Notes under the pieces: model-generated
What the model saw: only the letters and a program-made list of their open reading frames with translations
Told to the model about the DNA's origin: nothing
Databases searched by the model: none
Assembly (NCBI GenBank): GCA_000438075.1
Contig: FR903548.1
Coordinates: forward strand, 48,570 to 112,569
Reading direction: 5' to 3'
From: Clostridium sp. CAG:609
Lineage (GTDB): Bacteria > Bacillota_I > Bacilli_A > RF39 > UBA660
DNA length: 64,000 nucleotides
Position numbers and translations under genes: made by a program
Shown here: positions 1 through 64,000 of the stretch, piece by piece
Numbering within the stretch: position 1 is the first letter of the stretch
How the letters are laid out: each line of letters begins with the position of its first letter

Positions 1-1959
1 GAACCAGTAGTTAAAGATATCAAGTGTGGTAGTTACTTCAAACTAACAAGTCGTATCGAAGGAAGTAAATCATGTTACACCGGCGGAGAAACAGATGCAT
101 CAGCAAGAAATGGTGAAAAGAGTATTGATAAAGATCAATATATTCAAGATGTAATTGATGCACAAAAAACAATGATCGAAGGATTAAATCTTTATCGTAA
201 AGCTAAACAAGCACTAGCAACAGCATCAGATTACAGCATTTCATATGGTTGTGATGGATGTAGTGCTGAATCGTGGACAAGAACTGGTTCATATGTAGGA
301 CCTGTTGTTACAAACATTGACTACGAAGAAGGTCTTGTAACATCACAAGAAACTACACAAGGTTTCTTCTATGGAACTAAAGAAAGTATATCAAATAATA
401 CAAGTTATGATTCTGAAACAAAGAAATATGTATGTGTATCAAGTACATGTACACCTGGTACAACTGAAGCACAAGTTATTGCCTTAATAAAAGCAGACAT
501 GGCAAAAGGTAAATCAATGATGGAATCAGGATTTAAAGCTTATGAAGCAGCTCATACAGCATATAATGCTTGTACAACTGGATGGCAAAATAGCTTCTTA
601 TTTGAACAAAAAATCGGATATTATTATAATGAAAATCGTGGAAATGACGAATACAAGAGTCCATATTATGATATATTAGAAAGTGCTCAAAATAAAGATT
701 TATATTACCTTGAAGGAACAGGTTTAGCTGCACCAAAACCTACATCTAAGATAGAAATTTGGAAAAAGGCAACAGATGATAAAATTGAAACAGGTTCAGA
801 TTACACTTTTGACTTATCGATTGAAAATGGTTCTACAGGAAAATACAACTATAAATCAAGTTATGGTGGAACATTTGAAGCAAGAAAATATACAGTATGT
901 AAAGATCCAGAAGGTTCATGTGAAATAAGAGAAGAACAAATTTCTCAAGCAGCATTTGTTAAGAAATATGTTGAAAAAGAACAAGATTATATAACACCAA
1001 CAGCATTCTATCAAATAGCAGCTAATGGTAAAATAACAGTTAATAGTGGTTACACTGGAGACAAAGTTCAACTTGAAGCATTATTCAATAGCTTACCAGT
1101 ATCAACTAAAACAGTAGGTGGTGGAATATTCAAACTTAATATCGAATGGCTTGGTGAATTCTATGATAAAGATAATGCAGTTGGAAGACTTATGGATATT
1201 CCAGGTGTAGCATGGACAGATAGAAGACAAGGTGGAACAACATTTATGGATAGTCCAAAACATCAAGACTCATTCACCGGAGATTATAAATGTTATTATG
1301 AATCTCCATGTAGACCAGATGATTGTCCAAATTGTGACTTCGTTTGTGAAGGTGAAGATTGTGATTGGATACAATGTCCAGAATGTAAAATAGATTGTAC
1401 AAATTGTATCTTTGATTTAAACAAATTAAATGTTAATTTTAGAACAATTTCAACAACAAACTTCAATTCAGCTAACAGAACATATGGTTATAACTGGATT
1501 ACATCAAGTAGTATGCAAGCATTACAATTGTTAAATAAGAAAGCTGATGCCACAATAAAAGAAATCGAAGAAGTTAATGAAAGTATCTATGACCCAGAAG
1601 GTAAAACATCAGACGGTTCTAGTGCACTTGCATTAAGTATTAAGTTAACTCCAAAAGCAATCAGAGAGTTAAAAAACTACAATGAAAAACATTCAAGTGA
1701 TGGTGGATACATTAATGACTCATTAACATGTTATGATGCTGAAGTTAACGGTAAAACATATAAAAACATCTATTGTTATAGTGAAGTCATAGATGACTTA
1801 GTAAAAAATTATGAAGTAACAATTCCAGATGGTAAACGTTTAGATAGTGCAACAGCTAGAGCTGCATCACAAAATCAAAATGGATACTGGGAATTATGGT
1901 CTGATAAACACGAATTCATATATAGTGAAAGTGTTATCGGCGGACCTTCATGGAAGTAG
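1..1959 (+). CDS. Large cysteine-rich extracellular / pilus-associated protein, 5'-partial (the ORF-track Met at 172 is internal)
   Basis: The reading frame is open from base 1 to TAG at 1957-1959. No enzyme motif was recognised. There are 10 Cys in 39 aa (CYYESPCRPDDCPNCDFVCEGEDCDWIQCPECKIDCTNC, nt 1291-1407). It is the first gene of the Tad-like operon and is closely coupled to the next gene. Confidence 0.6.
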   Translation, partial: EPVVKDIKCGSYFKLTSRIEGSKSCYTGGETDASARNGEKSIDKDQYIQDVIDAQKTMIEGLNLYRKAKQALATASDYSISYGCDGCSAESWTRTGSYVGPVVTNIDYEEGLVTSQETTQGFFYGTKESISNNTSYDSETKKYVCVSSTCTPGTTEAQVIALIKADMAKGKSMMESGFKAYEAAHTAYNACTTGWQNSFLFEQKIGYYYNENRGNDEYKSPYYDILESAQNKDLYYLEGTGLAAPKPTSKIEIWKKATDDKIETGSDYTFDLSIENGSTGKYNYKSSYGGTFEARKYTVCKDPEGSCEIREEQISQAAFVKKYVEKEQDYITPTAFYQIAANGKITVNSGYTGDKVQLEALFNSLPVSTKTVGGGIFKLNIEWLGEFYDKDNAVGRLMDIPGVAWTDRRQGGTTFMDSPKHQDSFTGDYKCYYESPCRPDDCPNCDFVCEGEDCDWIQCPECKIDCTNCIFDLNKLNVNFRTISTTNFNSANRTYGYNWITSSSMQALQLLNKKADATIKEIEEVNESIYDPEGKTSDGSSALALSIKLTPKAIRELKNYNEKHSSDGGYINDSLTCYDAEVNGKTYKNIYCYSEVIDDLVKNYEVTIPDGKRLDSATARAASQNQNGYWELWSDKHEFIYSESVIGGPSWK

Positions 1960-1971
1960 GGGTGATTAGTT

Positions 1972-2382
1972 ATGAAAAATGCTTATTGGGCTTATTGGTT
2001 AATATTACTAGGAATGGTAATTGTAGTAATTATGTTGCTTGTTCAAAATTTAACAACAACAAGTACACAAGATTATTATCTTATCAAAGAAATAACTGAA
2101 GCATCACTAGTAGATGCTGTAGATTACTCATACTATCGTGATTATGGGGAAATAAAAATTAATAAAGAAAAATTTTATGAAAGTTTCTTAAGAAGATTTG
2201 CAGAAACTGCATCATTATCAACTACTTATACGGTGAGCTTCTATGGAGTATATGAAGCTCCACCTAAAGCTAGTGTTGAAATTAAAAGTAAATCAAATAG
2301 TTTCAATGTTGTAGGTGATGCAACAAGCTTAGATATGGTAGAAAGAATAGATGCCGTATTAGAAGGAAATCCAGTTGACTAA
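1972..2382 (+). CDS. Small N-terminally membrane-anchored protein (possible minor pilin / pseudopilin-like component)
   Basis: SD GGGGTGA lies upstream. There is a single N-terminal hydrophobic helix (WAYWLILLGMVIVVIMLLV) followed by a soluble domain. The gene sits between the Cys-rich protein and the cpaB-like genes. Confidence 0.45.
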   Translation: MKNAYWAYWLILLGMVIVVIMLLVQNLTTTSTQDYYLIKEITEASLVDAVDYSYYRDYGEIKINKEKFYESFLRRFAETASLSTTYTVSFYGVYEAPPKASVEIKSKSNSFNVVGDATSLDMVERIDAVLEGNPVD

Positions 2383-2398
2383 ATAAGGAGGAATAAAA

Positions 2399-3166
2399 AT
2401 GGGAGGAATAAAAAATACATTTAGTAAGTTTTTAACTAATAAAACTACCGTAACAATATTAGGTGTTATTCTTGGTTTAGGTGTTTTAGTAGGTTTTTAT
2501 ACATATCGTGTAAAAAATCAAGTTAATCCTGTTAAAGTGCCTGTTGCAAAAAGAGAAATCTTAGCAACTGAAGAAATAACTAAAGATGATATTGAATATA
2601 TACGTGTAAGTTCTAAGTTTTTAAAGAAAGCTGATGTATATAAAAGTACAACTAATTTAATTGGTAAATATGTAGCAACTGGAACATCTATTCCTAAAGG
2701 TGGTATGTTTTATCAAACATTGGTAGTTGAAAAAAAGGAATTGCCTAATGCTATTTTTGATGAAATACCAAAAGGATATACAATTTATCAATTACAAGTA
2801 GATAATACAAGTACTTATGCTAATTCAATATTCCCAGGAGATGTCATAGACTTATGGCTTAAAACAACTGAAGATCAATTATTAGTATTCGGAGAATTTA
2901 TTTCCAATATTAAGGTTCTAGCAGTAAGAGATTCATCTGGACAAAATGTTTTTGATGTAACTTCTGGTAGAAAGCCTGCATGGTTACTCTTTGCAGTTGA
3001 AACAGATATGTATCGTTATTTAAAACTAGCTGAAAATATCTCAGGAATGAGTGTTATTCCAGTACCTAAGAATAACTTAGTTAATCCAGATATTGGTTCA
3101 ACACAATATTCAAGTGATGAAATTAAGGCCTTAATAGATGCACAATCTGAAAGGAAGGGAGCATAA
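2399..3166 (+). CDS. cpaB: Flp pilus assembly protein CpaB/RcpC-like (copy 1)
   Basis: SD AAGGAGG. An N-terminal TM is followed by a SAF-like segment (VPVAKREILATEEITKDDIEY...IGKYVATGTSIPKGGMF) and a beta-rich C-domain. It is a clear paralog of the next ORF. Confidence 0.6.
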   Translation: MGGIKNTFSKFLTNKTTVTILGVILGLGVLVGFYTYRVKNQVNPVKVPVAKREILATEEITKDDIEYIRVSSKFLKKADVYKSTTNLIGKYVATGTSIPKGGMFYQTLVVEKKELPNAIFDEIPKGYTIYQLQVDNTSTYANSIFPGDVIDLWLKTTEDQLLVFGEFISNIKVLAVRDSSGQNVFDVTSGRKPAWLLFAVETDMYRYLKLAENISGMSVIPVPKNNLVNPDIGSTQYSSDEIKALIDAQSERKGA

Positions 3167-3168
3167 CT

Positions 3169-3969
3169 ATGTCAAATATCATAAATAAGATTAGAAACCT
3201 TTTATTAAATCGTAACACAGTTACGATTTTAGGTGTACTTGCTGGGGTTATTGCTTTATGGATTGCATATAGCATTACATTAGATAGAGCAGTTAAACCC
3301 CAAAAAGTACCTGTTGCCAATAAAGTATTAACAGCAGGTACCATAATTACTAAAGATGATATTGAATATGTCGAAGTAAATGGTGAAGCATTAAGAAAAG
3401 CAAGTGTTATAACATCATCTAGTCAATTAATAGGTTATTATGTTAAAAATGATACATCAATAGCTATCGGAGAAATGTTTTATAAAGCTCAAGTAATAAG
3501 TAAAGATAAATTAATTGAAAGAGATTTGGAAAGAGTTCCTGAAAACTTTAAAATGTATTGGTTAAAAGCAAATAATAAAACAACATATGCAAATTCAATA
3601 TATCCTGGTGATAAAATAGATTTATGGTTACTTACTAAAGTAGATGGTAAATGGATTTATGAAGAATTTATTAAAAATATTGAAGTATTAAATGTTAAAG
3701 ATGACAAAGGTCAAAATGTTTTTGATGTAACTAGTGGCAGAGAACCTGCCTGGTTATCATTTGCAGTTAATACTGAAATGTACACATATTTAAAAAAGGT
3801 TGAATATTTAGCAAATATGACAATATATCCAGTACCAGTAAATAAAAATAATCAAGATGAAGAAGCTAAAACAGAAATTAGCAATCAAGAACTTGTAAAA
3901 ATAATTGATTCTTTAGCAAGAAAGAACCCTGAAGAACAAAGTGTAGAAGAAAATAATAATAATGAATAA
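3169..3969 (+). CDS. cpaB: Flp pilus assembly protein CpaB/RcpC-like (copy 2)
   Basis: Same architecture as copy 1 (VPVANKVLTAGTIITKDDIEY...IGYYVKNDTSIAIGEMF; shared GQNVFDVTSGR.PAWL.FAV block). Acidic C-terminal tail. Confidence 0.6.
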   Translation: MSNIINKIRNLLLNRNTVTILGVLAGVIALWIAYSITLDRAVKPQKVPVANKVLTAGTIITKDDIEYVEVNGEALRKASVITSSSQLIGYYVKNDTSIAIGEMFYKAQVISKDKLIERDLERVPENFKMYWLKANNKTTYANSIYPGDKIDLWLLTKVDGKWIYEEFIKNIEVLNVKDDKGQNVFDVTSGREPAWLSFAVNTEMYTYLKKVEYLANMTIYPVPVNKNNQDEEAKTEISNQELVKIIDSLARKNPEEQSVEENNNNE

Positions 3970-3983
3970 AAGAGGTGATTTTT

Positions 3984-5084
3984 GTGAATGATGCTATATT
4001 TTCACAAATAGATTTTGGACCTTTAAAAGAGTTTTTAGAGGAAGATAATATTACAGACGTTTCATATTCAAACGGAGGTCAAGTTTGGCTAAAAACTCTT
4101 GATAAAGGTATTTATAGGGTTGAAAGACCTGAGATTAATAATGCTTTAATGGAAAAGCTTGCTTTTCAATGTTCCAATGTAATGGGTAAAACATTTAATA
4201 TGGCCCATCCATTCCTAGACGCAGAATCAGCAGAATTACGTTTAAATTTCGTACATGAATCAATTGCAACAAATGGAATATGTTGTGTTATAAGAAAGAC
4301 GCCAGCCAAAATCCGTCTAAATAAAGAAAAGCTTATCAATGAAAAATATGTTACCGAAGATTTACATGACTTTTTAATGACTTGTGTTGAAGGTCACTGT
4401 AACATCATGGTAAGTGGTGAAACTGGTTCAGGTAAGACAGAACTAGTTAAGTACTTAGCTAGCCACACAAAAGAAAATGAAAAGATAATAACTATCGAAG
4501 ATACACTTGAACTTCACTTAGATAAGATATTTCCACATAGAGATATAGTTGCTATGAAAACAAATAACATTGCATCATATTCTGATGTATTAGTAACTTG
4601 TATGAGACAGAATCCAAAATGGATATTACTATCCGAAGTTCGTAGTGCTGAAGCAGTTACAGCAGTTCGAAACTCAATATCATCTGGTCACAACATTATA
4701 TCAACAATTCACTCAGATAGAGCATTAAATATTCCAATGCGTTTATATAGCTTACTTGAAAATAGCCAAGATATTGAACAATTCTTAAAATCAATTCATA
4801 GATATATTCAAATAGGTATTCACGTAAAAGGTTACATGAGTAAAGAACTAGGTAGATTTCAACGTGAAATAATCGAAGTAGTTGAGTTTTATGTTGATGA
4901 AAATAATGAAGCTAAATCAAATATCATATTTAAGAAAAGTCTAGATGGAAAATTTAGTTTTAATAATCCATCAAAATATTTAATAGATTATCTTGGTGTT
5001 CAAGGCGTAACCATTAAAGATGATTATTTTGTTAAGTCAAAAGGAAATAATACCAACGAAGAGGTTGTCATTGAAAGCTTATAG
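3984..5084 (+). CDS. tadA: Type II/IV secretion-family ATPase (TadA/CpaF/VirB11-like)
   Basis: Walker A GETGSGKTE, Asp-box IITIEDTLEL, Walker B-like WILLSEVR, His-box GHNIISTIHS. The start is set at GTG 3984 because the track start GTG 3975 lies inside the SD AGAGGTG. Confidence 0.8.
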   Translation: MNDAIFSQIDFGPLKEFLEEDNITDVSYSNGGQVWLKTLDKGIYRVERPEINNALMEKLAFQCSNVMGKTFNMAHPFLDAESAELRLNFVHESIATNGICCVIRKTPAKIRLNKEKLINEKYVTEDLHDFLMTCVEGHCNIMVSGETGSGKTELVKYLASHTKENEKIITIEDTLELHLDKIFPHRDIVAMKTNNIASYSDVLVTCMRQNPKWILLSEVRSAEAVTAVRNSISSGHNIISTIHSDRALNIPMRLYSLLENSQDIEQFLKSIHRYIQIGIHVKGYMSKELGRFQREIIEVVEFYVDENNEAKSNIIFKKSLDGKFSFNNPSKYLIDYLGVQGVTIKDDYFVKSKGNNTNEEVVIESL

Positions 5085-5096
5085 AAAGGAGTAAAA

Positions 5097-6002
5097 ATGA
5101 AATATTTACCAGAGTTAATAATCCTACTTATTATAGCTATAGTTGTCTTAGTAGCAAGGCGTAATCCCGGTGAAAATGTTTATAAGTTTTTTGTAACAAA
5201 TGCCACTCGTGCTTATGATAAGTATGCTCCATATTCATTTAAAATGGTAAGAGAAAAAGCCATAGAACTTGGTCAAGAGTATACCCCACGTCAATACATA
5301 AGTCAAATAGTTATTCTTGGAGGTCTTGCTGGTTTAGTTGGTTACTTTTACTTTTATAGTATCATTATAGCAGTAATATATGCAATAGTTGCTATATCAA
5401 CAATACCATATCTTGCTTATTTAAGACTTCAAAGAGTATACAGTGAATATATATTTGAACAAATTCAAACATATACAACCAATGTTATAATGGAATTTAA
5501 TACAACTCAAAGTTTTGTCAAATCTCTAGAAGGTGTAAGAGACTCCGGAATCCTTGAAGATCCAGTTTTAAGTGATGTTAAAAAAATGATTGACATGTCA
5601 TATCAAAATGGAACCATTGATGAATCAATTCAATACTTTAATAATTTATATCCATTTTATATGGTAAAAAATATGCATCAATTATTCTTACAAATAACTA
5701 AAGAAGGTGCCAGAGATTCTGGACAAGCTCTTGAAAATATGTCACTAGATATCGACGCCTTAGTTGAAGGAGTATATCGTGACCAAATGGATCGTAATAA
5801 CTTCCATGCCAAATTTTTAAGATTCGGTTTAATTTTGTATTTCCTAGTTGTTGTTTTAAGATTCATGCTTGGTGAAGAAAACTACATTAAACTGCTTGAT
5901 ACATGGTATGTTCAACTTATACTTCATGCCATTGTTATTATAAACGCTTATTTCCTAATGACTGGAGAAAAGTATTATAACGAAGATGTGGGGGTAGAAT
6001 AA
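5097..6002 (+). CDS. tadB: Polytopic membrane protein, TadB / T2SS-F-like platform protein
   Basis: SD AAAGGAG. Topology is an N-terminal TM, a TM pair, a helical cytoplasmic domain and C-terminal TMs. It lies immediately downstream of the ATPase. The call rests on topology and context only. Confidence 0.55.
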   Translation: MKYLPELIILLIIAIVVLVARRNPGENVYKFFVTNATRAYDKYAPYSFKMVREKAIELGQEYTPRQYISQIVILGGLAGLVGYFYFYSIIIAVIYAIVAISTIPYLAYLRLQRVYSEYIFEQIQTYTTNVIMEFNTTQSFVKSLEGVRDSGILEDPVLSDVKKMIDMSYQNGTIDESIQYFNNLYPFYMVKNMHQLFLQITKEGARDSGQALENMSLDIDALVEGVYRDQMDRNNFHAKFLRFGLILYFLVVVLRFMLGEENYIKLLDTWYVQLILHAIVIINAYFLMTGEKYYNEDVGVE

Positions 6003-6790
6003 TGCAAATAGAAATAATTATAATAGCTATAATTGTATTTGGGATAATGACAATAACTGGTCAAATAAGTATTAATCAACTCATCAGTGATAATCAAATG
6101 CTTTTTATGAAATTAAAAGAAAAAGACTGGGATTTTCTAGTTCGTGCTAAATATGGTAATAATGTTAATCCCGATATACTTTTTAATAAAAGAATAAAGA
6201 ATGGTCTTATAACAATGGCACTTGGATTTGCCATTATGATTAAAAGCTTGAATAGTGTTAAAATCTTAATTATTGTTGTGGCAGGTTACTATGTATTTAA
6301 AACAGGTTATAATGATATAAAAAAATATTATCAAAGACATATGGCAGATATTGATTCAATGTTACCACACTATCTAAAGAACCTAGAAATACTTATTCAA
6401 CACTATACTGTACCAGTTGCAATAGGTAAATCAATGGCTGAAGCACCGGATATATTCCGCGAAGGACTTCAAGAAATGATTGATTCAATTAATGCCGGAG
6501 ATGATTCAATTGATCCATACATGAATTTTGCTAGAAAATATCCAGTCAGAGATTCAATGCGTATGATGAGACTTTTATATCGTTTAAGTCTAGGTCGTCA
6601 AGAAAGAAAACAAGAACAAATCTTAACATTCTCAAAATCTATATCTAACTTACAACAAAAAGCTAGAGAAACAAGATATAAAAATCGTCTAGAAAAGATG
6701 GAAAATAAAACAATGAGTATGTTAATAACAACTGGTTTTGGTCTAATGATTTTATTAGTACTGGCGGTTGTGCAACTAATGGATATATAA
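6002..6790 (+). CDS. tadC: Polytopic membrane protein, TadC / T2SS-F-like platform protein
   Basis: The start overlaps the previous stop (TAATG). Topology class is the same as the previous ORF. The call rests on context. Confidence 0.55.
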   Translation: MQIEIIIIAIIVFGIMTITGQISINQLISDNQMLFMKLKEKDWDFLVRAKYGNNVNPDILFNKRIKNGLITMALGFAIMIKSLNSVKILIIVVAGYYVFKTGYNDIKKYYQRHMADIDSMLPHYLKNLEILIQHYTVPVAIGKSMAEAPDIFREGLQEMIDSINAGDDSIDPYMNFARKYPVRDSMRMMRLLYRLSLGRQERKQEQILTFSKSISNLQQKARETRYKNRLEKMENKTMSMLITTGFGLMILLVLAVVQLMDI

Positions 6791-6815
6791 AAAAACAAAA
6801 AGATATTAAAAATAA

Positions 6816-6844
6816 TTGATATTTAACTGATTTTAAGTTATAAT
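6816..6844 (+). promoter_or_regulatory. Sigma-A-type promoter in front of the pilin-like genes
   Basis: TTGATA (6816-6821), 17-nt spacer, TATAAT (6839-6844), about 30 nt upstream of the SD AAGGAGG of the 6877 ORF. Confidence 0.5.
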
Positions 6845-6876
6845 AATTATATAAAATAAAGGAGGATTAAAAAAAG

Positions 6877-7134
6877 ATGAAAGAAGCTACAGGCGAATTA
6901 AATATGACTGTTGTTACAGTAGTTGCTATTGCAGCTGTTGGAGCATTCTTCTATTTCTTCATTTGGCCAGGTATTCAAGCAGGACTTGCAAGAAATACAT
7001 GTAAAAATATCTGCCCAGAAGCATCTGTTAAAAGCGTCAACGTTAAAGAAGGTACATGTACTTGTGGAAACGATGAAGTAATTAACTTTAAAGACGTTCA
7101 AGACGGAGGAAGTACTCAAGGCGAAGGTAAATAA
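6877..7134 (+). CDS. Pilin-like small protein, candidate major subunit (Flp-like class, non-canonical leader)
   Basis: 85 aa. The leader MKEATGELNMTV is followed by a hydrophobic helix (VVTVVAIAAVGAFFYFFIW) and a Cys-containing tail. Strong SD and its own promoter. Located in the Tad-like locus. Confidence 0.5.
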   Translation: MKEATGELNMTVVTVVAIAAVGAFFYFFIWPGIQAGLARNTCKNICPEASVKSVNVKEGTCTCGNDEVINFKDVQDGGSTQGEGK

Positions 7135-7161
7135 TTAAGTCATTAATAAAGAGGTGAAAGA

Positions 7162-7464
7162 ATGAAAGAGGCTACAGGAGAATTGAATATAACAGTTATT
7201 GTTGCAATATCAATTGGTATCTTGGCGGCCTTTTTTTTCGGTTTTTTATGGCCACTATTAAATAATAACTTTCACAGAACTGCTCAATGCAGAAATGCTA
7301 TTTGTAATTGTAGTGAAGAAGCAAGACAAAGAGCAAGCACAAGCACCGGATCAGATTATATGTGTGAATGTAAAATGAGACAAAAACAAACGGGCGAAGA
7401 AGACGATACAAATAATTATTTTGGAACTGGTGATAATATTTTTTATTGCCCATTTAAAGGATAG
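7162..7464 (+). CDS. Pilin-like small protein, paralog 2
   Basis: 100 aa. The leader is nearly identical (MKEATGELNITV) and is followed by a hydrophobic helix. The C-terminal part is unrelated and has 7 Cys. SD AGAGGTGA. Confidence 0.5.
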   Translation: MKEATGELNITVIVAISIGILAAFFFGFLWPLLNNNFHRTAQCRNAICNCSEEARQRASTSTGSDYMCECKMRQKQTGEEDDTNNYFGTGDNIFYCPFKG

Positions 7465-7474
7465 GGGATGAATT

Positions 7475-7987
7475 ATGAAAGAATCCATAAGTATGACAGC
7501 TATATTTCAAATAGTTATACTATTTATTTTACTTTTTACAGCAATTATGGCATTAACAATAAATAATTCAAATGCCTTTGGTGTAAAAGATGAAATAGTA
7601 AATATACTTGAATTAAATGGTGGTAAGTATTTAGATGATTCTAATGAAAATTTAAATGAAGAAATAGTAGATTTGCTTGCCAACACTTCATATAGAACAA
7701 CTGGAAAATGTCCAGAAGATGAAGGATATATTGGTTTTGAAAGAAATGGAAGTAGAATAACATCAAATCAAGATGCAACAGTATGTATAAGAGAAGTTAG
7801 AGCCACTGAAGGAGTAGATAATTACTTAACAGGTGGGGATGTTTTAGGTAACACCGTTGCAACTGATGACTTTGTCTTAGGTAGTTACTATGAAGTAATA
7901 GTGTTCTTCCAAATGGATTTACCTATAATAAGACAAATATATAACTTCCAATCAAAAGCACAAACTAAGGTTATATACCAAGATTAA
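7475..7987 (+). CDS. TadE-like N-terminally anchored minor pilin/pseudopilin candidate
   Basis: An N-terminal hydrophobic helix (IFQIVILFILLFTAIMAL) is followed by a soluble domain. It shares KCPE..GY and YYEV.VF....LPII blocks with the next ORF. Confidence 0.4.
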   Translation: MKESISMTAIFQIVILFILLFTAIMALTINNSNAFGVKDEIVNILELNGGKYLDDSNENLNEEIVDLLANTSYRTTGKCPEDEGYIGFERNGSRITSNQDATVCIREVRATEGVDNYLTGGDVLGNTVATDDFVLGSYYEVIVFFQMDLPIIRQIYNFQSKAQTKVIYQD

Positions 7988-7996
7988 GGAGTAAAA

Positions 7997-8449
7997 ATGA
8001 AAACAGTAAGTGAATCTACATGGTCATTTCAATTAATAATATTTTTTATTCTAATTTTTGCCTGTTTCTTAACTTTAATACTTAGTTATTCAAAAGCATA
8101 TACAATTAAAAATAGAATGTTAACTATTATAGAAAAGTATGAAGGAGTAACTGATGAATCTGCTAAAATAATTAATAGTTTTGCTAAACAAAAAAGTTAC
8201 AATACAACAAGTAAATGTCCAGAAGGATGGTATGGTGCAACAGACTTAGAAGGTGACATTGAATTGTCTGATGGAAGTGCAAAATATTATTATTGTTTTA
8301 ATGAGCTTCGTGCTAAAACGGGAAAGATTTATTATGAAGTTCAAGTATTTTATCGTTTTAATTTACCCATCATCGGTGAAGTTGGAATGTATCGAATAAA
8401 AGGACAAACTAAGACTTTCGTGGGATCTTTAGATAGAAAATACAACTAG
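7997..8449 (+). CDS. TadE-like N-terminally anchored minor pilin/pseudopilin candidate (paralog)
   Basis: An N-terminal helix (FQLIIFFILIFACFLTLIL) is present. It shares KCPEGWYG and YYEVQVFYRFNLPII blocks with the previous ORF. Confidence 0.4.
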   Translation: MKTVSESTWSFQLIIFFILIFACFLTLILSYSKAYTIKNRMLTIIEKYEGVTDESAKIINSFAKQKSYNTTSKCPEGWYGATDLEGDIELSDGSAKYYYCFNELRAKTGKIYYEVQVFYRFNLPIIGEVGMYRIKGQTKTFVGSLDRKYN

Positions 8450-8463
8450 AAAGGAAATAAATT

Positions 8464-9453
8464 ATGAATGTAATAATTTCAAATAAATATCAATCATTAT
8501 TAGCAAGCCTAAATATTGATGTTATAAAAAGTATAAACGGAGAATTTTCAGTTGATGAATTAGTTCAACAATTTCAAAGTTTTTACTACAATAAAATGAT
8601 TATTGATATAACTGCTATAAAAGGCTATGAAGATATAAATGTTATGCAAAGTTTATCAGTAAATTTTGATATGTCTAAAGTAATAATTTTATTAGATGAT
8701 TCAGAAAAAGTAAACTCACCAATGTATATATCTCAACTTATTTCAATGGGTATTTATAATTTTACAAATGATGTAAACACAGTAAAATATTTAATTGATA
8801 ATCCAAATCAATATAAAGATGTTGCAAATTACCACAACATAAGTGGATTTAAGAAACCAGCCTTAAATGAAAGAGCAGTAGATAATACCAAAGGTAAAAT
8901 TGGTCAAAAGGTAATAGGTTTTAAAAATGTAACAGAACATGCCGGAGCAACAACTTTAGTATATTTACTTAAATTACATTTAGAAAAAAGTTATAAAGTT
9001 AAAGCTGTTGAAGTAGATAAAAATGATTTTGTGTACTTTAATGATTCATCGTTAGAAAGCATATCAAGTATTAATTTTAATGATTTTGTATCCCAAAATG
9101 CAAATTATGATGTTATTTTAGTAGATATTAATGATGCAGATATTGAAGATTACTGTCAAGATATGGTATACTTAATTGAACCGGGATTAATTAAATTAAA
9201 TAAATTAATACGGAAAGATAATAGTATTTTTGAAAAGTTAAGAAATGATAAGATAGTTCTTAACAGAAGTGTACTAAATGAAAAAGATGTAATTGACTTC
9301 GAAAAAGAAAGTGGCAGTAAAGTATTTTATAACTTACCATGTCTAGATGATAAACTTGATGATCAAAGAGTTTTAAATGAATTTTTAACAGCTTTAGGAT
9401 TCAGTAGAGTGGAAGGAAGTCATTCATCAGGTATATTTAGTATATTTAAATAG
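8464..9453 (+). CDS. TadZ/CpaE-like protein: receiver-like N-domain plus ParA/MinD-fold domain with degenerate P-loop
   Basis: The C-domain has a MinD/ParA-like layout (KVIGFKNVTEHAGATTLVYLL...YDVILVDIN), but no GKS/T lysine is visible in the Walker A position. Located in the Tad-like locus. Confidence 0.5.
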   Translation: MNVIISNKYQSLLASLNIDVIKSINGEFSVDELVQQFQSFYYNKMIIDITAIKGYEDINVMQSLSVNFDMSKVIILLDDSEKVNSPMYISQLISMGIYNFTNDVNTVKYLIDNPNQYKDVANYHNISGFKKPALNERAVDNTKGKIGQKVIGFKNVTEHAGATTLVYLLKLHLEKSYKVKAVEVDKNDFVYFNDSSLESISSINFNDFVSQNANYDVILVDINDADIEDYCQDMVYLIEPGLIKLNKLIRKDNSIFEKLRNDKIVLNRSVLNEKDVIDFEKESGSKVFYNLPCLDDKLDDQRVLNEFLTALGFSRVEGSHSSGIFSIFK

Positions 9454-9464
9454 GGAGGTTTAAA

Positions 9465-9815
9465 ATGGAATTTTGTTACAAAAGTGCAACAATATGGCAA
9501 ATAGTTGGTAAAATAATATTTATAATTAAAATAATAGTACCAATATTAATTATTGTTCTAGCATCAATTGACTTAGGTAAAGCAACAATATCAAGTGATG
9601 ATAAAGCTATATCAAAAGCAGGAAAAACACTACTACGAAGGATAGTAACTGGTATCATCATATTCTTTATTCCATTACTAATTAAAGTATTATTTAATAT
9701 GGTAGCGGGTTTTAATGAAGATATAAAAAATGATTATGAAAATTGTGTTGTTTGTTTAACAGATCCTTATAATGAATGTGATACATCATATAAAGGTGAA
9801 ATATTTACAAAGTAA
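9465..9815 (+). CDS. Small 2-TM membrane protein with Cys-rich C-terminal tail (VirB2/TrbC-like topology; function unknown)
   Basis: SD GGGAGG. The layout is TM1, a conserved loop DLGKATISSDDKAISKAGKTLLRR, TM2, then a tail NCVVCLTDPYNEC. It is a paralog of the next ORF. Confidence 0.5.
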   Translation: MEFCYKSATIWQIVGKIIFIIKIIVPILIIVLASIDLGKATISSDDKAISKAGKTLLRRIVTGIIIFFIPLLIKVLFNMVAGFNEDIKNDYENCVVCLTDPYNECDTSYKGEIFTK

Positions 9816-9828
9816 ATATCATAAAAGA

Positions 9829-9857
9829 TTGACTTTACAGCTATTTTAGGGTAAAAT
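9829..9857 (+). promoter_or_regulatory. Sigma-A-type promoter for the second 2-TM gene
   Basis: TTGACT (9829-9834), 17-nt spacer, TAAAAT (9852-9857). Confidence 0.5.
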
Positions 9858-9886
9858 AAATGTATACAAAGGGAGGAGTGTTATTT

Positions 9887-10201
9887 ATGACTTTTTGTAC
9901 TGATGCACGTGATATTTTCTATACTATAGGAATGTTCTTACTAGTATTTAAAATTGTGATTCCTATTTTATTAATTATATTTGGTATGGTTGATTTAGGA
10001 AAAGCAGTTATTGCCAGTGATGATAAAGCTGTATCAAAAGCAGCAAAATCATTATTAAATCGTGTAATCGCTGGTATATGTATCTTCTTCGTTCCACTAA
10101 TCGTAAGTATTGTATTTAAGATGGTTGGTTCATTCGGAGAAGTTAAAGATCAATTTGATGTTTGTGCTAACTGTATTGCTAGTCCAACAACAAAATGTTA
10201 G
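9887..10201 (+). CDS. Small 2-TM membrane protein with Cys-rich tail (paralog 2)
   Basis: The start is moved to ATG 9887 behind SD GGGAGGAG; MTFCTDARD aligns with MEFCYKSAT of the paralog. Conserved loop DLGKAVIASDDKAVSKAAKSLLNR. Tail VCANCIASPTTKC. Confidence 0.5.
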   Translation: MTFCTDARDIFYTIGMFLLVFKIVIPILLIIFGMVDLGKAVIASDDKAVSKAAKSLLNRVIAGICIFFVPLIVSIVFKMVGSFGEVKDQFDVCANCIASPTTKC

Positions 10202-10394
10202 TTAATTAAAGCTATTAAGGTAGTCAAAAAAGACTATCTTTTATTTTGGTACAAAATAAAAGATCCATTAGATATTTCTAATGATCTTTAGCAGTACAAT
10301 GACATCTCATATAACATAATATACATTCTGGTATATATATTATGCATGAAAGGAGCAAGATGTCATCAATTAAATATTACCATAATTAATAAAA

Positions 10395-10434
10395 AAATAC
10401 AATAAAAAAGATAGATTAGTTACAAATCTATCTT
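10395..10434 (-). terminator. Rho-independent terminator of the 10452-11900 gene
   Basis: A perfect 10-bp stem AAGATAGATT/AATCTATCTT (10408-10434) has a 7-nt loop and is followed on the minus strand by a T-rich run. Confidence 0.6.
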
Positions 10435-10451
10435 GAATTTAAGTTTAATAA

Positions 10452-11900
10452 TTAAGCATTTCTATCTTCATAGATGCCTGTATATTCCCAACCAGCTAAT
10501 GAAGTTTCTTTGCTCCATGTATATTTAGGAGTTCTATGTATCCATTTAACTTCTACTTTTTTATCTGATTTAGTGTATCCAGGATACTTACTAGCATTTG
10601 ATTCAGTATCTCTTACACATGTATTCTTATCAGTATAAGTTACATTGAATTTTAATGGAACAAAGTAAACAGAACCTTTTTCACTTGAATATGGAACAAC
10701 ACCATTACCATTATAGAAATTAATAGTAACTCTAGTTCTATAAGTACCACCAGAAAGGTATGCATCTTGAACTGTGAACCCAAAATTATTTCTAGTTAAT
10801 GCTGAAGCTCTAAATACTGTAGCATTTTTAGGAACAATATCCCACTTAAAGTCATTACCAGTTTGATATACATTATATTTATTATCAAGGTATGCTTGGT
10901 AATCAGTTAAATTATTACTGAAGTATGAAATACTGTTTCTTACGATAGATAAATCATTAACGTTATCAGGGATATTTAACATTTGTAATTCGTAATTGTA
11001 TGAAGTACTCTTTGATGAAGAACCAACCCAACTAGTTGAGTAAATAGTTTTAGTATCTACTTTACAATAGTTATAAGTAACGGTTTCAGTAGATTTGTTT
11101 TCAGCATCTTTTTCATAAGAATATCCATCTGACCATTCACTCCATTTTCTATATTTATAATATCTTACTTTAGATGGAGTAGGAGTTGGATCTGGTGTAG
11201 GTGTAGGTTTAGTATCACTTCCACAATCAAAACAACAACTTCCACAACTTACATTAACGGTTACAGTAGTTTTAACAGTTACAGTAGATGTACTCTTTGT
11301 ACTTGAACTAGCACTATTTGAAGAACTAGAACTAGAACTTGAACCAGTATTTCCTTTAGTAACAGTCTTGTTATTATCTGTTTTACCATTATTGTTTGTT
11401 GTAGTATCAATTACAACATCTGAGTTAGTAGCATTGTTTTTACAAGTATCACTACTTGAGCATATATCAGCACTTTCAATTGTAGTAACTATAAAGTCTG
11501 ATTGCTTTCCACAAGTTAAACTAACCTTTAAAGCATAGTTACCATCAGCAGTTTTAGTAGCTTGAACATAACTTGAATTAGTATCACAAACTTTACCATC
11601 GTTAGTAAAATCAATTAATAACTTTTGGTTAATCATTTGAGCCAAAGTAAGTTTTTCAGTACCTCCAACTTTTTCAGGTAACTTAGATTTAGTGAAATAT
11701 TCAAATGCAGCAGTTTTCATAGTACTGATATTTGTAATATAATCACTATTTGAGCTAGCTAATGTATTGCTACTTGAATTTTTACCAGTAACTTTAGTAA
11801 AAATTAATCCAGCAAGGAATACAATAACAGCTAGAATCACTAACTTAATAAGAAGTGATCCCCAATTTAAACTTAAATTTTTATTTCCTTCTTCGTACAT
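10452..11900 (-). CDS. Membrane-anchored surface protein: pilin-like globular domain, Ser/Thr-rich and PT-repeat linkers, beta-rich C-domain
   Basis: N-terminal TM (LLIKLVILAVIVFLAGLIF). The segment LTLAQMINQKLLIDFTNDGKVCDTNSSYVQATKTADGNYALKVSLTCGK resembles the globular head common in Firmicute type IV pilin-like proteins. Poly-Ser run, CGSCCFDCG, PTPTPDPTPTPS. It has its own consensus promoter and terminator. Confidence 0.55.
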   Translation of the reverse strand: MYEEGNKNLSLNWGSLLIKLVILAVIVFLAGLIFTKVTGKNSSSNTLASSNSDYITNISTMKTAAFEYFTKSKLPEKVGGTEKLTLAQMINQKLLIDFTNDGKVCDTNSSYVQATKTADGNYALKVSLTCGKQSDFIVTTIESADICSSSDTCKNNATNSDVVIDTTTNNNGKTDNNKTVTKGNTGSSSSSSSSNSASSSTKSTSTVTVKTTVTVNVSCGSCCFDCGSDTKPTPTPDPTPTPSKVRYYKYRKWSEWSDGYSYEKDAENKSTETVTYNYCKVDTKTIYSTSWVGSSSKSTSYNYELQMLNIPDNVNDLSIVRNSISYFSNNLTDYQAYLDNKYNVYQTGNDFKWDIVPKNATVFRASALTRNNFGFTVQDAYLSGGTYRTRVTINFYNGNGVVPYSSEKGSVYFVPLKFNVTYTDKNTCVRDTESNASKYPGYTKSDKKVEVKWIHRTPKYTWSKETSLAGWEYTGIYEDRNA

Positions 11901-11949
11901 AATTCGTACCCCCTTCGTTATGGAAAAAATATTCCTTTAAGTGCCTCAT

Positions 11950-11978
11950 ATTCTACCACAAATATATGATTTTGTCAA
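11950..11978 (-). promoter_or_regulatory. Near-consensus sigma-A promoter of the 10452-11900 gene
   Basis: On the minus strand: TTGACA, 17-nt spacer, (TGg)TAGAAT. The plus-strand complements are TGTCAA at 11973-11978 and ATTCTA at 11950-11955. Confidence 0.55.
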
Positions 11979-12053
11979 ATATAATATTGCACATTTACGT
12001 AAAGAATAAAAATAGGTAAAAAATGAAAAAAATATAAAAAAGCCACAGAACAT

Positions 12054-12082
12054 TTGACACAAATACATGTTTGTGATATAGT
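12054..12082 (+). promoter_or_regulatory. Sigma-A-type promoter of uvrA
   Basis: TTGACA (12054-12059), 17-nt spacer, (TGa)TATAGT (12077-12082). Confidence 0.5.
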
Positions 12083-12136
12083 ATTCGTGTATCGAAAAAA
12101 GATTTTGTGTTAAAATATAAAAAAGAGGTGTTAAAA

Positions 12137-14947
12137 ATGGCAAATACAGATAAGATAATAATTAAAGGTGCAAGAGAAAATAACCTTAAAAATATTGATA
12201 TTGAAATTCCCAAAAATAAGCTAGTTGTAATGACTGGGGTTTCGGGAAGTGGAAAAAGTAGTTTAGCATTTGATACAATCTATGCTGAAGGACAAAGAAG
12301 ATATGTTGAAAGCTTGTCGGCATATGCAAGACAATTCATTGGGGTTAATGATAAACCAGATGTTGATTCAATCGAAGGGTTAAGTCCATCTATATCTATA
12401 GATCAAAAATCTACTAATAAAAATCCTCGTTCAACAGTTGGAACAATAACAGAAATATATGATTACTTAAGATTACTATTTGCAAGAATTGCTCATCCTT
12501 ATTGTCCAACTCATCACATTCCAATAAAATCACAAAGTATTGAAGAAATGACAAATAAAGTCATGGAATATAAGAATAAAAATGTAACAATATTGGCTCC
12601 GGTTGTGCATGGAGAAAAAGGAACTCACAAAGATTTATTTGATGAACTAAGAAAAGAAGGATATTCTAAGGTCAGAGTAAATGGCAAGATTATGAGTCTA
12701 AATGAAGAAATAAATTTAGAAAAAAACATCAAAGACAATATAGATATAATAATGGATAAAATAACTGTTGATGATGAAGAATATGGAAGAATATTCGAAG
12801 CAATCGAAGCAAGTACAAAAAAAGCAGATGGTAAAGTAGTTTTACTTGTTGATGATGAAGAAATATTTATGAGTGAAAAATATGCATGTAAAATATGTAA
12901 TTACTCAATACCTGAACTAGAACCAAGATTATTTTCATTTAATGCCCCGTATGGTGCATGTGAAGAATGTAAAGGTCTAGGTACAAAACTTCATATAAGC
13001 AAGGAATTACTAATACCAAATCCAGATAAATCAATTATTGAAGGAGCAATAACTGCTTTAAGTATGGATTCAAATACATACTTTACTCAAATCGAAGCAG
13101 TATGTAACAAATATGGTATTAACATGTATGAACCAGTAAAGAACATTCCTGAAGAAAAATTTAACTATATATTATATGGAACAAATGAAATATTAGAATA
13201 TAATTATGTATCTAAAAATGGAAGTACAAGACATACATCAGGTCCATATGAAGGCGTAATACCAGCTCTAGAAAGAAGATATGTTGAAACAAAAAGTGGC
13301 TGGATTAGAGACTGGTTACAAGGATACATGGTAGAAACAGAATGTCCAGTTTGTAAAGGTAAAAGATTACAAAAATCTGTATTATCTATATATATTAATG
13401 ATAAGAATATTTTTGATATGACTGATATGTCAATCGGAGATTTATTAGAATTTGTTAAAAAAATAAAATTAACAAATGAAGAAAAAGAAATAAGTAGTTT
13501 AATATTAAAAGAAATTATATCAAGATTAGAGTTTCTAAATAATGTTGGATTATCATATTTGACATTGACTCGTAGTGCAGGAACATTATCAGGGGGAGAA
13601 GCTCAACGTATAAGATTAGCAACTCAAATTGGATCAAAATTATCTGGAGTATTATATGTTTTAGATGAACCAAGTATTGGACTCCACCAAAAAGATAACG
13701 AAAGACTCATTAATTCTTTAAAAGAAATGAGAAATCTAGGAAACTCTTTAATAGTAGTAGAACACGATACTGACACAATGCTTGCAGCCGATTTTCTAGT
13801 TGATGTTGGTCCAGGTGCTGGTGAATATGGCGGACAAATTATGGCTGCAGGAACACCTGAAGAAGTAATGAAAAATCCAAATAGCTTAACTGGAAAATAT
13901 TTAAGCGGAGAACTTCAAATTGAAGTGCCAAAGACAAGAAGAAAAGGAAACGGTAAGAAAATAAGTATCAAAGGTGCCAAAGAAAACAATTTAAAAAATG
14001 TAAATGTTGATATACCATTAAACAAACTAGTAGTTGTAACAGGTGTATCAGGTTCAGGAAAATCATCCTTAATAAATGAAGTCCTATACAAGAAGGTTGC
14101 AAATGAATTATACCGAAGCAAAGTAGTACCTGGTAAATGTAAAGAAATAGTAGGACTAGAAAACATTGATAAAGTTATTCAAATAACTCAAGATGCTATA
14201 GGTAGAACTCCAAGAAGTAATCCTGCAACATATGTAGGAGTATTTGATGATATTCGTGATATATTTGCGGAAACTAAAGAAGCAAAGATGCGTGGTTATG
14301 ACAAAGGTCGTTTCTCATTTAATGTTAAAGGTGGAAGATGTGAAAACTGTTGGGGTGATGGCGTTAAGAAAATTGAAATGCATTTCTTAGCAGATGTATA
14401 CGTTCCATGTGATGTATGTAAAGGAAGAAGATATAATAGAGAAACTCTAGAAATAAAATATAAGGGTAAAAACATTAGTGAAGTTTTAGACATGAGAGTA
14501 AATGAAGCTCTAGAATTCTTCCAAAACGTACCCAAAATATACAATAAATTAAAAGTTATGATGGATGTAGGTCTTTCATATATTAAATTAGGTCAATCAG
14601 CACCAACATTGTCAGGTGGTGAAGCAGGTCGTGTAAAACTTGCAAAAGAACTACAAAAAAAAGCAACCGGAAAATCTCTATTTATATTGGATGAACCCAC
14701 AACAGGTCTTCATTCCGATGATATAAAAAAATTATTAGTAATATTAAATCGTATCGTTGATAATGGTGATACAGTAATTGTTATTGAACACAATCTAGAT
14801 GTTATAAAAGTAGCAGATTATATAATTGACTTAGGTCCAGATGGTGGAAAAAATGGTGGAAAAGTAATTGCCCTAGGTACACCGGAAGAAGTTGCTAAAA
14901 ATAAAAAATCTTATACTGGAGAATTCTTGGCAAAAATACTAAAATAA
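12137..14947 (+). CDS. uvrA: Excinuclease ABC subunit A
   Basis: Two ABC modules (GVSGSGKSS twice, LSGGE signatures), zinc-finger Cys pairs, and a [21 protein letters not shown]-terminus typical of UvrA. The start is ATG 12137 behind SD AGAGGTG; the track start 12107 is rejected. Confidence 0.97.
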
Positions 14948-14974
14948 TGTTATAATATTTTAGGAGAGTGAAAC

Positions 14975-15784
14975 ATGAATAGATATATTTTTACAATAGG
15001 TAATTTTAAAGTTGAATGGTACTCAGTACTTATCATCATCGGGGTTATGATTGGTTTAACAATGGTTATGAAAGAAGCAAAAAGATATAAATACCCAACA
15101 GAATTTGTATTTAACATGTGTTTTTGGGCAATAATTGCCGGAATCATCGGAGCAAGAATTTATTATGTGCTATTTAATTTAAATTTATATGATAGCTTCT
15201 GGGATGTATTTAAAATCTGGGAAGGCGGACTTGCAATTCATGGTGGATTAATTGCTGGATTAATTGTCATAATATTGTATTGCAAAAAATATAATGCCAG
15301 AGCAATCAGATTTATTGACTTTTTAGTTCCAGCATTATTACTAGCTCAAGCAATAGGTAGATGGGGTAACTTCTTTAATAGTGAAGCTCATGGTGCAGCA
15401 ACGACACTTGAACATTTACAAAGCCTACACATACCAAGCTTTATTATTGAGGGAATGAATATCGGTGGAATATATTACACACCAACATTCCTATATGAAT
15501 CTATATGGTGCTTTATTGGTTTTATAATAATTCTAATAGCACGTCGCCTAAAATATACAAAAGTTGGTCAACCATTTGCATTATATTTAATGTGGTATGG
15601 ACTAGGTAGGTTCATAATTGAAAGTATGAGAACAGATTCTCTTATGCTCGGCGGATTTAAAATGGCTCAAATAACTTCCGTATTAATGATACTAGTTGGG
15701 TTAATAATAATAATGATAACAGGAAGAAAAGGAAAATTCGAAGATTTATATAATCAAGATGAAAATGAAGTAATAAGATTTTAA
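14975..15784 (+). CDS. lgt: Prolipoprotein diacylglyceryl transferase
   Basis: Polytopic protein. It has the GRWGNFFNSEAHG motif and the LWYGLGRFIIESMRTD block characteristic of Lgt. Confidence 0.9.
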   Translation: MNRYIFTIGNFKVEWYSVLIIIGVMIGLTMVMKEAKRYKYPTEFVFNMCFWAIIAGIIGARIYYVLFNLNLYDSFWDVFKIWEGGLAIHGGLIAGLIVIILYCKKYNARAIRFIDFLVPALLLAQAIGRWGNFFNSEAHGAATTLEHLQSLHIPSFIIEGMNIGGIYYTPTFLYESIWCFIGFIIILIARRLKYTKVGQPFALYLMWYGLGRFIIESMRTDSLMLGGFKMAQITSVLMILVGLIIIMITGRKGKFEDLYNQDENEVIRF

Positions 15785-15796
15785 TGAGGTGATGTT

Positions 15797-16678
15797 ATGT
15801 ATGACATTATAATAATAGGAATGGGTATCAGTGGGATAACCGCGGGTATCTATGCAAAGCGAAGTAATAAAAAAATTCTTTTGATTGACAAAGGTACGGT
15901 TGGAGGTTTACTAAACAACATAGATAAGGTTAGTAATTATCCGGGATTAATAAATATTGAAGGACCAGAATTTGCAGCAATACTTGAAAGTCAAATCAAA
16001 GAGTTAAATATTCCATTTACTTTCGAAGAAGTTAAATCACTTGATTTAGATAGCAAAGTAAAAAAAGTAATAACAGATAAAAATATCTATGAAGCAAAGA
16101 AAGTTATTTTGGCAATGGGAAGAAAACCAAAATTTTTAGGTCTTGATAATGAAAAAGATTTACTTGGCAAAGGCTTATCAACATGTGCAATGTGTGATGC
16201 ATTCTTTTATAAAGATAAAGATATAGCAGTAGTAGGTACTGGTAATAGTGCTCTGGAAGAATCATTGTATTTGTCAAATATTGTAAATCACATTTATTTA
16301 ATAAATCGAAGGGATGGTTTTCGCGGAGAAGCTTCTTTGGTTGAACAAGTTAAAAATAATAGTAAAATTGAAATAATTTATAATAGTAATATAAAGAAAG
16401 TAAATACTAAAGATGAAAAAATTTCATCAATAACTTTAGATAATGGAACTTCGATTGATGTAACTGGTGTATTCATTTATGTGGGATATAAACCTGCAAC
16501 AGAATTTGTACCAAATATAATACTTGATGATGAAGGATATGTTAAAGTAAACGAAAAGTTAGAAACCAAAATAAATGGTGTGTATGCAACAGGAGATGTT
16601 ATTAAAAAAGATACATATCAACTTATAACTGCGGCTTCTGATGGAGCCAGAGTTATTACAAATATGAAACAGGATTAA
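15797..16678 (+). CDS. trxB: Thioredoxin-disulfide reductase family flavoprotein
   Basis: FAD GxGxxG (IIIGMGISG), redox CAMC motif, NAD(P)H site VVGTGNSALEE, C-terminal GDV...QLITAASDG. Confidence 0.8.
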   Translation: MYDIIIIGMGISGITAGIYAKRSNKKILLIDKGTVGGLLNNIDKVSNYPGLINIEGPEFAAILESQIKELNIPFTFEEVKSLDLDSKVKKVITDKNIYEAKKVILAMGRKPKFLGLDNEKDLLGKGLSTCAMCDAFFYKDKDIAVVGTGNSALEESLYLSNIVNHIYLINRRDGFRGEASLVEQVKNNSKIEIIYNSNIKKVNTKDEKISSITLDNGTSIDVTGVFIYVGYKPATEFVPNIILDDEGYVKVNEKLETKINGVYATGDVIKKDTYQLITAASDGARVITNMKQD

Positions 16679-16731
16679 AATCTTGTTTTTTTTATATGTG
16701 TTATGATAAAATATTTATGAAGGAGATCACT

Positions 16732-18351
16732 ATGAAGAAAGAACCATTTTTAACATTTTTAGGTTTATTAATTATTCTATCGCTTTGTTTACTTGGATTA
16801 AAAGTATATGAAGATTATACTGCCAAAGATATCAAAGTAATCTTACCAGTTCAAGAGTATTCTTTAAATAGTGATGGCTATGAAAAAATAAATGAAGTAG
16901 TAACTAATGAATACATTTATATCTTATATCGTAGTGGTAACTCTTATCTTTTAAGAGAGTTAAACACACAAAACTCAAATGATAAAGAGTATAAAAATAC
17001 AATTGATGCTAGTTGTAAACTTCAAAATGAAAGTTCAATTCCTTATATAGTGTGTAAAGATAAGTCAAGTATAAAAACCTATGACATATATTTTAATTTT
17101 ATTAATGAAACAAACACTAATAGTGAATATGATTATGCTCTAAACTATAATATATATCAAAGCAATAATACCGAGTATCCGGTTGTTTTGACATCTTCTT
17201 GTAAAGAGACTTGTTATATTGTAAGAAAAAATGAGTTATTAAATAAAATAAGCTTATATGAAGATAGTGATTTATTAGAAATTAATGTAAAAAAATATAA
17301 ACAATATGAAAGTGGAATAATAACTTATACCAATAACAAAATTAAAGTATATAATATAAAAAATAATGATTATAAAGAATTTTCATCTCCGAAGGATGAC
17401 ATTGAAAGTAGATTAATAATGGTTAGTAATAATTATAATTTATATATATTAAATAATAAAGAAATAAGTGTATACAATCTATATAATAAGAGTAACATTA
17501 AAAATATTGACTTATTTAAAATAAAAGAAAAAATAAATAATATGTATATAATACTTACAAATCTATATCTACTAACAGATAATTATATATACATATATGA
17601 TTTATCAAGTATTGAAAAAATAGATAATGATACCAAAAGTAGTTATGAAAATATACTAATTAATAATAAAATAAAATATTTAGAAAATAACTACAATGTA
17701 ACTATTAGTTTTGATGTAGATAGTGGACTTCATGGAGATTATGAAATAAGCAAAATAACAAACTATAATGATATAGTAAATGCCTTAAGTTATGTGGAAG
17801 ATTATTTTTTAATGTTTAATAAAGAATTTTTTACAAGATTTTATGAAATGAATATGAATGGTCTAAAGATATTTTTAGCAAATGACATAAAGGGAAGTAA
17901 AGATGGATATAACTTAACAGATGTCGTAGGTTTATCATATCAAAAAAATAATACATATATTATTGTTGTCAAAGCAAATAATAGCTTACTTAAAACACTT
18001 GTACATGAAACAATGCATACGATAGATAATTATTTAATACTAAATGGTTATACATATGATACATGGAATTCTCTAAATAACTATGGTTTTACATATTCAC
18101 ACAAATACTATATAAATGAAACATTTACCGATACATTAAGTAATTACGAAAATAATGAAGATGTATACTTCGTAGATGCTTATGGAAGAAGTAGTGAAAA
18201 AGAAGATAGAGCAAGAATATTTGAACAAATTTGTCTAGGCAAAGATTTAAGTGAATATCCAAATCTTTATAATAAGGAAAAATATTTAAAAAATGAAATA
18301 GTTACGTATTTTCCAGAAATAAGTTATATCAAAAATTTTCAAAATAATTAA
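16732..18351 (+). CDS. Membrane-anchored protein with C-terminal HExxH zinc-metallopeptidase-like domain
   Basis: The start is ATG 16732 behind SD AAGGAG. N-terminal TM, a long Asn/Tyr-rich repeat-like region, then LVHETMHTID (HExxH) about 110 aa from the C-terminus. Confidence 0.45.
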   Translation: MKKEPFLTFLGLLIILSLCLLGLKVYEDYTAKDIKVILPVQEYSLNSDGYEKINEVVTNEYIYILYRSGNSYLLRELNTQNSNDKEYKNTIDASCKLQNESSIPYIVCKDKSSIKTYDIYFNFINETNTNSEYDYALNYNIYQSNNTEYPVVLTSSCKETCYIVRKNELLNKISLYEDSDLLEINVKKYKQYESGIITYTNNKIKVYNIKNNDYKEFSSPKDDIESRLIMVSNNYNLYILNNKEISVYNLYNKSNIKNIDLFKIKEKINNMYIILTNLYLLTDNYIYIYDLSSIEKIDNDTKSSYENILINNKIKYLENNYNVTISFDVDSGLHGDYEISKITNYNDIVNALSYVEDYFLMFNKEFFTRFYEMNMNGLKIFLANDIKGSKDGYNLTDVVGLSYQKNNTYIIVVKANNSLLKTLVHETMHTIDNYLILNGYTYDTWNSLNNYGFTYSHKYYINETFTDTLSNYENNEDVYFVDAYGRSSEKEDRARIFEQICLGKDLSEYPNLYNKEKYLKNEIVTYFPEISYIKNFQNN

Positions 18352-18378
18352 AAAAGTTAGCAAATTATAAAAAATTGC

Positions 18379-18408
18379 TTGACTTTTAATATATACTTAG
18401 TCTATATT
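18379..18408 (+). promoter_or_regulatory. Candidate promoter of mazEF
   Basis: TTGACT (18379-18384), 18-nt spacer, TATATT (18403-18408), just upstream of SD GGTGGAGGG. Confidence 0.4.
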
Positions 18409-18426
18409 ATAGGTGGAGGGATATAT

Positions 18427-18669
18427 ATGGGATACAAAGTACAAAAATGGGGTAATTCCAATGGAATAAGAATACCAAAAGTTTTTTTAGAAGCTTTAAA
18501 TCTTAAATCAGGAGATTCAGTAAGTATGGTAAGAGAGGAGGACAAAATAATAATCAAAAAGATTGCAAGACCAAGAGTTTCATTAAAACAAAGAATCAAA
18601 GATTATGAAGGTCCTAATGAGTGTGAAGACTTTACTTGGGACGAAGCAAAGGGGAAAGAGTTATGGTAA
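18427..18669 (+). CDS. mazE: MazE/AbrB-type (SpoVT-AbrB fold) antitoxin
   Basis: MGYKVQKWGNSNGIRIPK... is a typical swapped-hairpin N-terminus. It is 80 aa, and its stop overlaps the toxin start (ATGGTAA). Confidence 0.8.
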   Translation: MGYKVQKWGNSNGIRIPKVFLEALNLKSGDSVSMVREEDKIIIKKIARPRVSLKQRIKDYEGPNECEDFTWDEAKGKELW

Positions 18670-19004
18670 ATTACATACCGCAAGAAAGAGATATAGTATA
18701 CATTAATTTTAGTCCAATTAAAGGACATGAACAAAAGGGAGTAAGACCAGCATTGGTACTTAGTAACAGGTTATTTAATCAGTTCACAAATATGGTAGTG
18801 TTATGTCCCATAAGCACAAATAACAAGACATTTCCAACCCATTATCAATTCAAAAGTTTGAAAAAAATAAATGGTTCAGCATTATGTGAACATCTAAGAA
18901 GTGTTGATTTTAAAGAAAGACACATCGATTTTATAGAAAAATGTAGTAAAGAAGATTACGACGAAGTCATTGAACTAGTTAAATGTTTCTTTGATGGTAA
19001 TTAA
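18663..19004 (+). CDS. mazF: MazF/PemK-family endoribonuclease toxin
   Basis: The sequence RDIVYINFSPIKGHEQKGVRPALVLSN...VLCPISTN...PTH matches the conserved PemK/MazF core. The start ATG 18663 overlaps the mazE stop. Confidence 0.85.
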   Translation: MVNYIPQERDIVYINFSPIKGHEQKGVRPALVLSNRLFNQFTNMVVLCPISTNNKTFPTHYQFKSLKKINGSALCEHLRSVDFKERHIDFIEKCSKEDYDEVIELVKCFFDGN

Positions 19005-19018
19005 GAAGGAGAATTAAT

Positions 19019-20437
19019 ATGAAAGTAAGAACACGTTATGCACCAAGTCCAACTGGATACATGCATATAGGAAATTTAAGAACAGCAATATTTGAATATT
19101 TATTAGCAAAAAAATATAACGGAGATTTTATTTTAAGAATCGAAGATACTGATCAAGAACGTCAAGTAGAAGGTGCTATTGACTTTATTTACAATACCCT
19201 AGACATTTGTGGTTTCAAAATAGATGAAGGACCAAACAATGAAAAGGGATACGGACCATATATCCAAAGCCAAAGAAAAGATATTTATAAAAAATACGCT
19301 TTAAAACTTGTTGAAATGGGCAAGGCTTATTATTGTTTTTGTAGTGAAGAAGAACTTGCTAACATGCGTGCAAGAGCAGATGAACGTAAGAAACCATTCT
19401 TATATGATGGAAGATGCTCTCGATTAAGCAAAGAAAAAATTGAAGAAAATTTAAAAAATGGTGTTCCATATGTTATCAGACAAAAAATGCCTAAGACTGG
19501 AGAAACACTAGTTGAAGATGTTATTTATGGAAAAATCAAAATAGACAATAGCATCTTAGATGACCAAATTTTATTAAAAAGCGATGGATTTCCAACATAT
19601 AACTTTGCTAACGTAATTGATGACCATTTAATGGAAATCACTCATGTTATACGTGGTAAAGAATATTTAGACCAAACAGCAAAATATAATTTATTATACG
19701 AAGCATTCGGCTGGGAAAAACCAACATACATCCATGTAGCAATGGTTCTAGGTGAAGATGGTAATAAACTATCAAAACGTAATGGTGATGCATCATTCAT
19801 GGACTTATACAACCAAGGATATTTACCAAGTGCAGTTGTAAACTATCTTGTGTTACTTGGATGGAGTCCTGAAAATAATCAAGAAATATTTACAATGGAA
19901 GAATTAATTGAAAATTTCAATGAAAAGAGAATAAGTAAATCATCAAGTCAATATGATGTAAAGAAACTACAATGGTTCAATCATCATTATATTAATAATA
20001 TGAATGATGAAGATTACCTAAATTGGATTAAAAAATATTTCACAAATGATTGTACTGGAAAAAGTGAAGAATGGATAAATAGGCTTCTTCTTATCTACAA
20101 GAGTCATTTAAATTATGGAAATGAAATCAATGAATTAACAAAGAAATTCTTTGATACAAGCTTTGAAATTGAACAAGATGCCAAAGAATTTATGGATAGT
20201 GATCCACAAACAAAAGAAGTAGTTAAAGTTTTCAAAGAATGCATTGAAAATACAACAGAATGGACAGTTGATGTCCTTGCAAATGTAATAAATGAAGTAA
20301 AAGAAAAAGCTGGTGTAAAAGGAAAAATGTTATACATGCCAATAAGAATTGCTGCAAGTGGAATCATGCATGGACCAGAACTTGCGGATACATTATACTT
20401 AATTGGTAAAGATGAAATATTAAGAAGGGTTAAATAG
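19019..20437 (+). CDS. gltX: Glutamate--tRNA ligase
   Basis: Class I HIGH (PTGYMHIGNLRTA) and KMSKS-type (KLSKR) motifs, and the GltX-typical RIEDTD block. Confidence 0.95.
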   Translation: MKVRTRYAPSPTGYMHIGNLRTAIFEYLLAKKYNGDFILRIEDTDQERQVEGAIDFIYNTLDICGFKIDEGPNNEKGYGPYIQSQRKDIYKKYALKLVEMGKAYYCFCSEEELANMRARADERKKPFLYDGRCSRLSKEKIEENLKNGVPYVIRQKMPKTGETLVEDVIYGKIKIDNSILDDQILLKSDGFPTYNFANVIDDHLMEITHVIRGKEYLDQTAKYNLLYEAFGWEKPTYIHVAMVLGEDGNKLSKRNGDASFMDLYNQGYLPSAVVNYLVLLGWSPENNQEIFTMEELIENFNEKRISKSSSQYDVKKLQWFNHHYINNMNDEDYLNWIKKYFTNDCTGKSEEWINRLLLIYKSHLNYGNEINELTKKFFDTSFEIEQDAKEFMDSDPQTKEVVKVFKECIENTTEWTVDVLANVINEVKEKAGVKGKMLYMPIRIAASGIMHGPELADTLYLIGKDEILRRVK

Positions 20438-20838
20438 TGAAGTTTAGAATAGGATGGCTAGTAGTACTAGGATTATTTATAGCTGTAGGAATTTATGTTT
20501 ACAATTTTTTCTATGGCGGATACAAAGTATATAGTTATTTCGACCGTGACTTTACACTAAAAGTTGGTGACTATGCTAAAGTAAATGATGAAGTATATGT
20601 AAAGTTAGAAAAAATAACTGACAACAGATGTAAAGAAGAAACCTGTGAAAGAGAAGGACAACAAGTAGCTCAAGTAATGGTTATAAATGATCATAGAATA
20701 AGAAGATTAGAACTTGGAACATTAGCGGAATATAAGCAAAAGATCAAAAAAACAGATTATACAATAATATTAAAAGAAATAAATGAAAAAAATGAAGCAA
20801 CATTTATGTTAACAACAAACGAAGATATCAATTACTAA
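20437..20838 (+). CDS. Hypothetical N-terminally anchored protein
   Basis: The GTG start overlaps the gltX stop. There is one N-terminal TM (WLVVLGLFIAVGIYVY). No motif was recognised. Confidence 0.5.
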   Translation: MKFRIGWLVVLGLFIAVGIYVYNFFYGGYKVYSYFDRDFTLKVGDYAKVNDEVYVKLEKITDNRCKEETCEREGQQVAQVMVINDHRIRRLELGTLAEYKQKIKKTDYTIILKEINEKNEATFMLTTNEDINY

Positions 20839-20849
20839 GGAGGAAAATC

Positions 20850-22238
20850 ATGAAAATATATAACACTCTTACAAGAAAAATCGAAGAGTTTAAACCAGTT
20901 GAAGACGGAAAAGTTAAGATGTATACATGTGGACCAACTGTATATCATTATGCTCACATTGGTAATATGAGAAATTATATCGGACATGACATTTTAGAAA
21001 AAACATTAAAGTATCTCGGTTACGATGTAAAAAGGGCTATGAACATAACAGATGTAGGTCACTTAACTAGTGATTCAGATTCTGGTGATGACAAAATGGT
21101 AGCAAGTGCTAAAAAAGAACATAAAACAGTCATGGATATTGCTAGATTTTACACAGACGCATTTTTTCATGATTTTGAGCTTCTTAACAATAGAATTCCA
21201 GATATCGTAAGCCCCGCAACTGCAAATATTGATGAATACATAAAAATTATAAGTACTCTTCTAGAAAAAGGATATGCATACGAAGCTGGTGGAAATATCT
21301 ATTTTGATACAACAAAACTTGATGATTATTACAAACTAACAAATCATAAAGCTGATGAAATGGTTGTAGGTGTACGCGAAGGTGTCGAAGAAGATAATTC
21401 AAAGAAAAATCAAAATGACTTTGTTTTGTGGTTTACAAAATCAAAGTTTGAAGATCAAGAACTAAAATGGGAAAGCCCATGGGGATATGGTTATCCAGGA
21501 TGGCATATAGAATGTAGCGGAATAAGCATCAAATATCTAGGTGAATATTTAGATATTCATGGTGGTGGAGTAGACAACATCTTCCCACATCACACTAATG
21601 AAATTGCCCAAAGTGAAGCTTATCTTGGTCACAAATGGTGTAACTATTGGTTCCATAACGAACACTTAAATGATGAAAGTGGAAAAATGAGTAAAAGCCA
21701 TGGTGCGATTCTAACAGTAAGTCTTTTAAAAGAAAAAGGTTACAATCCATTAAGTTTTAGATATATGTGCTTATTAAGTCATTATCGCCGTCAATTAACT
21801 TTTTCATATGATTCACTAGATGGAGCAGAAAATGCTTACAAAAAATTAAAAAATAAAACTCTAGCATTAAAATTTGAAAATGATATTAATGAAGATGAAT
21901 TCAATCATTGGAAAAAGTTATTCACAGATTGCCTTGAAGATGATTTAAATACTGCAAATGCAATCACAGTTCTTCATGACTTATTAAAAAGTGATGTATC
22001 AATGGGAACAAAATATAAACTAATTCACAGCTTTGATGAAGTCTTAAGTTTAGACTTGTTAAAACAAGAAAAGATAAACCTTCCAAATGAAGAAGAAATA
22101 CTAGCAAAAATAAATTTAAGAAACGAAGCAAAGAAAAATAAAGACTTTGAAACTGCAGATAAAATCAGAGAAGAATTACTAAAACAAGGAATAGTTTTAA
22201 AAGATACCCGTGAAGGTACAATATACGAGGCTAAATAA
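20850..22238 (+). CDS. cysS: Cysteine--tRNA ligase
   Basis: HIGN (HYAHIGNMRNY), KMSKS (GKMSKSHG), and Zn-ligand context WHIECS. Confidence 0.95.
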   Translation: MKIYNTLTRKIEEFKPVEDGKVKMYTCGPTVYHYAHIGNMRNYIGHDILEKTLKYLGYDVKRAMNITDVGHLTSDSDSGDDKMVASAKKEHKTVMDIARFYTDAFFHDFELLNNRIPDIVSPATANIDEYIKIISTLLEKGYAYEAGGNIYFDTTKLDDYYKLTNHKADEMVVGVREGVEEDNSKKNQNDFVLWFTKSKFEDQELKWESPWGYGYPGWHIECSGISIKYLGEYLDIHGGGVDNIFPHHTNEIAQSEAYLGHKWCNYWFHNEHLNDESGKMSKSHGAILTVSLLKEKGYNPLSFRYMCLLSHYRRQLTFSYDSLDGAENAYKKLKNKTLALKFENDINEDEFNHWKKLFTDCLEDDLNTANAITVLHDLLKSDVSMGTKYKLIHSFDEVLSLDLLKQEKINLPNEEEILAKINLRNEAKKNKDFETADKIREELLKQGIVLKDTREGTIYEAK

Positions 22239-23395
22239 TGAAGAAAATTTATATTTTCTTTATAAGCCTCTTTTTTCTCTATCCGATAAAAGTAGAAGCC
22301 ACAGACTTTGATATAAATGCCAAAAACGCAATACTTTATAATGTTAGTGATAACGAAATATTATATGAAAAATCTGCAGATGAAAAGGTAAGTATTGCAA
22401 GTCTAACAAAAATAATGACCTCAATCGTAGCCATTGAAAAAATTGATGACCTAAATGAATATATTACAATAACTTCAAAAGATTTTGAAGGAACAAATGG
22501 TTATTCAAAGGCAGGATTTAAAATAAATGATAAAGTAACATACTTAGATTTATTATATGGAATAATTCTCCCAAGTGGTGCAGATGCTGTTAATGCAGTT
22601 GTAAACAACACATATGGTTATGATGAATTCATTAATAAAATGAATGAACTTGCTAAAAAACTAAATCTAACAAGTACTTCATTTTCAAATCCAATAGGTA
22701 AAGATAGCCTCACAAATTATTCAACAGCTAAAGACTTAAGCATTTTATTAAAATATGCTCTAAAAAATGAAACATTCAAAACTATCTTTACAACCAAAAG
22801 ATATACTACAACAAATAATATTGAACTAAAAAGCACAATTTTAAGATATGCAAATAATAAAATGGATGTAAACAAAATCGCCGGAGCAAAAAGTGGATTC
22901 ACAAAAGATGCCGGAAGATGTTTAGCATCTCTATATTACAAAGATAATCCATCTCTAATATTTATTGACATTAATTCAAGCCAAGATACATCATCAAGTG
23001 CTATAAATGATACTTTAATAGTTTATAATTATTATGAACAAAACTACAGCATGCAATCTATAATAAATGATGATACTAAAATAACTACAATTCCAATAAA
23101 TTTAAGTAATGAAAAAACATATGAAATCACTGGTAGTGAAGATATTACCAAATATTTAAAAAATGATTCAAACATAACCTACAAATATAATGGTGTAAAA
23201 GAAATAAAATTTAATACCGAAAAAGGAACAAAACTCGGAACAGTATCAATATATAACAAAGATAAACTTTTAACAACCCAAGATGTATATCTTGAAAGTA
23301 ATATAAAGTATTATCCAATAAAAAATATTGCAATTATATTAATTACATTATTAGTATTAGTTTTCATACTAATTAAAAAGAGGGTGAAAAAATGA
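22238..23395 (+). CDS. D-alanyl-D-alanine carboxypeptidase (PBP5/DacA family, peptidase S11)
   Basis: Signal peptide, SxxK (SLTKIM), SGxD (PSGADA), KSG (GAKSGFT), C-terminal membrane anchor. Confidence 0.85.
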   Translation: MKKIYIFFISLFFLYPIKVEATDFDINAKNAILYNVSDNEILYEKSADEKVSIASLTKIMTSIVAIEKIDDLNEYITITSKDFEGTNGYSKAGFKINDKVTYLDLLYGIILPSGADAVNAVVNNTYGYDEFINKMNELAKKLNLTSTSFSNPIGKDSLTNYSTAKDLSILLKYALKNETFKTIFTTKRYTTTNNIELKSTILRYANNKMDVNKIAGAKSGFTKDAGRCLASLYYKDNPSLIFIDINSSQDTSSSAINDTLIVYNYYEQNYSMQSIINDDTKITTIPINLSNEKTYEITGSEDITKYLKNDSNITYKYNGVKEIKFNTEKGTKLGTVSIYNKDKLLTTQDVYLESNIKYYPIKNIAIILITLLVLVFILIKKRVKK

Positions 23396-24093
23396 TAAAC
23401 CATATTGCTATAATAGTGGATGGCAACGGAAGATGGGCAGAAGAAAGAAATCTAAAAAGAAGCGAAGGTCATAAACATGGTGCACAAGCTTTAGAAAAAA
23501 TAATCCTTTATGCCAACAAACACAAACTTACAAATTATTTAAGTTTATATGTCTTTTCAACAGAAAACTTCAAAAGGAGTCCTGAAGAAGTAAATTATCT
23601 TATGGATTTATTTATAAAATGGTTTAATAAGGCAAAAGATAATTATAAAAAAGAAAATATCAAAGTATTATTTTCTAAAGATGATTCCCTATTAAATCCA
23701 GATATTATAAAAAAAATAAATGAACTTGAAATTGCAACTAAAAATAACACAGGTTTAACGGTAAACTTCTGTTTATCATACGGAGGTAGAAACGAAATAA
23801 TTAACGCCACAAAAAAAATTGCAAAAAAGGTTAAAGAAAACATCATATCAATTGATGATATCTCCGAGGAATTATTTCAAAAAAATTTATATCAACAATT
23901 ACCAGATATCGATTTATTAATTAGAACCAGCGGAGAACAAAGAATAAGCAATTTCATGTTATGGCAATTATCATATGCAGAATTTCTATTCGTAGATACA
24001 TACTTTCCTGATTTTACTCCAAATGACTTAGAAAAATCAATTGATGAATACCAAAAAAGAGATCGACGTTTCGGTCAAATAAAAAAAGGCTAA
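23392..24093 (+). CDS. uppS: Undecaprenyl-diphosphate synthase
   Basis: IIVDGNGRWA, FSTENFKR, and RTSGEQRISNFMLWQ..YAE motifs. Confidence 0.95.
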   Translation: MINHIAIIVDGNGRWAEERNLKRSEGHKHGAQALEKIILYANKHKLTNYLSLYVFSTENFKRSPEEVNYLMDLFIKWFNKAKDNYKKENIKVLFSKDDSLLNPDIIKKINELEIATKNNTGLTVNFCLSYGGRNEIINATKKIAKKVKENIISIDDISEELFQKNLYQQLPDIDLLIRTSGEQRISNFMLWQLSYAEFLFVDTYFPDFTPNDLEKSIDEYQKRDRRFGQIKKG

Positions 24094-24104
24094 CCAAAGC
24101 CTTT

Positions 24105-24821
24105 TTAAAATGGCATAAATTTTAAAGCTAAATACATACCAAATGCAACAGCACTACTTATAATAAGTATTATTCTAGTAAATCCTGCCATACCAAATTT
24201 TTGTTTATCTTCTAAACTCTTCAAATATTCTTCGTTTTCTTTAAATTTACCATAGTTCGGATTAGTTCTTGTTAAAGAAAGACCTTGAGAAAGACTATTA
24301 CTATTAACATTTTCCATTTCATTTCTATAAGAATTTGCAAGCATTGATAAAGCATCATGTTCATCATTTGATTTAATATCTTTAACACTATCTATTATTT
24401 TCTTTCCTTCAAGCATTGTCTTAATATAATTATTTATATTTTCATCACTTGCCATAAGTCCATCAAACAAATCCTTATTATTTAAATATAAATTATATCT
24501 AGTAATAAATCTTTTTATATAATTTTTAATAAAAACAGCTTCTTCATCAGTAATAATTAATTTAGATAACAAATTATTTAACAAACCATTTTCATCAGTA
24601 TTATAATAAAAGCCATTCTTTAAATAAGTAAATATATCATCCGGACTCATTGAGAAAAGAGTGGGATTAATTCTACTTAACATATATCCATTTAATCTTA
24701 TATAATTTCCTTCATAAACTAATGCATCCATTCCTTGATCATATTTAAAATCAGCTAAATTCGGATAGCTTTTTTGAAAATTTGCTAACACTTCATTTAA
24801 ATTAACTACTTGATTATTCAT
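24105..24821 (-). CDS. Hypothetical tail-anchored membrane protein
   Basis: 238 aa with a single C-terminal TM (IILIISSAVAFGMYLALKF). No motif was recognised. Confidence 0.5.
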   Translation of the reverse strand: MNNQVVNLNEVLANFQKSYPNLADFKYDQGMDALVYEGNYIRLNGYMLSRINPTLFSMSPDDIFTYLKNGFYYNTDENGLLNNLLSKLIITDEEAVFIKNYIKRFITRYNLYLNNKDLFDGLMASDENINNYIKTMLEGKKIIDSVKDIKSNDEHDALSMLANSYRNEMENVNSNSLSQGLSLTRTNPNYGKFKENEEYLKSLEDKQKFGMAGFTRIILIISSAVAFGMYLALKFMPF

Positions 24822-25032
24822 ATTATCACACTACCTATCATAATAATAATACCAAAAATTTACCCAAATAGCAACATCAACTATGCCAATTTTAAAAAAT
24901 CCCCCCCATTTTTGCAAAAAGAAGCCTAAAAATGACAGAGATATGCAAAAAAAGCCTCAAAAAAAGAAAAATTTGCGATTTGCCTTATTTTACCTAATTT
25001 GCTAAAGTAGTTTTGCGAAAGGAGGAAAGTTC

Positions 25033-25428
25033 ATGAATCACGTAATATTAGTTGGAAGACTTGCAACTGATCCCATTTTAGAAGAAACTTCAACGGGTAA
25101 AAAAAGAACATGTGTAAATTTAGCAATTCCACGTAGTTATCGAAATGCTGATGGAGTATATGAAACTGATTTTATTCGTATTGTTCTTTGGAATGGCATG
25201 GCATCCAATACAAAAGAGTATTGCCATCAAGGTGATATGATTGGTATCAAAGGCAGAATTCAAAATCGTTCATATGAAGTTGAACCAGAAAACAAAGAAG
25301 AAAAACCAATCACAAAATATATCACCGAAGTAATCGCAGAAAAAGTCTCATTCATCTCATCAAAAACAAGCATTCCCGATGATGAAGACAGCAACCCATT
25401 AGAAACAAATATCATAAATTGTTATTAA
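25033..25428 (+). CDS. ssb: Single-stranded DNA-binding protein lacking the acidic C-terminal tip
   Basis: OB-fold N-terminus MNHVILVGRLATDP...FIRIVLWN...GDMIGIKGRIQNRSY. The C-terminus ends ...ETNIINCY, with no D-D-D-(I/L)-P-F type tail. Confidence 0.8.
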   Translation: MNHVILVGRLATDPILEETSTGKKRTCVNLAIPRSYRNADGVYETDFIRIVLWNGMASNTKEYCHQGDMIGIKGRIQNRSYEVEPENKEEKPITKYITEVIAEKVSFISSKTSIPDDEDSNPLETNIINCY

Positions 25429-25516
25429 ATAACAGAAAATATTTACATGTGGTAAAATATTTACAAAAAGGCACCAACTTTGGTATACTAAGTCTGAAAA
25501 GAGATGAGGTGTAATC

Positions 25517-25873
25517 ATGCTAAGAGGTAATAGGCTTAAAGAATGTCGTATAAAAAAAGGCTTAACTCAAGATGAATTGGGATCATTAGTTGGTGTTGGA
25601 AAATCAGCAATTTGCTGTTATGAAAAAGAAACACGTAATCCAAGTTTAGAAACAATCCTAGAATTTATGACAATTCTTGGTGTATCATCTGACTATCTTC
25701 TTGGAGCAGATACTTTAGTAAAAACAACCGCAAACAAAAGAATTGAATATCACACAATGACAAAAGAAGAAGTTCAATTCATCAACGAATTACGTAAAGA
25801 TAAGGTTGTTTATGAAATTCTATTTGCTGATCCAAAAAGAGGTTCAGAATTAGTAAAAAAACATTTTGGATAA
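25517..25873 (+). CDS. XRE-family helix-turn-helix transcriptional regulator
   Basis: HTH_3 signature LKECRIKKGLTQDELGSLVGVGKSAICCYEKETRNPSLE. Confidence 0.8.
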   Translation: MLRGNRLKECRIKKGLTQDELGSLVGVGKSAICCYEKETRNPSLETILEFMTILGVSSDYLLGADTLVKTTANKRIEYHTMTKEEVQFINELRKDKVVYEILFADPKRGSELVKKHFG

Positions 25874-25935
25874 CATAAAGAAGGTGTTTCTAACATCTTC
25901 TTTTCTATTTTTCATATACTTAACTAGGTGACCAT

Positions 25936-26712
25936 ATGAAAAAAATTCAAATTATATCAATATCAATAATAACATTATTCAGTTTTTTTTACACTGAAAA
26001 AATATCAAAATTAACCTTAGAAAAAAATGAAATATATCAAGAAATAACGCAGCACTCTAGTGAATATGAAGAAAAATACGTAAACGCAATAATTGATGAT
26101 GATAAAATAATCCCTGGACTAAATGGAAGGGTAGTAAATATAAAAAATAGCTTTTACAACATGATTGATTTAAATACTTTTAATTCTTACTACTTACTTT
26201 ATGATGTTACTTATCCTGAAGTATCACTTGAAAAAAACAAAGATAAAATTGTATCCCAAGGAAACCCTCAAAAAAATGCAGTGAGCTTCATCACAAACAG
26301 TAACAACAAAGTAACAAAATATTTTAAAGAGAATAATTTACCAATAAGTATCTTAACAAAACTAGATACATTTAATAAATCAAGTAATTTTGAACAAGTT
26401 AATAATGAAACAAAAAATTTTAATAAATTAGAAAGTCTAATTAACAAATATAGTAAGAATACAAACATCTGCTATATAAATGATAATAATAAAGAAATAT
26501 GTAAAAATCATAAAAAATATCTTGTAAGAACTAATAAAGTACTAAACAATCAAACATTTTTAGAAATGAAAAACAACATAGCAAGTGGTGACATATACTA
26601 CATTGACAATACTATTGATACCAAAAATATTCGCATATTTATCAACAGCATTCTTTATAAAGATTTGGATATAATATCCCTAAGTAACATGCTCAGTGAA
26701 GAAAAGAATTGA
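25936..26712 (+). CDS. Hypothetical N-terminally anchored protein
   Basis: N-terminal TM. No catalytic motif was recognised. Confidence 0.45.
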   Translation: MKKIQIISISIITLFSFFYTEKISKLTLEKNEIYQEITQHSSEYEEKYVNAIIDDDKIIPGLNGRVVNIKNSFYNMIDLNTFNSYYLLYDVTYPEVSLEKNKDKIVSQGNPQKNAVSFITNSNNKVTKYFKENNLPISILTKLDTFNKSSNFEQVNNETKNFNKLESLINKYSKNTNICYINDNNKEICKNHKKYLVRTNKVLNNQTFLEMKNNIASGDIYYIDNTIDTKNIRIFINSILYKDLDIISLSNMLSEEKN

Positions 26713-26737
26713 TTTAATGTAAGTTTTTTGGTATAAT
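26709..26737 (+). promoter_or_regulatory. Candidate promoter of the RNase J gene
   Basis: TTGATT (26709-26714), 17-nt spacer, (TGg)TATAAT (26732-26737). Confidence 0.45.
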
Positions 26738-26783
26738 TTATTTACCGAAGAACTTATTTTTTAAAAAATGAAGGTGATATTAT

Positions 26784-28418
26784 ATGAGTAAAATAAAGAT
26801 TTTTGGTTTGGGTGGACTTTCCGAAAGTGGAAAGAACTCCTATGTAATAGAAGTAGATGATGATATTTATGTTTTTGATGCTGGAATAAAATTTGCCAGT
26901 GGCAATCTTCTAGGAATCGATTACATAATGCCTGATTTTACATATCTAGTAAAAAATAGAAAAAGAATTAAAGGCTTATTTATAACCCATGGACACAGAG
27001 AAAACATGGGGGCAGTGGCAGATCTTTTGAAGGACATACCAGAACTAAAGGTATATGCAACAAAATTCACAAAGTTTGAATTAATGGAAGACGGGGTAAA
27101 TGAACAAAACATCGTTTTGATCAAACCTCACAGAAAAATCAATTTTGGAAACATATCAATTTTTCCAATCGCCGTATCTCATTCATGCCCAGATTCAGTA
27201 ATGTACGTAATAAATACAAAAGATGGAGCAATTTGTTATACTGGTGACTTTATAATAGATCCAACAATGCAAGGAGCTTATGACATGGACTTAGGAAAAA
27301 TTGCATATGTAGGTAAACAAGGTGTATTATGTCTATTATGTGAATCATCATTCGCTGAAAAAAATGGACACACATCTCCAAACCACAGATTAGTTGGTTT
27401 CTTTGAAGATGTCATAAAACATCATGACAAGAGAATTATATTCTCAGTTCTACCAACCCATCTATATACAATCGCCGAAATATTCGATGCCGCAGCAAAT
27501 TCTCATCGTAAGATTGTCCTTATGGGTAAAAGACTTCAAAATGTTGTGAACTTTTCAAACAAAGAAGGATACCTAAAATTTAATCCAGAAATTCTTGGTG
27601 ATTTGTCAAATATCAATGACGAAAATGCAATACTTTTAGTCATGGATGACAGAACAACACCATATGCAAATATGAATAAAATTTTAAATGGATATGACAA
27701 GTTTGTAACATTAAAACCAACTGACACAATAGTATTTGCTGAACCAAGATATGACAGCACTGAAAAAGTATTAGTTAAACTTCAAAATGAATTAGCAAAA
27801 TTCGGTTGTGATATCGAAACCGTAGCAAAAGACAAAGAAATATTACACCATGCATCTCGCGAAGATCTAATGTTAATGATAAAACTTATCAATCCAAAAT
27901 ACTACATGCCAGTAAAGGGTGAATATCGTTACATGGTAAACAATGCAAATCTAGCAAGTAATCTAGGAATTCCAGATTCAAATATTTTATTAAAACAAAA
28001 TGGAGATGTTGTAACATTTGATCAAGGAAAACTTGTGGATAATTTTGCCAGAGTAAAAGTTAATGATGTTTTAATTGATGGAACAAGCAATGATGATATC
28101 GGTGACTTAGTAATCAAGGATAGAGAAATGCTTTCAGAAAATGGAATAGTATTAATCAGTGCAACTGTTGATAAAAATGACAAAGTTTTAATAGTAGGTC
28201 CAGAAGTAACAACTCGTGGATTCATCTATGTCAAAGATTCAGCAGACATGATCAAAGAAATAAAGGTAATCTGCGAATCAATAATAAATAGAAATATAAC
28301 TCCAAAATATATTGATTTCAATCAAATAAAAATAGAAATTCGTGAAGAATTAAGTAAATATCTATATGAACAAACCGAGTGTAAACCAATGATCATCGCT
28401 GTTGTTCAAGAAGTATAA
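26784..28418 (+). CDS. rnj: Ribonuclease J family protein, J2-like paralog with degenerate metal-binding motifs
   Basis: It is collinear with Bacillus RNase J1 as I recall it (GLGGL..GKN, GIDY..PD..YL, KGLFITHGH..., YTGDF, PVxGEYR, ISRGF-type C-domain). However, HGHEDH is HGHREN here, HTSGH is HHAS, and HGEYR is KGEYR. Confidence 0.85.
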   Translation: MSKIKIFGLGGLSESGKNSYVIEVDDDIYVFDAGIKFASGNLLGIDYIMPDFTYLVKNRKRIKGLFITHGHRENMGAVADLLKDIPELKVYATKFTKFELMEDGVNEQNIVLIKPHRKINFGNISIFPIAVSHSCPDSVMYVINTKDGAICYTGDFIIDPTMQGAYDMDLGKIAYVGKQGVLCLLCESSFAEKNGHTSPNHRLVGFFEDVIKHHDKRIIFSVLPTHLYTIAEIFDAAANSHRKIVLMGKRLQNVVNFSNKEGYLKFNPEILGDLSNINDENAILLVMDDRTTPYANMNKILNGYDKFVTLKPTDTIVFAEPRYDSTEKVLVKLQNELAKFGCDIETVAKDKEILHHASREDLMLMIKLINPKYYMPVKGEYRYMVNNANLASNLGIPDSNILLKQNGDVVTFDQGKLVDNFARVKVNDVLIDGTSNDDIGDLVIKDREMLSENGIVLISATVDKNDKVLIVGPEVTTRGFIYVKDSADMIKEIKVICESIINRNITPKYIDFNQIKIEIREELSKYLYEQTECKPMIIAVVQEV

Positions 28419-28459
28419 TTTTAAAAAAATCACTCATACTATAAATGGGTGATTTTTAA

Positions 28460-28876
28460 ATGGATGATATAAAAGCATTATACGAAATGTATAAAATAGT
28501 AACAATGGGTATTATTGGTATTGATGAGGTAAAGGGCCACATCGAAGATAAAACATTAACAAAAACAATGTCTGATGCTAGAAAAAAATATATGGTAAAC
28601 AAAATGGACATAACAAATATGCTAAAAGATATAAACGAAGAACCTGAAGAGATAAACATAATAATAAAGATGTTTAATGAAATTTATACAGGAATCGAAC
28701 TTATCAAATGTGATGATGCAAAAATAGCAAAAATGCTAACTGAAGGAACCAACAAAGGTATCATCAAAGTTGAAGAAATTCTAAATTCAAATGTAAATGA
28801 AAAAGTTAAAACTGAAGCAGAAGAACTTCTTGACTTACTTGAGTTTCAAATCAAATCATGGAAATCGTACTTATAA
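28460..28876 (+). CDS. Hypothetical helical protein
   Basis: 138 aa, predicted all-helical and charged. No motif was recognised. Confidence 0.45.
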   Translation: MDDIKALYEMYKIVTMGIIGIDEVKGHIEDKTLTKTMSDARKKYMVNKMDITNMLKDINEEPEEINIIIKMFNEIYTGIELIKCDDAKIAKMLTEGTNKGIIKVEEILNSNVNEKVKTEAEELLDLLEFQIKSWKSYL

Positions 28877-28902
28877 GAAAAAAAGCCGCAAGGCTTTTTT
28901 CT
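28877..28902. terminator. Bidirectional terminator between convergent genes
   Basis: AAAAAAGCC-gcaa-GGCTTTTTT is an A/T-flanked symmetric hairpin between the 28876 and 28904 gene ends. Confidence 0.55.
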
Positions 28903-28903
28903 T

Positions 28904-29995
28904 TTAAACATCATTTACATTTTTTCTAATTCTTTCAAGTTTACTCGGTAACGCTCCAACCATAATATCATCATTTATGTCGTTAACAACATCTTGTTCC
29001 AACAATTGATAATAAACATAATTAGTATTAATAATTCTTCTTTTAATATTTCCAAGTATTCCATTATATGAACTACTAAATTGTATAGAACCATAAGTCA
29101 CTTCAAAGAAGTAAGTATTACCATCCATTACATTAGTAATAGTATCAATCTTAACATTATTTAATACTCTCATCATCAAAAGTATATCGCTAACATCAAG
29201 ATTCTTATTAATAACATCAATCATTAAATTAAATACAACTGGATTTTCCATATCACCAAGTATCTTTGCAATCTCTAAATAATATCTATAATCTTTTCTC
29301 AAGCTTATCAAACTAAGTTTTTCTGTCAAATATTTTCTAACTTGATAACCATTATTCTTACAATTACTTATAACACTTGCAGCTTCAACAGTAATTTCTT
29401 CATCATCAATATTAAATTCTTCAAAAAACTTAATTAAATTCGGATACCCAAAAAAATTCCTATTCCTTGCAATGATGCAAGCTTCTCTAAGTCTATCTTG
29501 AATATTTTTACCCTTATTACTTACCTCAGTACTCTTAAAATACTTTGTTAAATAATATGAACTATTCAAATCAACTGCATTATTAATTAAAAAGTTCGCA
29601 TATGTATAATTAGTTCTTTCGTTAATTAAATTTATATCACTTAAAATATCAAAAATATTTTCATACATAAAAACTTTATCATCAGGAATATCCATAAAAT
29701 ATTTAATATAATCAGATATCAAAACCTCACAAGTTAAACCCTTGCTAGCCAAGAAGTCTAAAATATAATCTCTTTTTTTATCTTTAGTATTCATTAACTC
29801 CATCAAAGCTTCACAAGCACATCCATCATCAAGATTATTTTTAAGTACTAGAACACCATTTTTAAAATTACTATCTAAACTAATTAACATTTCAAGTAAT
29901 CTTTCATTTCTTTTTAATAAATCGCTTACTAAATCTTCATCCAGTCTATTATTTTCAATCATTTTAATTAATTTAATAACCAAATCTTTTTTCAT
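28904..29995 (-). CDS. Hypothetical cytoplasmic protein
   Basis: 363-aa ORF with SD-like AAGGAGG upstream on the minus strand. No motif was recognised. Confidence 0.5.
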   Translation of the reverse strand: MKKDLVIKLIKMIENNRLDEDLVSDLLKRNERLLEMLISLDSNFKNGVLVLKNNLDDGCACEALMELMNTKDKKRDYILDFLASKGLTCEVLISDYIKYFMDIPDDKVFMYENIFDILSDINLINERTNYTYANFLINNAVDLNSSYYLTKYFKSTEVSNKGKNIQDRLREACIIARNRNFFGYPNLIKFFEEFNIDDEEITVEAASVISNCKNNGYQVRKYLTEKLSLISLRKDYRYYLEIAKILGDMENPVVFNLMIDVINKNLDVSDILLMMRVLNNVKIDTITNVMDGNTYFFEVTYGSIQFSSSYNGILGNIKRRIINTNYVYYQLLEQDVVNDINDDIMVGALPSKLERIRKNVNDV

Positions 29996-30111
29996 TCTTA
30001 ACCTCCTTAAAAAATATTATATATTAACAACTCACTAAAGTCAACAAAATTAACCAAAATAATATTTAAATTTAAATAATGTTATGGTATACTTAGGTAG
30101 AGGTGATGACA

Positions 30112-30798
30112 ATGCAAATAATATGTAAATATTTCTTGTATTTTATGATATATTCTTTCCTAGGATGGTTCATGGAAGTTTGTGTATCTTTATGGAATAA
30201 ACATAAATTTATAAACCGTGGATTTCTAATAGGTCCATATTGTCCAATCTATGGCTGGGGTTGCCTTGCAATAATCATAATCGTAGGTCAAAATACAAGT
30301 GACATTCTAAGTGTATTTCTAAAATCAATTCTAATTTGTTCATTACTAGAATATTTCACAAGTTATTTCATGGAAAAAATATATAATGTAAGATGGTGGG
30401 ACTACTCAAACAAAAAATTCAACATCAACGGAAGAATTTGTCTTGAAACAATGATACCATTCGGACTTCTAGCATCTTTAATTATATATGTATTACATCC
30501 CGCAGTAATAAAACTAGTAAATTTATTATCGCCAGAATCTGTAGTAATAATTGCAAGTATTCTATTTGTCATTTATATCATAGATAATATCGTATCAACA
30601 TACATATTATTCAAAATAAAAGGTAAAATAAAAAGTGAAAGAAAAGATAACACTGAAAAAATTAAACAATACATTGAAAAATGGTTCCAAGATAACACAG
30701 TGTTATACCGTCGTATAAAAAATGCCTTTCCAAAATTCCAAGTATTTATAAAAGAATTAGAAAAATATAAAATTGTAAAGGACAAAGAAGAAAAATAA
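30112..30798 (+). CDS. Polytopic membrane protein of the 'putative ABC-transporter type IV' (CmpB-like) family
   Basis: N-terminal FLYFMIYSFLGWFMEVCVS and RWWDYS blocks are typical of that family. The start is ATG 30112 behind SD AGAGGTGA. Confidence 0.55.
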   Translation: MQIICKYFLYFMIYSFLGWFMEVCVSLWNKHKFINRGFLIGPYCPIYGWGCLAIIIIVGQNTSDILSVFLKSILICSLLEYFTSYFMEKIYNVRWWDYSNKKFNINGRICLETMIPFGLLASLIIYVLHPAVIKLVNLLSPESVVIIASILFVIYIIDNIVSTYILFKIKGKIKSERKDNTEKIKQYIEKWFQDNTVLYRRIKNAFPKFQVFIKELEKYKIVKDKEEK

Positions 30799-30812
30799 AT
30801 CGGGGTAAAATT

Positions 30813-31148
30813 ATGAAAGAAAACAAATACTTAACAGAACAAAATATTAAAATAATCTACACAAGATTAAAAACAGAAACAAACACTACTTTACTACCAA
30901 TACTAGGTAGAAATTTAGAATTTGGTCTCGGTGAAATATGTCTTTTTGAAAAAGATAATCTATTTGTATTTTACATCATGAACAAAACAAACAAAGAATG
31001 CATCAAGCTTTTTGATAATATTAATGATGCTATTAACTTTTTAGTAAATGTTTATGATTATTACAAATTCACTGATAACCTCGACGAGATGAAAAATATA
31101 TTTTATGAAGTATTAAATTTAGATAAAGAGTTAACAAAAACAAGATAG
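30813..31148 (+). CDS. Hypothetical small protein
   Basis: 111-aa ORF. No motif was recognised. Confidence 0.4.
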   Translation: MKENKYLTEQNIKIIYTRLKTETNTTLLPILGRNLEFGLGEICLFEKDNLFVFYIMNKTNKECIKLFDNINDAINFLVNVYDYYKFTDNLDEMKNIFYEVLNLDKELTKTR

Positions 31149-31238
31149 GTAAAGAAAATTCTTTACTTATTTTTAAATTTAAAGTATATTGTTATTAATC
31201 TCAAAATGTGTTAAGATAAACAGATGGAGGAAAAAACT

Positions 31239-34200
31239 ATGTCCACTAATTTAAATGATTTAATATCAAATACCAATGTAAGACAATTTATTTTTACAAC
31301 AGACCTTATCAAAGGTACAAATTATGATAAAGAAAAAGTAGACTTCGAAGGAAAAAAAATCTTAGAAAAAGATTCAAAAACAATAACATGTTACCATTTC
31401 GAAGTTGATTCCGAATCAAAACCAACATACTATGATGTTTATATCTATATTAAAAGTAACAATGAAATCGCCAAAACCCTATGTGATTGCAAACAATATC
31501 GCAGCACCAATAGTTGTAAACACATCGCAGCATCATTAATTAAATACTATGATGAAATGTTTGAGTCTATAGAAAATTTAAAAACCAATATTTCCAACGA
31601 CATTTTAAAACAATTTGTGCCTCAAGAACAAAACACAATCAAAAAAGAGTTAAAACTAACATTATCTTTAGAGTTCAAAGAAAAAGATAACTACTTTTAT
31701 TACAACAGCACTTACATAGACCAATCTATAAAACTAACCATAGGTTTAGATAAAGAATACACATTAAAACCCCATGTCTCTTTATTCAAAGAAGCCTATG
31801 AAAATGGTTATGGTGAAGTATACTTTGGTAAAAACTTTACATACGATGCATCAAAACATTTTTTCAACGAAAATGACAAAAAAATAATTGATGCATATCT
31901 AAGATACTATGATTATGATGAATATATAATGAGAAATCATACTAAAGAATTTTTAAAAGAAATCAAAGACACAACATTCATTGTTAATAACTACAAAATA
32001 AATGGTATCAAAGACGAATTTCCATTAGAAACAAATCTTACAAAACACGATTCAATCTATGAACTTGAATTTGATTTAAATAACCTAGAATTTACTTCTA
32101 AAGATGACTATGAATACATCATCTACAAAGGAAAAATGTATCACTTAACCAAAAAAGAACAAGAATTATTATCAAGTCTTATTAAAAATAAACTAGAAAC
32201 AATTACAATAACAAAAGACATGGTTGACACATTTACAAAAGGATTATTATCAGTAGTTAGAAAAAACATTAACATAGACCAATCTGTAGATGATATTACA
32301 CTACCAACAGATATAAAAACAAGGCTATATTTTGATCTTCGTTACAACTACATTATTGCAAGTGTATTATTCATCTATGGAAACGAAGAAATAGATTACT
32401 TTAGCAAAAATGATAAAATCTTGCGTGATATCGACTACGAAGTAAAAGTAGTAAATGACTTATTAACATATGGCTTTGAAATCGAAGATAACAAAATAAT
32501 TTTAAATGACTTAGATAAAGAAGTAGAGTTTTTAGAAAAAGGTTTAGAAACTTTAGCAACAAAATATGAAATTTTCACAACAGAAAAATTCAAAGGTATA
32601 GAAATAAAGAAAAAAACAACAATTACATCAATGTTTGGAATAGGTAAAGATAATATATTAAGTTATAACTTCAATCTTGGTAACATTGATTCAAGTGAAC
32701 TAGTTAGTATTTTTGATAACATCAAATCAAAAAAGAAATACTATCGCTTAAAAAACGGAGATATCTTAAATCTTGAAGATGAATCATTAAAAGAACTAAA
32801 TGATTTAGCAACTGAACTAGAACTTACTGATGAAGAAATAATCCAAGGAAAAGGTAACATCCAAAAATATCGTGCATTATACCTAGATAGTTTAAAATCA
32901 AATAAATACAACATAATTAAAACAGATAATTTATTTGATAACTTCATAGATAATTTTTACAAATATAAGGATTGTGAATTAACTCTATCAAGTGATGAAT
33001 TAAAAATATTAAGAAATTACCAAATAACCGGAGTTAAATGGTTATACAATTTATCTAAAACTGGCTTCGGAGGTATTCTTGCAGATGAAATGGGTCTAGG
33101 TAAAACAATTCAAGTAATTTATTATCTAAAACAAATGCTAAAAGATAACCCAAATCACACATGTTTAATTGTGGTACCAACATCTCTAGCATATAACTGG
33201 GATCATGAATTTTCTTTGTATGGTAAATATATAAAAAGAGAAATTGTCGTTGGTCCAAAAGAACATCGTCGAAAAATATTAAAAAACATTAAAAAATATA
33301 ATGTTTTAGTTACAACATATGGCTTACTTCGCGAAGATGAAGAATTCTACAAAGATATAATATTTGATACCATGATAATTGATGAAGCTCAAAATATCAA
33401 AAACAATATGGCAGGTATCACAAAAGTGGTTAAAAAAATAAATGCCACAACAAAATTTGCTCTAACCGGTACACCTTTAGAAAATTCTATCCTTGAGTTA
33501 TGGAGTATATTTGACTTTATCATGCCAGGTTTTTTATCAAGTCTTACAAAGTTTCAAACAAAATATAAAATTAAAGACTTTGATGAACAAAGCGAAGAAT
33601 TACTGGCAAATCTTTCTAAACAAATAAATCCATTTATTCTAAGAAGAAAGAAAAAAGATGTTTACGAAGAGCTTCCGGATAAATTAATTAATGATATATA
33701 TATTGATTTACTTGATGAACAAAAGAAACTATATGTCGCTGAACTTGAAAAAGTAAAAGATGAAATGGAAAACATAATTCATGATGATGGAATAAGTAAA
33801 GCAAGATTCTTAATTCTTCAATTACTTACAAAACTTCGTCAAATATGTATTGAACCAAGTATTGTGTATGATGATTATAATAGTGGTTCAAATAAAATAG
33901 ATACATTACTAAATATAACAAATGAATATATCAACAATGGTCACAAAATATTAATATTTTCATCATTTAAAACAGCACTAAACATAGTCCGTGATAAATT
34001 ATCAAAAGCCAAAATAAAAAACTATATGTTAGATGGAAGTGTTCCATCTAAAAACAGAATTGAAATGGTTGATAACTTTAATGCTAATGATGATGTCAAA
34101 GTATTTTTAATAATGTTAAAATCAGGAGGAACAGGTCTTAACTTAACTAGTGCAGATGTAGTAATTCACCTAGATTTATGGTGGAATCCTCAAGCAGAAA

Positions 34201-34424
34201 ATCAAGCAACAGATCGAGCTCACAGAATTGGTCAAAAAAATACCGTCGAAGTAATTCACTTAATAACAAAAGGTACCATCGAAGAAAAAATACTTGAACT
34301 TCAAAACAAAAAAAGAGTTCTAAGTGATAAACTAATTGATGGTGAAAAAAGAGATCAAAATATTCTAGCAAATCTAACTGAATCAGATATTAAACATTTA
34401 TTATCTTATGAGAATAATGATTAA
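31239..34424 (+). CDS. SNF2-family helicase/ATPase with N-terminal SWIM zinc finger (YwqA/RapA-like)
   Basis: SWIM CxC..CxH (CDCKQYRSTNSCKHIAA). SNF2 motifs LADEMGLGKT, DEAQNIKN, LTGTPLEN. C-terminal helicase motifs SGGTGLNLT..AD and QATDRAHRIGQ. The start is ATG 31239 behind GGAGGA. Confidence 0.9.
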   Translation: MSTNLNDLISNTNVRQFIFTTDLIKGTNYDKEKVDFEGKKILEKDSKTITCYHFEVDSESKPTYYDVYIYIKSNNEIAKTLCDCKQYRSTNSCKHIAASLIKYYDEMFESIENLKTNISNDILKQFVPQEQNTIKKELKLTLSLEFKEKDNYFYYNSTYIDQSIKLTIGLDKEYTLKPHVSLFKEAYENGYGEVYFGKNFTYDASKHFFNENDKKIIDAYLRYYDYDEYIMRNHTKEFLKEIKDTTFIVNNYKINGIKDEFPLETNLTKHDSIYELEFDLNNLEFTSKDDYEYIIYKGKMYHLTKKEQELLSSLIKNKLETITITKDMVDTFTKGLLSVVRKNINIDQSVDDITLPTDIKTRLYFDLRYNYIIASVLFIYGNEEIDYFSKNDKILRDIDYEVKVVNDLLTYGFEIEDNKIILNDLDKEVEFLEKGLETLATKYEIFTTEKFKGIEIKKKTTITSMFGIGKDNILSYNFNLGNIDSSELVSIFDNIKSKKKYYRLKNGDILNLEDESLKELNDLATELELTDEEIIQGKGNIQKYRALYLDSLKSNKYNIIKTDNLFDNFIDNFYKYKDCELTLSSDELKILRNYQITGVKWLYNLSKTGFGGILADEMGLGKTIQVIYYLKQMLKDNPNHTCLIVVPTSLAYNWDHEFSLYGKYIKREIVVGPKEHRRKILKNIKKYNVLVTTYGLLREDEEFYKDIIFDTMIIDEAQNIKNNMAGITKVVKKINATTKFALTGTPLENSILELWSIFDFIMPGFLSSLTKFQTKYKIKDFDEQSEELLANLSKQINPFILRRKKKDVYEELPDKLINDIYIDLLDEQKKLYVAELEKVKDEMENIIHDDGISKARFLILQLLTKLRQICIEPSIVYDDYNSGSNKIDTLLNITNEYINNGHKILIFSSFKTALNIVRDKLSKAKIKNYMLDGSVPSKNRIEMVDNFNANDDVKVFLIMLKSGGTGLNLTSADVVIHLDLWWNPQAENQATDRAHRIGQKNTVEVIHLITKGTIEEKILELQNKKRVLSDKLIDGEKRDQNILANLTESDIKHLLSYENND

Positions 34425-34476
34425 AAATTATTTTTTAAAACAAAAATACATGTTATAATACTACCATAAGAAATGA

Positions 34477-34683
34477 GATATTAATGAACAAAGAACAATT
34501 ATAGATGTCGAAGAACACTTGCAAGCTGCAAGAAGACTATATAATTCTAATGTTGCAATATATAATGAATTAATAAGTAAGATACCATCAAATATTGTTG
34601 CTAATAATTTAAAAATGGCTAAAAAAGAATTCTTCGAAGCAAACCCAAATGAAAAAGAAATGCTAGTTAAGTTCTCTAACTAA
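34477..34683 (+). pseudogene. LemA-family gene remnant (C-terminal ~65 codons only)
   Basis: The translation ...EQRTIIDVEEHLQAARRLYNSNVAIYNELISKIPSNIVANNLKMAKKEFFEA... matches the conserved LemA C-terminus. There is no N-terminal TM part and no start or SD. An in-frame stop lies at 34474. The 3' end overlaps the convergent 34663 gene. Confidence 0.6.
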
Positions 34684-36114
34684 ATGCATTTCTTTTTCTG
34701 TTGGTATTAATTCTTCCAGTAACTTATATTGAAGTGCTAAATCTAAAGCCAATCTAACAAGTACTTCTTTTTCTTTTGTATAATTACTACATACAATCTT
34801 TTCTTCACCATTTGGTAAAACAAAAGTCTTTTTATTATGTTCATCAGTTTTAATATTTTTTACTTGATCTGGGTGTATTTGATAAATTCTATTATGTAAT
34901 CTAGGTGAACCAACAAACAAAGTAATATTATTAATTGGATCAACTACAAGTTGTGTACCTGCAAAACCTGGTGACATAAAACTTCTCCCAGAAAGCGGTG
35001 GATACACAGATAAATTATTAACATCTGGTTGTTTTAAATAAACTAGTGAACCATAAAATTTAGTATATTTATCTAAATCTTTAAAACCAGTTTCAGTATC
35101 AGACATAGAAAACACACTTTCTTTCTTTAATAAATTTCCATTACACAAATTATTAGCAAACTTTATCATATCATCTTTTGTTGAAAAATAACCTGCATGC
35201 CCCGGAGCAATTCCTTGAAGTTCACCGATAGCTATAGCTTTTTTATCATGTGGCGTCCCTGGATAATTATCATATCTAGTAATACCAAAACCTTCTTTAG
35301 TTACAATAGTTGAAAAATTTTCATTAGCTATTTTATGTTTATTATAATTTGGTTCCCTTAATGCAGTATCCTTCATATCAACCATTTTAAGTATAGCTGT
35401 ATTAATAAAACTAGTAAATTGCATTCTTGTAACTCTTTCAACTACAATTCTTAATGCCATTGCACCCATATCTGTATATGAATTTTCATTTAATTCTTTT
35501 TCAACCGGATGCAAAGTATATAATATATTTAATGCATCATCGCTTGTTTTTGCACTATCAACTCTTTTATCAGTTACAACTTTTACTCTAAACTTAAGTA
35601 AATCATAAATTGTAGTATCACCAAGTTTTCTAAACTCTGGAACATATTTTTTAACGGGATCAAATACATCAATCAAACCAACTTCTTCAAGTTTTAATAC
35701 TGCAACTGCAGTAAATACTTTTGATGTTGATGCTAAATCAAATATTGTATCCATTTCCATAGGTATCTTTTTACTAACTAAATAACCATTTTCAAAATCA
35801 ACTTCGCATCTATTACCACATATTACAGTATCTCTAGTTTTAAATGTCCCAAAATCAAGTATTATCCCCGGAGTAATTTTAGTTTCATTTACAAATAAAT
35901 CTATTATTTCTTTTAAACCACTTCTTAAAAACAACTTAAGTCTAATACTTGTTAAACTTTGATTTTTATTTTCCCTGATTATATCTAAAACAGGTCTAAG
36001 TAATATATCATAATCTTTATAACTATATATATCTTGCAAACAACTTATACTAGTATTATTTTGATTTTCAACCATCTTATCAATGAATTTTTTATATATA
36101 AAATATTCTTTCAT
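34663..36114 (-). CDS. Beta-lactamase-fold serine hydrolase (class C / PBP4*-like family)
   Basis: SxxK nucleophile motif (ASTSKVFTAVAVL) within a 483-aa soluble protein. Confidence 0.65.
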   Translation of the reverse strand: MKEYFIYKKFIDKMVENQNNTSISCLQDIYSYKDYDILLRPVLDIIRENKNQSLTSIRLKLFLRSGLKEIIDLFVNETKITPGIILDFGTFKTRDTVICGNRCEVDFENGYLVSKKIPMEMDTIFDLASTSKVFTAVAVLKLEEVGLIDVFDPVKKYVPEFRKLGDTTIYDLLKFRVKVVTDKRVDSAKTSDDALNILYTLHPVEKELNENSYTDMGAMALRIVVERVTRMQFTSFINTAILKMVDMKDTALREPNYNKHKIANENFSTIVTKEGFGITRYDNYPGTPHDKKAIAIGELQGIAPGHAGYFSTKDDMIKFANNLCNGNLLKKESVFSMSDTETGFKDLDKYTKFYGSLVYLKQPDVNNLSVYPPLSGRSFMSPGFAGTQLVVDPINNITLFVGSPRLHNRIYQIHPDQVKNIKTDEHNKKTFVLPNGEEKIVCSNYTKEKEVLVRLALDLALQYKLLEELIPTEKEMHLVRELN

Positions 36115-36221
36115 AACACATTTCTCCTAAAAACAAGACTTATTATAATAATTATATGTGCAAAAGTCAAATTTTTAATGCATTATTTGTCGAAGTGTGG
36201 TAAAATGAAGGAGGTGAAAAT

Positions 36222-37406
36222 ATGAAAAGGAAAAATAAGAAAGAAGTAGTAAAGACAACGAAGTTTAGTGACATAATTTCAACCTACAGGGCTGAAAGAA
36301 AGCTTACCCAAAAAGCTCTCGGAGACATAATCGGAGTATCAGATAGAACCATTTCCAAGTGGGAAAACGGAGATACTGAACCAGATTTATATCATGTCAA
36401 GAAAATTTGCAAAACTCTGAATATACCTCCATCAAATTTATTCGTTTATAAAAAGACTTTAAATGATAGATTACATAAAATAGGTAACATTCTATCAATA
36501 ATTATAAAATTTATATTAAAACATGCATTAAAATTTATAATCGCAGTGGCTTTTTTGTATTTATTATTATTTTACATAAACAATTATAATTCAATTCAAA
36601 TATATTCATTAAAATATCATAGTGACAATATATATTTTAATCATGGATATTTTTATAAAACTAAAGTATATGATATTCTAACTATAGAAAACATAAAGGT
36701 AAACAAATTAGACTATACTCCGATATCTTATTATGTTGAATTATACACTTCAACTAACGGAGATAAAAAAGTTATTTATAAAGCTGATTCTTTAGAAAAT
36801 ATTTATATTGAAGAAACATTATCAGAACATGACTTACTAAATAAAGATACACTAAAAGGAATATCAAAGGGGCTTCATTTAAAAGTTACAACAACAGATG
36901 AAGACGGAAACACTCATGATTATGATTGTTCAATATCCCTAAAAGAAAAATATAGCAATAACAAAATAATTGAAAAACAATATATAAATAATTCAGAAAC
37001 AAGAATCATTTATCCAGTATTTTATAACAATGAAGTTGAAACAAAAACAGCAATACCTACATTTGATGAATCAAATACTTTAGAAAAATTAGGTTACACA
37101 TACAATAAGAATAAAGATTCATATACAAAAATAGATAATGAAGGTGGTAAGATTGAATATATGCCACCAGTTAAAACATTATATTATTATTACAATGACA
37201 ATAATATGAGCTATCAAATTGATGTTAATATGAAAAGTAGTAAAATATTTTATAGAATTTTTGATAGAAACAAAAAATTGATAGAGGAAAAATTATATAC
37301 TATCAATAAAAATAAAATAATTTTAAAAGAAAATCAAAAGAATGATAATATCGAAAAAATCCAGTATTTACTGGACATTTACAATAATATAACTAAATCT
37401 CTCTAA
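36222..37406 (+). CDS. Membrane-anchored XRE-family HTH protein
   Basis: HTH_3 (RKLTQKALGDIIGVSDRTISKWENGDTEPDL), then a TM (FIIAVAFLYLLLFYI), then a ~270-aa extracytoplasmic domain. Confidence 0.7.
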   Translation: MKRKNKKEVVKTTKFSDIISTYRAERKLTQKALGDIIGVSDRTISKWENGDTEPDLYHVKKICKTLNIPPSNLFVYKKTLNDRLHKIGNILSIIIKFILKHALKFIIAVAFLYLLLFYINNYNSIQIYSLKYHSDNIYFNHGYFYKTKVYDILTIENIKVNKLDYTPISYYVELYTSTNGDKKVIYKADSLENIYIEETLSEHDLLNKDTLKGISKGLHLKVTTTDEDGNTHDYDCSISLKEKYSNNKIIEKQYINNSETRIIYPVFYNNEVETKTAIPTFDESNTLEKLGYTYNKNKDSYTKIDNEGGKIEYMPPVKTLYYYYNDNNMSYQIDVNMKSSKIFYRIFDRNKKLIEEKLYTINKNKIILKENQKNDNIEKIQYLLDIYNNITKSL

Positions 37407-37496
37407 CGTGAGAGCTCGAACTCCCGCAAGATTCTGTTTCAAACTTCGACAATATGTGCTAAGATGAAAGTGGATTTGAAAGGAGGTGAAATAATA

Positions 37497-38324
37497 TTGT
37501 ATAGCTTGAGGAAAAGCGTAGCTGCTTTTGCCTTAATGTTATTATTATTTGTTACGACTTCAGCAAAAGCAGCTACTCTTACCGATGAGGAATATTCAAG
37601 ATTAAAGATTATTTTCTCAGATGCCAGAATAGCTACCATGAGTGATGAAGATGCTCAAAGATATTTAAGTTATGATTTAGAAAATACTAATTCAATAAGT
37701 AAATATTATAGAGTAACTGAAACCGCAAATGGAACAACTTCAGTTGAAGTTACAAAAACAGAAGCTGAAGAGGCTTCTCAAGCGATTAATAATAATATAA
37801 CAAGAGGTGCTTCACATAGAACTACATATAAGAATATCCAGATAGTGGCTTCACCAATTTCTGGTAATCATTATTTTATGAAATTTCATGTAAACTGGTT
37901 ATTGACACCTAGAGTAAAATCATATGATGTTAATGCCATGAGAGTTGATGATGTCACAATACAAGAGGGAAGCCAAAAAGGAATGCAAATTTATGGATCT
38001 AATAATAATTATTCAGAAATAAGCTATTCTTATAATGGAACTAACATGGTAAATCAAAGTAATGGCTTTGGTATATCAATGAACCTAGTTGATGCTGCAA
38101 CTGAATTTCAATTAGATATCGAAGCTATAGTTGTCTCAACTTCAAAATGGGCAACAGTATATGCAAGTTATCAACACGCTGCAACAAATGTTACGCTAGC
38201 ACAATCAAAAGCATACAATATTAGTCATAATGGATATGGAGAGGTCATCAACTTCGCAACTGCCGTTGAAAATTATTATGACGGAATGCAAGGAGTATCC
38301 ATCGCATTGGGATACACAGGGTAA
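37497..38324 (+). CDS. Secreted hypothetical protein
   Basis: A probable TTG start at 37497 follows SD AGGAGGTG. Signal peptide ...FALMLLLFVTTSAKA/A. No motif was recognised. Confidence 0.5.
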   Translation: MYSLRKSVAAFALMLLLFVTTSAKAATLTDEEYSRLKIIFSDARIATMSDEDAQRYLSYDLENTNSISKYYRVTETANGTTSVEVTKTEAEEASQAINNNITRGASHRTTYKNIQIVASPISGNHYFMKFHVNWLLTPRVKSYDVNAMRVDDVTIQEGSQKGMQIYGSNNNYSEISYSYNGTNMVNQSNGFGISMNLVDAATEFQLDIEAIVVSTSKWATVYASYQHAATNVTLAQSKAYNISHNGYGEVINFATAVENYYDGMQGVSIALGYTG

Positions 38325-38492
38325 AGCAATTGTAATAGCAATAAATGTACCACCTATATATAAAGATATTGTGTATAGCTTTTATTGAAGGCTCCGAAAA
38401 TTAAACCGTTTATATTGTTACAGAGAATTTAGGTAGGAACTATAAGACTAGTGACAATAAAAAATGAAACTAAAAAAACATCATCTATATTG

Positions 38493-38521
38493 TAATATTT
38501 TAATTCCTCTCAACATACGAT
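38493..38521 (+). promoter_or_regulatory. Sigma-E-type (mother-cell) sporulation promoter upstream of spoIVA
   Basis: TAATATT (38493-38499), 14-nt spacer, CATACGAT (38514-38521). The Bacillus sigma-E consensus as I recall it is kmATAww-14-CATACAhT. It lies about 30 nt upstream of the ATG. Confidence 0.45.
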
Positions 38522-38550
38522 TACAATAGAAAAATGAAAGATGGTGGATT

Positions 38551-40029
38551 ATGGAAAAAGAAAAAATTATATCATCCATAGCTAAACGAGGGAATGGCGA
38601 GATATATCTAGGTGTTGTTGGAGCAGTAAGAACAGGTAAATCTACTTTTATAAAAAGATTTATTGAAAATCTAGTTGTTCCAAACATTAGTGATGAATAT
38701 GAGAAAAAGAGATGTCTTGATGAAATTCCTCAAAGTGCCCAAGGCAAAACAATAATGACTACAGAACCCAAGTTTGTTCCAAGTAACGGAGCTTTGATAA
38801 AAGTAGGAGAATTTGAAACAAATATCAAACTTGTGGATTGTGTTGGATACGTCATTCCCGAAGCTAATGGATTTGTTGATGAGGATGGAAACCCTAGAAT
38901 GGTAAAAAGTCCTTGGTTCGAGGATGCAATTCCATTTGTTGAAGCAGCGGAAATTGGTACAGAAAAAGTTATCAAAGATCATGCCACAATAGGAATTGTT
39001 TTAACAACAGATGGTTCAATCGGTGAAATAAAACGAGAATCATATGTTAATGCTGAAACAAAAGTAGTTGAGGAACTTAAAAATATTGGTAAACCATTTA
39101 TAATTATATTGAATTCGATTCATCCCACAAATACAGAAACGGTTGAACTAGCAAGAAAGCTTAGTGATGACTATGAAGTTCCGGTTATGCCAATAAGTGC
39201 AGAACTAATGAATGAAAAAGAAATTATGGAAATCTTAAAAACTGCATTATATGAATTTCCAGTCTTAGATATCAAAGTATCCATTCCAGAATGGGTACAT
39301 GTATTACCTGAAAGTAATGAAATTAAAAGTCATTATTTAGAAAAAATAAAAGAAAGTGTAATAAGTGTCGAAAAAGTTAAAGATGTAGATTATATTATGG
39401 AGCATTTCAAAGATTCAGAAATTATTAGTGAAGCCTATATATCTGAACTTGATGCCGCGACTGGAACAGTCACAATTACATTAAATAGCAAAAATGAACT
39501 ATATACTGAAACGTTAAAAAATGTTATGGGTGAAATGGTTACATCTAAAGCAGGATTATTAAAAATGTTTTCAAATTATAAGGAAGATATGGATGAAATT
39601 AAATCTCTACGTTCTGCTTTAAAGATGACTAAAAGTACTGGGTATGGTATTGTTTATCCAAGTATAAATGAGTTAAAACTTCAAACACCAGAACTTGTTA
39701 AACAAGGAAGTAGGTATGGGGTTAAACTAAAAGCTATTGCATCAAGTATTCATATGTTGAAAGTTGATGTAGAATCTACTTTTGAACCAATCATAGGTAG
39801 TGAACTACAATCAAAAGAATTAATTGATAGATTAATGAAAGATTATGAAACTGATGCATCAAGTATTTGGAAAAGTGAAATATTTGGAAGAAGTCTTGAA
39901 GCTATTGTTCAAGAGGGAATTCAAGCTAAACTTAGTATGATGCCAGATAACACAAGGTATAAGTTAAAAGACACAGTTTCTAAGATTGTAAATAAGGGAT
40001 CAAATACTTTAATTGCAATAGTTATATAG
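38551..40029 (+). CDS. spoIVA: Stage IV sporulation protein A (spore-coat basement-layer ATPase)
   Basis: Strong collinear similarity to B. subtilis SpoIVA as I recall it: GEIYLGVVGAVRTGKSTFIK, GKTIMTTEPKFVP, LVDCVGY, GKPFI..LNS, ALYEFPVL, QGSRYGVKLKA.A.SIHM.KVDVES, and a C-terminal LIAIV. Confidence 0.95.
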   Translation: MEKEKIISSIAKRGNGEIYLGVVGAVRTGKSTFIKRFIENLVVPNISDEYEKKRCLDEIPQSAQGKTIMTTEPKFVPSNGALIKVGEFETNIKLVDCVGYVIPEANGFVDEDGNPRMVKSPWFEDAIPFVEAAEIGTEKVIKDHATIGIVLTTDGSIGEIKRESYVNAETKVVEELKNIGKPFIIILNSIHPTNTETVELARKLSDDYEVPVMPISAELMNEKEIMEILKTALYEFPVLDIKVSIPEWVHVLPESNEIKSHYLEKIKESVISVEKVKDVDYIMEHFKDSEIISEAYISELDAATGTVTITLNSKNELYTETLKNVMGEMVTSKAGLLKMFSNYKEDMDEIKSLRSALKMTKSTGYGIVYPSINELKLQTPELVKQGSRYGVKLKAIASSIHMLKVDVESTFEPIIGSELQSKELIDRLMKDYETDASSIWKSEIFGRSLEAIVQEGIQAKLSMMPDNTRYKLKDTVSKIVNKGSNTLIAIVI

Positions 40030-40044
40030 CTATTGCTTTTTTTT
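40015..40044 (+). terminator. Rho-independent terminator of spoIVA
   Basis: GCAATAG-ttatata-GCTATTGC hairpin spanning the stop codon, followed by T8. Confidence 0.6.
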
Positions 40045-40103
40045 GACTCAAAAAAGATTTCAATTTGTAAATTAACAGTAATTATTATTCATCTATAAAA
40101 AAG

Positions 40104-40525
40104 GTGATACCAAGTATAACTTATAAAAATAAAATAAAAGATATAGAGATTGGGCAAAACTCAACAGATGGTAAAAACACCTCTGATTTGATGAAAATCG
40201 GATTAATGTATGAAAGTGATTACGGATTTGCAGCAGAACCAAGTGCATGGTTCACAACACTTGATAAATACAGCCAGTCATCAGTTACATTGGTAAATTG
40301 ATGTATATGGGATTGGGAGAATGGACAATCACAAGAAATTCAGGTTAATCAGAACAGGATTATTCTGATTCCAGTGCATATTATATTAATTCCTATGGTG
40401 ATGTAAATGAAGCCGCAACATATTATTTATATTTTGCTATTAGACCAAACTTTTACTTAGATTCATCTGTTCAATATTCCAGTGGAACAGGGACATCAAC
40501 AGATCCAATCAGAATAAAACTTTGA
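40104..40525 (+). pseudogene. Decayed gene: C-terminal part of a secreted/pilin-like protein broken by a frameshift and an in-frame stop
   Basis: Three pieces in different frames read through: ...IGLMYESDYGFAAEPSAWF...SSVTLVN | MYMGLGEWTITRNSG* | SEQDYSDSSAYYINSYGDVNEAATYYLYFAIRPNFYLDSS...GTGTSTDPIRIKL. It retains its terminator. No N-terminal region or start is present. Confidence 0.6.
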
Positions 40526-40551
40526 TACCTTACTCAAGGTATCATTTTCTT
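40523..40551 (+). terminator. Rho-independent terminator retained after the pseudogene
   Basis: TGATACCTT-actc-AAGGTATCA hairpin followed by TTTTCTT. Confidence 0.6.
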
Positions 40552-40618
40552 ATAAACTTATTTTAGTTTACAAATATTTTATAATATGATAGAATAATAA
40601 CCATTCAAGGGGGTTGCT

Positions 40619-41386
40619 ATGAATAAAATATATGGTTTTACTAATGAATGTGTGAGTGCTTATCCTAATATATATAATTTTGATGGAAGTAATGTATTAA
40701 GTGTCTTAGGTAGTGGGGACCAATACTTTACTGCTATATTAAATGGTGCTAAAAATGTTGATGTATTTGATTTAAATATGGTTGCTTGGTATCATTTCTT
40801 ACTTAAATTTAATGCTATTAAGTATTTTACATATGAAGAATTTTATAAATTCTTTGTAACATATAATTTAAATGACTTAAATGACTACTTAAAATTAAGA
40901 AACTATTTACCAGATTATGCAAAAGAATTCTTTGATAATTTATATAAACAACATAAACAATTATCAAGTATAAAGATATCTAATATATTTTTTGATAATT
41001 ATGATATGGAAAATTATCAAAGAATAATACCATATTTTAATATAGATAAATATTATAAATTACAAAGCATATTAAATAATACTGATATACCAGAGTTTTA
41101 TGCAAAACCTTTAGAAGTACTTGCTAAGTCAAGAGACTTACATGGATATGATCTATGTTTATTTTCAAATATTTATGATTGGCTTGGAACAAATCCATCA
41201 AGATATAAAAAATTAATTGAATCATTTGATGCAGATATAATTCAAGCTCATTACCTATGGAAAACAAAAGATATAGATTTACCTGAATTTATAAGTTTAG
41301 GTTTTGAAAAAAGCCTTATACCTGCGGTGAATGAAAGTAAAAAAAATAAATATAATACTGTACTTACATTAAAAAGAGTAAAATAA
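40619..41386 (+). CDS. Hypothetical protein, possibly SAM-dependent (DUF3419/BtaA-like N-terminal pattern)
   Basis: VLSVLGSGDQYFTAILNGAKNVDVFDLN...FLLKFNAIKYFTYEEFYKFF resembles the methyltransferase motif I plus the following helix of that family. This is a weak, by-eye call. Confidence 0.35.
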   Translation: MNKIYGFTNECVSAYPNIYNFDGSNVLSVLGSGDQYFTAILNGAKNVDVFDLNMVAWYHFLLKFNAIKYFTYEEFYKFFVTYNLNDLNDYLKLRNYLPDYAKEFFDNLYKQHKQLSSIKISNIFFDNYDMENYQRIIPYFNIDKYYKLQSILNNTDIPEFYAKPLEVLAKSRDLHGYDLCLFSNIYDWLGTNPSRYKKLIESFDADIIQAHYLWKTKDIDLPEFISLGFEKSLIPAVNESKKNKYNTVLTLKRVK

Positions 41387-41466
41387 ATTAATGCAAATAA
41401 AACAAATTATAATGTTTTATTTGCATTTTAAATATAATAATAATATAATTGAAGTAGGTGATTACA

Positions 41467-42795
41467 ATGTATGAAAATAAAAAAATATTGATTGTCGGAG
41501 CTGCTAAAAGTGGTATTTCCGTAGCTAAATTACTTGCAAATAGAAATAATGAAATCACAATAACAGATTTAAATGATATTGATGAATATAATAAACAATT
41601 ACTTAAATCATTAAATATTAAAATAGTCATAACTAATAATCAAGTAGATTTGTTAAATAATAATTGGGATTTAATTATAAAAAATCCCGTAATAATGTAT
41701 ACAAGTAATATTGTAAAACGATGCAAAGAATTAAATCTTCATGTTGAAAATGAAATGGAAGTAGCATATCACTTTTTACCTAAGGATGTTAAAATAATCG
41801 GCGTAACTGGTTCAAATGGAAAAACAACAACATGCACAATTCTTTATAAAATACTAAAAAATGCTGGCTTAAGTGTAGTTCTTGGAGGTAATATTGGCAC
41901 ACCTTTAAGTGAACTAGTTCCAACTATAAAAGTAAAAGATATAATTTTACTTGAAATAAGTGATCATCAATTATGTGACTTATTTGATTTTAAAACAGAC
42001 ATAAGCATACTTACTAATATATGTCCAACTCACTTAGATTATCATGGAACTTATGAACATTACAAAATGACTAAAAGAAAAATATTTAATAATCATACAT
42101 CAAATGATTATGCTATAATTAATAAAGAATCTCTAGATGCCTTGGAAGTATCTTCATATATTCCATCTAAAAAATATTATTTTAGTAGTAAAACAAAAGC
42201 TGACTCATACTATAATAATGGATTCATTTATTTAAATAATGAATTATATTTAGACGCAAAAGATATAAAAATAAAAGGTATTCACAACTATGAAAATATT
42301 ATGGCCTCATTACTTGTATGTAACATATTACATATTAAAAAGGATGTAATCGTAGACTTTTTAAAAAGTTTCAATGGTGTTGAACATCGTTTAGAATTTG
42401 TAAAAACTGTAAACGGGGTAGAATATTATAACGATACTAAATCAACAAATCCTACCTCAACAATAACAGCATTGAAAACTTTTGATAAAAAAATAAATCT
42501 TATTCTCGGAGGATTAAACCGTAACCAAGATTATCATGAACTTGATAATTACATGTCAAATGTTGTAAATATATTTGCAATCGGAGAAACTACCGATATA
42601 GTAAGTGACTATGCTAAAAGTATAAATATTCCATGTAAAAAAGAATATACATTAGATAAAGCTATGCAAGATATTAAAAATATTGCTAAAAATGGAGAAA
42701 TTGTTTTGCTTTCAACTGCATCATCTAGTCAAGATCAATATCCTCATTTCGAAGATCGTGGTATTGAATTTAAAAATATAGTTGAAAAATTTTAA
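41467..42795 (+). CDS. murD: UDP-N-acetylmuramoylalanine--D-glutamate ligase
   Basis: N-terminal Rossmann KKILIVGAAKSGIS, Mur ligase P-loop GVTGSNGKTTT, and DDYAHTP-position variants NDTKSTNP typical of MurD. The start is ATG 41467 behind AGGTGA. Confidence 0.9.
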   Translation: MYENKKILIVGAAKSGISVAKLLANRNNEITITDLNDIDEYNKQLLKSLNIKIVITNNQVDLLNNNWDLIIKNPVIMYTSNIVKRCKELNLHVENEMEVAYHFLPKDVKIIGVTGSNGKTTTCTILYKILKNAGLSVVLGGNIGTPLSELVPTIKVKDIILLEISDHQLCDLFDFKTDISILTNICPTHLDYHGTYEHYKMTKRKIFNNHTSNDYAIINKESLDALEVSSYIPSKKYYFSSKTKADSYYNNGFIYLNNELYLDAKDIKIKGIHNYENIMASLLVCNILHIKKDVIVDFLKSFNGVEHRLEFVKTVNGVEYYNDTKSTNPTSTITALKTFDKKINLILGGLNRNQDYHELDNYMSNVVNIFAIGETTDIVSDYAKSINIPCKKEYTLDKAMQDIKNIAKNGEIVLLSTASSSQDQYPHFEDRGIEFKNIVEKF

Positions 42796-42846
42796 ATAAA
42801 AAGTTATAATTATTATATATAAATAGAATAAAGAGAGGCTGATAAC

Positions 42847-44211
42847 ATGAATGGACAAAATCCAAATGAATTAAATAATCAAAATAATTTAACAGGGACA
42901 CCCCTTGGTGCCACATCTTTAGGTGGGATAAATCCCAATCCAGTACCAAATCCAACACCAATGCCTAACCCAGAACCAGAAAGTCTAGACTTAGGAACAC
43001 CACAACCAATACCTAATGTAAATGGAAGTGTAAATCCTACAGTAACACCTGTAAACAACACAGCTCCACAAGCTCAACCAATACCAGGTACTGAAGGAAC
43101 TCCATCACCACAGTTTAGCAACTTAACAGCAAATACTGTGGGAATAAATTCAGGAAACTTAAATAATAATTTTGTGTCTCCTCAAAAAATAGATAACATC
43201 GGAGTAATTCCTCCAACAGGTAATGAACCAAGTAAAAAGGCTAAAAAACCAATGAGTAAAGTACTATTCACTGTTATAATTTTATTACTTATCGCCGGTG
43301 TTGCATACGGAGTATATTACTTCTTATCTCAAAGTAAAAAAGTAAAACTTGAAGGCAAAACTGTAAACATTGACCTAGGTAGCACTTTATCAACAAACAT
43401 TAACGATTACTTTACAATTAAAACTGGTTCATCTAGTTTATGTAACACTGTAAATATTAAAAATGTTGATACAAAAACTCCAGGTTCATACAAAGTAACA
43501 GTAACATGTGGAAAAGATACATTTACATCAACCGTAGTTATCAGTGATAAACAAGCACCAACTGTTAGTTTAAAACCTGTATTTAAAACAGTAAATGATA
43601 CAATTACAATAAATGATTTTGTTATCAGTTGTACAGATGCATCAAAATGTACAACAACATTTAAAGATGAAGCAAGTGTAACTAACTACTTGCAAACTGC
43701 AAGCAACAAAGCTATTGCTATAACTATTAATGCTAAAGATGATGTAGGTAATGAACAAGATTACAACATAGATTTATATGTAATGCCATACAAATTATTT
43801 AGATTTATAAATTGTGAAAGTACATCTAGTGCTTTACAAGGATACAAAGCAACAAAAACCGTAAGTGACATTATTCCAACTGGAACAAATGAAGAAGGAA
43901 GTCCAGTATTCATGGGTATAGCTCGTCGTGATTATAAATATGTCTTCGAAGATGAACAAGAATATCAAAATGTCGTAGGTAAAAAAGAAGCAACAATTAC
44001 ATTTGATAATATCACAGGTATAGCATACTATAGTGATAAAACAAAAACATTAACAATATCTACGGATTTATCACTTGCAACACTACAAAGTGAAAATAAT
44101 AATGTATTTCCAACAACATTCGTAGAAATTCAAAGTTTATACAAAGATACTAAATCATATTCATGTTCATATGATCAAACATATCCAGTATTAGAAAGTG
44201 AAGAAAATTAA
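42847..44211 (+). CDS. Bitopic membrane protein: Pro/Asn-rich cytoplasmic N-region, TM, Ig-like extracellular domains
   Basis: NPNPVPNPTPMPNPEPE low-complexity region, TM (VLFTVIILLLIAGVAYGVYYF), and a DKQAPTVSL... segment typical of bacterial Ig-like repeats. Confidence 0.5.
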   Translation: MNGQNPNELNNQNNLTGTPLGATSLGGINPNPVPNPTPMPNPEPESLDLGTPQPIPNVNGSVNPTVTPVNNTAPQAQPIPGTEGTPSPQFSNLTANTVGINSGNLNNNFVSPQKIDNIGVIPPTGNEPSKKAKKPMSKVLFTVIILLLIAGVAYGVYYFLSQSKKVKLEGKTVNIDLGSTLSTNINDYFTIKTGSSSLCNTVNIKNVDTKTPGSYKVTVTCGKDTFTSTVVISDKQAPTVSLKPVFKTVNDTITINDFVISCTDASKCTTTFKDEASVTNYLQTASNKAIAITINAKDDVGNEQDYNIDLYVMPYKLFRFINCESTSSALQGYKATKTVSDIIPTGTNEEGSPVFMGIARRDYKYVFEDEQEYQNVVGKKEATITFDNITGIAYYSDKTKTLTISTDLSLATLQSENNNVFPTTFVEIQSLYKDTKSYSCSYDQTYPVLESEEN

Positions 44212-44294
44212 TTCTTCATTTTTTTTGAAAAAGTTTTTCAAAAACTAATGACTTTTTCTTCCATAATTGATACAATAAAGGTGGGTGTTGAAAA

Positions 44295-45050
44295 ATGAAA
44301 TTAATAAAAAAACTAGTGATGTACATTTGCGTAGCATTAATCGTCGGATTAATATGTTTTACATTTTCAAAAACATTTGCATTTAAAAGCGATGATAATA
44401 GTGCTATACCTGAAATAGATTCAAATTTAATAACAAAATTATATACTTATTTACCATCAAAAGAAATAGGTAATACCCAAACTTTATATAACACATATTA
44501 CTTAACAGTTAACAATATTAGTTATATAACCCAAGCGTTAATGACTTACAATTACATAATAAACTATGATGAATTCAAATTAAAAACAGTACCTGAAGAA
44601 GAAAAAAATAATTTAAATATCGAAGGAACCATATTATATAAAATAACTAAAGAAGATTTTATAAATGCTTTAACATATCTTTTTGGAACAAACGAAAGAT
44701 ACTATGATACAGACTTTAAAATAAATAGTAATCTAAAAGCAAAATTTAAAAATGATAATTATTATATATACGAAGAAAATACTATAGATAACATAATATA
44801 CTATAAAGGACTTGATTCATATACTCTAACAGATAACAGAGAAACAATTAAACTAAATGAATATTACTTAAGATGTAATAAAGAAACTAAAGAATGTTTT
44901 GATAAAGAAGGAAGTGATACTCCGGTATCATACATAAAATATAGTGAAAACCTAGATATAAATAGCATCAAAGATAAAATAAAACGTTATGAACATGTTT
45001 TTAAATATGAAAGTGATCATTATATTTGGATAAGTACTGAAGGTATTTAA
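44295..45050 (+). CDS. Hypothetical N-terminally anchored protein
   Basis: N-terminal TM (LVMYICVALIVGLICFTF). No motif was recognised. Confidence 0.45.
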   Translation: MKLIKKLVMYICVALIVGLICFTFSKTFAFKSDDNSAIPEIDSNLITKLYTYLPSKEIGNTQTLYNTYYLTVNNISYITQALMTYNYIINYDEFKLKTVPEEEKNNLNIEGTILYKITKEDFINALTYLFGTNERYYDTDFKINSNLKAKFKNDNYYIYEENTIDNIIYYKGLDSYTLTDNRETIKLNEYYLRCNKETKECFDKEGSDTPVSYIKYSENLDINSIKDKIKRYEHVFKYESDHYIWISTEGI

Positions 45051-45073
45051 CTAAATAAACAGGGAGGTTTAAA

Positions 45074-46081
45074 ATGAATTTAGAAAATGATTTATATAGT
45101 ATTTGTTATGATATACTTACAATTATGGTAGAAAATCTTGAAGTAAAACATGAATCTGACTTAAGTCAAGTAGGTAGAGAAATCCTAGATTTACTAACTA
45201 ATAACCAAAGTAGCTTAAACCAAGATTTAAAAAAATTATTCGGTGACTACAAAATAACTAATATCCAAGACATGAAAAGAATTATGCTTCTTATGATTCC
45301 ATCTAAATCTTATATGAATCTTTATTATGATAAATTAAAAGGTATAGATAATCCCGATAATGAAGAATTACTTATGTTTTTAGATACTCTAGATTATAGC
45401 GATATTTTAAATCTATTTTATAGTGATGATGTAGAACTTGTATATCAGTTAATTGATTGTTTTATTGATTATACCAAAAGGCCATATATATTTGAAAACT
45501 TAAGTAAAGAAGAAATAATTAATCATAAACTTACTAAAAAAATACTTGAATTAAATCCATTCGAGGTTTTAAATCTCGGAGATTATTTACCTAAAAAAAT
45601 GTTAATTAATTCTGAAGTATGTATTCAAAGTTTCTTAGATATCTATGATAAATCATTATCTATATCAATAAATGATGATGAATTTTCATATAACTTTATG
45701 GATAATGTCAAAGATTATTTTCTTAATGATTCAGAAAAAATAAATACTTTCATTCAATATGCTATTGCTAATATTTATGAAACGCTTATAACTTATAAAA
45801 ATAGCAAAGATCCATTACTAAAAGATTATTATGATTTAATAAATGTCTGTGAAAACTTTGATTTAAAAACAATAATATTTCAGTTTCTAAATAATAATGA
45901 ATTTAGAAATAGAGTAGTGGAATGCTTTGTATTATGTAATGACTCATTAGTAAACGGAGACTTAATATGTAAAAGAAATACATACAAAGATGTAGGTAAT
46001 ATAAAAACATTAAAGAGATTAAACCCATTTTATATCGAAGAAGAAATAGTATTTAACAAAATAAAAGAGACTAGTTGTTAG
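45074..46081 (+). CDS. Hypothetical cytoplasmic protein
   Basis: 335-aa ORF behind SD GGGAGG. No motif was recognised. Confidence 0.45.
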   Translation: MNLENDLYSICYDILTIMVENLEVKHESDLSQVGREILDLLTNNQSSLNQDLKKLFGDYKITNIQDMKRIMLLMIPSKSYMNLYYDKLKGIDNPDNEELLMFLDTLDYSDILNLFYSDDVELVYQLIDCFIDYTKRPYIFENLSKEEIINHKLTKKILELNPFEVLNLGDYLPKKMLINSEVCIQSFLDIYDKSLSISINDDEFSYNFMDNVKDYFLNDSEKINTFIQYAIANIYETLITYKNSKDPLLKDYYDLINVCENFDLKTIIFQFLNNNEFRNRVVECFVLCNDSLVNGDLICKRNTYKDVGNIKTLKRLNPFYIEEEIVFNKIKETSC

Positions 46082-47645
46082 TCTCATTTTTTAATACTGC
46101 ATGAACTACATACTTATTATATTCATCAGCACATGTTGATAAAGTAAGTATTTTATCATTTTCATTTAAATCTATTTTAAAATCATATATACTTCGCTTT
46201 GTTATTAAATTGTACATATCCATTTTAGTTTCATTATCAGGAAATATAACTTTTAAATAATCAGTAGTAGTTTTAACTTTATAAATAGAAAATATTTGAT
46301 AATGTAGTGTTTCATACAAAGTTTTTAAAGTAATAATCTGATTATCTGGATTAGTATACCAATTATATCTCATTGCATTTTGAAGCGTACCAAACATAAC
46401 ACCACTATAATATCTATTGTGAGCATATAAAATAACATTATCACTTAAAACATTTACATCACTTCGGTAATCCATAAATACCCAACCATTTTTATCTTCT
46501 TCAAAATTTATATTATGTTTCAAATAATAAGTATTATTATTAGTTTGAACTACTGGATAATCTATATTTGTGTTATTAACCTTAATCCATGCAACAGTCT
46601 CAGGATTAACATTATAAGCACCAGCTACATCTTCATTAATAATCTTTTTACTATTATTTGTTTTATTTTGAACATCTTCAAGTATTGCTTCACTTCCATT
46701 AATACTTATAACTTCACTTAATTTATCTTGAATCTTTTCTACCTTCTTCATTGATGAATAATTATCATAAAACACATAAGCAAAAGTAAAAGTAATAATT
46801 AATATAATGATATAACCACATGTTTTTAAAATACTATTATTAGCTTGTTTCATAATATTATTATTTATATATTCGTTACTATATTCTAATTTAAAATATA
46901 TTTTATATCTTTTGCTTTTCTTTTTATTAAAGTTCTTTAAATAATTTATTACTTCTTCATCACTTATATTATCATGTATTACTATTCTAACATTCTTTTT
47001 ATTATTTTTTATTAAAGTATTTACAATAAACTCTAAATCACTTTTATTAACTGATGAAACATTTATTGTTTTTAAATACTTATTTATTTTACAAAAAGCA
47101 TTAAAGTCTTCGATATCTTGATTATCCATAGGTAAATCAATTTGTAAAGTCATCTTATAAAATAGGGAAGAGAATACACTTAAATTATTTTGTAACATAA
47201 AATTAGATAAATAAAGTATTTCATTTCTAGATTCAATTAATATATGATATTTATCTAAGTATTCAATCATAAATGGTTGTAAATTATAACAGTTTACATT
47301 CTTTATATTTGTTTTAGCAATCATTTCACACAAAGAAAAAGTTAATTGATTTTCTTCTTTTAATATTAGATTAACTATTTGTTTATTGCCTTTGATTAAA
47401 TTTAAAACAATCTTAGCAAAGTCAAACTTTTCTATACATAAAGCATCAATATTATAATCATTTGTAAGTTCACTTAAAAATGAGCTAACTATTTTTTGAT
47501 TTTGTACTAAATAATCACTTGAAAATATTAGTTCATTACAACTAATTACATTTGTATTAAGAATTTCTTTATATTCGTTAGATAATTTAATACGTTCTTT
47601 AACTATCAAAGTGTTATTTTGTATCTTAAATAATAATTTTTTCAT
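46071..47645 (-). CDS. srtB: Class B sortase fused to a ~270-aa N-terminal cytoplasmic domain
   Basis: The C-terminal ~230 aa carry SrtB blocks: VAWIKVNNTNIDYPVVQTNNNTYYLKH, VILYAHNRYYSGVMFGTL, TLSTC. A single TM (CGYIIILIITFTFAYVFY) lies at about aa 275. The preceding 270 aa are Leu/Ile/Asn-rich with no recognised motif. Confidence 0.75.
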   Translation of the reverse strand: MKKLLFKIQNNTLIVKERIKLSNEYKEILNTNVISCNELIFSSDYLVQNQKIVSSFLSELTNDYNIDALCIEKFDFAKIVLNLIKGNKQIVNLILKEENQLTFSLCEMIAKTNIKNVNCYNLQPFMIEYLDKYHILIESRNEILYLSNFMLQNNLSVFSSLFYKMTLQIDLPMDNQDIEDFNAFCKINKYLKTINVSSVNKSDLEFIVNTLIKNNKKNVRIVIHDNISDEEVINYLKNFNKKKSKRYKIYFKLEYSNEYINNNIMKQANNSILKTCGYIIILIITFTFAYVFYDNYSSMKKVEKIQDKLSEVISINGSEAILEDVQNKTNNSKKIINEDVAGAYNVNPETVAWIKVNNTNIDYPVVQTNNNTYYLKHNINFEEDKNGWVFMDYRSDVNVLSDNVILYAHNRYYSGVMFGTLQNAMRYNWYTNPDNQIITLKTLYETLHYQIFSIYKVKTTTDYLKVIFPDNETKMDMYNLITKRSIYDFKIDLNENDKILTLSTCADEYNKYVVHAVLKNETNN

Positions 47646-47772
47646 ATGATCAATCCTCGTATGTTATACTATTATAATATCACAAATTTACACTTTTTAA
47701 TATATTTTTATAAAAAATATGTTGTTTTTTGTATTTTTATGATATAATTTAGACATAATAGAGATAGGAGAG

Positions 47773-48324
47773 ATGATAGTGTTGAAAAAATTATTAGGTG
47801 TTATAGCATTAAGTATGGTATTATTATTACCTGTAAAAGCTGGTGCTGCTACAATTAATCCAAAATGTGAAAAGAGCTGCCCAACTGAAAATGGTAAATG
47901 TACATCAGTATGTACAATATCAGTTGCTGGTAATACAGGTTCATTAACTGAATTTAAAGCAACATTAGACATAGTTGGTGATGGTGTAACAGTTACTAAA
48001 ATAACTCCAGGTACTGGATGGACTAATTTAACTGCATCAACTACAGGAAAAAGTATTCCATTAGATTTTCTTGCTTCAACTGCTGTTACAACATCTGACT
48101 TCGTACTTGCAACAATTAATCTAGAACTTGAAAGTTCAGCAACTAATTGTAGTTTGAAACTTTCAAACCCATCAGTAGGTACTGAAGTTACTACAGTAAT
48201 TGAAACCACTACAGAAACTAAAACTGGAGCAACATTACCACTTGCAATCATTGCTTGCGGTGCAGTTGTAGCAGTAGTTATCTATGGTGCAACAAAGAAA
48301 AACAAAAAAATGTATAAAATATAA
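47773..48324 (+). CDS. Secreted cell-wall-sorted protein candidate (sortase substrate)
   Basis: Signal peptide (...LLLPVKAGAA). C-terminal tripartite signal: ETKTG, a hydrophobic stretch ATLPLAIIACGAVVAVVIYGA, then TKKNKK. The start may be GTG 47779, which has better SD spacing. It is divergent from the sortase gene. Confidence 0.6.
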   Translation: MIVLKKLLGVIALSMVLLLPVKAGAATINPKCEKSCPTENGKCTSVCTISVAGNTGSLTEFKATLDIVGDGVTVTKITPGTGWTNLTASTTGKSIPLDFLASTAVTTSDFVLATINLELESSATNCSLKLSNPSVGTEVTTVIETTTETKTGATLPLAIIACGAVVAVVIYGATKKNKKMYKI

Positions 48325-48334
48325 CAAAGTTTTT

Positions 48335-48364
48335 AACAGTCTTGGAAACAAGATTGTTTTTTTA
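48335..48364 (+). terminator. Rho-independent terminator
   Basis: AACAGTCTTG-gaaa-CAAGATTGTT (one G-U pair) followed by a T-run. Confidence 0.55.
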
Positions 48365-48474
48365 TTGATAAAATAGGATGGAAAACCAAGTAAATTAAGT
48401 ATATACCTTTATATAAGAAATATTGCCAAAAATTAAAAAGTAACAAAAATATAACATAATTGTAATAAATATGT

Positions 48475-48502
48475 TTGAAATATAACTTTTTTGTGGTAAA
48501 AT
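48475..48502 (+). promoter_or_regulatory. Candidate promoter of lysS
   Basis: TTGAAA (48475-48480), 16-nt spacer, (TGg)TAAAAT (48497-48502). Confidence 0.4.
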
Positions 48503-48529
48503 AAATAACAAAGAAATGGGTGATTAAAT

Positions 48530-50014
48530 ATGAACGAATACACAGAACAAGAATTAGTAAGAAGAGAAAAAGCGGAAAAAATCCGTGAAATGGGAATAGA
48601 TCCTTTCGGACATCGTTTTGAAAGAAATGCTTATTCAAAAGACATAAAAGATAAATATGAAAGTATTCCCCATGATGAATTTGAAAATATGGATGATACT
48701 GCTACAATTGCAGGACGTATAATGTTTATCAGAAAAATGGGAAAAGCATCATTTTTTACTATTCAAGATAAACTTGGAAGTATTCAAGTATATATATCTA
48801 TAAATGATGTCGGAGAAGAAACATATAACTTATTTAAATCAGCTGATTTAGGAGATATTGTTGGTGTTTATGGAAAAATTATGAAAACTAGAACAGGTGA
48901 AGTAACGATTAAATGTTTAGAATATACACATTTAGTTAAAGCTCTAAAACCTCTTCCAGAAAAATTTCATGGACTAACTGATACTGAAGAAAGATACCGT
49001 CGTAGATATGTAGATTTAATTATGAATGAAGATGCCAGAAAAGTAGCATTTACAAGACCTAAAATAATTAGATGTATTCAAAACTACATGGATGGTTTAG
49101 GATTCACTGAAGTTGAAACTCCAGTTTTAACAACACTATTAACAGGTGCTAGTGCTAGACCATTTATAACACATCACAATACTCAAGATATTGATATGTA
49201 TTTACGTATTGCCCTAGAACTTCCTTTAAAAAGACTTTTAGTAGGAGGAATGGAAGCAGTATATGAAATAGGTAGAGTATTTAGAAACGAAGGAATGGAT
49301 CCAAAACATAATCCAGAATTCACATTAATGGAAGCTTATCTTGCATATAGTGACCTTGAAGGTATGATGGATATGACTGAAAAAATGTTTACAACTATTG
49401 GTGAAAAAGTAATGGGCAAGACAATATACAATTGGGGCGGAAATGAAATAAATATAGCTGGTCCATGGAAAAGAATTTCAATGTGCGATGCAATCAAAGA
49501 AGTAACAGGAATTGATTTTTCTAAAGAAATGACTCTAGATGAAGCACTAGAACTTGCAGCATCACACAAAATTGAAGTTGAAGAACATGAAAAGAGTTTT
49601 GGGCATATAGTTAATTTATTCTTTGAAAAATATGTAGAAGAAACATTAATTCAACCAACATTCCTATATGGACATCCAGTTGAAATTTCACCACTTACAA
49701 AGAAAAATCCAAAAGATCCAAGATTCGTAGACCGTTTTGAACTATTCATTGGTGGTAAAGAATTTGCAAATGCGTATACAGAACTAAATGACCCAATTGA
49801 TCAATTAGAAAGGTTTAAAGATCAAATAAAAGAAAGAGATTTAGGAAATGAAGAAGCTAACGATATCGATATGGATTTCGTAGAAGCACTAGAATATGGA
49901 ATGCCACCAGCAGGTGGAATCGGATACGGAATAGATAGACTTGTAATGTTCTTTACTGAACAAGAAACTATTCGTGAAGTAATTTTATTTCCAACAATGA
50001 AACCAAGAGATTAG
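48530..50014 (+). CDS. lysS: Lysine--tRNA ligase (class II)
   Basis: OB anticodon-binding domain (IAGRIM.IR.MGKASF..IQD) and class II motifs (FRNEG, ...GGIGYGIDRLVM). Confidence 0.95.
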   Translation: MNEYTEQELVRREKAEKIREMGIDPFGHRFERNAYSKDIKDKYESIPHDEFENMDDTATIAGRIMFIRKMGKASFFTIQDKLGSIQVYISINDVGEETYNLFKSADLGDIVGVYGKIMKTRTGEVTIKCLEYTHLVKALKPLPEKFHGLTDTEERYRRRYVDLIMNEDARKVAFTRPKIIRCIQNYMDGLGFTEVETPVLTTLLTGASARPFITHHNTQDIDMYLRIALELPLKRLLVGGMEAVYEIGRVFRNEGMDPKHNPEFTLMEAYLAYSDLEGMMDMTEKMFTTIGEKVMGKTIYNWGGNEINIAGPWKRISMCDAIKEVTGIDFSKEMTLDEALELAASHKIEVEEHEKSFGHIVNLFFEKYVEETLIQPTFLYGHPVEISPLTKKNPKDPRFVDRFELFIGGKEFANAYTELNDPIDQLERFKDQIKERDLGNEEANDIDMDFVEALEYGMPPAGGIGYGIDRLVMFFTEQETIREVILFPTMKPRD

Positions 50015-50017
50015 AGA

Positions 50018-50046
50018 TTGACATATCTCTTTTCTTTTGCTAAAAT
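50018..50046 (+). promoter_or_regulatory. Consensus-like sigma-A promoter of the 50072 gene
   Basis: TTGACA (50018-50023), 17-nt spacer, TAAAAT (50041-50046). The ORF-track TTG start is this -35 box. Confidence 0.5.
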
Positions 50047-50071
50047 AATCAGTAAATCGGGGGGGATAACG

Positions 50072-50980
50072 ATGATTGAATTAATAACTGCTTTAGAAAA
50101 AATATCAGAAAGAATTTATGAAGAATATCAAAAACTATATGATTTAGAGAACAAAGGACTTAATAAATTAAGTATACTCGACCAAGAAAGAATTATTGAA
50201 ACATTAAAAAAGTTAAAATCTATCGAAGATGATATTATTGAAAAATTAAAAGAAAGAAAAGAACTTAAGAAAGCATCAGCTTATTTAAAAAATAAATATG
50301 ATAAAGATAGTGATAGTATTTATATTGATATAACTCAAGATAAAAGTGGTTTATTAACACATCGTGTCTACAACAGAATCATTTATGAATTGGTAAAAGA
50401 AGAATCTAAATCTGACTATCATGTATTAAATAGTGACATCGTCGAAGAATTTATTACCAGTGATTATTTACTTTTATCAATGACTATATTAGAAAAAACA
50501 TTACCTAATTGTTACAAAAGTGAAATATACAAAATAAAATATAAGTTAAGCTTAACAATTCCAGATTTAGAAACAACTCTAATAAATACACAATTTAAAA
50601 CATCTAAGCATCCTTATGTTACTCATAAATTGTTAATCACAAATGAACTAAGTAAAAAATTTGTAACAACATACGTCGAAGAAAGATTAATGACAGACAT
50701 AAACGTAAGACTTAATTTACTTGCAACATTAAATGTTGAATATATTGAATCAAATGATGAAGTTTTTGCAGCAGTTATCTATTTATTATCAACAATCAGA
50801 GCAGCACTTTTATTAATGGATGAACTTGATTTAGATGATTTTAATAAATCAGTATACATAATGATAAAAAAAATAGCTAATAATTTTATTAAAGAATATA
50901 ACCGAAGAATTCTTTATAATTTTGCTGAAGATATGCAAAATGACAAAAGTATACCTCAAATACTTAAATTATTTAAATAA
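50072..50980 (+). CDS. Hypothetical helical protein
   Basis: The start is ATG 50072, 6 nt after a G7 SD-like tract. No motif was recognised. Confidence 0.45.
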   Translation: MIELITALEKISERIYEEYQKLYDLENKGLNKLSILDQERIIETLKKLKSIEDDIIEKLKERKELKKASAYLKNKYDKDSDSIYIDITQDKSGLLTHRVYNRIIYELVKEESKSDYHVLNSDIVEEFITSDYLLLSMTILEKTLPNCYKSEIYKIKYKLSLTIPDLETTLINTQFKTSKHPYVTHKLLITNELSKKFVTTYVEERLMTDINVRLNLLATLNVEYIESNDEVFAAVIYLLSTIRAALLLMDELDLDDFNKSVYIMIKKIANNFIKEYNRRILYNFAEDMQNDKSIPQILKLFK

Positions 50981-51053
50981 ATTACAAAAAAAGGTGCAAA
51001 AAACCTTTTTTTTCTTTGGTTTGGGTGTTATAATTTTGATAAGGAGGTAGAGA

Positions 51054-52655
51054 ATGAAAAAGATATTTGAAAAACATGGTGTGTTAAGATGTGTCGCTGC
51101 ATTTATGGACATTGTTGCACTTATATTATTTATAGTAGCAGCTTTCGTAGATGGAGAAACTGCAGACATGGTATTAAAATTTATTGGTATATTATTATAC
51201 ACAATTGGAAGTATGATGTTAGTATTTACTGGCAAAGATCATTACTTATCTAAAAGTATTTTAGTTTTTGTATCATCTGCATTAATCTTATCATGGCTAT
51301 ATCCAAGCGGAGTGTTCCAAGGTACTGATTTCTCAGTTCAAGATTTTTCTCGTATAGGTTTGGCAGACATGGGATTTGTATTATATTATGCTCTTCAAAG
51401 TATAATGGATAAAATAATCTTCCTAGTAGTTGTTGCTGGATTCTATGGAGTATTATCTAAAGTTAGTGGATATCAAAAACTTGTTGGAAAATTAGCTGAT
51501 AAATGTAGTAATCATCCAATCGTTACATCTGTTGTAACTTCAGTAATATTATTCTTACTAACAACACTATTTACTCAAAGTTTTGCAATGATTATATTCC
51601 TTCCATTCTTAATTAGTGTTTTAACTAAAATGGGTATGGATAAATTAACATCATTTGTAATTACATTTGGTTCTGTTTTAGTAGGTATTCTAGGATGTAC
51701 ATATGGTACTGACAGTTTAACAATCTTTAATAAATATATGGGTCAAGAAACTACATATGCTATTAATTATCGTTATATTATTGCTGCAGTTAGTATTGTT
51801 TTATATAATTTCTTTATAGTTATGCGTGTTCGTAAGATAAGCAAAGATATGAAGAAAAATGCTAAAGCAAACAACGTATTAGATGATCCATTTAAAGTTG
51901 AAAAACTAAGTGGTAAAGAAAAAACATCATTAGTACCTGCAATTATAGTATTAGCTATAACAGTTATTATTGTTGTTTTAGGATACATCAACTGGAACGG
52001 ATATTTCAAAATTGAAATATTTGACAAATTCCATGAATGGCTAATTGGTCTTGAAGCTGGTGAAGATTTCACTATATTCAGTTACATCTTAGGTAATAAT
52101 GCTAATGCTCTAGGTTCATTCAAATACACATTTAGTATAAGTATGTTATTGATAATTGCTAGTGTAGTTATTGCATTCTTATATAAGATGAAGACTAATG
52201 AATACATTGAAAGTTTCTATGAAGGAACAAAGAATATGTTTAAACCAATGCTTCTTTTATTAGCTGCAGGTATGTTATTTGGTATTGCTAATTTATGTTT
52301 AGCACCATTATCAATCTGTAATTGGTTAATAAATCTAACAAAAGGATTTAATCCATATTTAACTTCAGTAGTTGCATTTATTACATCATTATTCCAAACT
52401 GACTTAGGTTATGTTGCTTACACATGTGGAAGCTTCTTTACTCAAGCTTTCTCTGGTAATGTTGAAATAATTCATACTATATTTACTTCAATGTACGGTC
52501 TTGTTCAAGTATTCATGCCAACAAGTGCAATTCTTATCGTTGGTTTATCAATGATGAAGATAGAATACAAAGACTGGGTTAAATATATCTGGTTATTTGC
52601 ATTGGGTATGTTAGTAATACTACTTGTTCTATTTACAGTAGTAACTTACATCTAA
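51054..52655 (+). CDS. Polytopic membrane transporter-like protein (possibly YfcC/DcuC-type)
   Basis: 533 aa with at least 10 hydrophobic segments. The family assignment is only a guess from size and topology. Confidence 0.4.
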   Translation: MKKIFEKHGVLRCVAAFMDIVALILFIVAAFVDGETADMVLKFIGILLYTIGSMMLVFTGKDHYLSKSILVFVSSALILSWLYPSGVFQGTDFSVQDFSRIGLADMGFVLYYALQSIMDKIIFLVVVAGFYGVLSKVSGYQKLVGKLADKCSNHPIVTSVVTSVILFLLTTLFTQSFAMIIFLPFLISVLTKMGMDKLTSFVITFGSVLVGILGCTYGTDSLTIFNKYMGQETTYAINYRYIIAAVSIVLYNFFIVMRVRKISKDMKKNAKANNVLDDPFKVEKLSGKEKTSLVPAIIVLAITVIIVVLGYINWNGYFKIEIFDKFHEWLIGLEAGEDFTIFSYILGNNANALGSFKYTFSISMLLIIASVVIAFLYKMKTNEYIESFYEGTKNMFKPMLLLLAAGMLFGIANLCLAPLSICNWLINLTKGFNPYLTSVVAFITSLFQTDLGYVAYTCGSFFTQAFSGNVEIIHTIFTSMYGLVQVFMPTSAILIVGLSMMKIEYKDWVKYIWLFALGMLVILLVLFTVVTYI

Positions 52656-52684
52656 AGAGTTCATTAATTTGAACTCTTTTTTTA
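52656..52684 (+). terminator. Rho-independent terminator
   Basis: AGAGTTCA-ttaatt-TGAACTCT followed by T7. Confidence 0.65.
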
Positions 52685-52748
52685 TACATTTTTTGACTTT
52701 TACTTTTATTTTTGATAAAATGAATTTAACAAAAACGGAGAATAATAA

Positions 52749-53411
52749 ATGGAAAATAACAGAAAAATAAAAACAATTATAACTAGAATTAATCATATCT
52801 GTGATATTGAAAATAAATCATTATCTAAATCTTTAGAAAAATATAATCTTACTCCAGAAAAGTATCTTAAACTAATCGGGTTAACAATTGATATTGATGA
52901 AGATTCAAAAACATTTATTAATAAATTAATGAGTGATTTAACAACTCGTCTATATTTTAATCCAAACATGGAATCTTTAGAAAATGATTCAATTGAAATA
53001 AGTTCTAAAACAAATAACCAAAGTATTATTTTTACAAATAATGAATTAAGAATATATGAAGAAAAAGTAAGTGAAGATGATACACTTTATTATGAAGAAA
53101 TTAGTGTAAAAATTATATCAAAAGATACTAACACAAGTTATACATTAAATAAAGTTATAGAAAAAAAGGAATTAGAAACAAGAATTATAAGTAAAAAATA
53201 TTATATTAAACATATGCATATCAAAGTAGCATTTAAAATAAATGGTTGCTCAAATGCTTTTGAATTTACAATTAATAATGATATGCTTGCAAGTGACTTA
53301 GATTATGCACTTAGATTATTAAATAATCAAAAAATAAAAGAAGCTTATATTATATTTAAAAAATATCCAAGTGATATTAAAATTATTGATGAATCACATA
53401 ATCTTGTATAA
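52749..53411 (+). CDS. Hypothetical protein
   Basis: 220-aa ORF. No motif was recognised. Confidence 0.4.
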   Translation: MENNRKIKTIITRINHICDIENKSLSKSLEKYNLTPEKYLKLIGLTIDIDEDSKTFINKLMSDLTTRLYFNPNMESLENDSIEISSKTNNQSIIFTNNELRIYEEKVSEDDTLYYEEISVKIISKDTNTSYTLNKVIEKKELETRIISKKYYIKHMHIKVAFKINGCSNAFEFTINNDMLASDLDYALRLLNNQKIKEAYIIFKKYPSDIKIIDESHNLV

Positions 53412-53461
53412 ATATAAGCAAATTTTTCCATAACATACATAGAATTAAAAAGGAGGATTCT

Positions 53462-55555
53462 ATGTATAACAATTATAGTTTCGAAGTAACAAAGATATTT
53501 AAAAATGCAGAAATCATCATGCTAGAGTTAAATCATGCCTATGTTGGAACAGAACATCTACTATTAAGTATGCTTAAAGTAAGTGATTCTATAAATAAAC
53601 TGATGACTAAATATGGTTTAACATATGATGATTTTTTAAGTGAATTAAATGAAATCGTAGGTAAAACAAAAAATAATCCTGGTATAGTAATTTATACTCC
53701 TTTATTAAAAAGAGTAATTAAAAATGCACAAGATTTAGCTAAGAAAAATAAAGTAACAGCAACAGATTTATTAATATCTTTACTTGAAGAAGGCGAAGGT
53801 ATAGCAATAAGAATTATGCTTGGTATGCATCTTGATTTAGATTCATTATATGATGAATTAAAGAAAAGTGGTAAAAAGAATAAGAAAAATTTAGAAATTT
53901 ATAAAATTGGTAAAGACTTAAATAGTGAAGTAAATAGTGACTTAGTAATAGGTCGTGATAAAGAAATAAATGAAATAATTGAAACACTTTTAAGAAAAAA
54001 TAAAAATAATCCATTATTAATTGGAGATGCTGGTGTTGGTAAAAGTGCAATCATCGAAGAACTTGCAAGAAGAATAAATAGTGATAATGTTCCCGAAAAA
54101 TTAAAAAATAAAAGGATAGTAACTCTTGAAATGTCTAGTTTAGTAGCGGGTACAAAATACCGCGGAGAGTTCGAAGAAAAATTAAATAAAGTAATTAAAG
54201 AACTTGAAGATAATCCGGAAATAATTTTATTTATTGATGAAATTCATACAATATCAAATGCTGGCGGAGCAGAAGGAGCTATAAATGCATCAGATATATT
54301 AAAACCTTATTTAGCACGTGGCAAAATTAAAATCATCGGAGCAACTACAACTAGTGAATATAACAAATTCATTTCTAAAGATAAAGCTCTAAGAAGAAGA
54401 TTTGAATTAATAAAAATAAATGAACCTAAAAAAGATGAAACTGAAGAAATTCTATCTAAAATAAGACCATCTTTTGAACATCATTACAATATCAAAATAA
54501 CTAAAGAAAACATCAAAGAAATCGTAGATTTAACAGATAAATATATCTTAGATAGGTTTAATCCAGATAAATCAATTGATTTACTTGATAGTATCTGTGC
54601 TATGAAAGAAGTAGAATTTGGTAAAGAAAAATTAATCAAAGATTTAAAAGAAAAGTTATTGCAATTAAAAACTAAAAAAGAAGAAATGGTTAAGAAAAAT
54701 AATTTTAAAGAAGCACTAACATATCGAACTAGAGAAATAGAATTAGAAAACAAAATTGAAAACTATAAAAATAAACCAAATATTATAACTAGTAAAGATA
54801 TTAAAAATGTTTTACTTAGAAAAGAAAATATACCAAATCTATCAATCAATTGGAGTAACCTTGAAGATTATCTTCATAATGAAATAATTGGTCAAGATAA
54901 ACAAATAACAAAAATAGTTAATGCTCTAAAAAATAAAGATGAAGACTTACCAGTATCAATTCTTTTAAGTGGACCAACCGGAGTGGGTAAAACAGAAACA
55001 GTTAAAAAAGTGAGTAAATATTTAAAAATTCCTTTAGTTAGATTAGATCTAAGTGAATATAGTGAAAATATTTCCATAAGTAGATTAATCGGAGCATCCG
55101 CAGGTTATGTAGGTTATGATGATGATAATATTTTTGATAGAATAAAGATGCATCCATGTTCAATTATTTTACTAGATGAATTAGAAAAAGCTCATCCATC
55201 TGTTATTAATTTATTTTTGCAAATTCTAGATGAAGGCTACATAACTAATTCAAAAGGAGAAAAAATAGATTTCAAACATACATATATATTTATGACATCA
55301 AATGCAATGTTAAATACTAAAATTGGTTTTATTAAAAATACTGGTAATCTTCAAAATACTTTTAGTAAAGAATTCTTAGGTAGAATATCTTGTGAAGTAT
55401 ATTATAATGAAGTAACTTTAGATATGTTAAAAACTTATCTTGATAAAAAAGGTATAAAAGATGATACCATATTAACTTCATTTGATTATAAGAATAAAGG
55501 CTTCCGTGGTTTAAATAAATATATTAAAAATAAAGAAAAGAGTAAACAACTATAA
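53462..55555 (+). CDS. clpC: Clp/Hsp100 family AAA+ ATPase (compact ClpC-like)
   Basis: Clp N-repeat (YVGTEHLLLSML), D1 Walker A GDAGVGKSA and Walker B ILFIDEIHT, D2 Walker A GPTGVGKTE and Walker B IILLDELEKAH. Confidence 0.85.
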   Translation: MYNNYSFEVTKIFKNAEIIMLELNHAYVGTEHLLLSMLKVSDSINKLMTKYGLTYDDFLSELNEIVGKTKNNPGIVIYTPLLKRVIKNAQDLAKKNKVTATDLLISLLEEGEGIAIRIMLGMHLDLDSLYDELKKSGKKNKKNLEIYKIGKDLNSEVNSDLVIGRDKEINEIIETLLRKNKNNPLLIGDAGVGKSAIIEELARRINSDNVPEKLKNKRIVTLEMSSLVAGTKYRGEFEEKLNKVIKELEDNPEIILFIDEIHTISNAGGAEGAINASDILKPYLARGKIKIIGATTTSEYNKFISKDKALRRRFELIKINEPKKDETEEILSKIRPSFEHHYNIKITKENIKEIVDLTDKYILDRFNPDKSIDLLDSICAMKEVEFGKEKLIKDLKEKLLQLKTKKEEMVKKNNFKEALTYRTREIELENKIENYKNKPNIITSKDIKNVLLRKENIPNLSINWSNLEDYLHNEIIGQDKQITKIVNALKNKDEDLPVSILLSGPTGVGKTETVKKVSKYLKIPLVRLDLSEYSENISISRLIGASAGYVGYDDDNIFDRIKMHPCSIILLDELEKAHPSVINLFLQILDEGYITNSKGEKIDFKHTYIFMTSNAMLNTKIGFIKNTGNLQNTFSKEFLGRISCEVYYNEVTLDMLKTYLDKKGIKDDTILTSFDYKNKGFRGLNKYIKNKEKSKQL

Positions 55556-55576
55556 TTTCAAAAATAGTTGTTTTTT
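55547..55576 (+). terminator. Rho-independent terminator of the clpC-like gene
   Basis: CAACTAT-10 nt-ATAGTTG followed by T6. Confidence 0.6.
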
Positions 55577-55580
55577 ATAA

Positions 55581-56969
55581 TCTCAAAATAGATATTACTG
55601 TAATTTATTTAATGAATTAATCAAAGAAGATGATTATAATAAAAATAAAACAATAAAATATAACTATGATAATGAAGGTAATATATTAACCAAAGAAACA
55701 TATGAATTAAAAACAGGTAACTTATTAAATAAAGATACATATGAATATAATAATCAATCATGGACTGATCAATTAACTAAGTATAATAATGATGATATTA
55801 CATATGATGAAATAGGTAATCCTTTAACTATCGGAGAAAATATATTAACTTGGCAAAATGGAAAAGAATTAAAATCGTTTAATAATATAACTTATACATA
55901 TAATAAAGATGGTATCAGAGTAAGTAAAAAAGTAAATGATATAACAACTAACTATATTTTAGAAAATTCAAATATTTTATTTGAAAAAACAGGTAATGAT
56001 GTGATATACTATTTACGAGATAGTAATAGTAAATTAATTGGTTTAGAACTTAATGGTACAACATATTATTATCTTAAAAACCTTCAAGGGGATATCGTAG
56101 GAATCATTGACGCAGAAAATAATCTAATAGCTAGTTACACTTATGATTCATGGGGTAATATCATAAGTATTAAAGATAGCAATGGATTAGATATTACTGA
56201 AGAAAATCACATAGCATTAAAGAACCCATTTAGATATCGTTCATATTATTATGATTCAGATACAAAATTATATTATCTAAATTCAAGATATTATAATCCA
56301 AAATGGGGAAGATTTATTAATGCAGATGGAATTATTAATGCAGAATGTAGAATGAATGGTTATAATTTATACACATATGTATTAAATAATCCGGTTAAAT
56401 ATGCTGATAAATCAGGAAAACTAGCTATAGGAATTGGAGCTGCAATAGCCTCTGCAAGCGGAGAAGAGTTAATAAAAGCAGCATTAATTGTAGCAATTAG
56501 TTTAGCTTCAGGAATGACAGTTAAAGAAGCAATAAAAAGTATTTCAATGGTTACAACATCAAATGGTGGAAGAAAAAACAAAAAAGATGATGATGACGAC
56601 GACAAAGTGCAAAACTGTGCAGTTTATGCTCTGTACGATACAAAAACAGATACAGCTGTATATGTAGGAAGAACTAATAATTTGGAGAGAAGAAAAAAAG
56701 AACATCAAAAAAATGTACATAGGCAAAAATATGAGATGAGATTGTTAGAAGGTAATCTAACATATGAAGAATCAAGAGATAAAGAACAACATTATATTGA
56801 AATATTTAGAACTTTAAACTCAGGAATAGAAGGATGTAATAAAAGAAACGGAATAAGAAAAGGTACACCAAGGTATTCAGAATATTTATATAGAGAAGCA
56901 GGAATTTTCAGTGACGAGACACTAGTGGCACCAAGAGAATGTTTAGGAGATAATATATGGGAAAGATAA
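55581..56969 (+). CDS. 5'-truncated (orphan) Rhs/YD-repeat C-terminal cassette with GIY-YIG nuclease toxin domain
   Basis: The frame is open from 55581, immediately after the clpC terminator, but the first in-frame start is GTG 56001. YD repeats are present (YDNEGNIL, YDEIGNPL, YNKDGIRV, YDSWGNII). The core end is RYYNPKWGRFINADG...NLYTYVLNNPVKYADKSGK. Then comes VYALYD-8-VYVGRTNNLERRKKEH (GIY-YIG). Confidence 0.75.
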   Translation, partial: SQNRYYCNLFNELIKEDDYNKNKTIKYNYDNEGNILTKETYELKTGNLLNKDTYEYNNQSWTDQLTKYNNDDITYDEIGNPLTIGENILTWQNGKELKSFNNITYTYNKDGIRVSKKVNDITTNYILENSNILFEKTGNDVIYYLRDSNSKLIGLELNGTTYYYLKNLQGDIVGIIDAENNLIASYTYDSWGNIISIKDSNGLDITEENHIALKNPFRYRSYYYDSDTKLYYLNSRYYNPKWGRFINADGIINAECRMNGYNLYTYVLNNPVKYADKSGKLAIGIGAAIASASGEELIKAALIVAISLASGMTVKEAIKSISMVTTSNGGRKNKKDDDDDDKVQNCAVYALYDTKTDTAVYVGRTNNLERRKKEHQKNVHRQKYEMRLLEGNLTYEESRDKEQHYIEIFRTLNSGIEGCNKRNGIRKGTPRYSEYLYREAGIFSDETLVAPRECLGDNIWER

Positions 56970-57571
56970 AAGATTTAAAAAATGGCGAAGCAATAGCAAT
57001 AAAAATAAAGAAAGGAAAATATAAAAATAAGTATTTAATATTAATATGTTGCAAAGAAAGTCCTGAAGAAGAAAGAGATTTTTACTTCAGAGCTAAATTA
57101 AGTAAAAAGTTACCAACTACAACTGAAGAAATAAACAAATTACCATACATAAAAGTAAGAGCAATGCATTATATTGAAAGATATCTACCAAGAATGGGAC
57201 GGGAAACTTATGAAGAACTAGTTGAAAGAAAAAAACATTATGTATATTATCCAGATGAATATAATTACTTATATGTTTATTACTTCACATTGCTATTTGA
57301 AAAAGGGGATAACTTAGATGACATAATTTATTTGAATATTTATAATGTTGAAAGACCAACGGATGAATATGTAAATGACAGTAAATCCCATTATAGAGAA
57401 ATAATATTATTTAATAGACTAGAAGAAGATTTAATTGAATATTATGAAAATTATAACTTAAAGAAAGCTCATAGGTACACTAAAGAAGGACAACAAAGAT
57501 GTGAACAAAATGCTAAAGCAATTATAGAAGTATTAAAAAAATATGACTTACTGCAGAAACATAAAAAATAA
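56957..57571 (+). CDS. Putative cognate immunity protein (copy A)
   Basis: The start overlaps the toxin stop. It is 204 aa, cytoplasmic, and belongs to no recognised family. The call rests on its position immediately after a polymorphic-toxin C-terminus. Confidence 0.5.
   Translation: MGKIKDLKNGEAIAIKIKKGKYKNKYLILICCKESPEEERDFYFRAKLSKKLPTTTEEINKLPYIKVRAMHYIERYLPRMGRETYEELVERKKHYVYYPDEYNYLYVYYFTLLFEKGDNLDDIIYLNIYNVERPTDEYVNDSKSHYREIILFNRLEEDLIEYYENYNLKKAHRYTKEGQQRCEQNAKAIIEVLKKYDLLQKHKK
56969..57546 (+). repeat. Direct repeat copy A (~0.58 kb, immunity-gene body)
   Basis: It aligns by eye base-for-base with 58181-58759, with scattered substitutions and no indels noticed. Confidence 0.8.
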
Positions 57572-57601
57572 ATAGAACGAATCATGATTCTCAAAATAAT
57601 C

Positions 57602-57634
57602 AATAGGAACTATTCAAAGTTCCTATTTTCTGTT
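57602..57634 (+). terminator. Rho-independent terminator after immunity copy A
   Basis: AATAGGAACT-attcaa-AGTTCCTATT followed by TTCTGTT. Confidence 0.6.
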
Positions 57635-57660
57635 ATAATAAAATTAAGAAAAGAGGAGTT

Positions 57661-58158
57661 ATGAATAAAGAATTTAAAAAATACTTTGATAAAAAGATGA
57701 AAGATAATACAAATAAATATGTAGTGATGTATAAAGTAATTTTAATATTTTATTGTATATTAATATTAATTGCTATAGCATTAGATTTATATAATTATTT
57801 TAATCAAGTAGCATTAGATAAAATAATTAAAATATTTGCTTATATATTACTTATGATGCTTTATCCTTTGTATTTCATACAGAATAAAGTTTTTAAAGAA
57901 GAAAATGAAGTAAGTCGTATTTCAAAATGTAAAGCAAAAAAAGATAAGATAATCTTAAAAATATACAATATTACAAAATTAATATTATTAGTAGGTTTTG
58001 CAGTATTAATTACTACAATAGCATTAATTAGTGATATTTTAGGGGTATTTGAGTATTCACTGGATGTAGCACGGATTTATGGATATATTTTTGTAGGACT
58101 ACTTTTCATCTTTGAAAGAATGTTAGTTTATTTAGATAAAAGAAATATATTATGGTGA
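57661..58158 (+). CDS. Hypothetical 4-TM membrane protein
   Basis: 165 aa with four hydrophobic segments, behind SD AGAGGAG. Its stop lies 4 nt before the next start. Confidence 0.5.
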   Translation: MNKEFKKYFDKKMKDNTNKYVVMYKVILIFYCILILIAIALDLYNYFNQVALDKIIKIFAYILLMMLYPLYFIQNKVFKEENEVSRISKCKAKKDKIILKIYNITKLILLVGFAVLITTIALISDILGVFEYSLDVARIYGYIFVGLLFIFERMLVYLDKRNILW

Positions 58159-58162
58159 TGGT

Positions 58163-58789
58163 ATGATAAAAAGAAGATTGAAAGATTTAAAAAATGGCGA
58201 AGCAATAGCAATAAAAATAAAAAAAGGAAAATATAAAAACAAGTATTTAGTATTAATATGTTGCAAAGAAAGCCCTGAAGAAGAAAGAGATTTTTACTTC
58301 AGAGCTAAATTTAGTAAAAAGTTACCAACTACAACTGAAGAAATAAACAAACTACCATACATAAAAGTAAGAGCAATACACTATATTGAAAGATATCTAC
58401 CAAGAATGGGGAGAGAAACTTATAAAGAACTAGTTGAAAGAAAAAAACATTATGTATATTATCCAGATGAGTATAACTTTTTATATGTTTATTACTTCAC
58501 TTTGCTATTTGAAAAAGGGGATAACTTAGACGATATAATTTATTTAGATATTTATAACGTTGAAAGACCAACAGATGAATATGTAAATGACAGTAAATCT
58601 TATTATGGAGAAATAATATTATTTAATAGACTAGAAGAAGAATTAATTGAATACTACGAAAATTATAACTTGAAAAAAGACTTTGGATATACCAAAGTAG
58701 GACAACAAAGATGTGAACAAAATGCTAAAGCAATTATAGAAGTATTAAAAAAATATGATCAAATTAAAATGAAAAATAATCATTCCTAG
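58163..58789 (+). CDS. Putative immunity protein (copy B, near-identical paralog of 56957-57571)
   Basis: 208 aa. It differs from copy A at about a dozen positions by eye, concentrated near AHRYTKEG/DFGYTKVG and at the termini. Confidence 0.5.
   Translation: MIKRRLKDLKNGEAIAIKIKKGKYKNKYLVLICCKESPEEERDFYFRAKFSKKLPTTTEEINKLPYIKVRAIHYIERYLPRMGRETYKELVERKKHYVYYPDEYNFLYVYYFTLLFEKGDNLDDIIYLDIYNVERPTDEYVNDSKSYYGEIILFNRLEEELIEYYENYNLKKDFGYTKVGQQRCEQNAKAIIEVLKKYDQIKMKNNHS
58181..58759 (+). repeat. Direct repeat copy B
   Basis: See copy A (56969-57546). Confidence 0.8.
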
Positions 58790-58867
58790 GGCAATAGTAA
58801 TTTACCACTATAGGACTAGCTCATAAAATATAGTATAAATAACTATTAACCTAAAGGGGGTGATAAA

Positions 58868-59140
58868 GTGACTATAACGTTATCAGTAGTAATAATGTTA
58901 GTAGCATATACATTCGGTGCTATTACAAAAATATTTATTGAAAAATTACCAAATAAATATATTCCAATACAAAATATAATAATAGGTGTAGTAAGTGGTA
59001 TAGTATGTTACTTTTTAAAAATAGATGATAGTATGCTAAACTCTATATTACTTGGTATAATGTCTACAATGAGTGCCGGAGGTATAGCAGATTTAATAAA
59101 GATACCTAAAACAGATGATGATACGTTATCCGAAGGTTAA
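58868..59140 (+). CDS. Holin-like small membrane protein
   Basis: 90 aa with a GTG start behind AAGGGGGTGA. The segment KLPNKYIPIQNIIIGVVSGIV...LLGIMSTMSAGGIADLIK plus an acidic tail resembles Listeria-phage Hol118-type holins as I recall them. Confidence 0.45.
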   Translation: MTITLSVVIMLVAYTFGAITKIFIEKLPNKYIPIQNIIIGVVSGIVCYFLKIDDSMLNSILLGIMSTMSAGGIADLIKIPKTDDDTLSEG

Positions 59141-59227
59141 TACTATAAGCAATAAGTTTTAAAAATTCTTATTGCTTTTTTACGTTTTATAATTATTTGC
59201 ATATAATATTTTAAAAGGGAGGAACTC

Positions 59228-59470
59228 ATGAAATTTGGTGATGATTTTTTTAAAAAGGTAGAAAAGAAAACCAATGTTAACAAAGATACTATTTTATCAC
59301 TTGCAAAAAAACTTCAAGAAGGAAATATGAAAGATGAAAAAACTCTTCGTGAAGTAATAGATACTTTAAGTAAAGCAACAGGTAAAAAGGTAAGTGATGA
59401 ACAAAAGAACAAAATAATAAACAAAATAGTAAGTGATAAAGTACCAAATAATGTGGAAAAGATGTTTTAA
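59228..59470 (+). CDS. spoVIF: Stage VI sporulation protein F
   Basis: 80 aa. FFKKVEKKTNVNKDTILSLAKKLQEGNMKDEKTLREVIDTLSKATGKKVS matches the SpoVIF (YjcC) pattern. Confidence 0.7.
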   Translation: MKFGDDFFKKVEKKTNVNKDTILSLAKKLQEGNMKDEKTLREVIDTLSKATGKKVSDEQKNKIINKIVSDKVPNNVEKMF

Positions 59471-59530
59471 CTTGAAAAATATATAATATTGCTATATAAT
59501 AGCAATATTGTTTTTTAAGGGGGCATCATT

Positions 59531-60661
59531 ATGCAAAAAAGAATATACTTAGAATTACCAAAAGAAAATGGACCAAGATTTTACTACAGGGAAGAACCAC
59601 TTATAAATAGTAAAAATGATCTTGTTGAATTCTTAGAATGGGATAAAAATATGGACTCTTTGGCATTTGCTAAGAAAATGATGTATTCTCATGAATTAAA
59701 AGCTAATAATCAAGTCGAAGGTTATACTGATGATTTAGAATTAATAGAAAAAGTAATAACTAAGAAAACAGAAAAAATAAAAGATACTGAAATAAAACAA
59801 AGAATATTAAATTTATACCATGGTTATTATTATATATTACATCATAGAAAAATGGATGAAGAACATCTTCATGATTTATATAATATTTTAAGTGATGGTA
59901 TCCTTGATGAATATGATTTGCAAAACATGGGACCGTTATATAGAGAAAAGTCCGTATACATATTAAATAATGGAAGATTAGATATGGACCTAGAACAAGG
60001 AGTTAAAGCAACTAACATAGAAAATTTAATAAATAAATATTTTACATATGTAAATGAAGTCACAAATGATTCTAAAATAAATGAATATATTAAATCTCAG
60101 ATAATGCATTTTTATTTTGTATATATCCATCCATATTTTGATGTAAATGGCAGAACAAGTAGAACTTTAGCAATGTGGTATTTAATAAAAAAAGAAGCAT
60201 ACCCATATATAATATTTAATCGTGGTATCAGTTTTAAAGGTTCTAAATATGATAAAATAATCAAAGAAGCAAAAGAAAGGTGCGACTTAACTAAATTCTT
60301 AGAAATGATGCTTGATACTTTAAAAATAGAATTAGAAAAAGAACATATCATGGAAAATATTGCAAGTAATACACCATATAAATTAAATGGCCTAGATTAT
60401 CAAAGTATTTTATATTTTCTAACAATGAATGGCACAAAAACTCTCGCAGATTTTGCAACTATGTATAATAGATTTAATGGAAAACTAAGAATAAGTGAAA
60501 TATATGAAGATATGATAAAACGTTTAATTGATTTTGAAATTTTAAATGTAGATAGATACACTAAAAAAGTAATCGAAGATATACCAAACATGGAATTATC
60601 ACTTAATCCTAAAAAAATAGATTTTGATGAACAACACTTAACACGCATAAAATTAAAATGA
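59531..60661 (+). CDS. Fic/DOC family protein with non-canonical active-site motif
   Basis: HPYFDVNGRTSR (nt 60128-60163) stands where the canonical motif is HxFx(D/E)GNGRxxR. The N-terminal region has a NNQVEG segment at the position of the (S/T)xxxE(G/N) inhibitory motif. Confidence 0.75.
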   Translation: MQKRIYLELPKENGPRFYYREEPLINSKNDLVEFLEWDKNMDSLAFAKKMMYSHELKANNQVEGYTDDLELIEKVITKKTEKIKDTEIKQRILNLYHGYYYILHHRKMDEEHLHDLYNILSDGILDEYDLQNMGPLYREKSVYILNNGRLDMDLEQGVKATNIENLINKYFTYVNEVTNDSKINEYIKSQIMHFYFVYIHPYFDVNGRTSRTLAMWYLIKKEAYPYIIFNRGISFKGSKYDKIIKEAKERCDLTKFLEMMLDTLKIELEKEHIMENIASNTPYKLNGLDYQSILYFLTMNGTKTLADFATMYNRFNGKLRISEIYEDMIKRLIDFEILNVDRYTKKVIEDIPNMELSLNPKKIDFDEQHLTRIKLK

Positions 60662-60682
60662 GACCTTCAAAGTCTCATTTTT
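60659..60682. terminator. Bidirectional terminator shared by the fic and vanY-like genes
   Basis: TGAGAC-cttcaaa-GTCTCA includes both stop codons and is T/A-flanked on both strands. Confidence 0.5.
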
Positions 60683-61637
60683 CAATGAAATATGCATAAT
60701 ATTCTTCAAAAGTAATATTATTTTCATATATGTATTTAGCTATTTTCTTCCCAACATATCTATAATGCCAAGATTCATAACCATAACCAGTGACATTAAC
60801 TTTATCTTCTGGATATCTTAAAATAAAACCAAATTTATAAGAATTATCTTTAAGCCATTTAAATACTTCAGTATCTTTAAAAGTGTTTTTATTACTATTA
60901 TCTTTACTAAATATATCTAGTGTTAATCCTGTTTGATGTTCACTAGCACCAGGCCTTGCTGCAATACTATCAGCATATTTTTCTCCTCGTTTTTTCTTAT
61001 AATTATTATATACTATTTCTTGTTCTTCATAAGTTCTATAAGAAGAACTAACCATCAAATAATATCCATTAATCTTAGCTTCTTCCCACATTTCTAAAAA
61101 TGCATCATATGTAACTTTTCTTACCTTTTGACTGCCTAATTCTCCCCAAGCATAATCTCTTGATATTGTTACCAAATCATCTGGATTATAATCTTTACTT
61201 AATAAATAATATTTATTAACGATAATAGATGTATCTTTACTTATATCAGTTTCATAATTAGTTGAATAAAATCTACTATCTAAATGAATATTTATATTTC
61301 TAACTACAGTACTTAAATCCAACTTTTTATTCTTTTTCATATACTCAATATATTTATAAAAATTCTTTGTTAAAAAATACTTTTCTTTAGTTAATTCAAT
61401 ATATTTTTTGTTTACTTCATTTTCTAAGAAAAACTCATAATCATCTTCATTAAATATTTTAAGTATATCTTCTGTTTCATCCCTAGTATATCCTTTGTCC
61501 ATGAGTTTATACTCATATGTCTTTTTATATTGATATTCTTTATATCTTTTATTTGCATAAATACCACCAATTACTAAAAATACTATTAAAATTAATACAT
61601 AGTAAACTTGTTTTTTTAATCTTTTCTTTTTCTTCAT
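60675..61637 (-). CDS. D-alanyl-D-alanine carboxypeptidase, VanY/peptidase M15B family
   Basis: N-terminal TM. Motifs SSYRTYEEQ, GASEHQTGLTLDI, ESWHYRYVG. Confidence 0.8.
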   Translation of the reverse strand: MKKKKRLKKQVYYVLILIVFLVIGGIYANKRYKEYQYKKTYEYKLMDKGYTRDETEDILKIFNEDDYEFFLENEVNKKYIELTKEKYFLTKNFYKYIEYMKKNKKLDLSTVVRNINIHLDSRFYSTNYETDISKDTSIIVNKYYLLSKDYNPDDLVTISRDYAWGELGSQKVRKVTYDAFLEMWEEAKINGYYLMVSSSYRTYEEQEIVYNNYKKKRGEKYADSIAARPGASEHQTGLTLDIFSKDNSNKNTFKDTEVFKWLKDNSYKFGFILRYPEDKVNVTGYGYESWHYRYVGKKIAKYIYENNITFEEYYAYFIEK

Positions 61638-61733
61638 ACTGCCTCCAAGATAATTCTATTATATCATTTAATTTAGGTATTTACAAACCCAATTATTTGT
61701 AGTAAACTTAAGTTAACATATGAAGGTGATAGA

Positions 61734-62093
61734 ATGGATAAGAATAAACAAATAATTGCTTTATGTCCCAATTTTTATAAAATAATAGAATTCCGTCCTT
61801 ATGAAGAAGATGTAATTAGCACTAAATTAATAAAGTTGTATCAAGAATATATATTTAGAATTGATCTAGATAATCCAGAAGATGTAGAAAGTGTAATACG
61901 TCTAGATAAGGTTGTTAAAAAATATATAGATGATTATCTATTTAGAAAAGAAATGCAAAAACAAATTTTAGAAATCAGAGTAAAGAAAGATGCAAAAGAT
62001 ATTTTAAAAGAAGTAATAAAATCTATTTTAAAGATATTTGACAACTATGAAGAATATACAACCAGAGTAATATACATATCAAGATGGATATAA
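61734..62093 (+). CDS. Hypothetical small protein
   Basis: 119-aa ORF behind GAAGGTGA. No motif was recognised. Confidence 0.4.
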   Translation: MDKNKQIIALCPNFYKIIEFRPYEEDVISTKLIKLYQEYIFRIDLDNPEDVESVIRLDKVVKKYIDDYLFRKEMQKQILEIRVKKDAKDILKEVIKSILKIFDNYEEYTTRVIYISRWI

Positions 62094-62178
62094 GTTAACT
62101 TATATCTTTTTTTTGGAATAAAAATGTATTGCAATAAACTTCATTATAGTTTAAAATAATATCTCGACGGTGAAATAT

Positions 62179-63006
62179 ATGAATAATTATGATGAATATG
62201 TAAGATATAAAGATATGTGTTATAAATGTAGTAATTTTAAATTAAAAGATATTAAAGAAATAATTACATATCTAATACAAAGAGAAAGTGACATTGAAAC
62301 AATGAGTAATACTATTATTTCATATAGATATGGTTTTGAAAAAATCATAGATAATGAAATAATAGAGGATTTCTATTATATCATTAATTCCTTTATTAAT
62401 TTATGTAAGTCTATACATATAATTAATGCACTAGATATATGTATGCTTTATTCATATCTTTTATGGAATGGTTATTTTTCTTTTAATCATAATTTTACCT
62501 ACGGAGAAAACACTGATATAGAAAATAATACCTATGCCTTAAATATTATTAATGGCCAAGGTACATGTCTTGCAATCAGTGACTTATTATCATACATATT
62601 AAATGCCTTTAATATAAATAATGCAATATTAATTAATAAACTAAATAATAATCATCATGCTTATAACTTAATACTTAGTGATACATCATTTATATATGAT
62701 GCCACTAATAAACTAATATTTAAAATAGAAAGTATTAATTCTTCAAGTAATAAAGATTATTATTCATATATAGATATAGAAAGAAGTTATAGCTTTATAA
62801 ATAATATTAATGGTTTACACACACTAGACTTATTTGTAAAAAACAATAACGATATAATAAATATAACAGATGATGAAATAAATAATAGTTTATATAGACT
62901 TATGGAACTGTTTAAAAATAATATTATTTTTAAACAGTTCCATATGACAATTTCACCATCTATAAATAAAATTTATACATATTTTAATAAAACCTTGAAA
63001 TTTTAA
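62179..63006 (+). CDS. Transglutaminase-like cysteine-peptidase-fold protein
   Basis: A Cys-His-Asp arrangement with typical spacing: GQGTCLAISDLL, then ~35 aa to NNHHAYNL, then ~15 aa to IYDATN. The start is either ATG 62179 or GTG 62170. Confidence 0.45.
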   Translation: MNNYDEYVRYKDMCYKCSNFKLKDIKEIITYLIQRESDIETMSNTIISYRYGFEKIIDNEIIEDFYYIINSFINLCKSIHIINALDICMLYSYLLWNGYFSFNHNFTYGENTDIENNTYALNIINGQGTCLAISDLLSYILNAFNINNAILINKLNNNHHAYNLILSDTSFIYDATNKLIFKIESINSSSNKDYYSYIDIERSYSFINNINGLHTLDLFVKNNNDIINITDDEINNSLYRLMELFKNNIIFKQFHMTISPSINKIYTYFNKTLKF

Positions 63007-63042
63007 AATATATTTGTTATTCTACCTATAGGTGAATAAAGT

Positions 63043-64000
63043 ATGAAGAAAAAAATAATTATAATAATATCTATAATAGTAAGTATAATATTAATAATTT
63101 TAATATATAACATATATAGAATAAAAACAGCTAAAATTAGTATTACATATAAAGATGAATTAATAGCAGATTTTGCATCAAATGTAAAAGTATCATCATT
63201 TATAGAAAGTATTAATGGTAAAATCATAGATGATTATACCATTAATACAGATACATTAGGTAAGAAGAAAATAAGGTATGTATATATTAATGATGATGGT
63301 ATTAAATTAAAGCAAAGTTATGAGCTTGAAGTAAAAGATAGAGAAGCACCATTAGTATGGCTTGGTAAGAGCTATAATGTAACTGTAGGAAGCATAGATA
63401 ATTTAAAAAGTAAAATACTATGCGGAGATAATTATGATGAAAATCCAATATGTGAAATAGAGGGAACTTATAACTTAGAGGAAGTTGGTTCATATGATTT
63501 AGTTTATAAAGCAATAGATTCATCAGGTAATAAATTGGAAAAGAAATTTACTTTAAATGTAAATGAACAAAGACCAATTAATAAAGAACAAAATACAAAA
63601 AAAACATTATTTAGTGATGTTGTAAAGGACTATAAAACAGATAAAACTATGATAGGTATTGATGTATCAAAATGGCAAAAAGATATAGATTTTAATAAAT
63701 TAAAAGAAGCTGGAGTAGAATTCATAATTATAAGGGTTGGTTCATCAACTGGTATAAATGGAGAAAACTTTATAGACTCAAAGTTTATTCAAAATATTAC
63801 TAATGCTAATAATTTAAATATTCCGGTAGGGGTTTATTTTTATTCACATGCAAATAGTAAAGAAAGAGCAATAAGTGATGCAAAATGGGTTCTTGAACAA
63901 ATTAAAGACTATAATGTTGAACTTGGGGTAGCACTAGATTGGGAAAATTGGAATAGTTTTAATGAATTTAATTTAAGTTTCTTTGGTTTAACTAACATGG
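63043..64000 (+). CDS. Membrane-anchored GH25 muramidase (lysozyme) with Ig-like domain, 3'-partial
   Basis: It is absent from the ORF track because it runs off the window. Features: MKKKIIIIISIIVSIILIILIY anchor, an Ig-like segment (REAPLVWL...SYDLVYKAIDSSGN), then GIDVSKWQKDIDFNKLKEAGVEFIIIRVG...VGVYFYS... typical of GH25. Confidence 0.75.
   Translation, partial: MKKKIIIIISIIVSIILIILIYNIYRIKTAKISITYKDELIADFASNVKVSSFIESINGKIIDDYTINTDTLGKKKIRYVYINDDGIKLKQSYELEVKDREAPLVWLGKSYNVTVGSIDNLKSKILCGDNYDENPICEIEGTYNLEEVGSYDLVYKAIDSSGNKLEKKFTLNVNEQRPINKEQNTKKTLFSDVVKDYKTDKTMIGIDVSKWQKDIDFNKLKEAGVEFIIIRVGSSTGINGENFIDSKFIQNITNANNLNIPVGVYFYSHANSKERAISDAKWVLEQIKDYNVELGVALDWENWNSFNEFNLSFFGLTNM

Follow-up and report, generated by a model that had tools for sequence, protein, structure and literature searches.

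Does the cluster of same-strand genes at positions 1–10201 of the window, the 64,000-nt stretch of Clostridium sp. CAG:609 DNA analysed here, encode a type IV filament machine, and what would such a machine do for the cell? An initial annotation made from the sequence alone had inferred a type IV filament system on a separate branch of the superfamily that has been little characterised, and the present evidence agrees with this main inference. A Priestia plasmid locus and genes 34–45 of pLS20-type conjugative plasmids belong with the system to one clade, specific to Firmicutes. All ORFs of that annotation were found again at the same positions and on the same strand, and their count was corrected from thirteen to 14. 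The features are as follows.

U, upstream of the window: 252 aa, signal peptide and C-terminal TM; first gene of the operon (related contigs)
G, 1..1959, +: secreted Cys-rich giant protein of 1140 aa, 5′-partial in the window (last 652 aa)
D, 1972..2382, +: 136-aa DUF5411 protein; one N-terminal TM helix, N-terminus MKNAYWAYW
B1, 2399..3166, +: CpaB/RcpC-like; N-terminal TM, SAF domain, RcpC domain
B2, 3169..3969, +: second CpaB-like paralogue
A, 3975..5084, +: secretion ATPase of the TadA/CpaF-VirB11-FlaI group; short, 369 aa
P1, 5097..6002, +: polytopic platform protein, remotely related to the TadB/TadC (GspF/PilC) type
P2, 6002..6790, +: second platform protein, P1 paralogue, remote TadB/C-type relative
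Promoter, 6816..6844, +: internal sigma-70-type TTGATA-17-TATAAT ahead of the pilin genes
f1, 6877..7134, +: pilin-like; invariant N-terminus MKEATGELNMTVV, ~20-residue hydrophobic helix, hypervariable Cys-containing C-terminus
f2, 7162..7464, +: pilin-like f1 paralogue
E1, 7475..7987, +: 170 aa; leader M[KR]E[AS]x[GS], TM helix, A-x-x-[VI]K-[DN]..[IL]E..GG, variable domain
E2, 7997..8449, +: 150-aa E1 paralogue
Z, 8464..9453, +: 329-aa cytoplasmic two-domain protein, TadZ-like candidate
m1, 9465..9815, +: T4SS_pilin (VirB2/TrbC-like) family, 2 TM; Cys conserved at both termini
m2, 9860..10201, +: 2-TM m1 paralogue
Terminator-like hairpin and T-run, 10217..10240, +: closes the operon
X, 10452..11900, −: 482 aa, convergent; membrane anchor, high Ser/Thr and Cys content

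Gene order and conservation of the operon

The 14 ORFs are tightly packed on the + strand, with intergenic gaps of −1 to 44 nt throughout the locus except for 86 nt ahead of the first pilin gene f1. On related contigs, the operon begins ahead of the window's first letter with U, followed by the full-length giant G; with the two additional upstream genes seen there, it comprises 16 genes. Uncultured gut Bacilli keep the order U-G-D-B-A-P1-P2-f-f-E-E-Z-m-m in ~80 genomes at species level, and because the same gene order recurs in this way, the locus is more than a product of chance. The ATPase is encoded in at least 564 genomes, and the identity of this motor across the whole lineage is 80–99%. 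The genes downstream are housekeeping genes (uvrA, lgt, trxB, gltX and cysS), and uvrA lay inside the retrieved stretch of 33 related loci; the operon is chromosomal and vertically inherited. In some related species, P2 is not accompanied by f, E, Z and m. X adjoins the locus in many species and found no family match in Pfam or NCBIfam; it is an unproven candidate member of the system only.

The tandem pairs, described before as unusual, are real paralogues, with hhalign values of 100% for B1 and B2, 96.5% for P2 and P1, 99.8% for f1 and f2, 99.9% for E1 and E2, and 100% for m1 and m2. However, such pairs are not very unusual, and Tad loci normally carry TadB/TadC, TadE/TadF and flp-1/flp-2 pairs. 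B2 is restricted to the ~30 closest related loci, and the CpaB duplication is lineage-specific. The label of spore-former is supported because a full-length SpoIVA is present at 38551–40029 (616 bits; cut-off 460).

Motor, platform and CpaB-like proteins

Profile comparisons indicate solid homology to type IV filament proteins for the ATPase, the CpaB/RcpC-like proteins and, remotely, the two TadB/C-type proteins. ATPase A carries Walker A, Asp box and His box, and the three motifs quoted for it previously (GETGSGKTE, IITIEDTLEL and GHNIISTIHS) are all present; it matched T2SSE with E=5e-29. The NCBIfam VirB11, TadA, TrbB and FlaI models all scored under their own cut-offs, the best being VirB11 with 114 bits against a cut-off of 250, and a PDB profile search gave CpaF, archaeal GspE, VirB11 and FlaI as near-equal matches. 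In the phylogeny that the initial annotation had proposed, here an NJ tree, ATPase A is placed outside the CpaF and VirB11/TrbB groups and clusters with the ATPases of the Priestia plasmid locus and pLS20-type plasmids (89% bootstrap); pLS20 gene 37, annotated ‘VirB11’, is among its nearest plasmid relatives.

The CpaB-like pair of the initial annotation held up: TIGR03177 was matched with E=1e-9 (B1 3e-9, below the curated cut-off), and the hhalign comparison with annotated CpaB proteins gave 98.5% (E 2e-15). B1 matched Pfam RcpC and SAF weakly, and the CpaB profile matched no solved structure. For the pair of TadB/TadC topology, controlled profile and structure evidence now points to remote relatives. 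P1 had no sequence match in Pfam, NCBIfam or PDB; its enriched profile reached TadB with 94.2% (E 1e-7) and pLS20 gene 38 with 98.2%, and P2 reached TadB with 95.8% (hhalign, E 7e-9) and the pLS20 gene 39 family with 96.1%, controls being negative in both TadB comparisons. In a Foldseek search, the single meaningful match of the AF2 model of P1 (pLDDT 84.5) was the cytoplasmic domain of EpsF (2vmb; prob 0.98, TM 0.68, rmsd 3.3 A), with an E-value of 1.1, which by itself is not significant; the probability, TM-score and rmsd alone single this match out.

The ‘small anchored protein’ of the initial annotation, D, does have an N-terminal TM helix, and is now identified as DUF5411 (Pfam, E=3.6e-58). 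Its profile gave 91.8% with DUF5411 proteins of plasmids, among them pLS20 gene 36 (which alone matched DUF5411 with 1.4e-5), and showed no similarity to TadE. D is a hallmark of this family of systems.

Pilin-like and other proteins, leader and promoter

For the ‘Flp’, ‘TadE’ and ‘TadZ’ candidates, homology to Tad parts is weak or absent. The pilin-like proteins f1 and f2 showed no profile similarity to Flp, f1 was without a family match in Pfam and NCBIfam, and alignment of the N-termini confirmed that the canonical Flp motif is absent. The ‘TadE-like’ assignment of E1 and E2 rested on topology; it was dropped, as the pair has no profile similarity to TadE and instead resembles DUF4320 proteins of pXO1, Priestia and pLS20 (gene 40) (63.5%, E 7e-5). 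E1 is a candidate minor pilin-like protein.

In f1, f2, E1, E2 and D, an M-K/R-E-A/S-x-G leader precedes a hydrophobic helix, and the pilin-like proteins have the invariant short form MKEATG. The leader lacks a Glu at +5, and in the window E1 and E2 have Ser or Glu in place of its Gly. This leader may be cleaved; an A24 prepilin peptidase, which the initial annotation had not seen either and had advised seeking upstream of the window, was found neither in the window nor, out to 10 kb, in 86 related loci. The C-termini of the leader-bearing proteins are hypervariable, compared with 54–99% conservation of the cytoplasmic parts of the system, and in f1 and f2, where the hypervariable C-terminus is Cys-rich too, this speaks for exposure at the surface and for diversifying selection. 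Ahead of the pilin genes, the −35/−10 pair noticed earlier is kept at equal distance to the start codon in 50/50 related loci and is followed by the ribosome-binding site AAGGAGGA; because of this conservation the promoter is a phylogenetic footprint, and an AT-rich chance match was ruled out.

Full-length orthologues of G have a signal peptide, and neither an LPXTG motif nor a C-terminal TM. G found no match in Pfam or NCBIfam; it is most conserved in the C-terminal 340 aa and residues 441–520, and its N-terminal half is variable. Its 33 Cys, most of them invariant among the 31 orthologues compared, and the 4.7–6 % Cys of f1 and f2 are in line with the Cys-rich extracellular components described before; m1 and m2 have 3.4–4.4 % Cys. 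In some loci the U-G(-D) unit is duplicated en bloc, and this block duplication, with G lacking an anchor, suggests a link between G and the machine. G is a putative adhesin cargo or tip protein.

Z has an N-terminal domain of alternating beta/alpha structure and a P-loop-NTPase-like C-terminal domain with a degenerate Walker A lacking Lys (GFKNVTEHAGATT). Searches of Pfam, NCBIfam and PDB sequences were without match, and the best Foldseek matches of its AF2 model (pLDDT 62) were SIMIBI NTPases (SRP54, HypB, FleN, FlhG; E~1e-3). The ‘ParA/MinD fold’ proposed for Z thus has a low-confidence counterpart in a predicted SIMIBI-NTPase fold, and no sequence match. The two last proteins had been correctly described as 2-TM, but their membership of the VirB2-like T4SS_pilin family, as assigned by sequence profiles, had been missed: PF18895 matched m1 with E 0.012, m2 with 0.0016 and 25/40 members of the m family (best 4.6e-7). 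The true start of m2 is probably an internal Met at about 9887, and gene calls on related contigs give 104 aa.

Function and relatives of the machine

We consider it fairly probable that this very divergent type IV-filament operon encodes a Tad-like filament machine that presents an adhesin and belongs to a clade of its own within Firmicutes, and sequence evidence suggests that the machine probably displays the giant adhesin at the surface. It seems unlikely that the operon is what is left of, or akin to, a Gram-positive (T4SS-type) mating-pair apparatus that has been domesticated; a VirB11-like ATPase would then assemble VirB2-like m1/m2 so that cells could touch or exchange DNA, with the Tad likeness secondary. 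This reading would account for VirB11 being the top NCBIfam model, for gene 37 among the nearest plasmid relatives, and for the T4SS_pilin matches, which include pLS20 gene 45 (1.3e-7). However, the VirB11 score is far under its cut-off, CpaB and a TadB/C-type platform are hallmarks of type IV filaments and not of T4SS, and the locus is syntenic and vertically inherited. The initial annotation would have given up its reading for an ATPase clustering with VirB11 beside conjugation genes; the pLS20 ‘VirB11’ is indeed a relative, but VirB4, VirD4, VirB6 and relaxase domains were not found in the operon, 10 kb upstream or in the downstream genes that were scanned. Gene 37 of pLS20 sits in conjugation operons upstream of VirD4.

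We give only a slim chance to a DNA-uptake (competence) pilus like the Tad-like system of Micrococcus luteus, with which a gut bacterium dependent on its host would be transformed or would scavenge nucleotides. The extreme lineage-wide conservation of the motor would suit it, and natural transformation driven by Tad-like pili is reported for a monoderm (PMC4322843), but ComEA, ComEC and DprA-type genes were not found in or beside the operon, which opens with a giant variable surface protein where parallel systems open with bona fide adhesins. Equally improbable is a machine with no external fibre, in which a T2SS-like pseudopilus or piston would move G, and possibly X as well, across the thick cell wall. 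ATPase, platform and pilin-like proteins form the same parts list in both cases, G has a Sec signal peptide alone, and a 2022 NLP study called related Clostridia operons ‘secretion-related’ (PMC9523054); the C-termini of f1 and f2, with their signs of surface exposure, argue against it.

For the adhesin-presenting machine, the parts list suggests the following mechanism, in which filament formation and the role of G as its cargo are inferred. Hexameric ATPase A would drive the platform of P1 and P2, which would pull f1 and f2, expressed from their own internal promoter, out of the membrane and polymerise them, with B1 and B2 as an envelope-spanning collar and Z as a TadZ-like positioning or assembly factor. 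The leader-sharing E1, E2 and D would prime the fibre and make its tip, where the anchor-less G may be displayed as an adhesin together with its partner U; m1 and m2 are conserved members of the system. To our knowledge, experimental data within the family concern the TIE adhesin of pLS20, a Bacillus conjugative plasmid, whose gene is in the position equivalent to G. This adhesin is sortase-independent, and its mode of attachment was left open (PMC8092201). An Ig-like giant protein gene occupies the same position in the Priestia plasmid locus, where a divergent A24-like protein and one annotated as T2SSF are encoded as well, and Paraclostridium and Peribacillus plasmids carry parallel systems with an adhesin gene in that position. 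Tad pili with functionalised minor-pilin tips are on record (PMC12075869). On pLS20, genes 36, 38, 39 and 40 match D, P1, P2 and E, respectively, and gene 45 matches m via their common Pfam family; the operon is thereby related to a block of ‘unknown’ genes on this plasmid.

Layout, conservation and hosts of the operon

The first 10.2 kb of the window (~28% G+C) hold 14 ORFs on the + strand, separated by gaps of -1 to 44 nt with the sole exception of 86 nt ahead of f1, the first of two pilin-like genes; the tight same-strand locus of thirteen genes reported in the initial annotation was confirmed, though it contains 14 ORFs. The first ORF, which encodes the Cys-rich giant protein G, is truncated by the window edge, and the true operon start lies 4.2 kb upstream, as read from related contigs that encode an identical 136-aa protein D, the DUF5411 protein of the operon (1404 assembly blocks). 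On these contigs a divergent metallophosphatase gene precedes the start, and the operon totals 16 genes, the gene of the 252-aa protein U coming first and full-length G second. On the 3′ side, a terminator-like hairpin is followed by the convergent gene of the membrane protein X and then by uvrA.

Sites and neighbouring gene of the operon (window coordinates)
6816-6844, promoter TTGATA-17-TATAAT, before f1
10217-10240, terminator-like hairpin, closes the operon
10452-11900, - strand, X, 482 aa, with an N-terminal TM, a long Ser/Thr/Asn-rich linker and 10 Cys

The promoter proposed from the window alone is real, because a matching -35/-10 pair with the same spacing to the start codon, followed by AAGGAGGA, was present in 50/50 related loci with an extractable spacer between f1 and the preceding platform gene P2. 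The gene order U-G-D-B1-[B2]-A-P1-P2-f1-f2-E1-[E2]-Z-m1-m2 (B, CpaB-like; A, secretion ATPase; P, platform; f, pilin-like; E, DUF4320-like; Z, TadZ-like candidate; m, VirB2-like) was kept almost without exception in 80 fetched loci, which answers the question of conservation raised by the initial annotation, and uvrA was inside the fetched stretch in 33 of the 80. The kept order together with the uvrA neighbour indicates that the locus is chromosomal and vertically inherited. An annotation artefact or a set of pseudogenes was ruled out by the order-wide conservation, and a mobile conjugative element by the absence of transfer genes and the conserved uvrA neighbour. X, which might be a further surface component, adjoins the operon in many related species. 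In one human-gut contig with otherwise the same locus (L002), an IS element (rve-family transposase and HTH ORF, 18350-19569) separates the last operon gene from X. In six loci (L031, L035, L037, L039, L042 and L058) the locus ends after P2, where the next gene product has 250-330 aa and a single N-terminal TM (…ISTIISWTLF…), and no pilin, E, Z or m genes were found within 10 kb; the system is split or reduced in these species.

In a scan with one genome per species, at least 564 genomes encode a protein at least 80% identical to the ATPase. Their sources are the guts of humans, rabbits, chickens, mice and ruminants, and nearly all of their records bear the names uncultured Bacilli, Tenericutes, Mycoplasma or Candidatus Onthocola, the last being Bacilli incertae sedis in NCBI; we take the few bins labelled Muribaculaceae, Agathobacter or Clostridia to be mislabelled. 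A full-length SpoIVA is encoded at 38551-40029 (+) of the window (TIGR02836, 616 bits against a cut-off of 460), along with Lgt, a D-Ala-D-Ala carboxypeptidase, thioredoxin reductase and tRNA ligases. This gene content makes the earlier description of the host as a monoderm spore-former reasonable, and core sporulation machinery is thus present in a lineage deposited as uncultured Tenericutes, Mycoplasma or Bacilli. Elsewhere in the window, 21 kb from the operon, a 1066-aa Snf2-family helicase (31224-34424, +) had as its best NCBIfam model NF053675, "pilus expression-regulating Snf2 family helicase", at 491 bits against a cut-off of 1100, and a 551-aa ORF amid housekeeping genes (16696-18351, +) had no NCBIfam match at E<=1e-5.

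Across the operon components, identity between related-locus and window proteins drops from the cell interior outwards, as is expected for a surface organelle with diversifying exposed parts.

Identity of related-locus proteins to the window proteins
ATPase, 80-99%
P1, 66-99%
P2, 58-100%
Z, 54-99%
D, 48-100%
CpaB, 35-100%
f, 32-100%
E, 21-100%
G, 22-100%

Motor, collar and platform proteins

Pfam and NCBIfam searches with every operon protein, profile-HMM comparisons that the initial annotation had advised, gave matches for the ATPase, the CpaB-like pair, D and the m proteins, but none for P1, P2, f1, f2, E1, E2, Z, U or G. The ATPase (369 aa, without an N-terminal extension) matched Pfam T2SSE above the cut-off (E=5e-29); its sequence contains the Walker A motif, Asp box, Walker B motif and His box, and all motifs quoted from it earlier are present. 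NCBIfam models of VirB11, conjugal TadA, TrbB and FlaI also matched with scores far below their cut-offs (114 bits against 250 for the VirB11 equivalog TIGR02788), and the family profile found CpaF, archaeal GspE, VirB11 and FlaI in the PDB at near-equal significance, about 1e-17 to 1e-18. In a bootstrapped NJ tree of a small sample without archaeal sequences, the window ATPase grouped with those of a Priestia plasmid and with the "VirB11" ATPases of the pLS20 type (89%), and then with pXO1 (86%), and four CpaF sequences, one of them actinobacterial, formed a separate clade (89%). Hence the ATPase appears to lie outside the CpaF/TadA clade. The phylogeny bears out the initial annotation in part, since the protein stands apart from both VirB11/TrbB and CpaF, but its closest group includes proteins that carry the VirB11 name.

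The two CpaB-like proteins B1 and B2 matched TIGR03177 under its curated cut-off (E=3e-9 and 9e-10), and matches to the SAF and RcpC families of Pfam were weak. Comparison by hhalign with annotated CpaB proteins gave 98.5%, which upholds the earlier call of a CpaB-like pair and indicates that an RcpC/CpaB protein is present in the locus. B1 and B2 are clear paralogues, and B2 is confined to the closest ~30 loci. The CpaB profile matched no solved structure among PDB sequences.

For the proposed TadB/TadC-type pair P1 and P2, searches of Pfam (T2SSF included), NCBIfam and PDB sequence profiles returned nothing, P1 found only 234 matches when 1.84 billion representative proteins were scanned with HMMER, and Pfam T2SSF touched only 1/21 distant full-length relatives of P1. 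Because sequence searches were nearly silent, the link to TadB/C needed profile-profile and structural evidence. A narrow profile of RF39-type P1 sequences failed against TadB/TadC in hhalign until distant relatives were added; the enriched profiles then gave 94.2% for P1-TadB, 95.8% for P2-TadB and 96.5% for P1-P2, with seven unrelated control families all <5%. By BLAST, P1 matched a Priestia protein annotated as T2SS F family (E 3e-9) and P2 matched its neighbour (1e-11). The AF2 model of P1 (pLDDT 84.5) had exactly one structurally meaningful PDB match, the cytoplasmic domain of EpsF, a T2SS platform protein (Foldseek probability 0.98, TM 0.68, rmsd 3.3 Å over 114 columns, with an E-value of 1.1 that is not significant alone). 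We accept P1 and P2 as remote platform proteins of the TadB/C type, in agreement with the initial annotation. A distant P1 relative (24% identity) belongs to a cluster in an unrelated metagenomic lineage (L100/L101, 9209-12774), which consists of an RcpC-domain protein, a P1-like, a P2-like and a 330-aa protein without an ATPase gene between them, and which adjoins ribosomal protein genes.

Pilin-like, accessory and surface proteins

The pilin-like proteins f1 and f2 are paralogous (hhalign 99.8%). Their first ~30 residues (MKEATGELNMTVVTVVAIAAV...) are almost invariant between species, both proteins opening with an invariant MKEATG, after which come ELNMT and a hydrophobic helix, and their C-terminal 40-60 residues are hypervariable with the Cys retained. 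The leader has no +5 Glu, the Flp G/xxxxEY processing motif is absent from the alignments as stated in the initial annotation, and hhalign against Flp references gave <1%; the label of Flp-type pilins has to be changed. A comparison of f with the 47-aa proteins of pLS20 gave no profile support either. The larger proteins E1 and E2, likewise paralogous (hhalign 99.9%), begin with M[KR]E[AS]x[GS], in which the Gly is not invariant, and D begins with MK[NE]A[YF]W[AG], both resembling the pilin leader. Against TadE/TadG references E1, E2 and D all gave <1%, and E1 and E2 have no Pfam or NCBIfam match, so that the TadE-like label does not hold; the merged E1+E2 profile instead resembled DUF4320 proteins of pXO1, Priestia and pLS20 (gene 40) at 63.5%, via a common motif after the TM. 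Neither regular-expression motifs nor tblastn, run with three queries of A24 or A24-like type, detected an A24 prepilin peptidase in the 64-kb window, translated in six frames, or in the 86 related loci (L001-L086, +/-10 kb), which extends the earlier negative finding from 10 kb.

The m1 and m2 proteins, which the initial annotation had recorded only as 2-TM proteins, matched PF18895 (T4SS_pilin) weakly in the window (E 0.012 and 0.0016), and 25/40 members of the m family matched it, the best at 4.6e-7. On this basis m1 and m2 are VirB2/TrbC-like 2-TM proteins, the assignment to this pilin type holding at family level with weak window copies. Both have conserved Cys near both ends, and hhalign of m against three plasmid VirB2-like proteins was negative.

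No sequence match to Z was found in Pfam, NCBIfam or PDB profile searches; TadZ references gave 8% by hhalign with the alignment at the P-loop region, and a 493-aa Priestia protein gave no profile support. The AF2 model of Z was of low confidence (pLDDT 62, from a shallow alignment at >=79% identity) and shows alternating beta/alpha elements over residues 1-123, then an a/b domain. Its best Foldseek matches were SIMIBI NTPases (SRP54, HypB, UreG, FleN and FlhG; E~1e-3), which are suggestive only, and its P-loop is degenerate (GFKNVTEHAGATT). Z is a plausible TadZ-like candidate.

At the other end of the operon, U combines a signal peptide with a C-terminal TM (from related contigs), and full-length G is a 1140-aa protein with a signal peptide and with neither an LPXTG motif nor a C-terminal TM. 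U, G and X had no Pfam or NCBIfam match. Conservation within G is highest in the C-terminal third. U and G are tandemly duplicated in four loci (L063, L066, L071 and L075), in L071 together with D, which suggests interchangeable adhesin cassettes. Residues 919-957 of G (window nt ~1293-1409) contain 10 Cys in 39 residues with the CxxC pairs CPNC, CPEC and CTNC, a cluster nearly invariant in 31 orthologues. In a protein that an anaerobe places outside the cell, such a cluster could serve for metal binding or as a disulfide knot.

Relation to plasmid modules and known pili, and proposed function

The best plasmid matches to the ATPase fall into two kinds of locus, namely Tad-like plasmid loci and the start of the pLS20 conjugation operon.

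Genes of the pLS20 module
Gene 34, TIE adhesin
Gene 36, DUF5411, E 1.4e-5
Gene 37, "VirB11"
Gene 38, matches P1, 98.2%
Gene 39, matches P2, 96.1%
Gene 40, DUF4320
Gene 41, 47-aa pilin-like protein
Gene 45, 12984-13214 of the pLS20 locus L087, 76 aa, 2 TM, T4SS_pilin at 32.1 bits, E 1.3e-7, above the gathering score
Gene 48, VirD4, follows the module

In pLS20 genes 34-45, an anchor-less large adhesin, DUF5411, ATPase, P1-like, P2-like, DUF4320-like, tiny pilin-like and, last, T4SS_pilin proteins are encoded in the same order as in the window locus, and D matched the plasmid DUF5411 set including gene 36 at 91.8%. Plasmids of Paraclostridium and Peribacillus are arranged as pLS20, and the homologous region in Peribacillus bears an annotated TrbC/VirB2 protein (L094, 13526-13798). 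In contrast to the window locus, which is chromosomal and has no DNA-transfer genes, the pLS20 module is embedded in a conjugation operon with VirD4, VirB4, VirB6 and VirB8, has neither CpaB nor Z, and its small pilin-like proteins start with MLDQNTDR and have no Gly. The window locus belongs to a co-linear DUF5411/DUF4320-type Firmicutes module, a set defined here by pLS20 genes 34-45; its weakest links are that between E and DUF4320 (63.5%) and that between m and gene 45, which have a Pfam family in common without a direct profile match.

The best tblastn match to the ATPase (33.8%, 8e-52) was in the other kind of locus, on a Priestia koreensis plasmid (NZ_CP061869), where the order is S-layer-homology protein, Ig-like giant, DUF5411, SAF/CpaB, ParA-like protein, ATPase, T2SSF-family protein, second platform protein and DUF4320; pXO1 has a similar region (CpaB-AAA-CpaF/VirB11). 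The order of giant surface protein, DUF5411, SAF/CpaB, ATPase, two platform proteins and DUF4320 is that of the window, whereas the plasmid ATPases are longer (~480 aa), their TadZ-like gene directly precedes the ATPase, and the leader of the pXO1 pilins is long, with Gly as its last residue. Beside the Priestia locus, a 172-aa polytopic protein (L088, 2461-2979) is missed by Pfam Peptidase_A24 and has motifs, TDVKELKTYN and SPGDTK, that line up by eye only with the catalytic-Asp motifs of CpaA/TadV; it may represent a divergent prepilin peptidase family. A gene-embedding (NLP) study of 2022 flagged Clostridia operons of Roseburia, Ruminococcus and Eubacterium with CpaF, PilC/GspF, DUF5411 and an internalin-like protein as uncharacterised and secretion-related, on a purely computational basis (PMC9523054). 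Compared by description, these resemble the window system in combining DUF5411, ATPase, platform and an invasion/adhesion-like protein in gut Firmicutes, but they have 8-9 genes against 16, and CpaB, VirB2-like proteins and the pLS20 link are unreported there (PMC9523054). Our literature search found no experimental work on filament systems of the DUF5411/pLS20-module type.

Compared with reference Tad/Flp (type IVc) pili, such as Aggregatibacter tad, Caulobacter cpa and Gram-positive tad operons like that of Bulleidia (PMC12786226), the window locus has a secretion ATPase of the same broad group with a CpaB/RcpC-like protein upstream, two half-size TadB/TadC-type platform proteins, tandem small pilin genes with tandem larger pilin-like genes, a two-domain cytoplasmic accessory protein, and no secretin, as expected for a monoderm. 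It differs in an ATPase beyond the CpaF clade without N-terminal extension, in platform proteins invisible to Pfam T2SSF, in lacking Flp G/xxxxEY, TadE (PF07811) similarity and TadV, in a Z gene placed after the pilin genes, and in extra components, which are DUF5411, the VirB2-like pair and the giant G with its partner U. The locus is no canonical Tad system, as judged by the clade of its ATPase and by the lack of the Flp motif, TadE and TadV, and its core probably works like that of a Tad pilus; an ATPase and a platform of the type IV filament (TFF) kind are both present, the platform homology being remote. The outline of the initial annotation stands, but its TadE, Flp and ParA labels have to be changed, and it had overlooked the VirB2-like pair and the link to pLS20.

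The operon encodes the motor A, which is of TFF type, together with a platform of two TadB/C-type proteins and with collar proteins that resemble CpaB. It also encodes small co-transcribed proteins with a common leader, a hydrophobic helix and their own internal promoter, and an anchor-less secreted giant protein whose gene always stands at the operon start. We propose that the motor would polymerise f1/f2 into a fibre through the wall, that E1, E2 and D would prime or cap this fibre, and that the cap would carry G. U is a predicted partner of G, as suggested by its place directly before G and by their joint duplication. That G is the cargo is suggested by the duplication of U-G(-D) as a unit in some species, by the conserved C-terminal third of G, and by an adhesin at the equivalent position in every parallel system. 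Type IVa pili combine PilY1 with minor pilins. A further precedent for G as cargo is the Kil Tad pilus of Myxococcus with its customised minor-pilin tips (PMC12075869). In such tip-functionalised pili, genes beside the pilus genes specify either variable complexes of minor pilins or a large adhesin that is not itself a pilin, and the tip presents these products; the analogy is one of mechanism only, and no sequence relationship is expected.

An apparatus with a VirB2 pilus derived from conjugation would fit the m proteins and the grouping of the ATPase with pLS20 "VirB11", but VirB4, VirD4 and relaxase were found neither in the operon proteins nor in the 10 kb upstream nor in the downstream genes scanned, and we regard this origin as unlikely. 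The motor, platform and pilin-like proteins could also build a competence pilus, for which we see very little likelihood beside the giant protein kept at the operon start. A wall-crossing secretion piston for G would fit a secreted, anchor-less G but is just as improbable, the hypervariable C-termini of f1 and f2 speaking for exposure at the surface. Beyond the fibre with G at its cap, the window locus and the pLS20-type module might together form a separate Firmicutes class of TFF, in which a TadA/VirB11-like motor and a TadB/C-like platform would use short as well as VirB2-like pilins to build a fibre bearing anchor-less giant adhesins. This would be the "missing" conjugative or mating pilus of Gram-positive plasmids and a living intermediate between the Tad and VirB types of pilus assembly; we hold this broader proposal to be speculative and unlikely.

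If such a separate class exists, it would explain the surface display of TIE in pLS20, a sortase-independent adhesin whose display was left explicitly open (PMC8092201). In the literature gene 37 is annotated as VirB11 and the remaining module genes as unknown (PMC8557374, PMC11730352), and Gram-positive conjugation systems are described as lacking both pili and VirB2 homologues (PMC8557374, PMC11730352, PMC12102498), claims which the module challenges. The pLS20 match makes about ten "unknown function" conjugation genes testable in a genetically tractable host, under the hypothesis that they form a Tad-like machine displaying the TIE adhesin, and gives DUF5411 and DUF4320 a functional context. 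Few features of this widespread, uncultured gut lineage are as conserved as the operon, and its prevalence and conservation make it a likely determinant of gut attachment.

Follow-up and report, generated by a model that had tools for sequence, protein, structure and literature searches.

Two small genes in an operon of uncultured gut Bacilli most likely encode filament subunits of a very divergent Tad pilus relative

The stretch of DNA analyzed here (the window; 64,000 nucleotides), from an uncultured bacterium of the human gut, opens with an operon, about 13 kb long as a whole, read throughout from the forward strand. The operon begins with the 3' part of a gene for a giant Cys-rich surface protein (positions 1 to 1959), which is 1093 aa long in relatives, followed by a DUF5411 bitopic protein (1972 to 2382) whose N terminus reads MK[EN][SA][YF]W[GA] across relatives. 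Next come two CpaB/RcpC-like SAF-domain proteins (2399 to 3969, as 2399 to 3166 and 3169 to 3969), identified by a SAF match of 23.6 bits, above the cut-off, and by an RcpC match with an E value of 2.6e-4. The gene at 3975 to 5084 encodes a TadA/VirB11-like secretion ATPase (T2SSE, E = 5e-29), which shares 34% identity with the product of pLS20 gene 37 (E = 5e-46) and 25% with the canonical CpaF of a relative (E = 2e-29). Platform protein 1 (5097 to 6002) had no direct Pfam or PDB sequence match and is assigned as divergent T2SSF/TadB-like by hhalign and fold. By hhalign, it aligned with a Priestia plasmid protein (probability 94%, E = 1.2e-7) that is annotated as a T2SS F family protein and itself matches T2SSF (24.2 bits, E = 3.4e-5); the alignment with the single T2SSF protein of relative L080 was not significant. 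In addition, the AlphaFold (AF2) model of platform protein 1 was matched by Foldseek to the EpsF cytoplasmic domain 2vmb_B, with a TM score of 0.70, a probability of 0.96, and an rmsd of 3.0 A over 114 columns. Platform protein 2 (6002 to 6790) had no family match and is TadC-like by position and topology.

The two genes under study follow after an 86-nt gap. This gap contains a promoter-like TTGATA-17-TATAAT site (6816 to 6844; 11/12 matches), the best-scoring one between positions 6500 and 10500, and, 3' of it, an AGGAGG ribosome-binding site (6860 to 6865). The first gene (6877 to 7134) encodes an 85-aa protein, the candidate major subunit, hereafter pilin-1; the second (7162 to 7464) encodes its 100-aa paralog, pilin-2. 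Downstream lie genes for a 170-aa bitopic protein (7475 to 7987) and its 150-aa paralog (7997 to 8449), a 329-aa cytoplasmic protein that is always located 3' of the pilin module (8464 to 9453), and, at the operon end, two hairpin proteins with two transmembrane (TM) segments each (9465 to 10201), whose weak VirB2-type (T4SS_pilin) matches, with E values of 0.012 and 0.0016, were below the cut-off. Flp pilins of Tad systems are encoded together with this combination of ATPase, platform, and CpaB/RcpC proteins, all members of which are very divergent here. The pilin module was also found without motor genes upstream in four of the loci examined, one of which adjoins a canonical Tad locus.

As the first-pass annotation of this DNA had described, both open reading frames start with MKEATGELN (codons 1 to 9 of pilin-1, 6877 to 6903), followed by a hydrophobic stretch. 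Residues 1 to 6 form a hexapeptide shared with other proteins of the operon, and residues 7 to 9 (ELN) are specific to the small pilins. The same annotation held that similarity disappears after about 12 codons and that the C-terminal bodies are unrelated, and neither statement survived a protein-level comparison. BLASTP aligned pilin-1 with pilin-2 at 37% identity over 70 residues (E = 9e-15), across the TM helix, the FF pair, W30-P31, and the Cys frame; therefore, the two bodies are divergent paralogs. It is the DNA similarity that fades after about 30 to 45 nt, while protein similarity goes on. The quoted motifs TCTCG and CNCSEE...CECK were both found. Regarding the reported cysteine counts of four and seven, the first was borne out, since pilin-1 has Cys at 42, 46, 61, and 63 (CxxxC ... 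CxC), and the second must be lowered to six, at positions 43, 48, 50, 68, 70, and 96 of pilin-2. The C terminus of pilin-2 reads F-Y-C-P-F-K-G in most of the listed homologs, the Cys and the final Gly being most constant.

When homologs were aligned, the conservation expected of the leader was evident. The MKEATGELN motif is kept in 1803 homologs from one search and 66 from another, far above chance, and the family comprises 650 clusters at 50% identity, with loci in at least 362 species, all represented by metagenome-assembled genomes of uncultured gut Bacilli. One further homolog search returned only relatives with at least 85% identity and without Pfam labels. Pairs of pilin-1 family members are on average 98% identical over residues 1 to 9, 76% over residues 10 to 46, and 30% from residue 47 to the end; at the level of sequence, such a conserved stretch of residues 1 to 46 joined to a hypervariable head is pilin-like evolution. 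Within this family, C46, C61, and C63 are invariant, and C42 is conserved in at least 90%. All but one of the listed members begin at residue 1, the exception being a 268-aa repeat protein. Synonymous codons differ at positions 4, 5, 6, 8, and 11 of the leader region; therefore, the constraint acts on the protein and not on the DNA, and these variable sites rule out DNA-level explanations of the conservation, such as gene conversion or an RNA element. A tblastn search of plasmids with pilin-1 gave no match, and the MKEATGELN motif was not found in the literature searched.

Four of the operon's proteins begin with the hexapeptide, in the form M-[KR]-E-[AS]-x-[GS], namely, the two small pilins and the 170- and 150-aa proteins, and its sharing with the latter two is new here. 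The 170-aa protein begins with MKESIS in the window and has the family consensus MKEAIGGTW; the 150-aa protein begins with MKTVSES in the window and with M[KR]EVSGSTW in many relatives. In hhalign, the small pilins and the 150/170-aa family aligned in register from residue 1 (E = 1.4e-4). K2, E3, and A4 are nearly invariant across the 650 clusters and four paralogous families. Among distinct sequences of the fetched loci, position 6 of the small pilins is Gly in 123 of 125 and Ser in the remaining 2; in the larger proteins, it is Gly, Ser, or Ala in 107 of 116 and Glu in 9, as it is in the 150-aa protein of the window. This restriction to Gly, Ser, or Ala fits a -1 site. In contrast, Glu7-Leu8-Asn9 is confined to the small pilins among the hexapeptide-bearing proteins, Glu7 being kept in 123 of 125 small pilins and not in the larger proteins. 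Across the 64-kb window, only four genes, all of this operon (starting at 1972, 6877, 7162, and 7475), encode the signature with a hydrophobic run behind it. We consider it highly probable that the hexapeptide is a shared signal of the operon's proteins. The proposal of a common processing or recognition step is thereby strengthened, and the two 150- to 170-aa proteins become candidate minor pilins because they carry this signal. None of 68 members of the larger family matched TadE (PF07811), Tad (PF13400), or DUF4320 (PF14208) at an E value of 0.01 or below. Only weak hhalign alignments were obtained with two DUF4320-like proteins (E = 0.002 and 0.015), and no mention of DUF4320 was found in the literature searched.

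The two genes most likely encode building blocks of a hair-like surface filament, the product of an unannotated system that would be a very divergent relation of the Tad pilus. That both were pilin-like had been suggested from the letters of the DNA, and this reading now draws support from the T2SSE ATPase, the CpaB/SAF proteins, the T2SSF-linked platform, and a model with a helix plus a small sheet. As in type IV pilins generally, whose class III signal peptide is a short polar leader with Gly, Ala, or Ser at its end, a short polar leader ending in Gly or Ser is directly followed by a hydrophobic helix of about 20 residues. We hold the pilin identity of the two small proteins to be very likely. 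A match to Flp-type HMMs did not emerge, either for the window proteins (Flp_Fap, PF04964, E of 1 or below) or for 53 family members (E of 0.1 or below); as a positive control, the canonical Flp of relative L080 matched Flp_Fap with an E value of 2.2e-6. Likewise, Pfam searches for Flp_Fap, TadE, Class_IIIsignal, and N_methyl gave no match in the 53 small pilins or the 68 larger proteins, and Pfam and NCBIfam searches with both window pilins returned no pilin family at an E value of 1 or below.

With the Flp pilins of Tad systems (type IVc, such as Aggregatibacter Flp1 and Caulobacter PilA), the window proteins share a very small size, a single long helix, an often tandem arrangement, and a genetic context of TadA-type ATPase, two platforms, CpaB/RcpC-like proteins, and larger pilin-like partners. 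However, they lack both a Flp_Fap match and the G/xxxxEY site. The contrast drawn earlier with this site was right: a relative's genuine Flp reads G|QALVEY and is detected by Pfam, whereas pilin-1 reads G6|E-L-N-M-T-V, and Glu-Tyr at +5/+6 was absent from every homolog listed. Position +5 would be Thr11 or Ala11, and the conserved acid, Glu7, would stand at +1 behind a leader fixed at six residues. They also differ from Flp pilins in a head predicted as a Cys-stapled beta structure and in an ATPase that groups with the pLS20 'VirB11' and not with CpaF. A genuine Flp/Tad locus and the pilin module coexist in one relative. The canonical Flp of a relative also carries Cys in its tail.

The AF2 model of pilin-1 (pLDDT of 78) predicts a coil at residues 1 to 9, a helix at residues 10 to 45 (pLDDT of around 90), and a three-stranded sheet within residues 51 to 70, followed by a disordered acidic tail. 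The model thus has a long N-terminal helix and a C-terminal sheet, and the best Foldseek match in the PDB was not significant (E = 1.0). A search of PDB sequences with the pilin profile gave only insignificant TM matches, the best being the N terminus of ATP synthase b (E = 0.2). In the model, C42 lies in the helix and C46 just beyond its end, and C61 and C63 lie on the strand at residues 60 to 63. A CxxxC at a predicted helix end with a CxC on a strand, the members of each pair facing one side, resembles the CS-alpha-beta (cysteine-stabilized alpha-beta) motif of defensins and scorpion toxins, and the cysteine spacing in the model matches its disulfide pattern, the disulfides being putative. 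Unlike those free peptides of 30 to 50 residues, the pilin helix would be the C-terminal end of a membrane or filament helix. The sequence also indicates a net negative N-terminal tail and a positive C-terminal flank, contrary to the positive-inside rule.

Regarding the fate of the leader, the almost invariant MKEATG tag corresponds to no cleavage site known for pilins, although six residues is a length also seen in type IVa and Com leaders. Type IVa/Com prepilin leaders, which are processed by the A24 peptidases PilD and ComC, resemble that of the window in being short (5 to 7 residues), in ending with Gly before a hydrophobic helix, and in being common to the major and minor pilins of one system. 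By contrast, the window leader is neutral to acidic and nearly invariant (MKEATG) instead of basic and variable, Glu takes the place of Phe or Met at +1, Glu5 is missing, and the window pilins have no N_methyl or Class_IIIsignal match. The near-invariant K2-E3-A4 and the fixed length are, judged from the alignments, unlike leaders that are discarded. No A24-like gene was found within 10 kb on either side in 69 loci, nor was a GxGD motif found in the operon proteins. The search for a hidden peptidase in the locus gave as recurrent multi-TM proteins only the two platforms, the hairpins, and a neighboring Lgt. The canonical Tad locus of a relative likewise has no linked A24 gene; therefore, an unlinked peptidase is normal in this lineage. 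An Rce1-like CPBP protease occurs in only nine loci, on the opposite strand. A cut after Gly6 that leaves Glu at +1, as the first-pass annotation had put forward as a possibility, comes close to being probable in our estimate without quite reaching it.

An explanation to which we give an even chance is that the two proteins are the major and the second pilin of a divergent Tad-like machine, with a prepilin-type leader that may be cut after Gly6. Pilin-1, behind its own strong putative promoter, would be the major subunit and pilin-2 the second subunit of a type IV filament, and the Tad-like machine that assembles it would be a very divergent one, found in uncultured gut Bacilli with small genomes. 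Either subunit would be a miniature type IV pilin, with a polar nine-residue N terminus, a helix first hydrophobic and then amphipathic, and a tiny, fast-evolving head stapled to the helix end by cysteines spaced as in the cysteine-stabilized alpha-beta motif. M-[KR]-E-[AS]-x-[GS] would then be a prepilin-type signal of fixed length that is specific to this class, and an A24-type prepilin peptidase whose gene lies in another part of the genome would cut it off at Gly6|Glu7, on the cytoplasmic side of the membrane. Polymerizing pilins would begin with Glu-Leu-Asn, and the +1 Glu may neutralize the buried N terminus, the role of Glu5 in classical pilins. Lacking a +1 Glu, the larger proteins could prime or cap the filament.

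The proteins might also be pilins of the same machine in which the hexapeptide is retained as a sequence-specific, cytoplasmic-side tag read by the platform or the ATPase, or is cut by a non-A24 enzyme; if retained, it would fit into the filament core by way of K2/E3/E7 salt bridges. We think this unlikely. The near invariance of K2, E3, and A4 over the clusters and paralogous families, the fixed length of six residues, with the single N-terminally extended homolog noted above, the lack of a peptidase gene in any locus examined, and the Glu at position 6 of the window's 150-aa protein and nine relatives all point to retention. Yet position 6 is otherwise only Gly, Ser, or Ala, as a -1 site requires, a six-residue stretch with Gly at its end looks like a type IVa leader, and charged residues at the alpha1 tip are hard to bury in the core of a type IV filament. 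We tentatively consider, as a possibility that we rate as doubtful, that the proteins define an undescribed class of type IV filament subunits confined to small-genome gut Bacilli, in which a fixed, sequence-specific hexapeptide (MKEAxG), retained or cut by something other than a classical prepilin peptidase, replaces the variable basic leader, an N-terminal Glu replaces the universal Glu5, and the module is detachable from the motor.

It is improbable, in our judgment, that the small proteins are not filament subunits at all but parts, anchored in the membrane, of an envelope machine that derives from conjugation and resembles that of pLS20, perhaps oriented N-out/C-in with a metal-binding Cys4 tail. 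The closeness of the ATPase to the 'VirB11' of pLS20, the same gene order in the pLS20 module inside a conjugation operon, the VirB2-like hairpins at the end of the window operon, and a charge distribution that favors N-out would all suit such a machine. However, the C-terminal part is hypervariable, both in its sequence and in its length, and has many D, E, N, G, and T residues, like exposed surfaces; the CxxxC/CxC spacing follows the disulfide pattern of CS-alpha-beta folds and not that of a usual zinc site; VirB4, VirD4, and VirB6 were not seen among the operon genes; and pLS20 p41 has no significant similarity to the pilins. Far less plausible still is the reading that the genes encode precursors from which Cys-rich peptides of a defensin- or bacteriocin-like kind are secreted, with the conserved N-terminal 38 to 45 residues as a Sec signal or leader and the variable part as the mature peptide. 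A conserved leader before a hypervariable Cys-rich part, the CS-alpha-beta spacing, and a possible A-G-L-A|R site in the window protein, as read from its sequence, agree with such precursors. Against them, the would-be -1 position is occupied by Met or Thr in many family members (GLMKNTC, GLTMNTC), pilin-2 has no AxA site, the N region carries a net negative charge, the model shows one continuous helix from the membrane segment into CxxxC, the 150- to 170-aa proteins begin with the same N terminus, and the genes lie within an ATPase-and-platform operon that has no C39/ABC exporter.

The pLS20 family of Bacillus plasmids, with its conjugation operon genes 36 to 42 and 45, has the closest plasmid relatives of the window ATPase, at 33 to 34% identity. 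Their module is ordered as in the window operon (DUF5411-like, ATPase, two membrane proteins, DUF4320-like, tiny one-TM proteins, VirB2-like). Their small proteins (47 aa), however, have neither the MKEAxG signature nor a Cys-rich head, and the pLS20 module lies inside a conjugative T4SS operon, whereas the window operon is chromosomal. By eye, pLS20 p41 resembled the pilins (aromatic-Pro-Gly at residues 30 to 32); hhalign gave this no support, and it was rejected as a homolog. Genes 36 to 41 of the pLS20 conjugation operon are listed as of unknown function (PMC8557374), and the link to genes 36 to 42 suggests a function for this conjugation gene block.

A DUF5411-containing secretion or pilus operon was predicted in Roseburia, Ruminococcus, and Eubacterium by Miller et al. 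in 2022 (PMC9523054). It resembles the window operon in its CpaF-type ATPase, PilC/GspF-like platform, DUF5411 protein, large adhesin-like protein, and occurrence in gut Firmicutes, all by prediction; it belongs to a Clostridia lineage, and the passage of that paper on the operon describes no pilins or leader. The pilus gene cluster of TANB77, to which it is said to be restricted (Nat Commun 2024, PMC11680825), is likewise an unannotated, divergent Tad-like cluster of uncultured gut Firmicutes; it was recognized by fold and encodes bitopic pilin-like proteins whose genes have promoters of their own. It differs in its proteins (143 to 621 aa) and their order, and no MKEATGELN signature was reported for it. 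Pilin-like proteins of that other uncultured gut clade were reported to stimulate host immunity (PMC11680825).

Members of the family described here are abundant in the gut metagenomes of humans and animals, yet Pfam, NCBIfam, and PDB sequence searches fail to detect them. If they are pilins, uncultured gut Bacilli possess a common surface structure that has escaped notice, one whose exposed tips evolve fast. If the proposed role of the leader is true, the Gly-1/Glu+5 rule of type IV pilins would not be universal, and the six-residue tag, cleaved or not, would be a simple test system. One complete genome that carries the locus is CP091739.1, and an example of a tryptic peptide from the pilin head is EGTCTCGNDEVINFK.

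Pilin-1 (6877-7134; 85 aa) and pilin-2 (7162-7464; 100 aa), encoded on the same strand of a window with a G+C content of 27%, most likely serve as pilins in a divergent filament of the Tad-like type, with a leader that is fixed and non-canonical. As described in the first-pass annotation, both ORFs open with MKEATGELN followed by a hydrophobic stretch, and the Cys strings quoted there are present in the sequences, although the proteins carry 4 and 6 cysteines rather than the 4 and 7 reported. The bodies had also been considered unrelated, with DNA and protein similarity vanishing after about 12 codons. For the DNA this was borne out, since 26 of 30 bases are identical and similarity falls to background by about nucleotide 45; the proteins, however, share 37% identity over 70 residues (E=9e-15), spanning the hydrophobic helix, an FF pair, W30-P31 and the first Cys cluster. 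Pilin-1 and pilin-2 are therefore paralogs. The 86-nt gap upstream of pilin-1 contains an AGGAGG site and a promoter-like sigma-70 site, TTGATA-17-TATAAT (6816-6844), the best-scoring of the region.

The feature is genuine, under strong conservation and lacks annotation. For pilin-1, 1803 homologs were found at E<=0.01, and for pilin-2 there were 66; a joint profile of both matched 650 clusters at 50% identity when 1.84 billion representatives were searched. Among the matches listed, all but one begin at residue 1 of profile and protein alike; the sole exception is a repeat protein of 268 aa in which the match is internal, and no other homolog listed has an N-terminal extension. Conservation of the leader had been set in advance as a check, and the MKEATGELN segment is retained across homologs, varying as M-[KR]-[EDQ]-[AS]-x-[GS]-[ED]-L-N. 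The family occurs in at least 362 loci (one genome per species scanned), without exception in MAGs, most commonly labeled uncultured Bacilli, 'Tenericutes' or 'Clostridium sp. CAG:628/CAG:1000'; a Bacilli MAG from the Hadza gut is 93.6% identical to the window across 17 kb. The mean pairwise identity of the pilin-1 family is 98% for residues 1 to 9, 76% for 10 to 46 and 30% from 47 to the end. Since several synonymous codons are in use at codons 4, 5, 6, 8 and 11, the constraint acts on the peptide, which rules out an RNA or DNA element or gene conversion as the source of the leader identity.

The main addition to the first observation is that the larger proteins of the operon, of 170 aa (7475-7987) and 150 aa (7997-8449), share the tag. 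These two proteins are paralogs, and across the fetched loci their N terminus reads M-[KR]-E-[AS/V]-x-[G/S], with K or R at position 2 (66 and 49 of 116, respectively), E at position 3 (86/116) and G, S, A or E at position 6 (77, 25, 5 and 9 of 116). Their profile aligns with that of the small pilins in register from residue 1 (hhalign, E=1.4e-4), and DUF5411 proteins begin with MK[EN][SA][YF]W[GA]. A six-frame scan of the 64-kb window found the tag signature plus a hydrophobic run in only four genes (1972, 6877, 7162 and 7475), all belonging to the pilin operon. When the one-helix proteins of one operon carry a common short N-terminal tag, this is the characteristic mark of a pilin set. Of 125 small pilins, 123 retain Glu7 and 123 retain Leu8, and Asn9 is kept as well, whereas the larger proteins have G/S/T-T-W at positions 7 to 9. 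Restriction of the acidic residue to the candidate polymerising members parallels Glu5 of classical type IV systems.

The operon comprises 13 same-strand genes, whose order is kept in relatives: a giant Cys-rich protein, a DUF5411 protein (E=3.6e-58), two SAF/RcpC-like proteins, a T2SSE ATPase (3975-5084; E=5e-29; top NCBIfam models VirB11 and TadA-family, each below cut-off), two polytopic membrane proteins as platform candidates, the small pilins, the 170-aa and 150-aa bitopic proteins, a 329-aa protein and two paralogous 2-TM hairpin proteins (9465-9815 and 9860-10201) weakly similar to T4SS_pilin (VirB2-type). The polytopic proteins had no match in Pfam or in a PDB sequence search. However, when the AlphaFold2 model of platform-1 (5097-6002; pLDDT 79.5) was compared with the PDB, one structure matched it well in geometry: the cytoplasmic domain of EpsF, a T2SS platform protein (2vmb_B; prob 0.96, TM 0.70, rmsd 3.0 Å over 114 columns, although E=1.8). 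Moreover, its family profile matched the corresponding protein of a Priestia koreensis plasmid (Prob 94%, E=1.2e-7), which carries the annotation T2SS F family protein and matches Pfam T2SSF (E=3.4e-5, 24.2 bits). Based on these three matches, the motor is accepted as type IV filament-type.

This Priestia locus (NZ_CP061869.1, 160210-173163) is syntenic and lies on a 198-kb Bacillaceae plasmid. It encodes an SLH protein, a 993-aa Ig-like giant, DUF5411, SAF, a degenerate ParA-like protein, a CpaF/VirB11 ATPase, the T2SSF-like platform, a second platform and DUF4320, and no small pilin gene was seen in the following 1.5 kb. The pLS20 module has a gene order identical to that of the window. By sequence, the window ATPase is nearer to pLS20 gene 37 'VirB11' (34% identity, E=5e-46) than to a CpaF from a related MAG (25%, E=2e-29). 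The pLS20 counterpart of the hairpins (gene 45, 78 aa) scores 28.8 bits, above the Pfam cut-off.

A canonical Tad locus in a relative (L080:15336-20177) served as a positive control for Pfam in this lineage. It encodes Flp (MIRVIVMGKRG|QALVEY; Flp_Fap, E=2.2e-6), TadE (E=3.4e-12), CpaE (P-loop), CpaF (T2SSE, E=5.8e-59), and TadB and TadC (T2SSF). The silence of Pfam on the window pilins and platform thus reflects real divergence, and the window's system is not simply the Tad of its lineage. About 3 kb upstream of this locus lies a pilin module (L080:10001-12552) with two MKEATGELN pilins, 177-aa and 157-aa proteins and a 333-aa protein (L080 and L087, same contig); none of the divergent motor genes occurs within 10 kb upstream of this module. 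Three more loci (L026, L027 and L035) likewise carry the module without motor genes upstream.

An AlphaFold2 model of pilin-1, built with 74 family members (pLDDT 78), shows a coil (residues 1 to 9), a single helix (10 to 45; pLDDT ~90), three short strands within 51 to 70 and a disordered tail. In this model C42 of CxxxC lies inside the helix and C46 just beyond its end, while C61 and C63 of CxC are on strand 2; C46, C61 and C63 are invariant in the family and C42 nearly so. The CxxxC...CxC spacing is that of the cysteine-stabilised alpha-beta motif, and two putative disulfides would staple the tiny head to the helix end, which argues for an extracellular head. No PDB relative was found by Foldseek or sequence search. 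The best PDB sequence match of the pilin profile (6877-7134, residues 8 to 57) is the ATP synthase subunit b N-terminal membrane anchor (INLTLIG...F..FVWPP; E=0.2), a resemblance probably due to convergent TM features. The pilin-2 C terminus is F-Y-C-P-F-K-G in most homologs listed despite a variable rest of the head, with FNCVFKG, FLCTYGG and YCPWGG around a constant Cys and final Gly in distant ones, suggesting a possible contact or modification site.

Removal of the tag at Gly6|Glu7 is proposed tentatively, given the small residue at position 6 and the occurrence of the tag throughout a pilin set; moreover, six residues is the usual type IVa/Com leader length. That the tag is instead retained or processed in another way seems somewhat less likely. 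Against removal, or in favour of a non-canonical handling, K2-E3-A4 is almost invariant and the length constant, unlike discarded leaders. On the same side, the residue after Gly6 is Glu with Thr at +5, position 6 is Glu in the window's 150-aa protein, and no A24-like or GxGD proteins occur in any locus examined. Since no A24 gene was found linked to the canonical Tad locus either, its absence at the window locus says little. Of the membrane proteins seen in the neighbourhood, just one resembles a protease: an Rce1-like CPBP intramembrane protease, encoded on the opposite strand a few kb ahead of the operon (for example L030:1077-1757, minus strand, and L087:1-266). With 9 occurrences among 69 loci, it is too rare for a tag-processing enzyme.

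A Sec signal peptide releasing a secreted Cys-rich peptide is unlikely: the would-be -1 residue is Met or Thr in many members, pilin-2 lacks an AxA site, the N-terminal region is acidic and the predicted helix continues unbroken into CxxxC. A membrane component that is oriented N-out, carries a metal site and forms no filament would be compatible with the charge distribution but fits poorly with a tail that is hypervariable, acidic and variable in length.

A literature search for MKEATGELN found no paper. The closest published items appear to be a bioinformatically predicted CpaF/PilC/DUF5411 operon in gut Clostridia (PMC9523054), pLS20, whose genes 36-42 are given as of unknown function (PMC8557374), and the TANB77 pilus cluster, recognised by fold (PMC11680825); the available portions of these three articles do not describe these pilins or the tag.

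Next to the operon, in the window (10452-11900, minus strand) as in relatives (481 to 482 aa, loci L001-L004), lies a convergent gene; its 482-aa product in the window combines an N-terminal anchor with a linker rich in Ser and Thr and the Cys cluster CGSCCFDCG. Finally, the toxin gene inserted between uvrA and lgt/gltX differs between relatives (L001:18025-18516 versus about 18379-19004 in the window), being ToxN-type in CAG:460-like loci and a MazF-like ORF (18636-19004) in the window.
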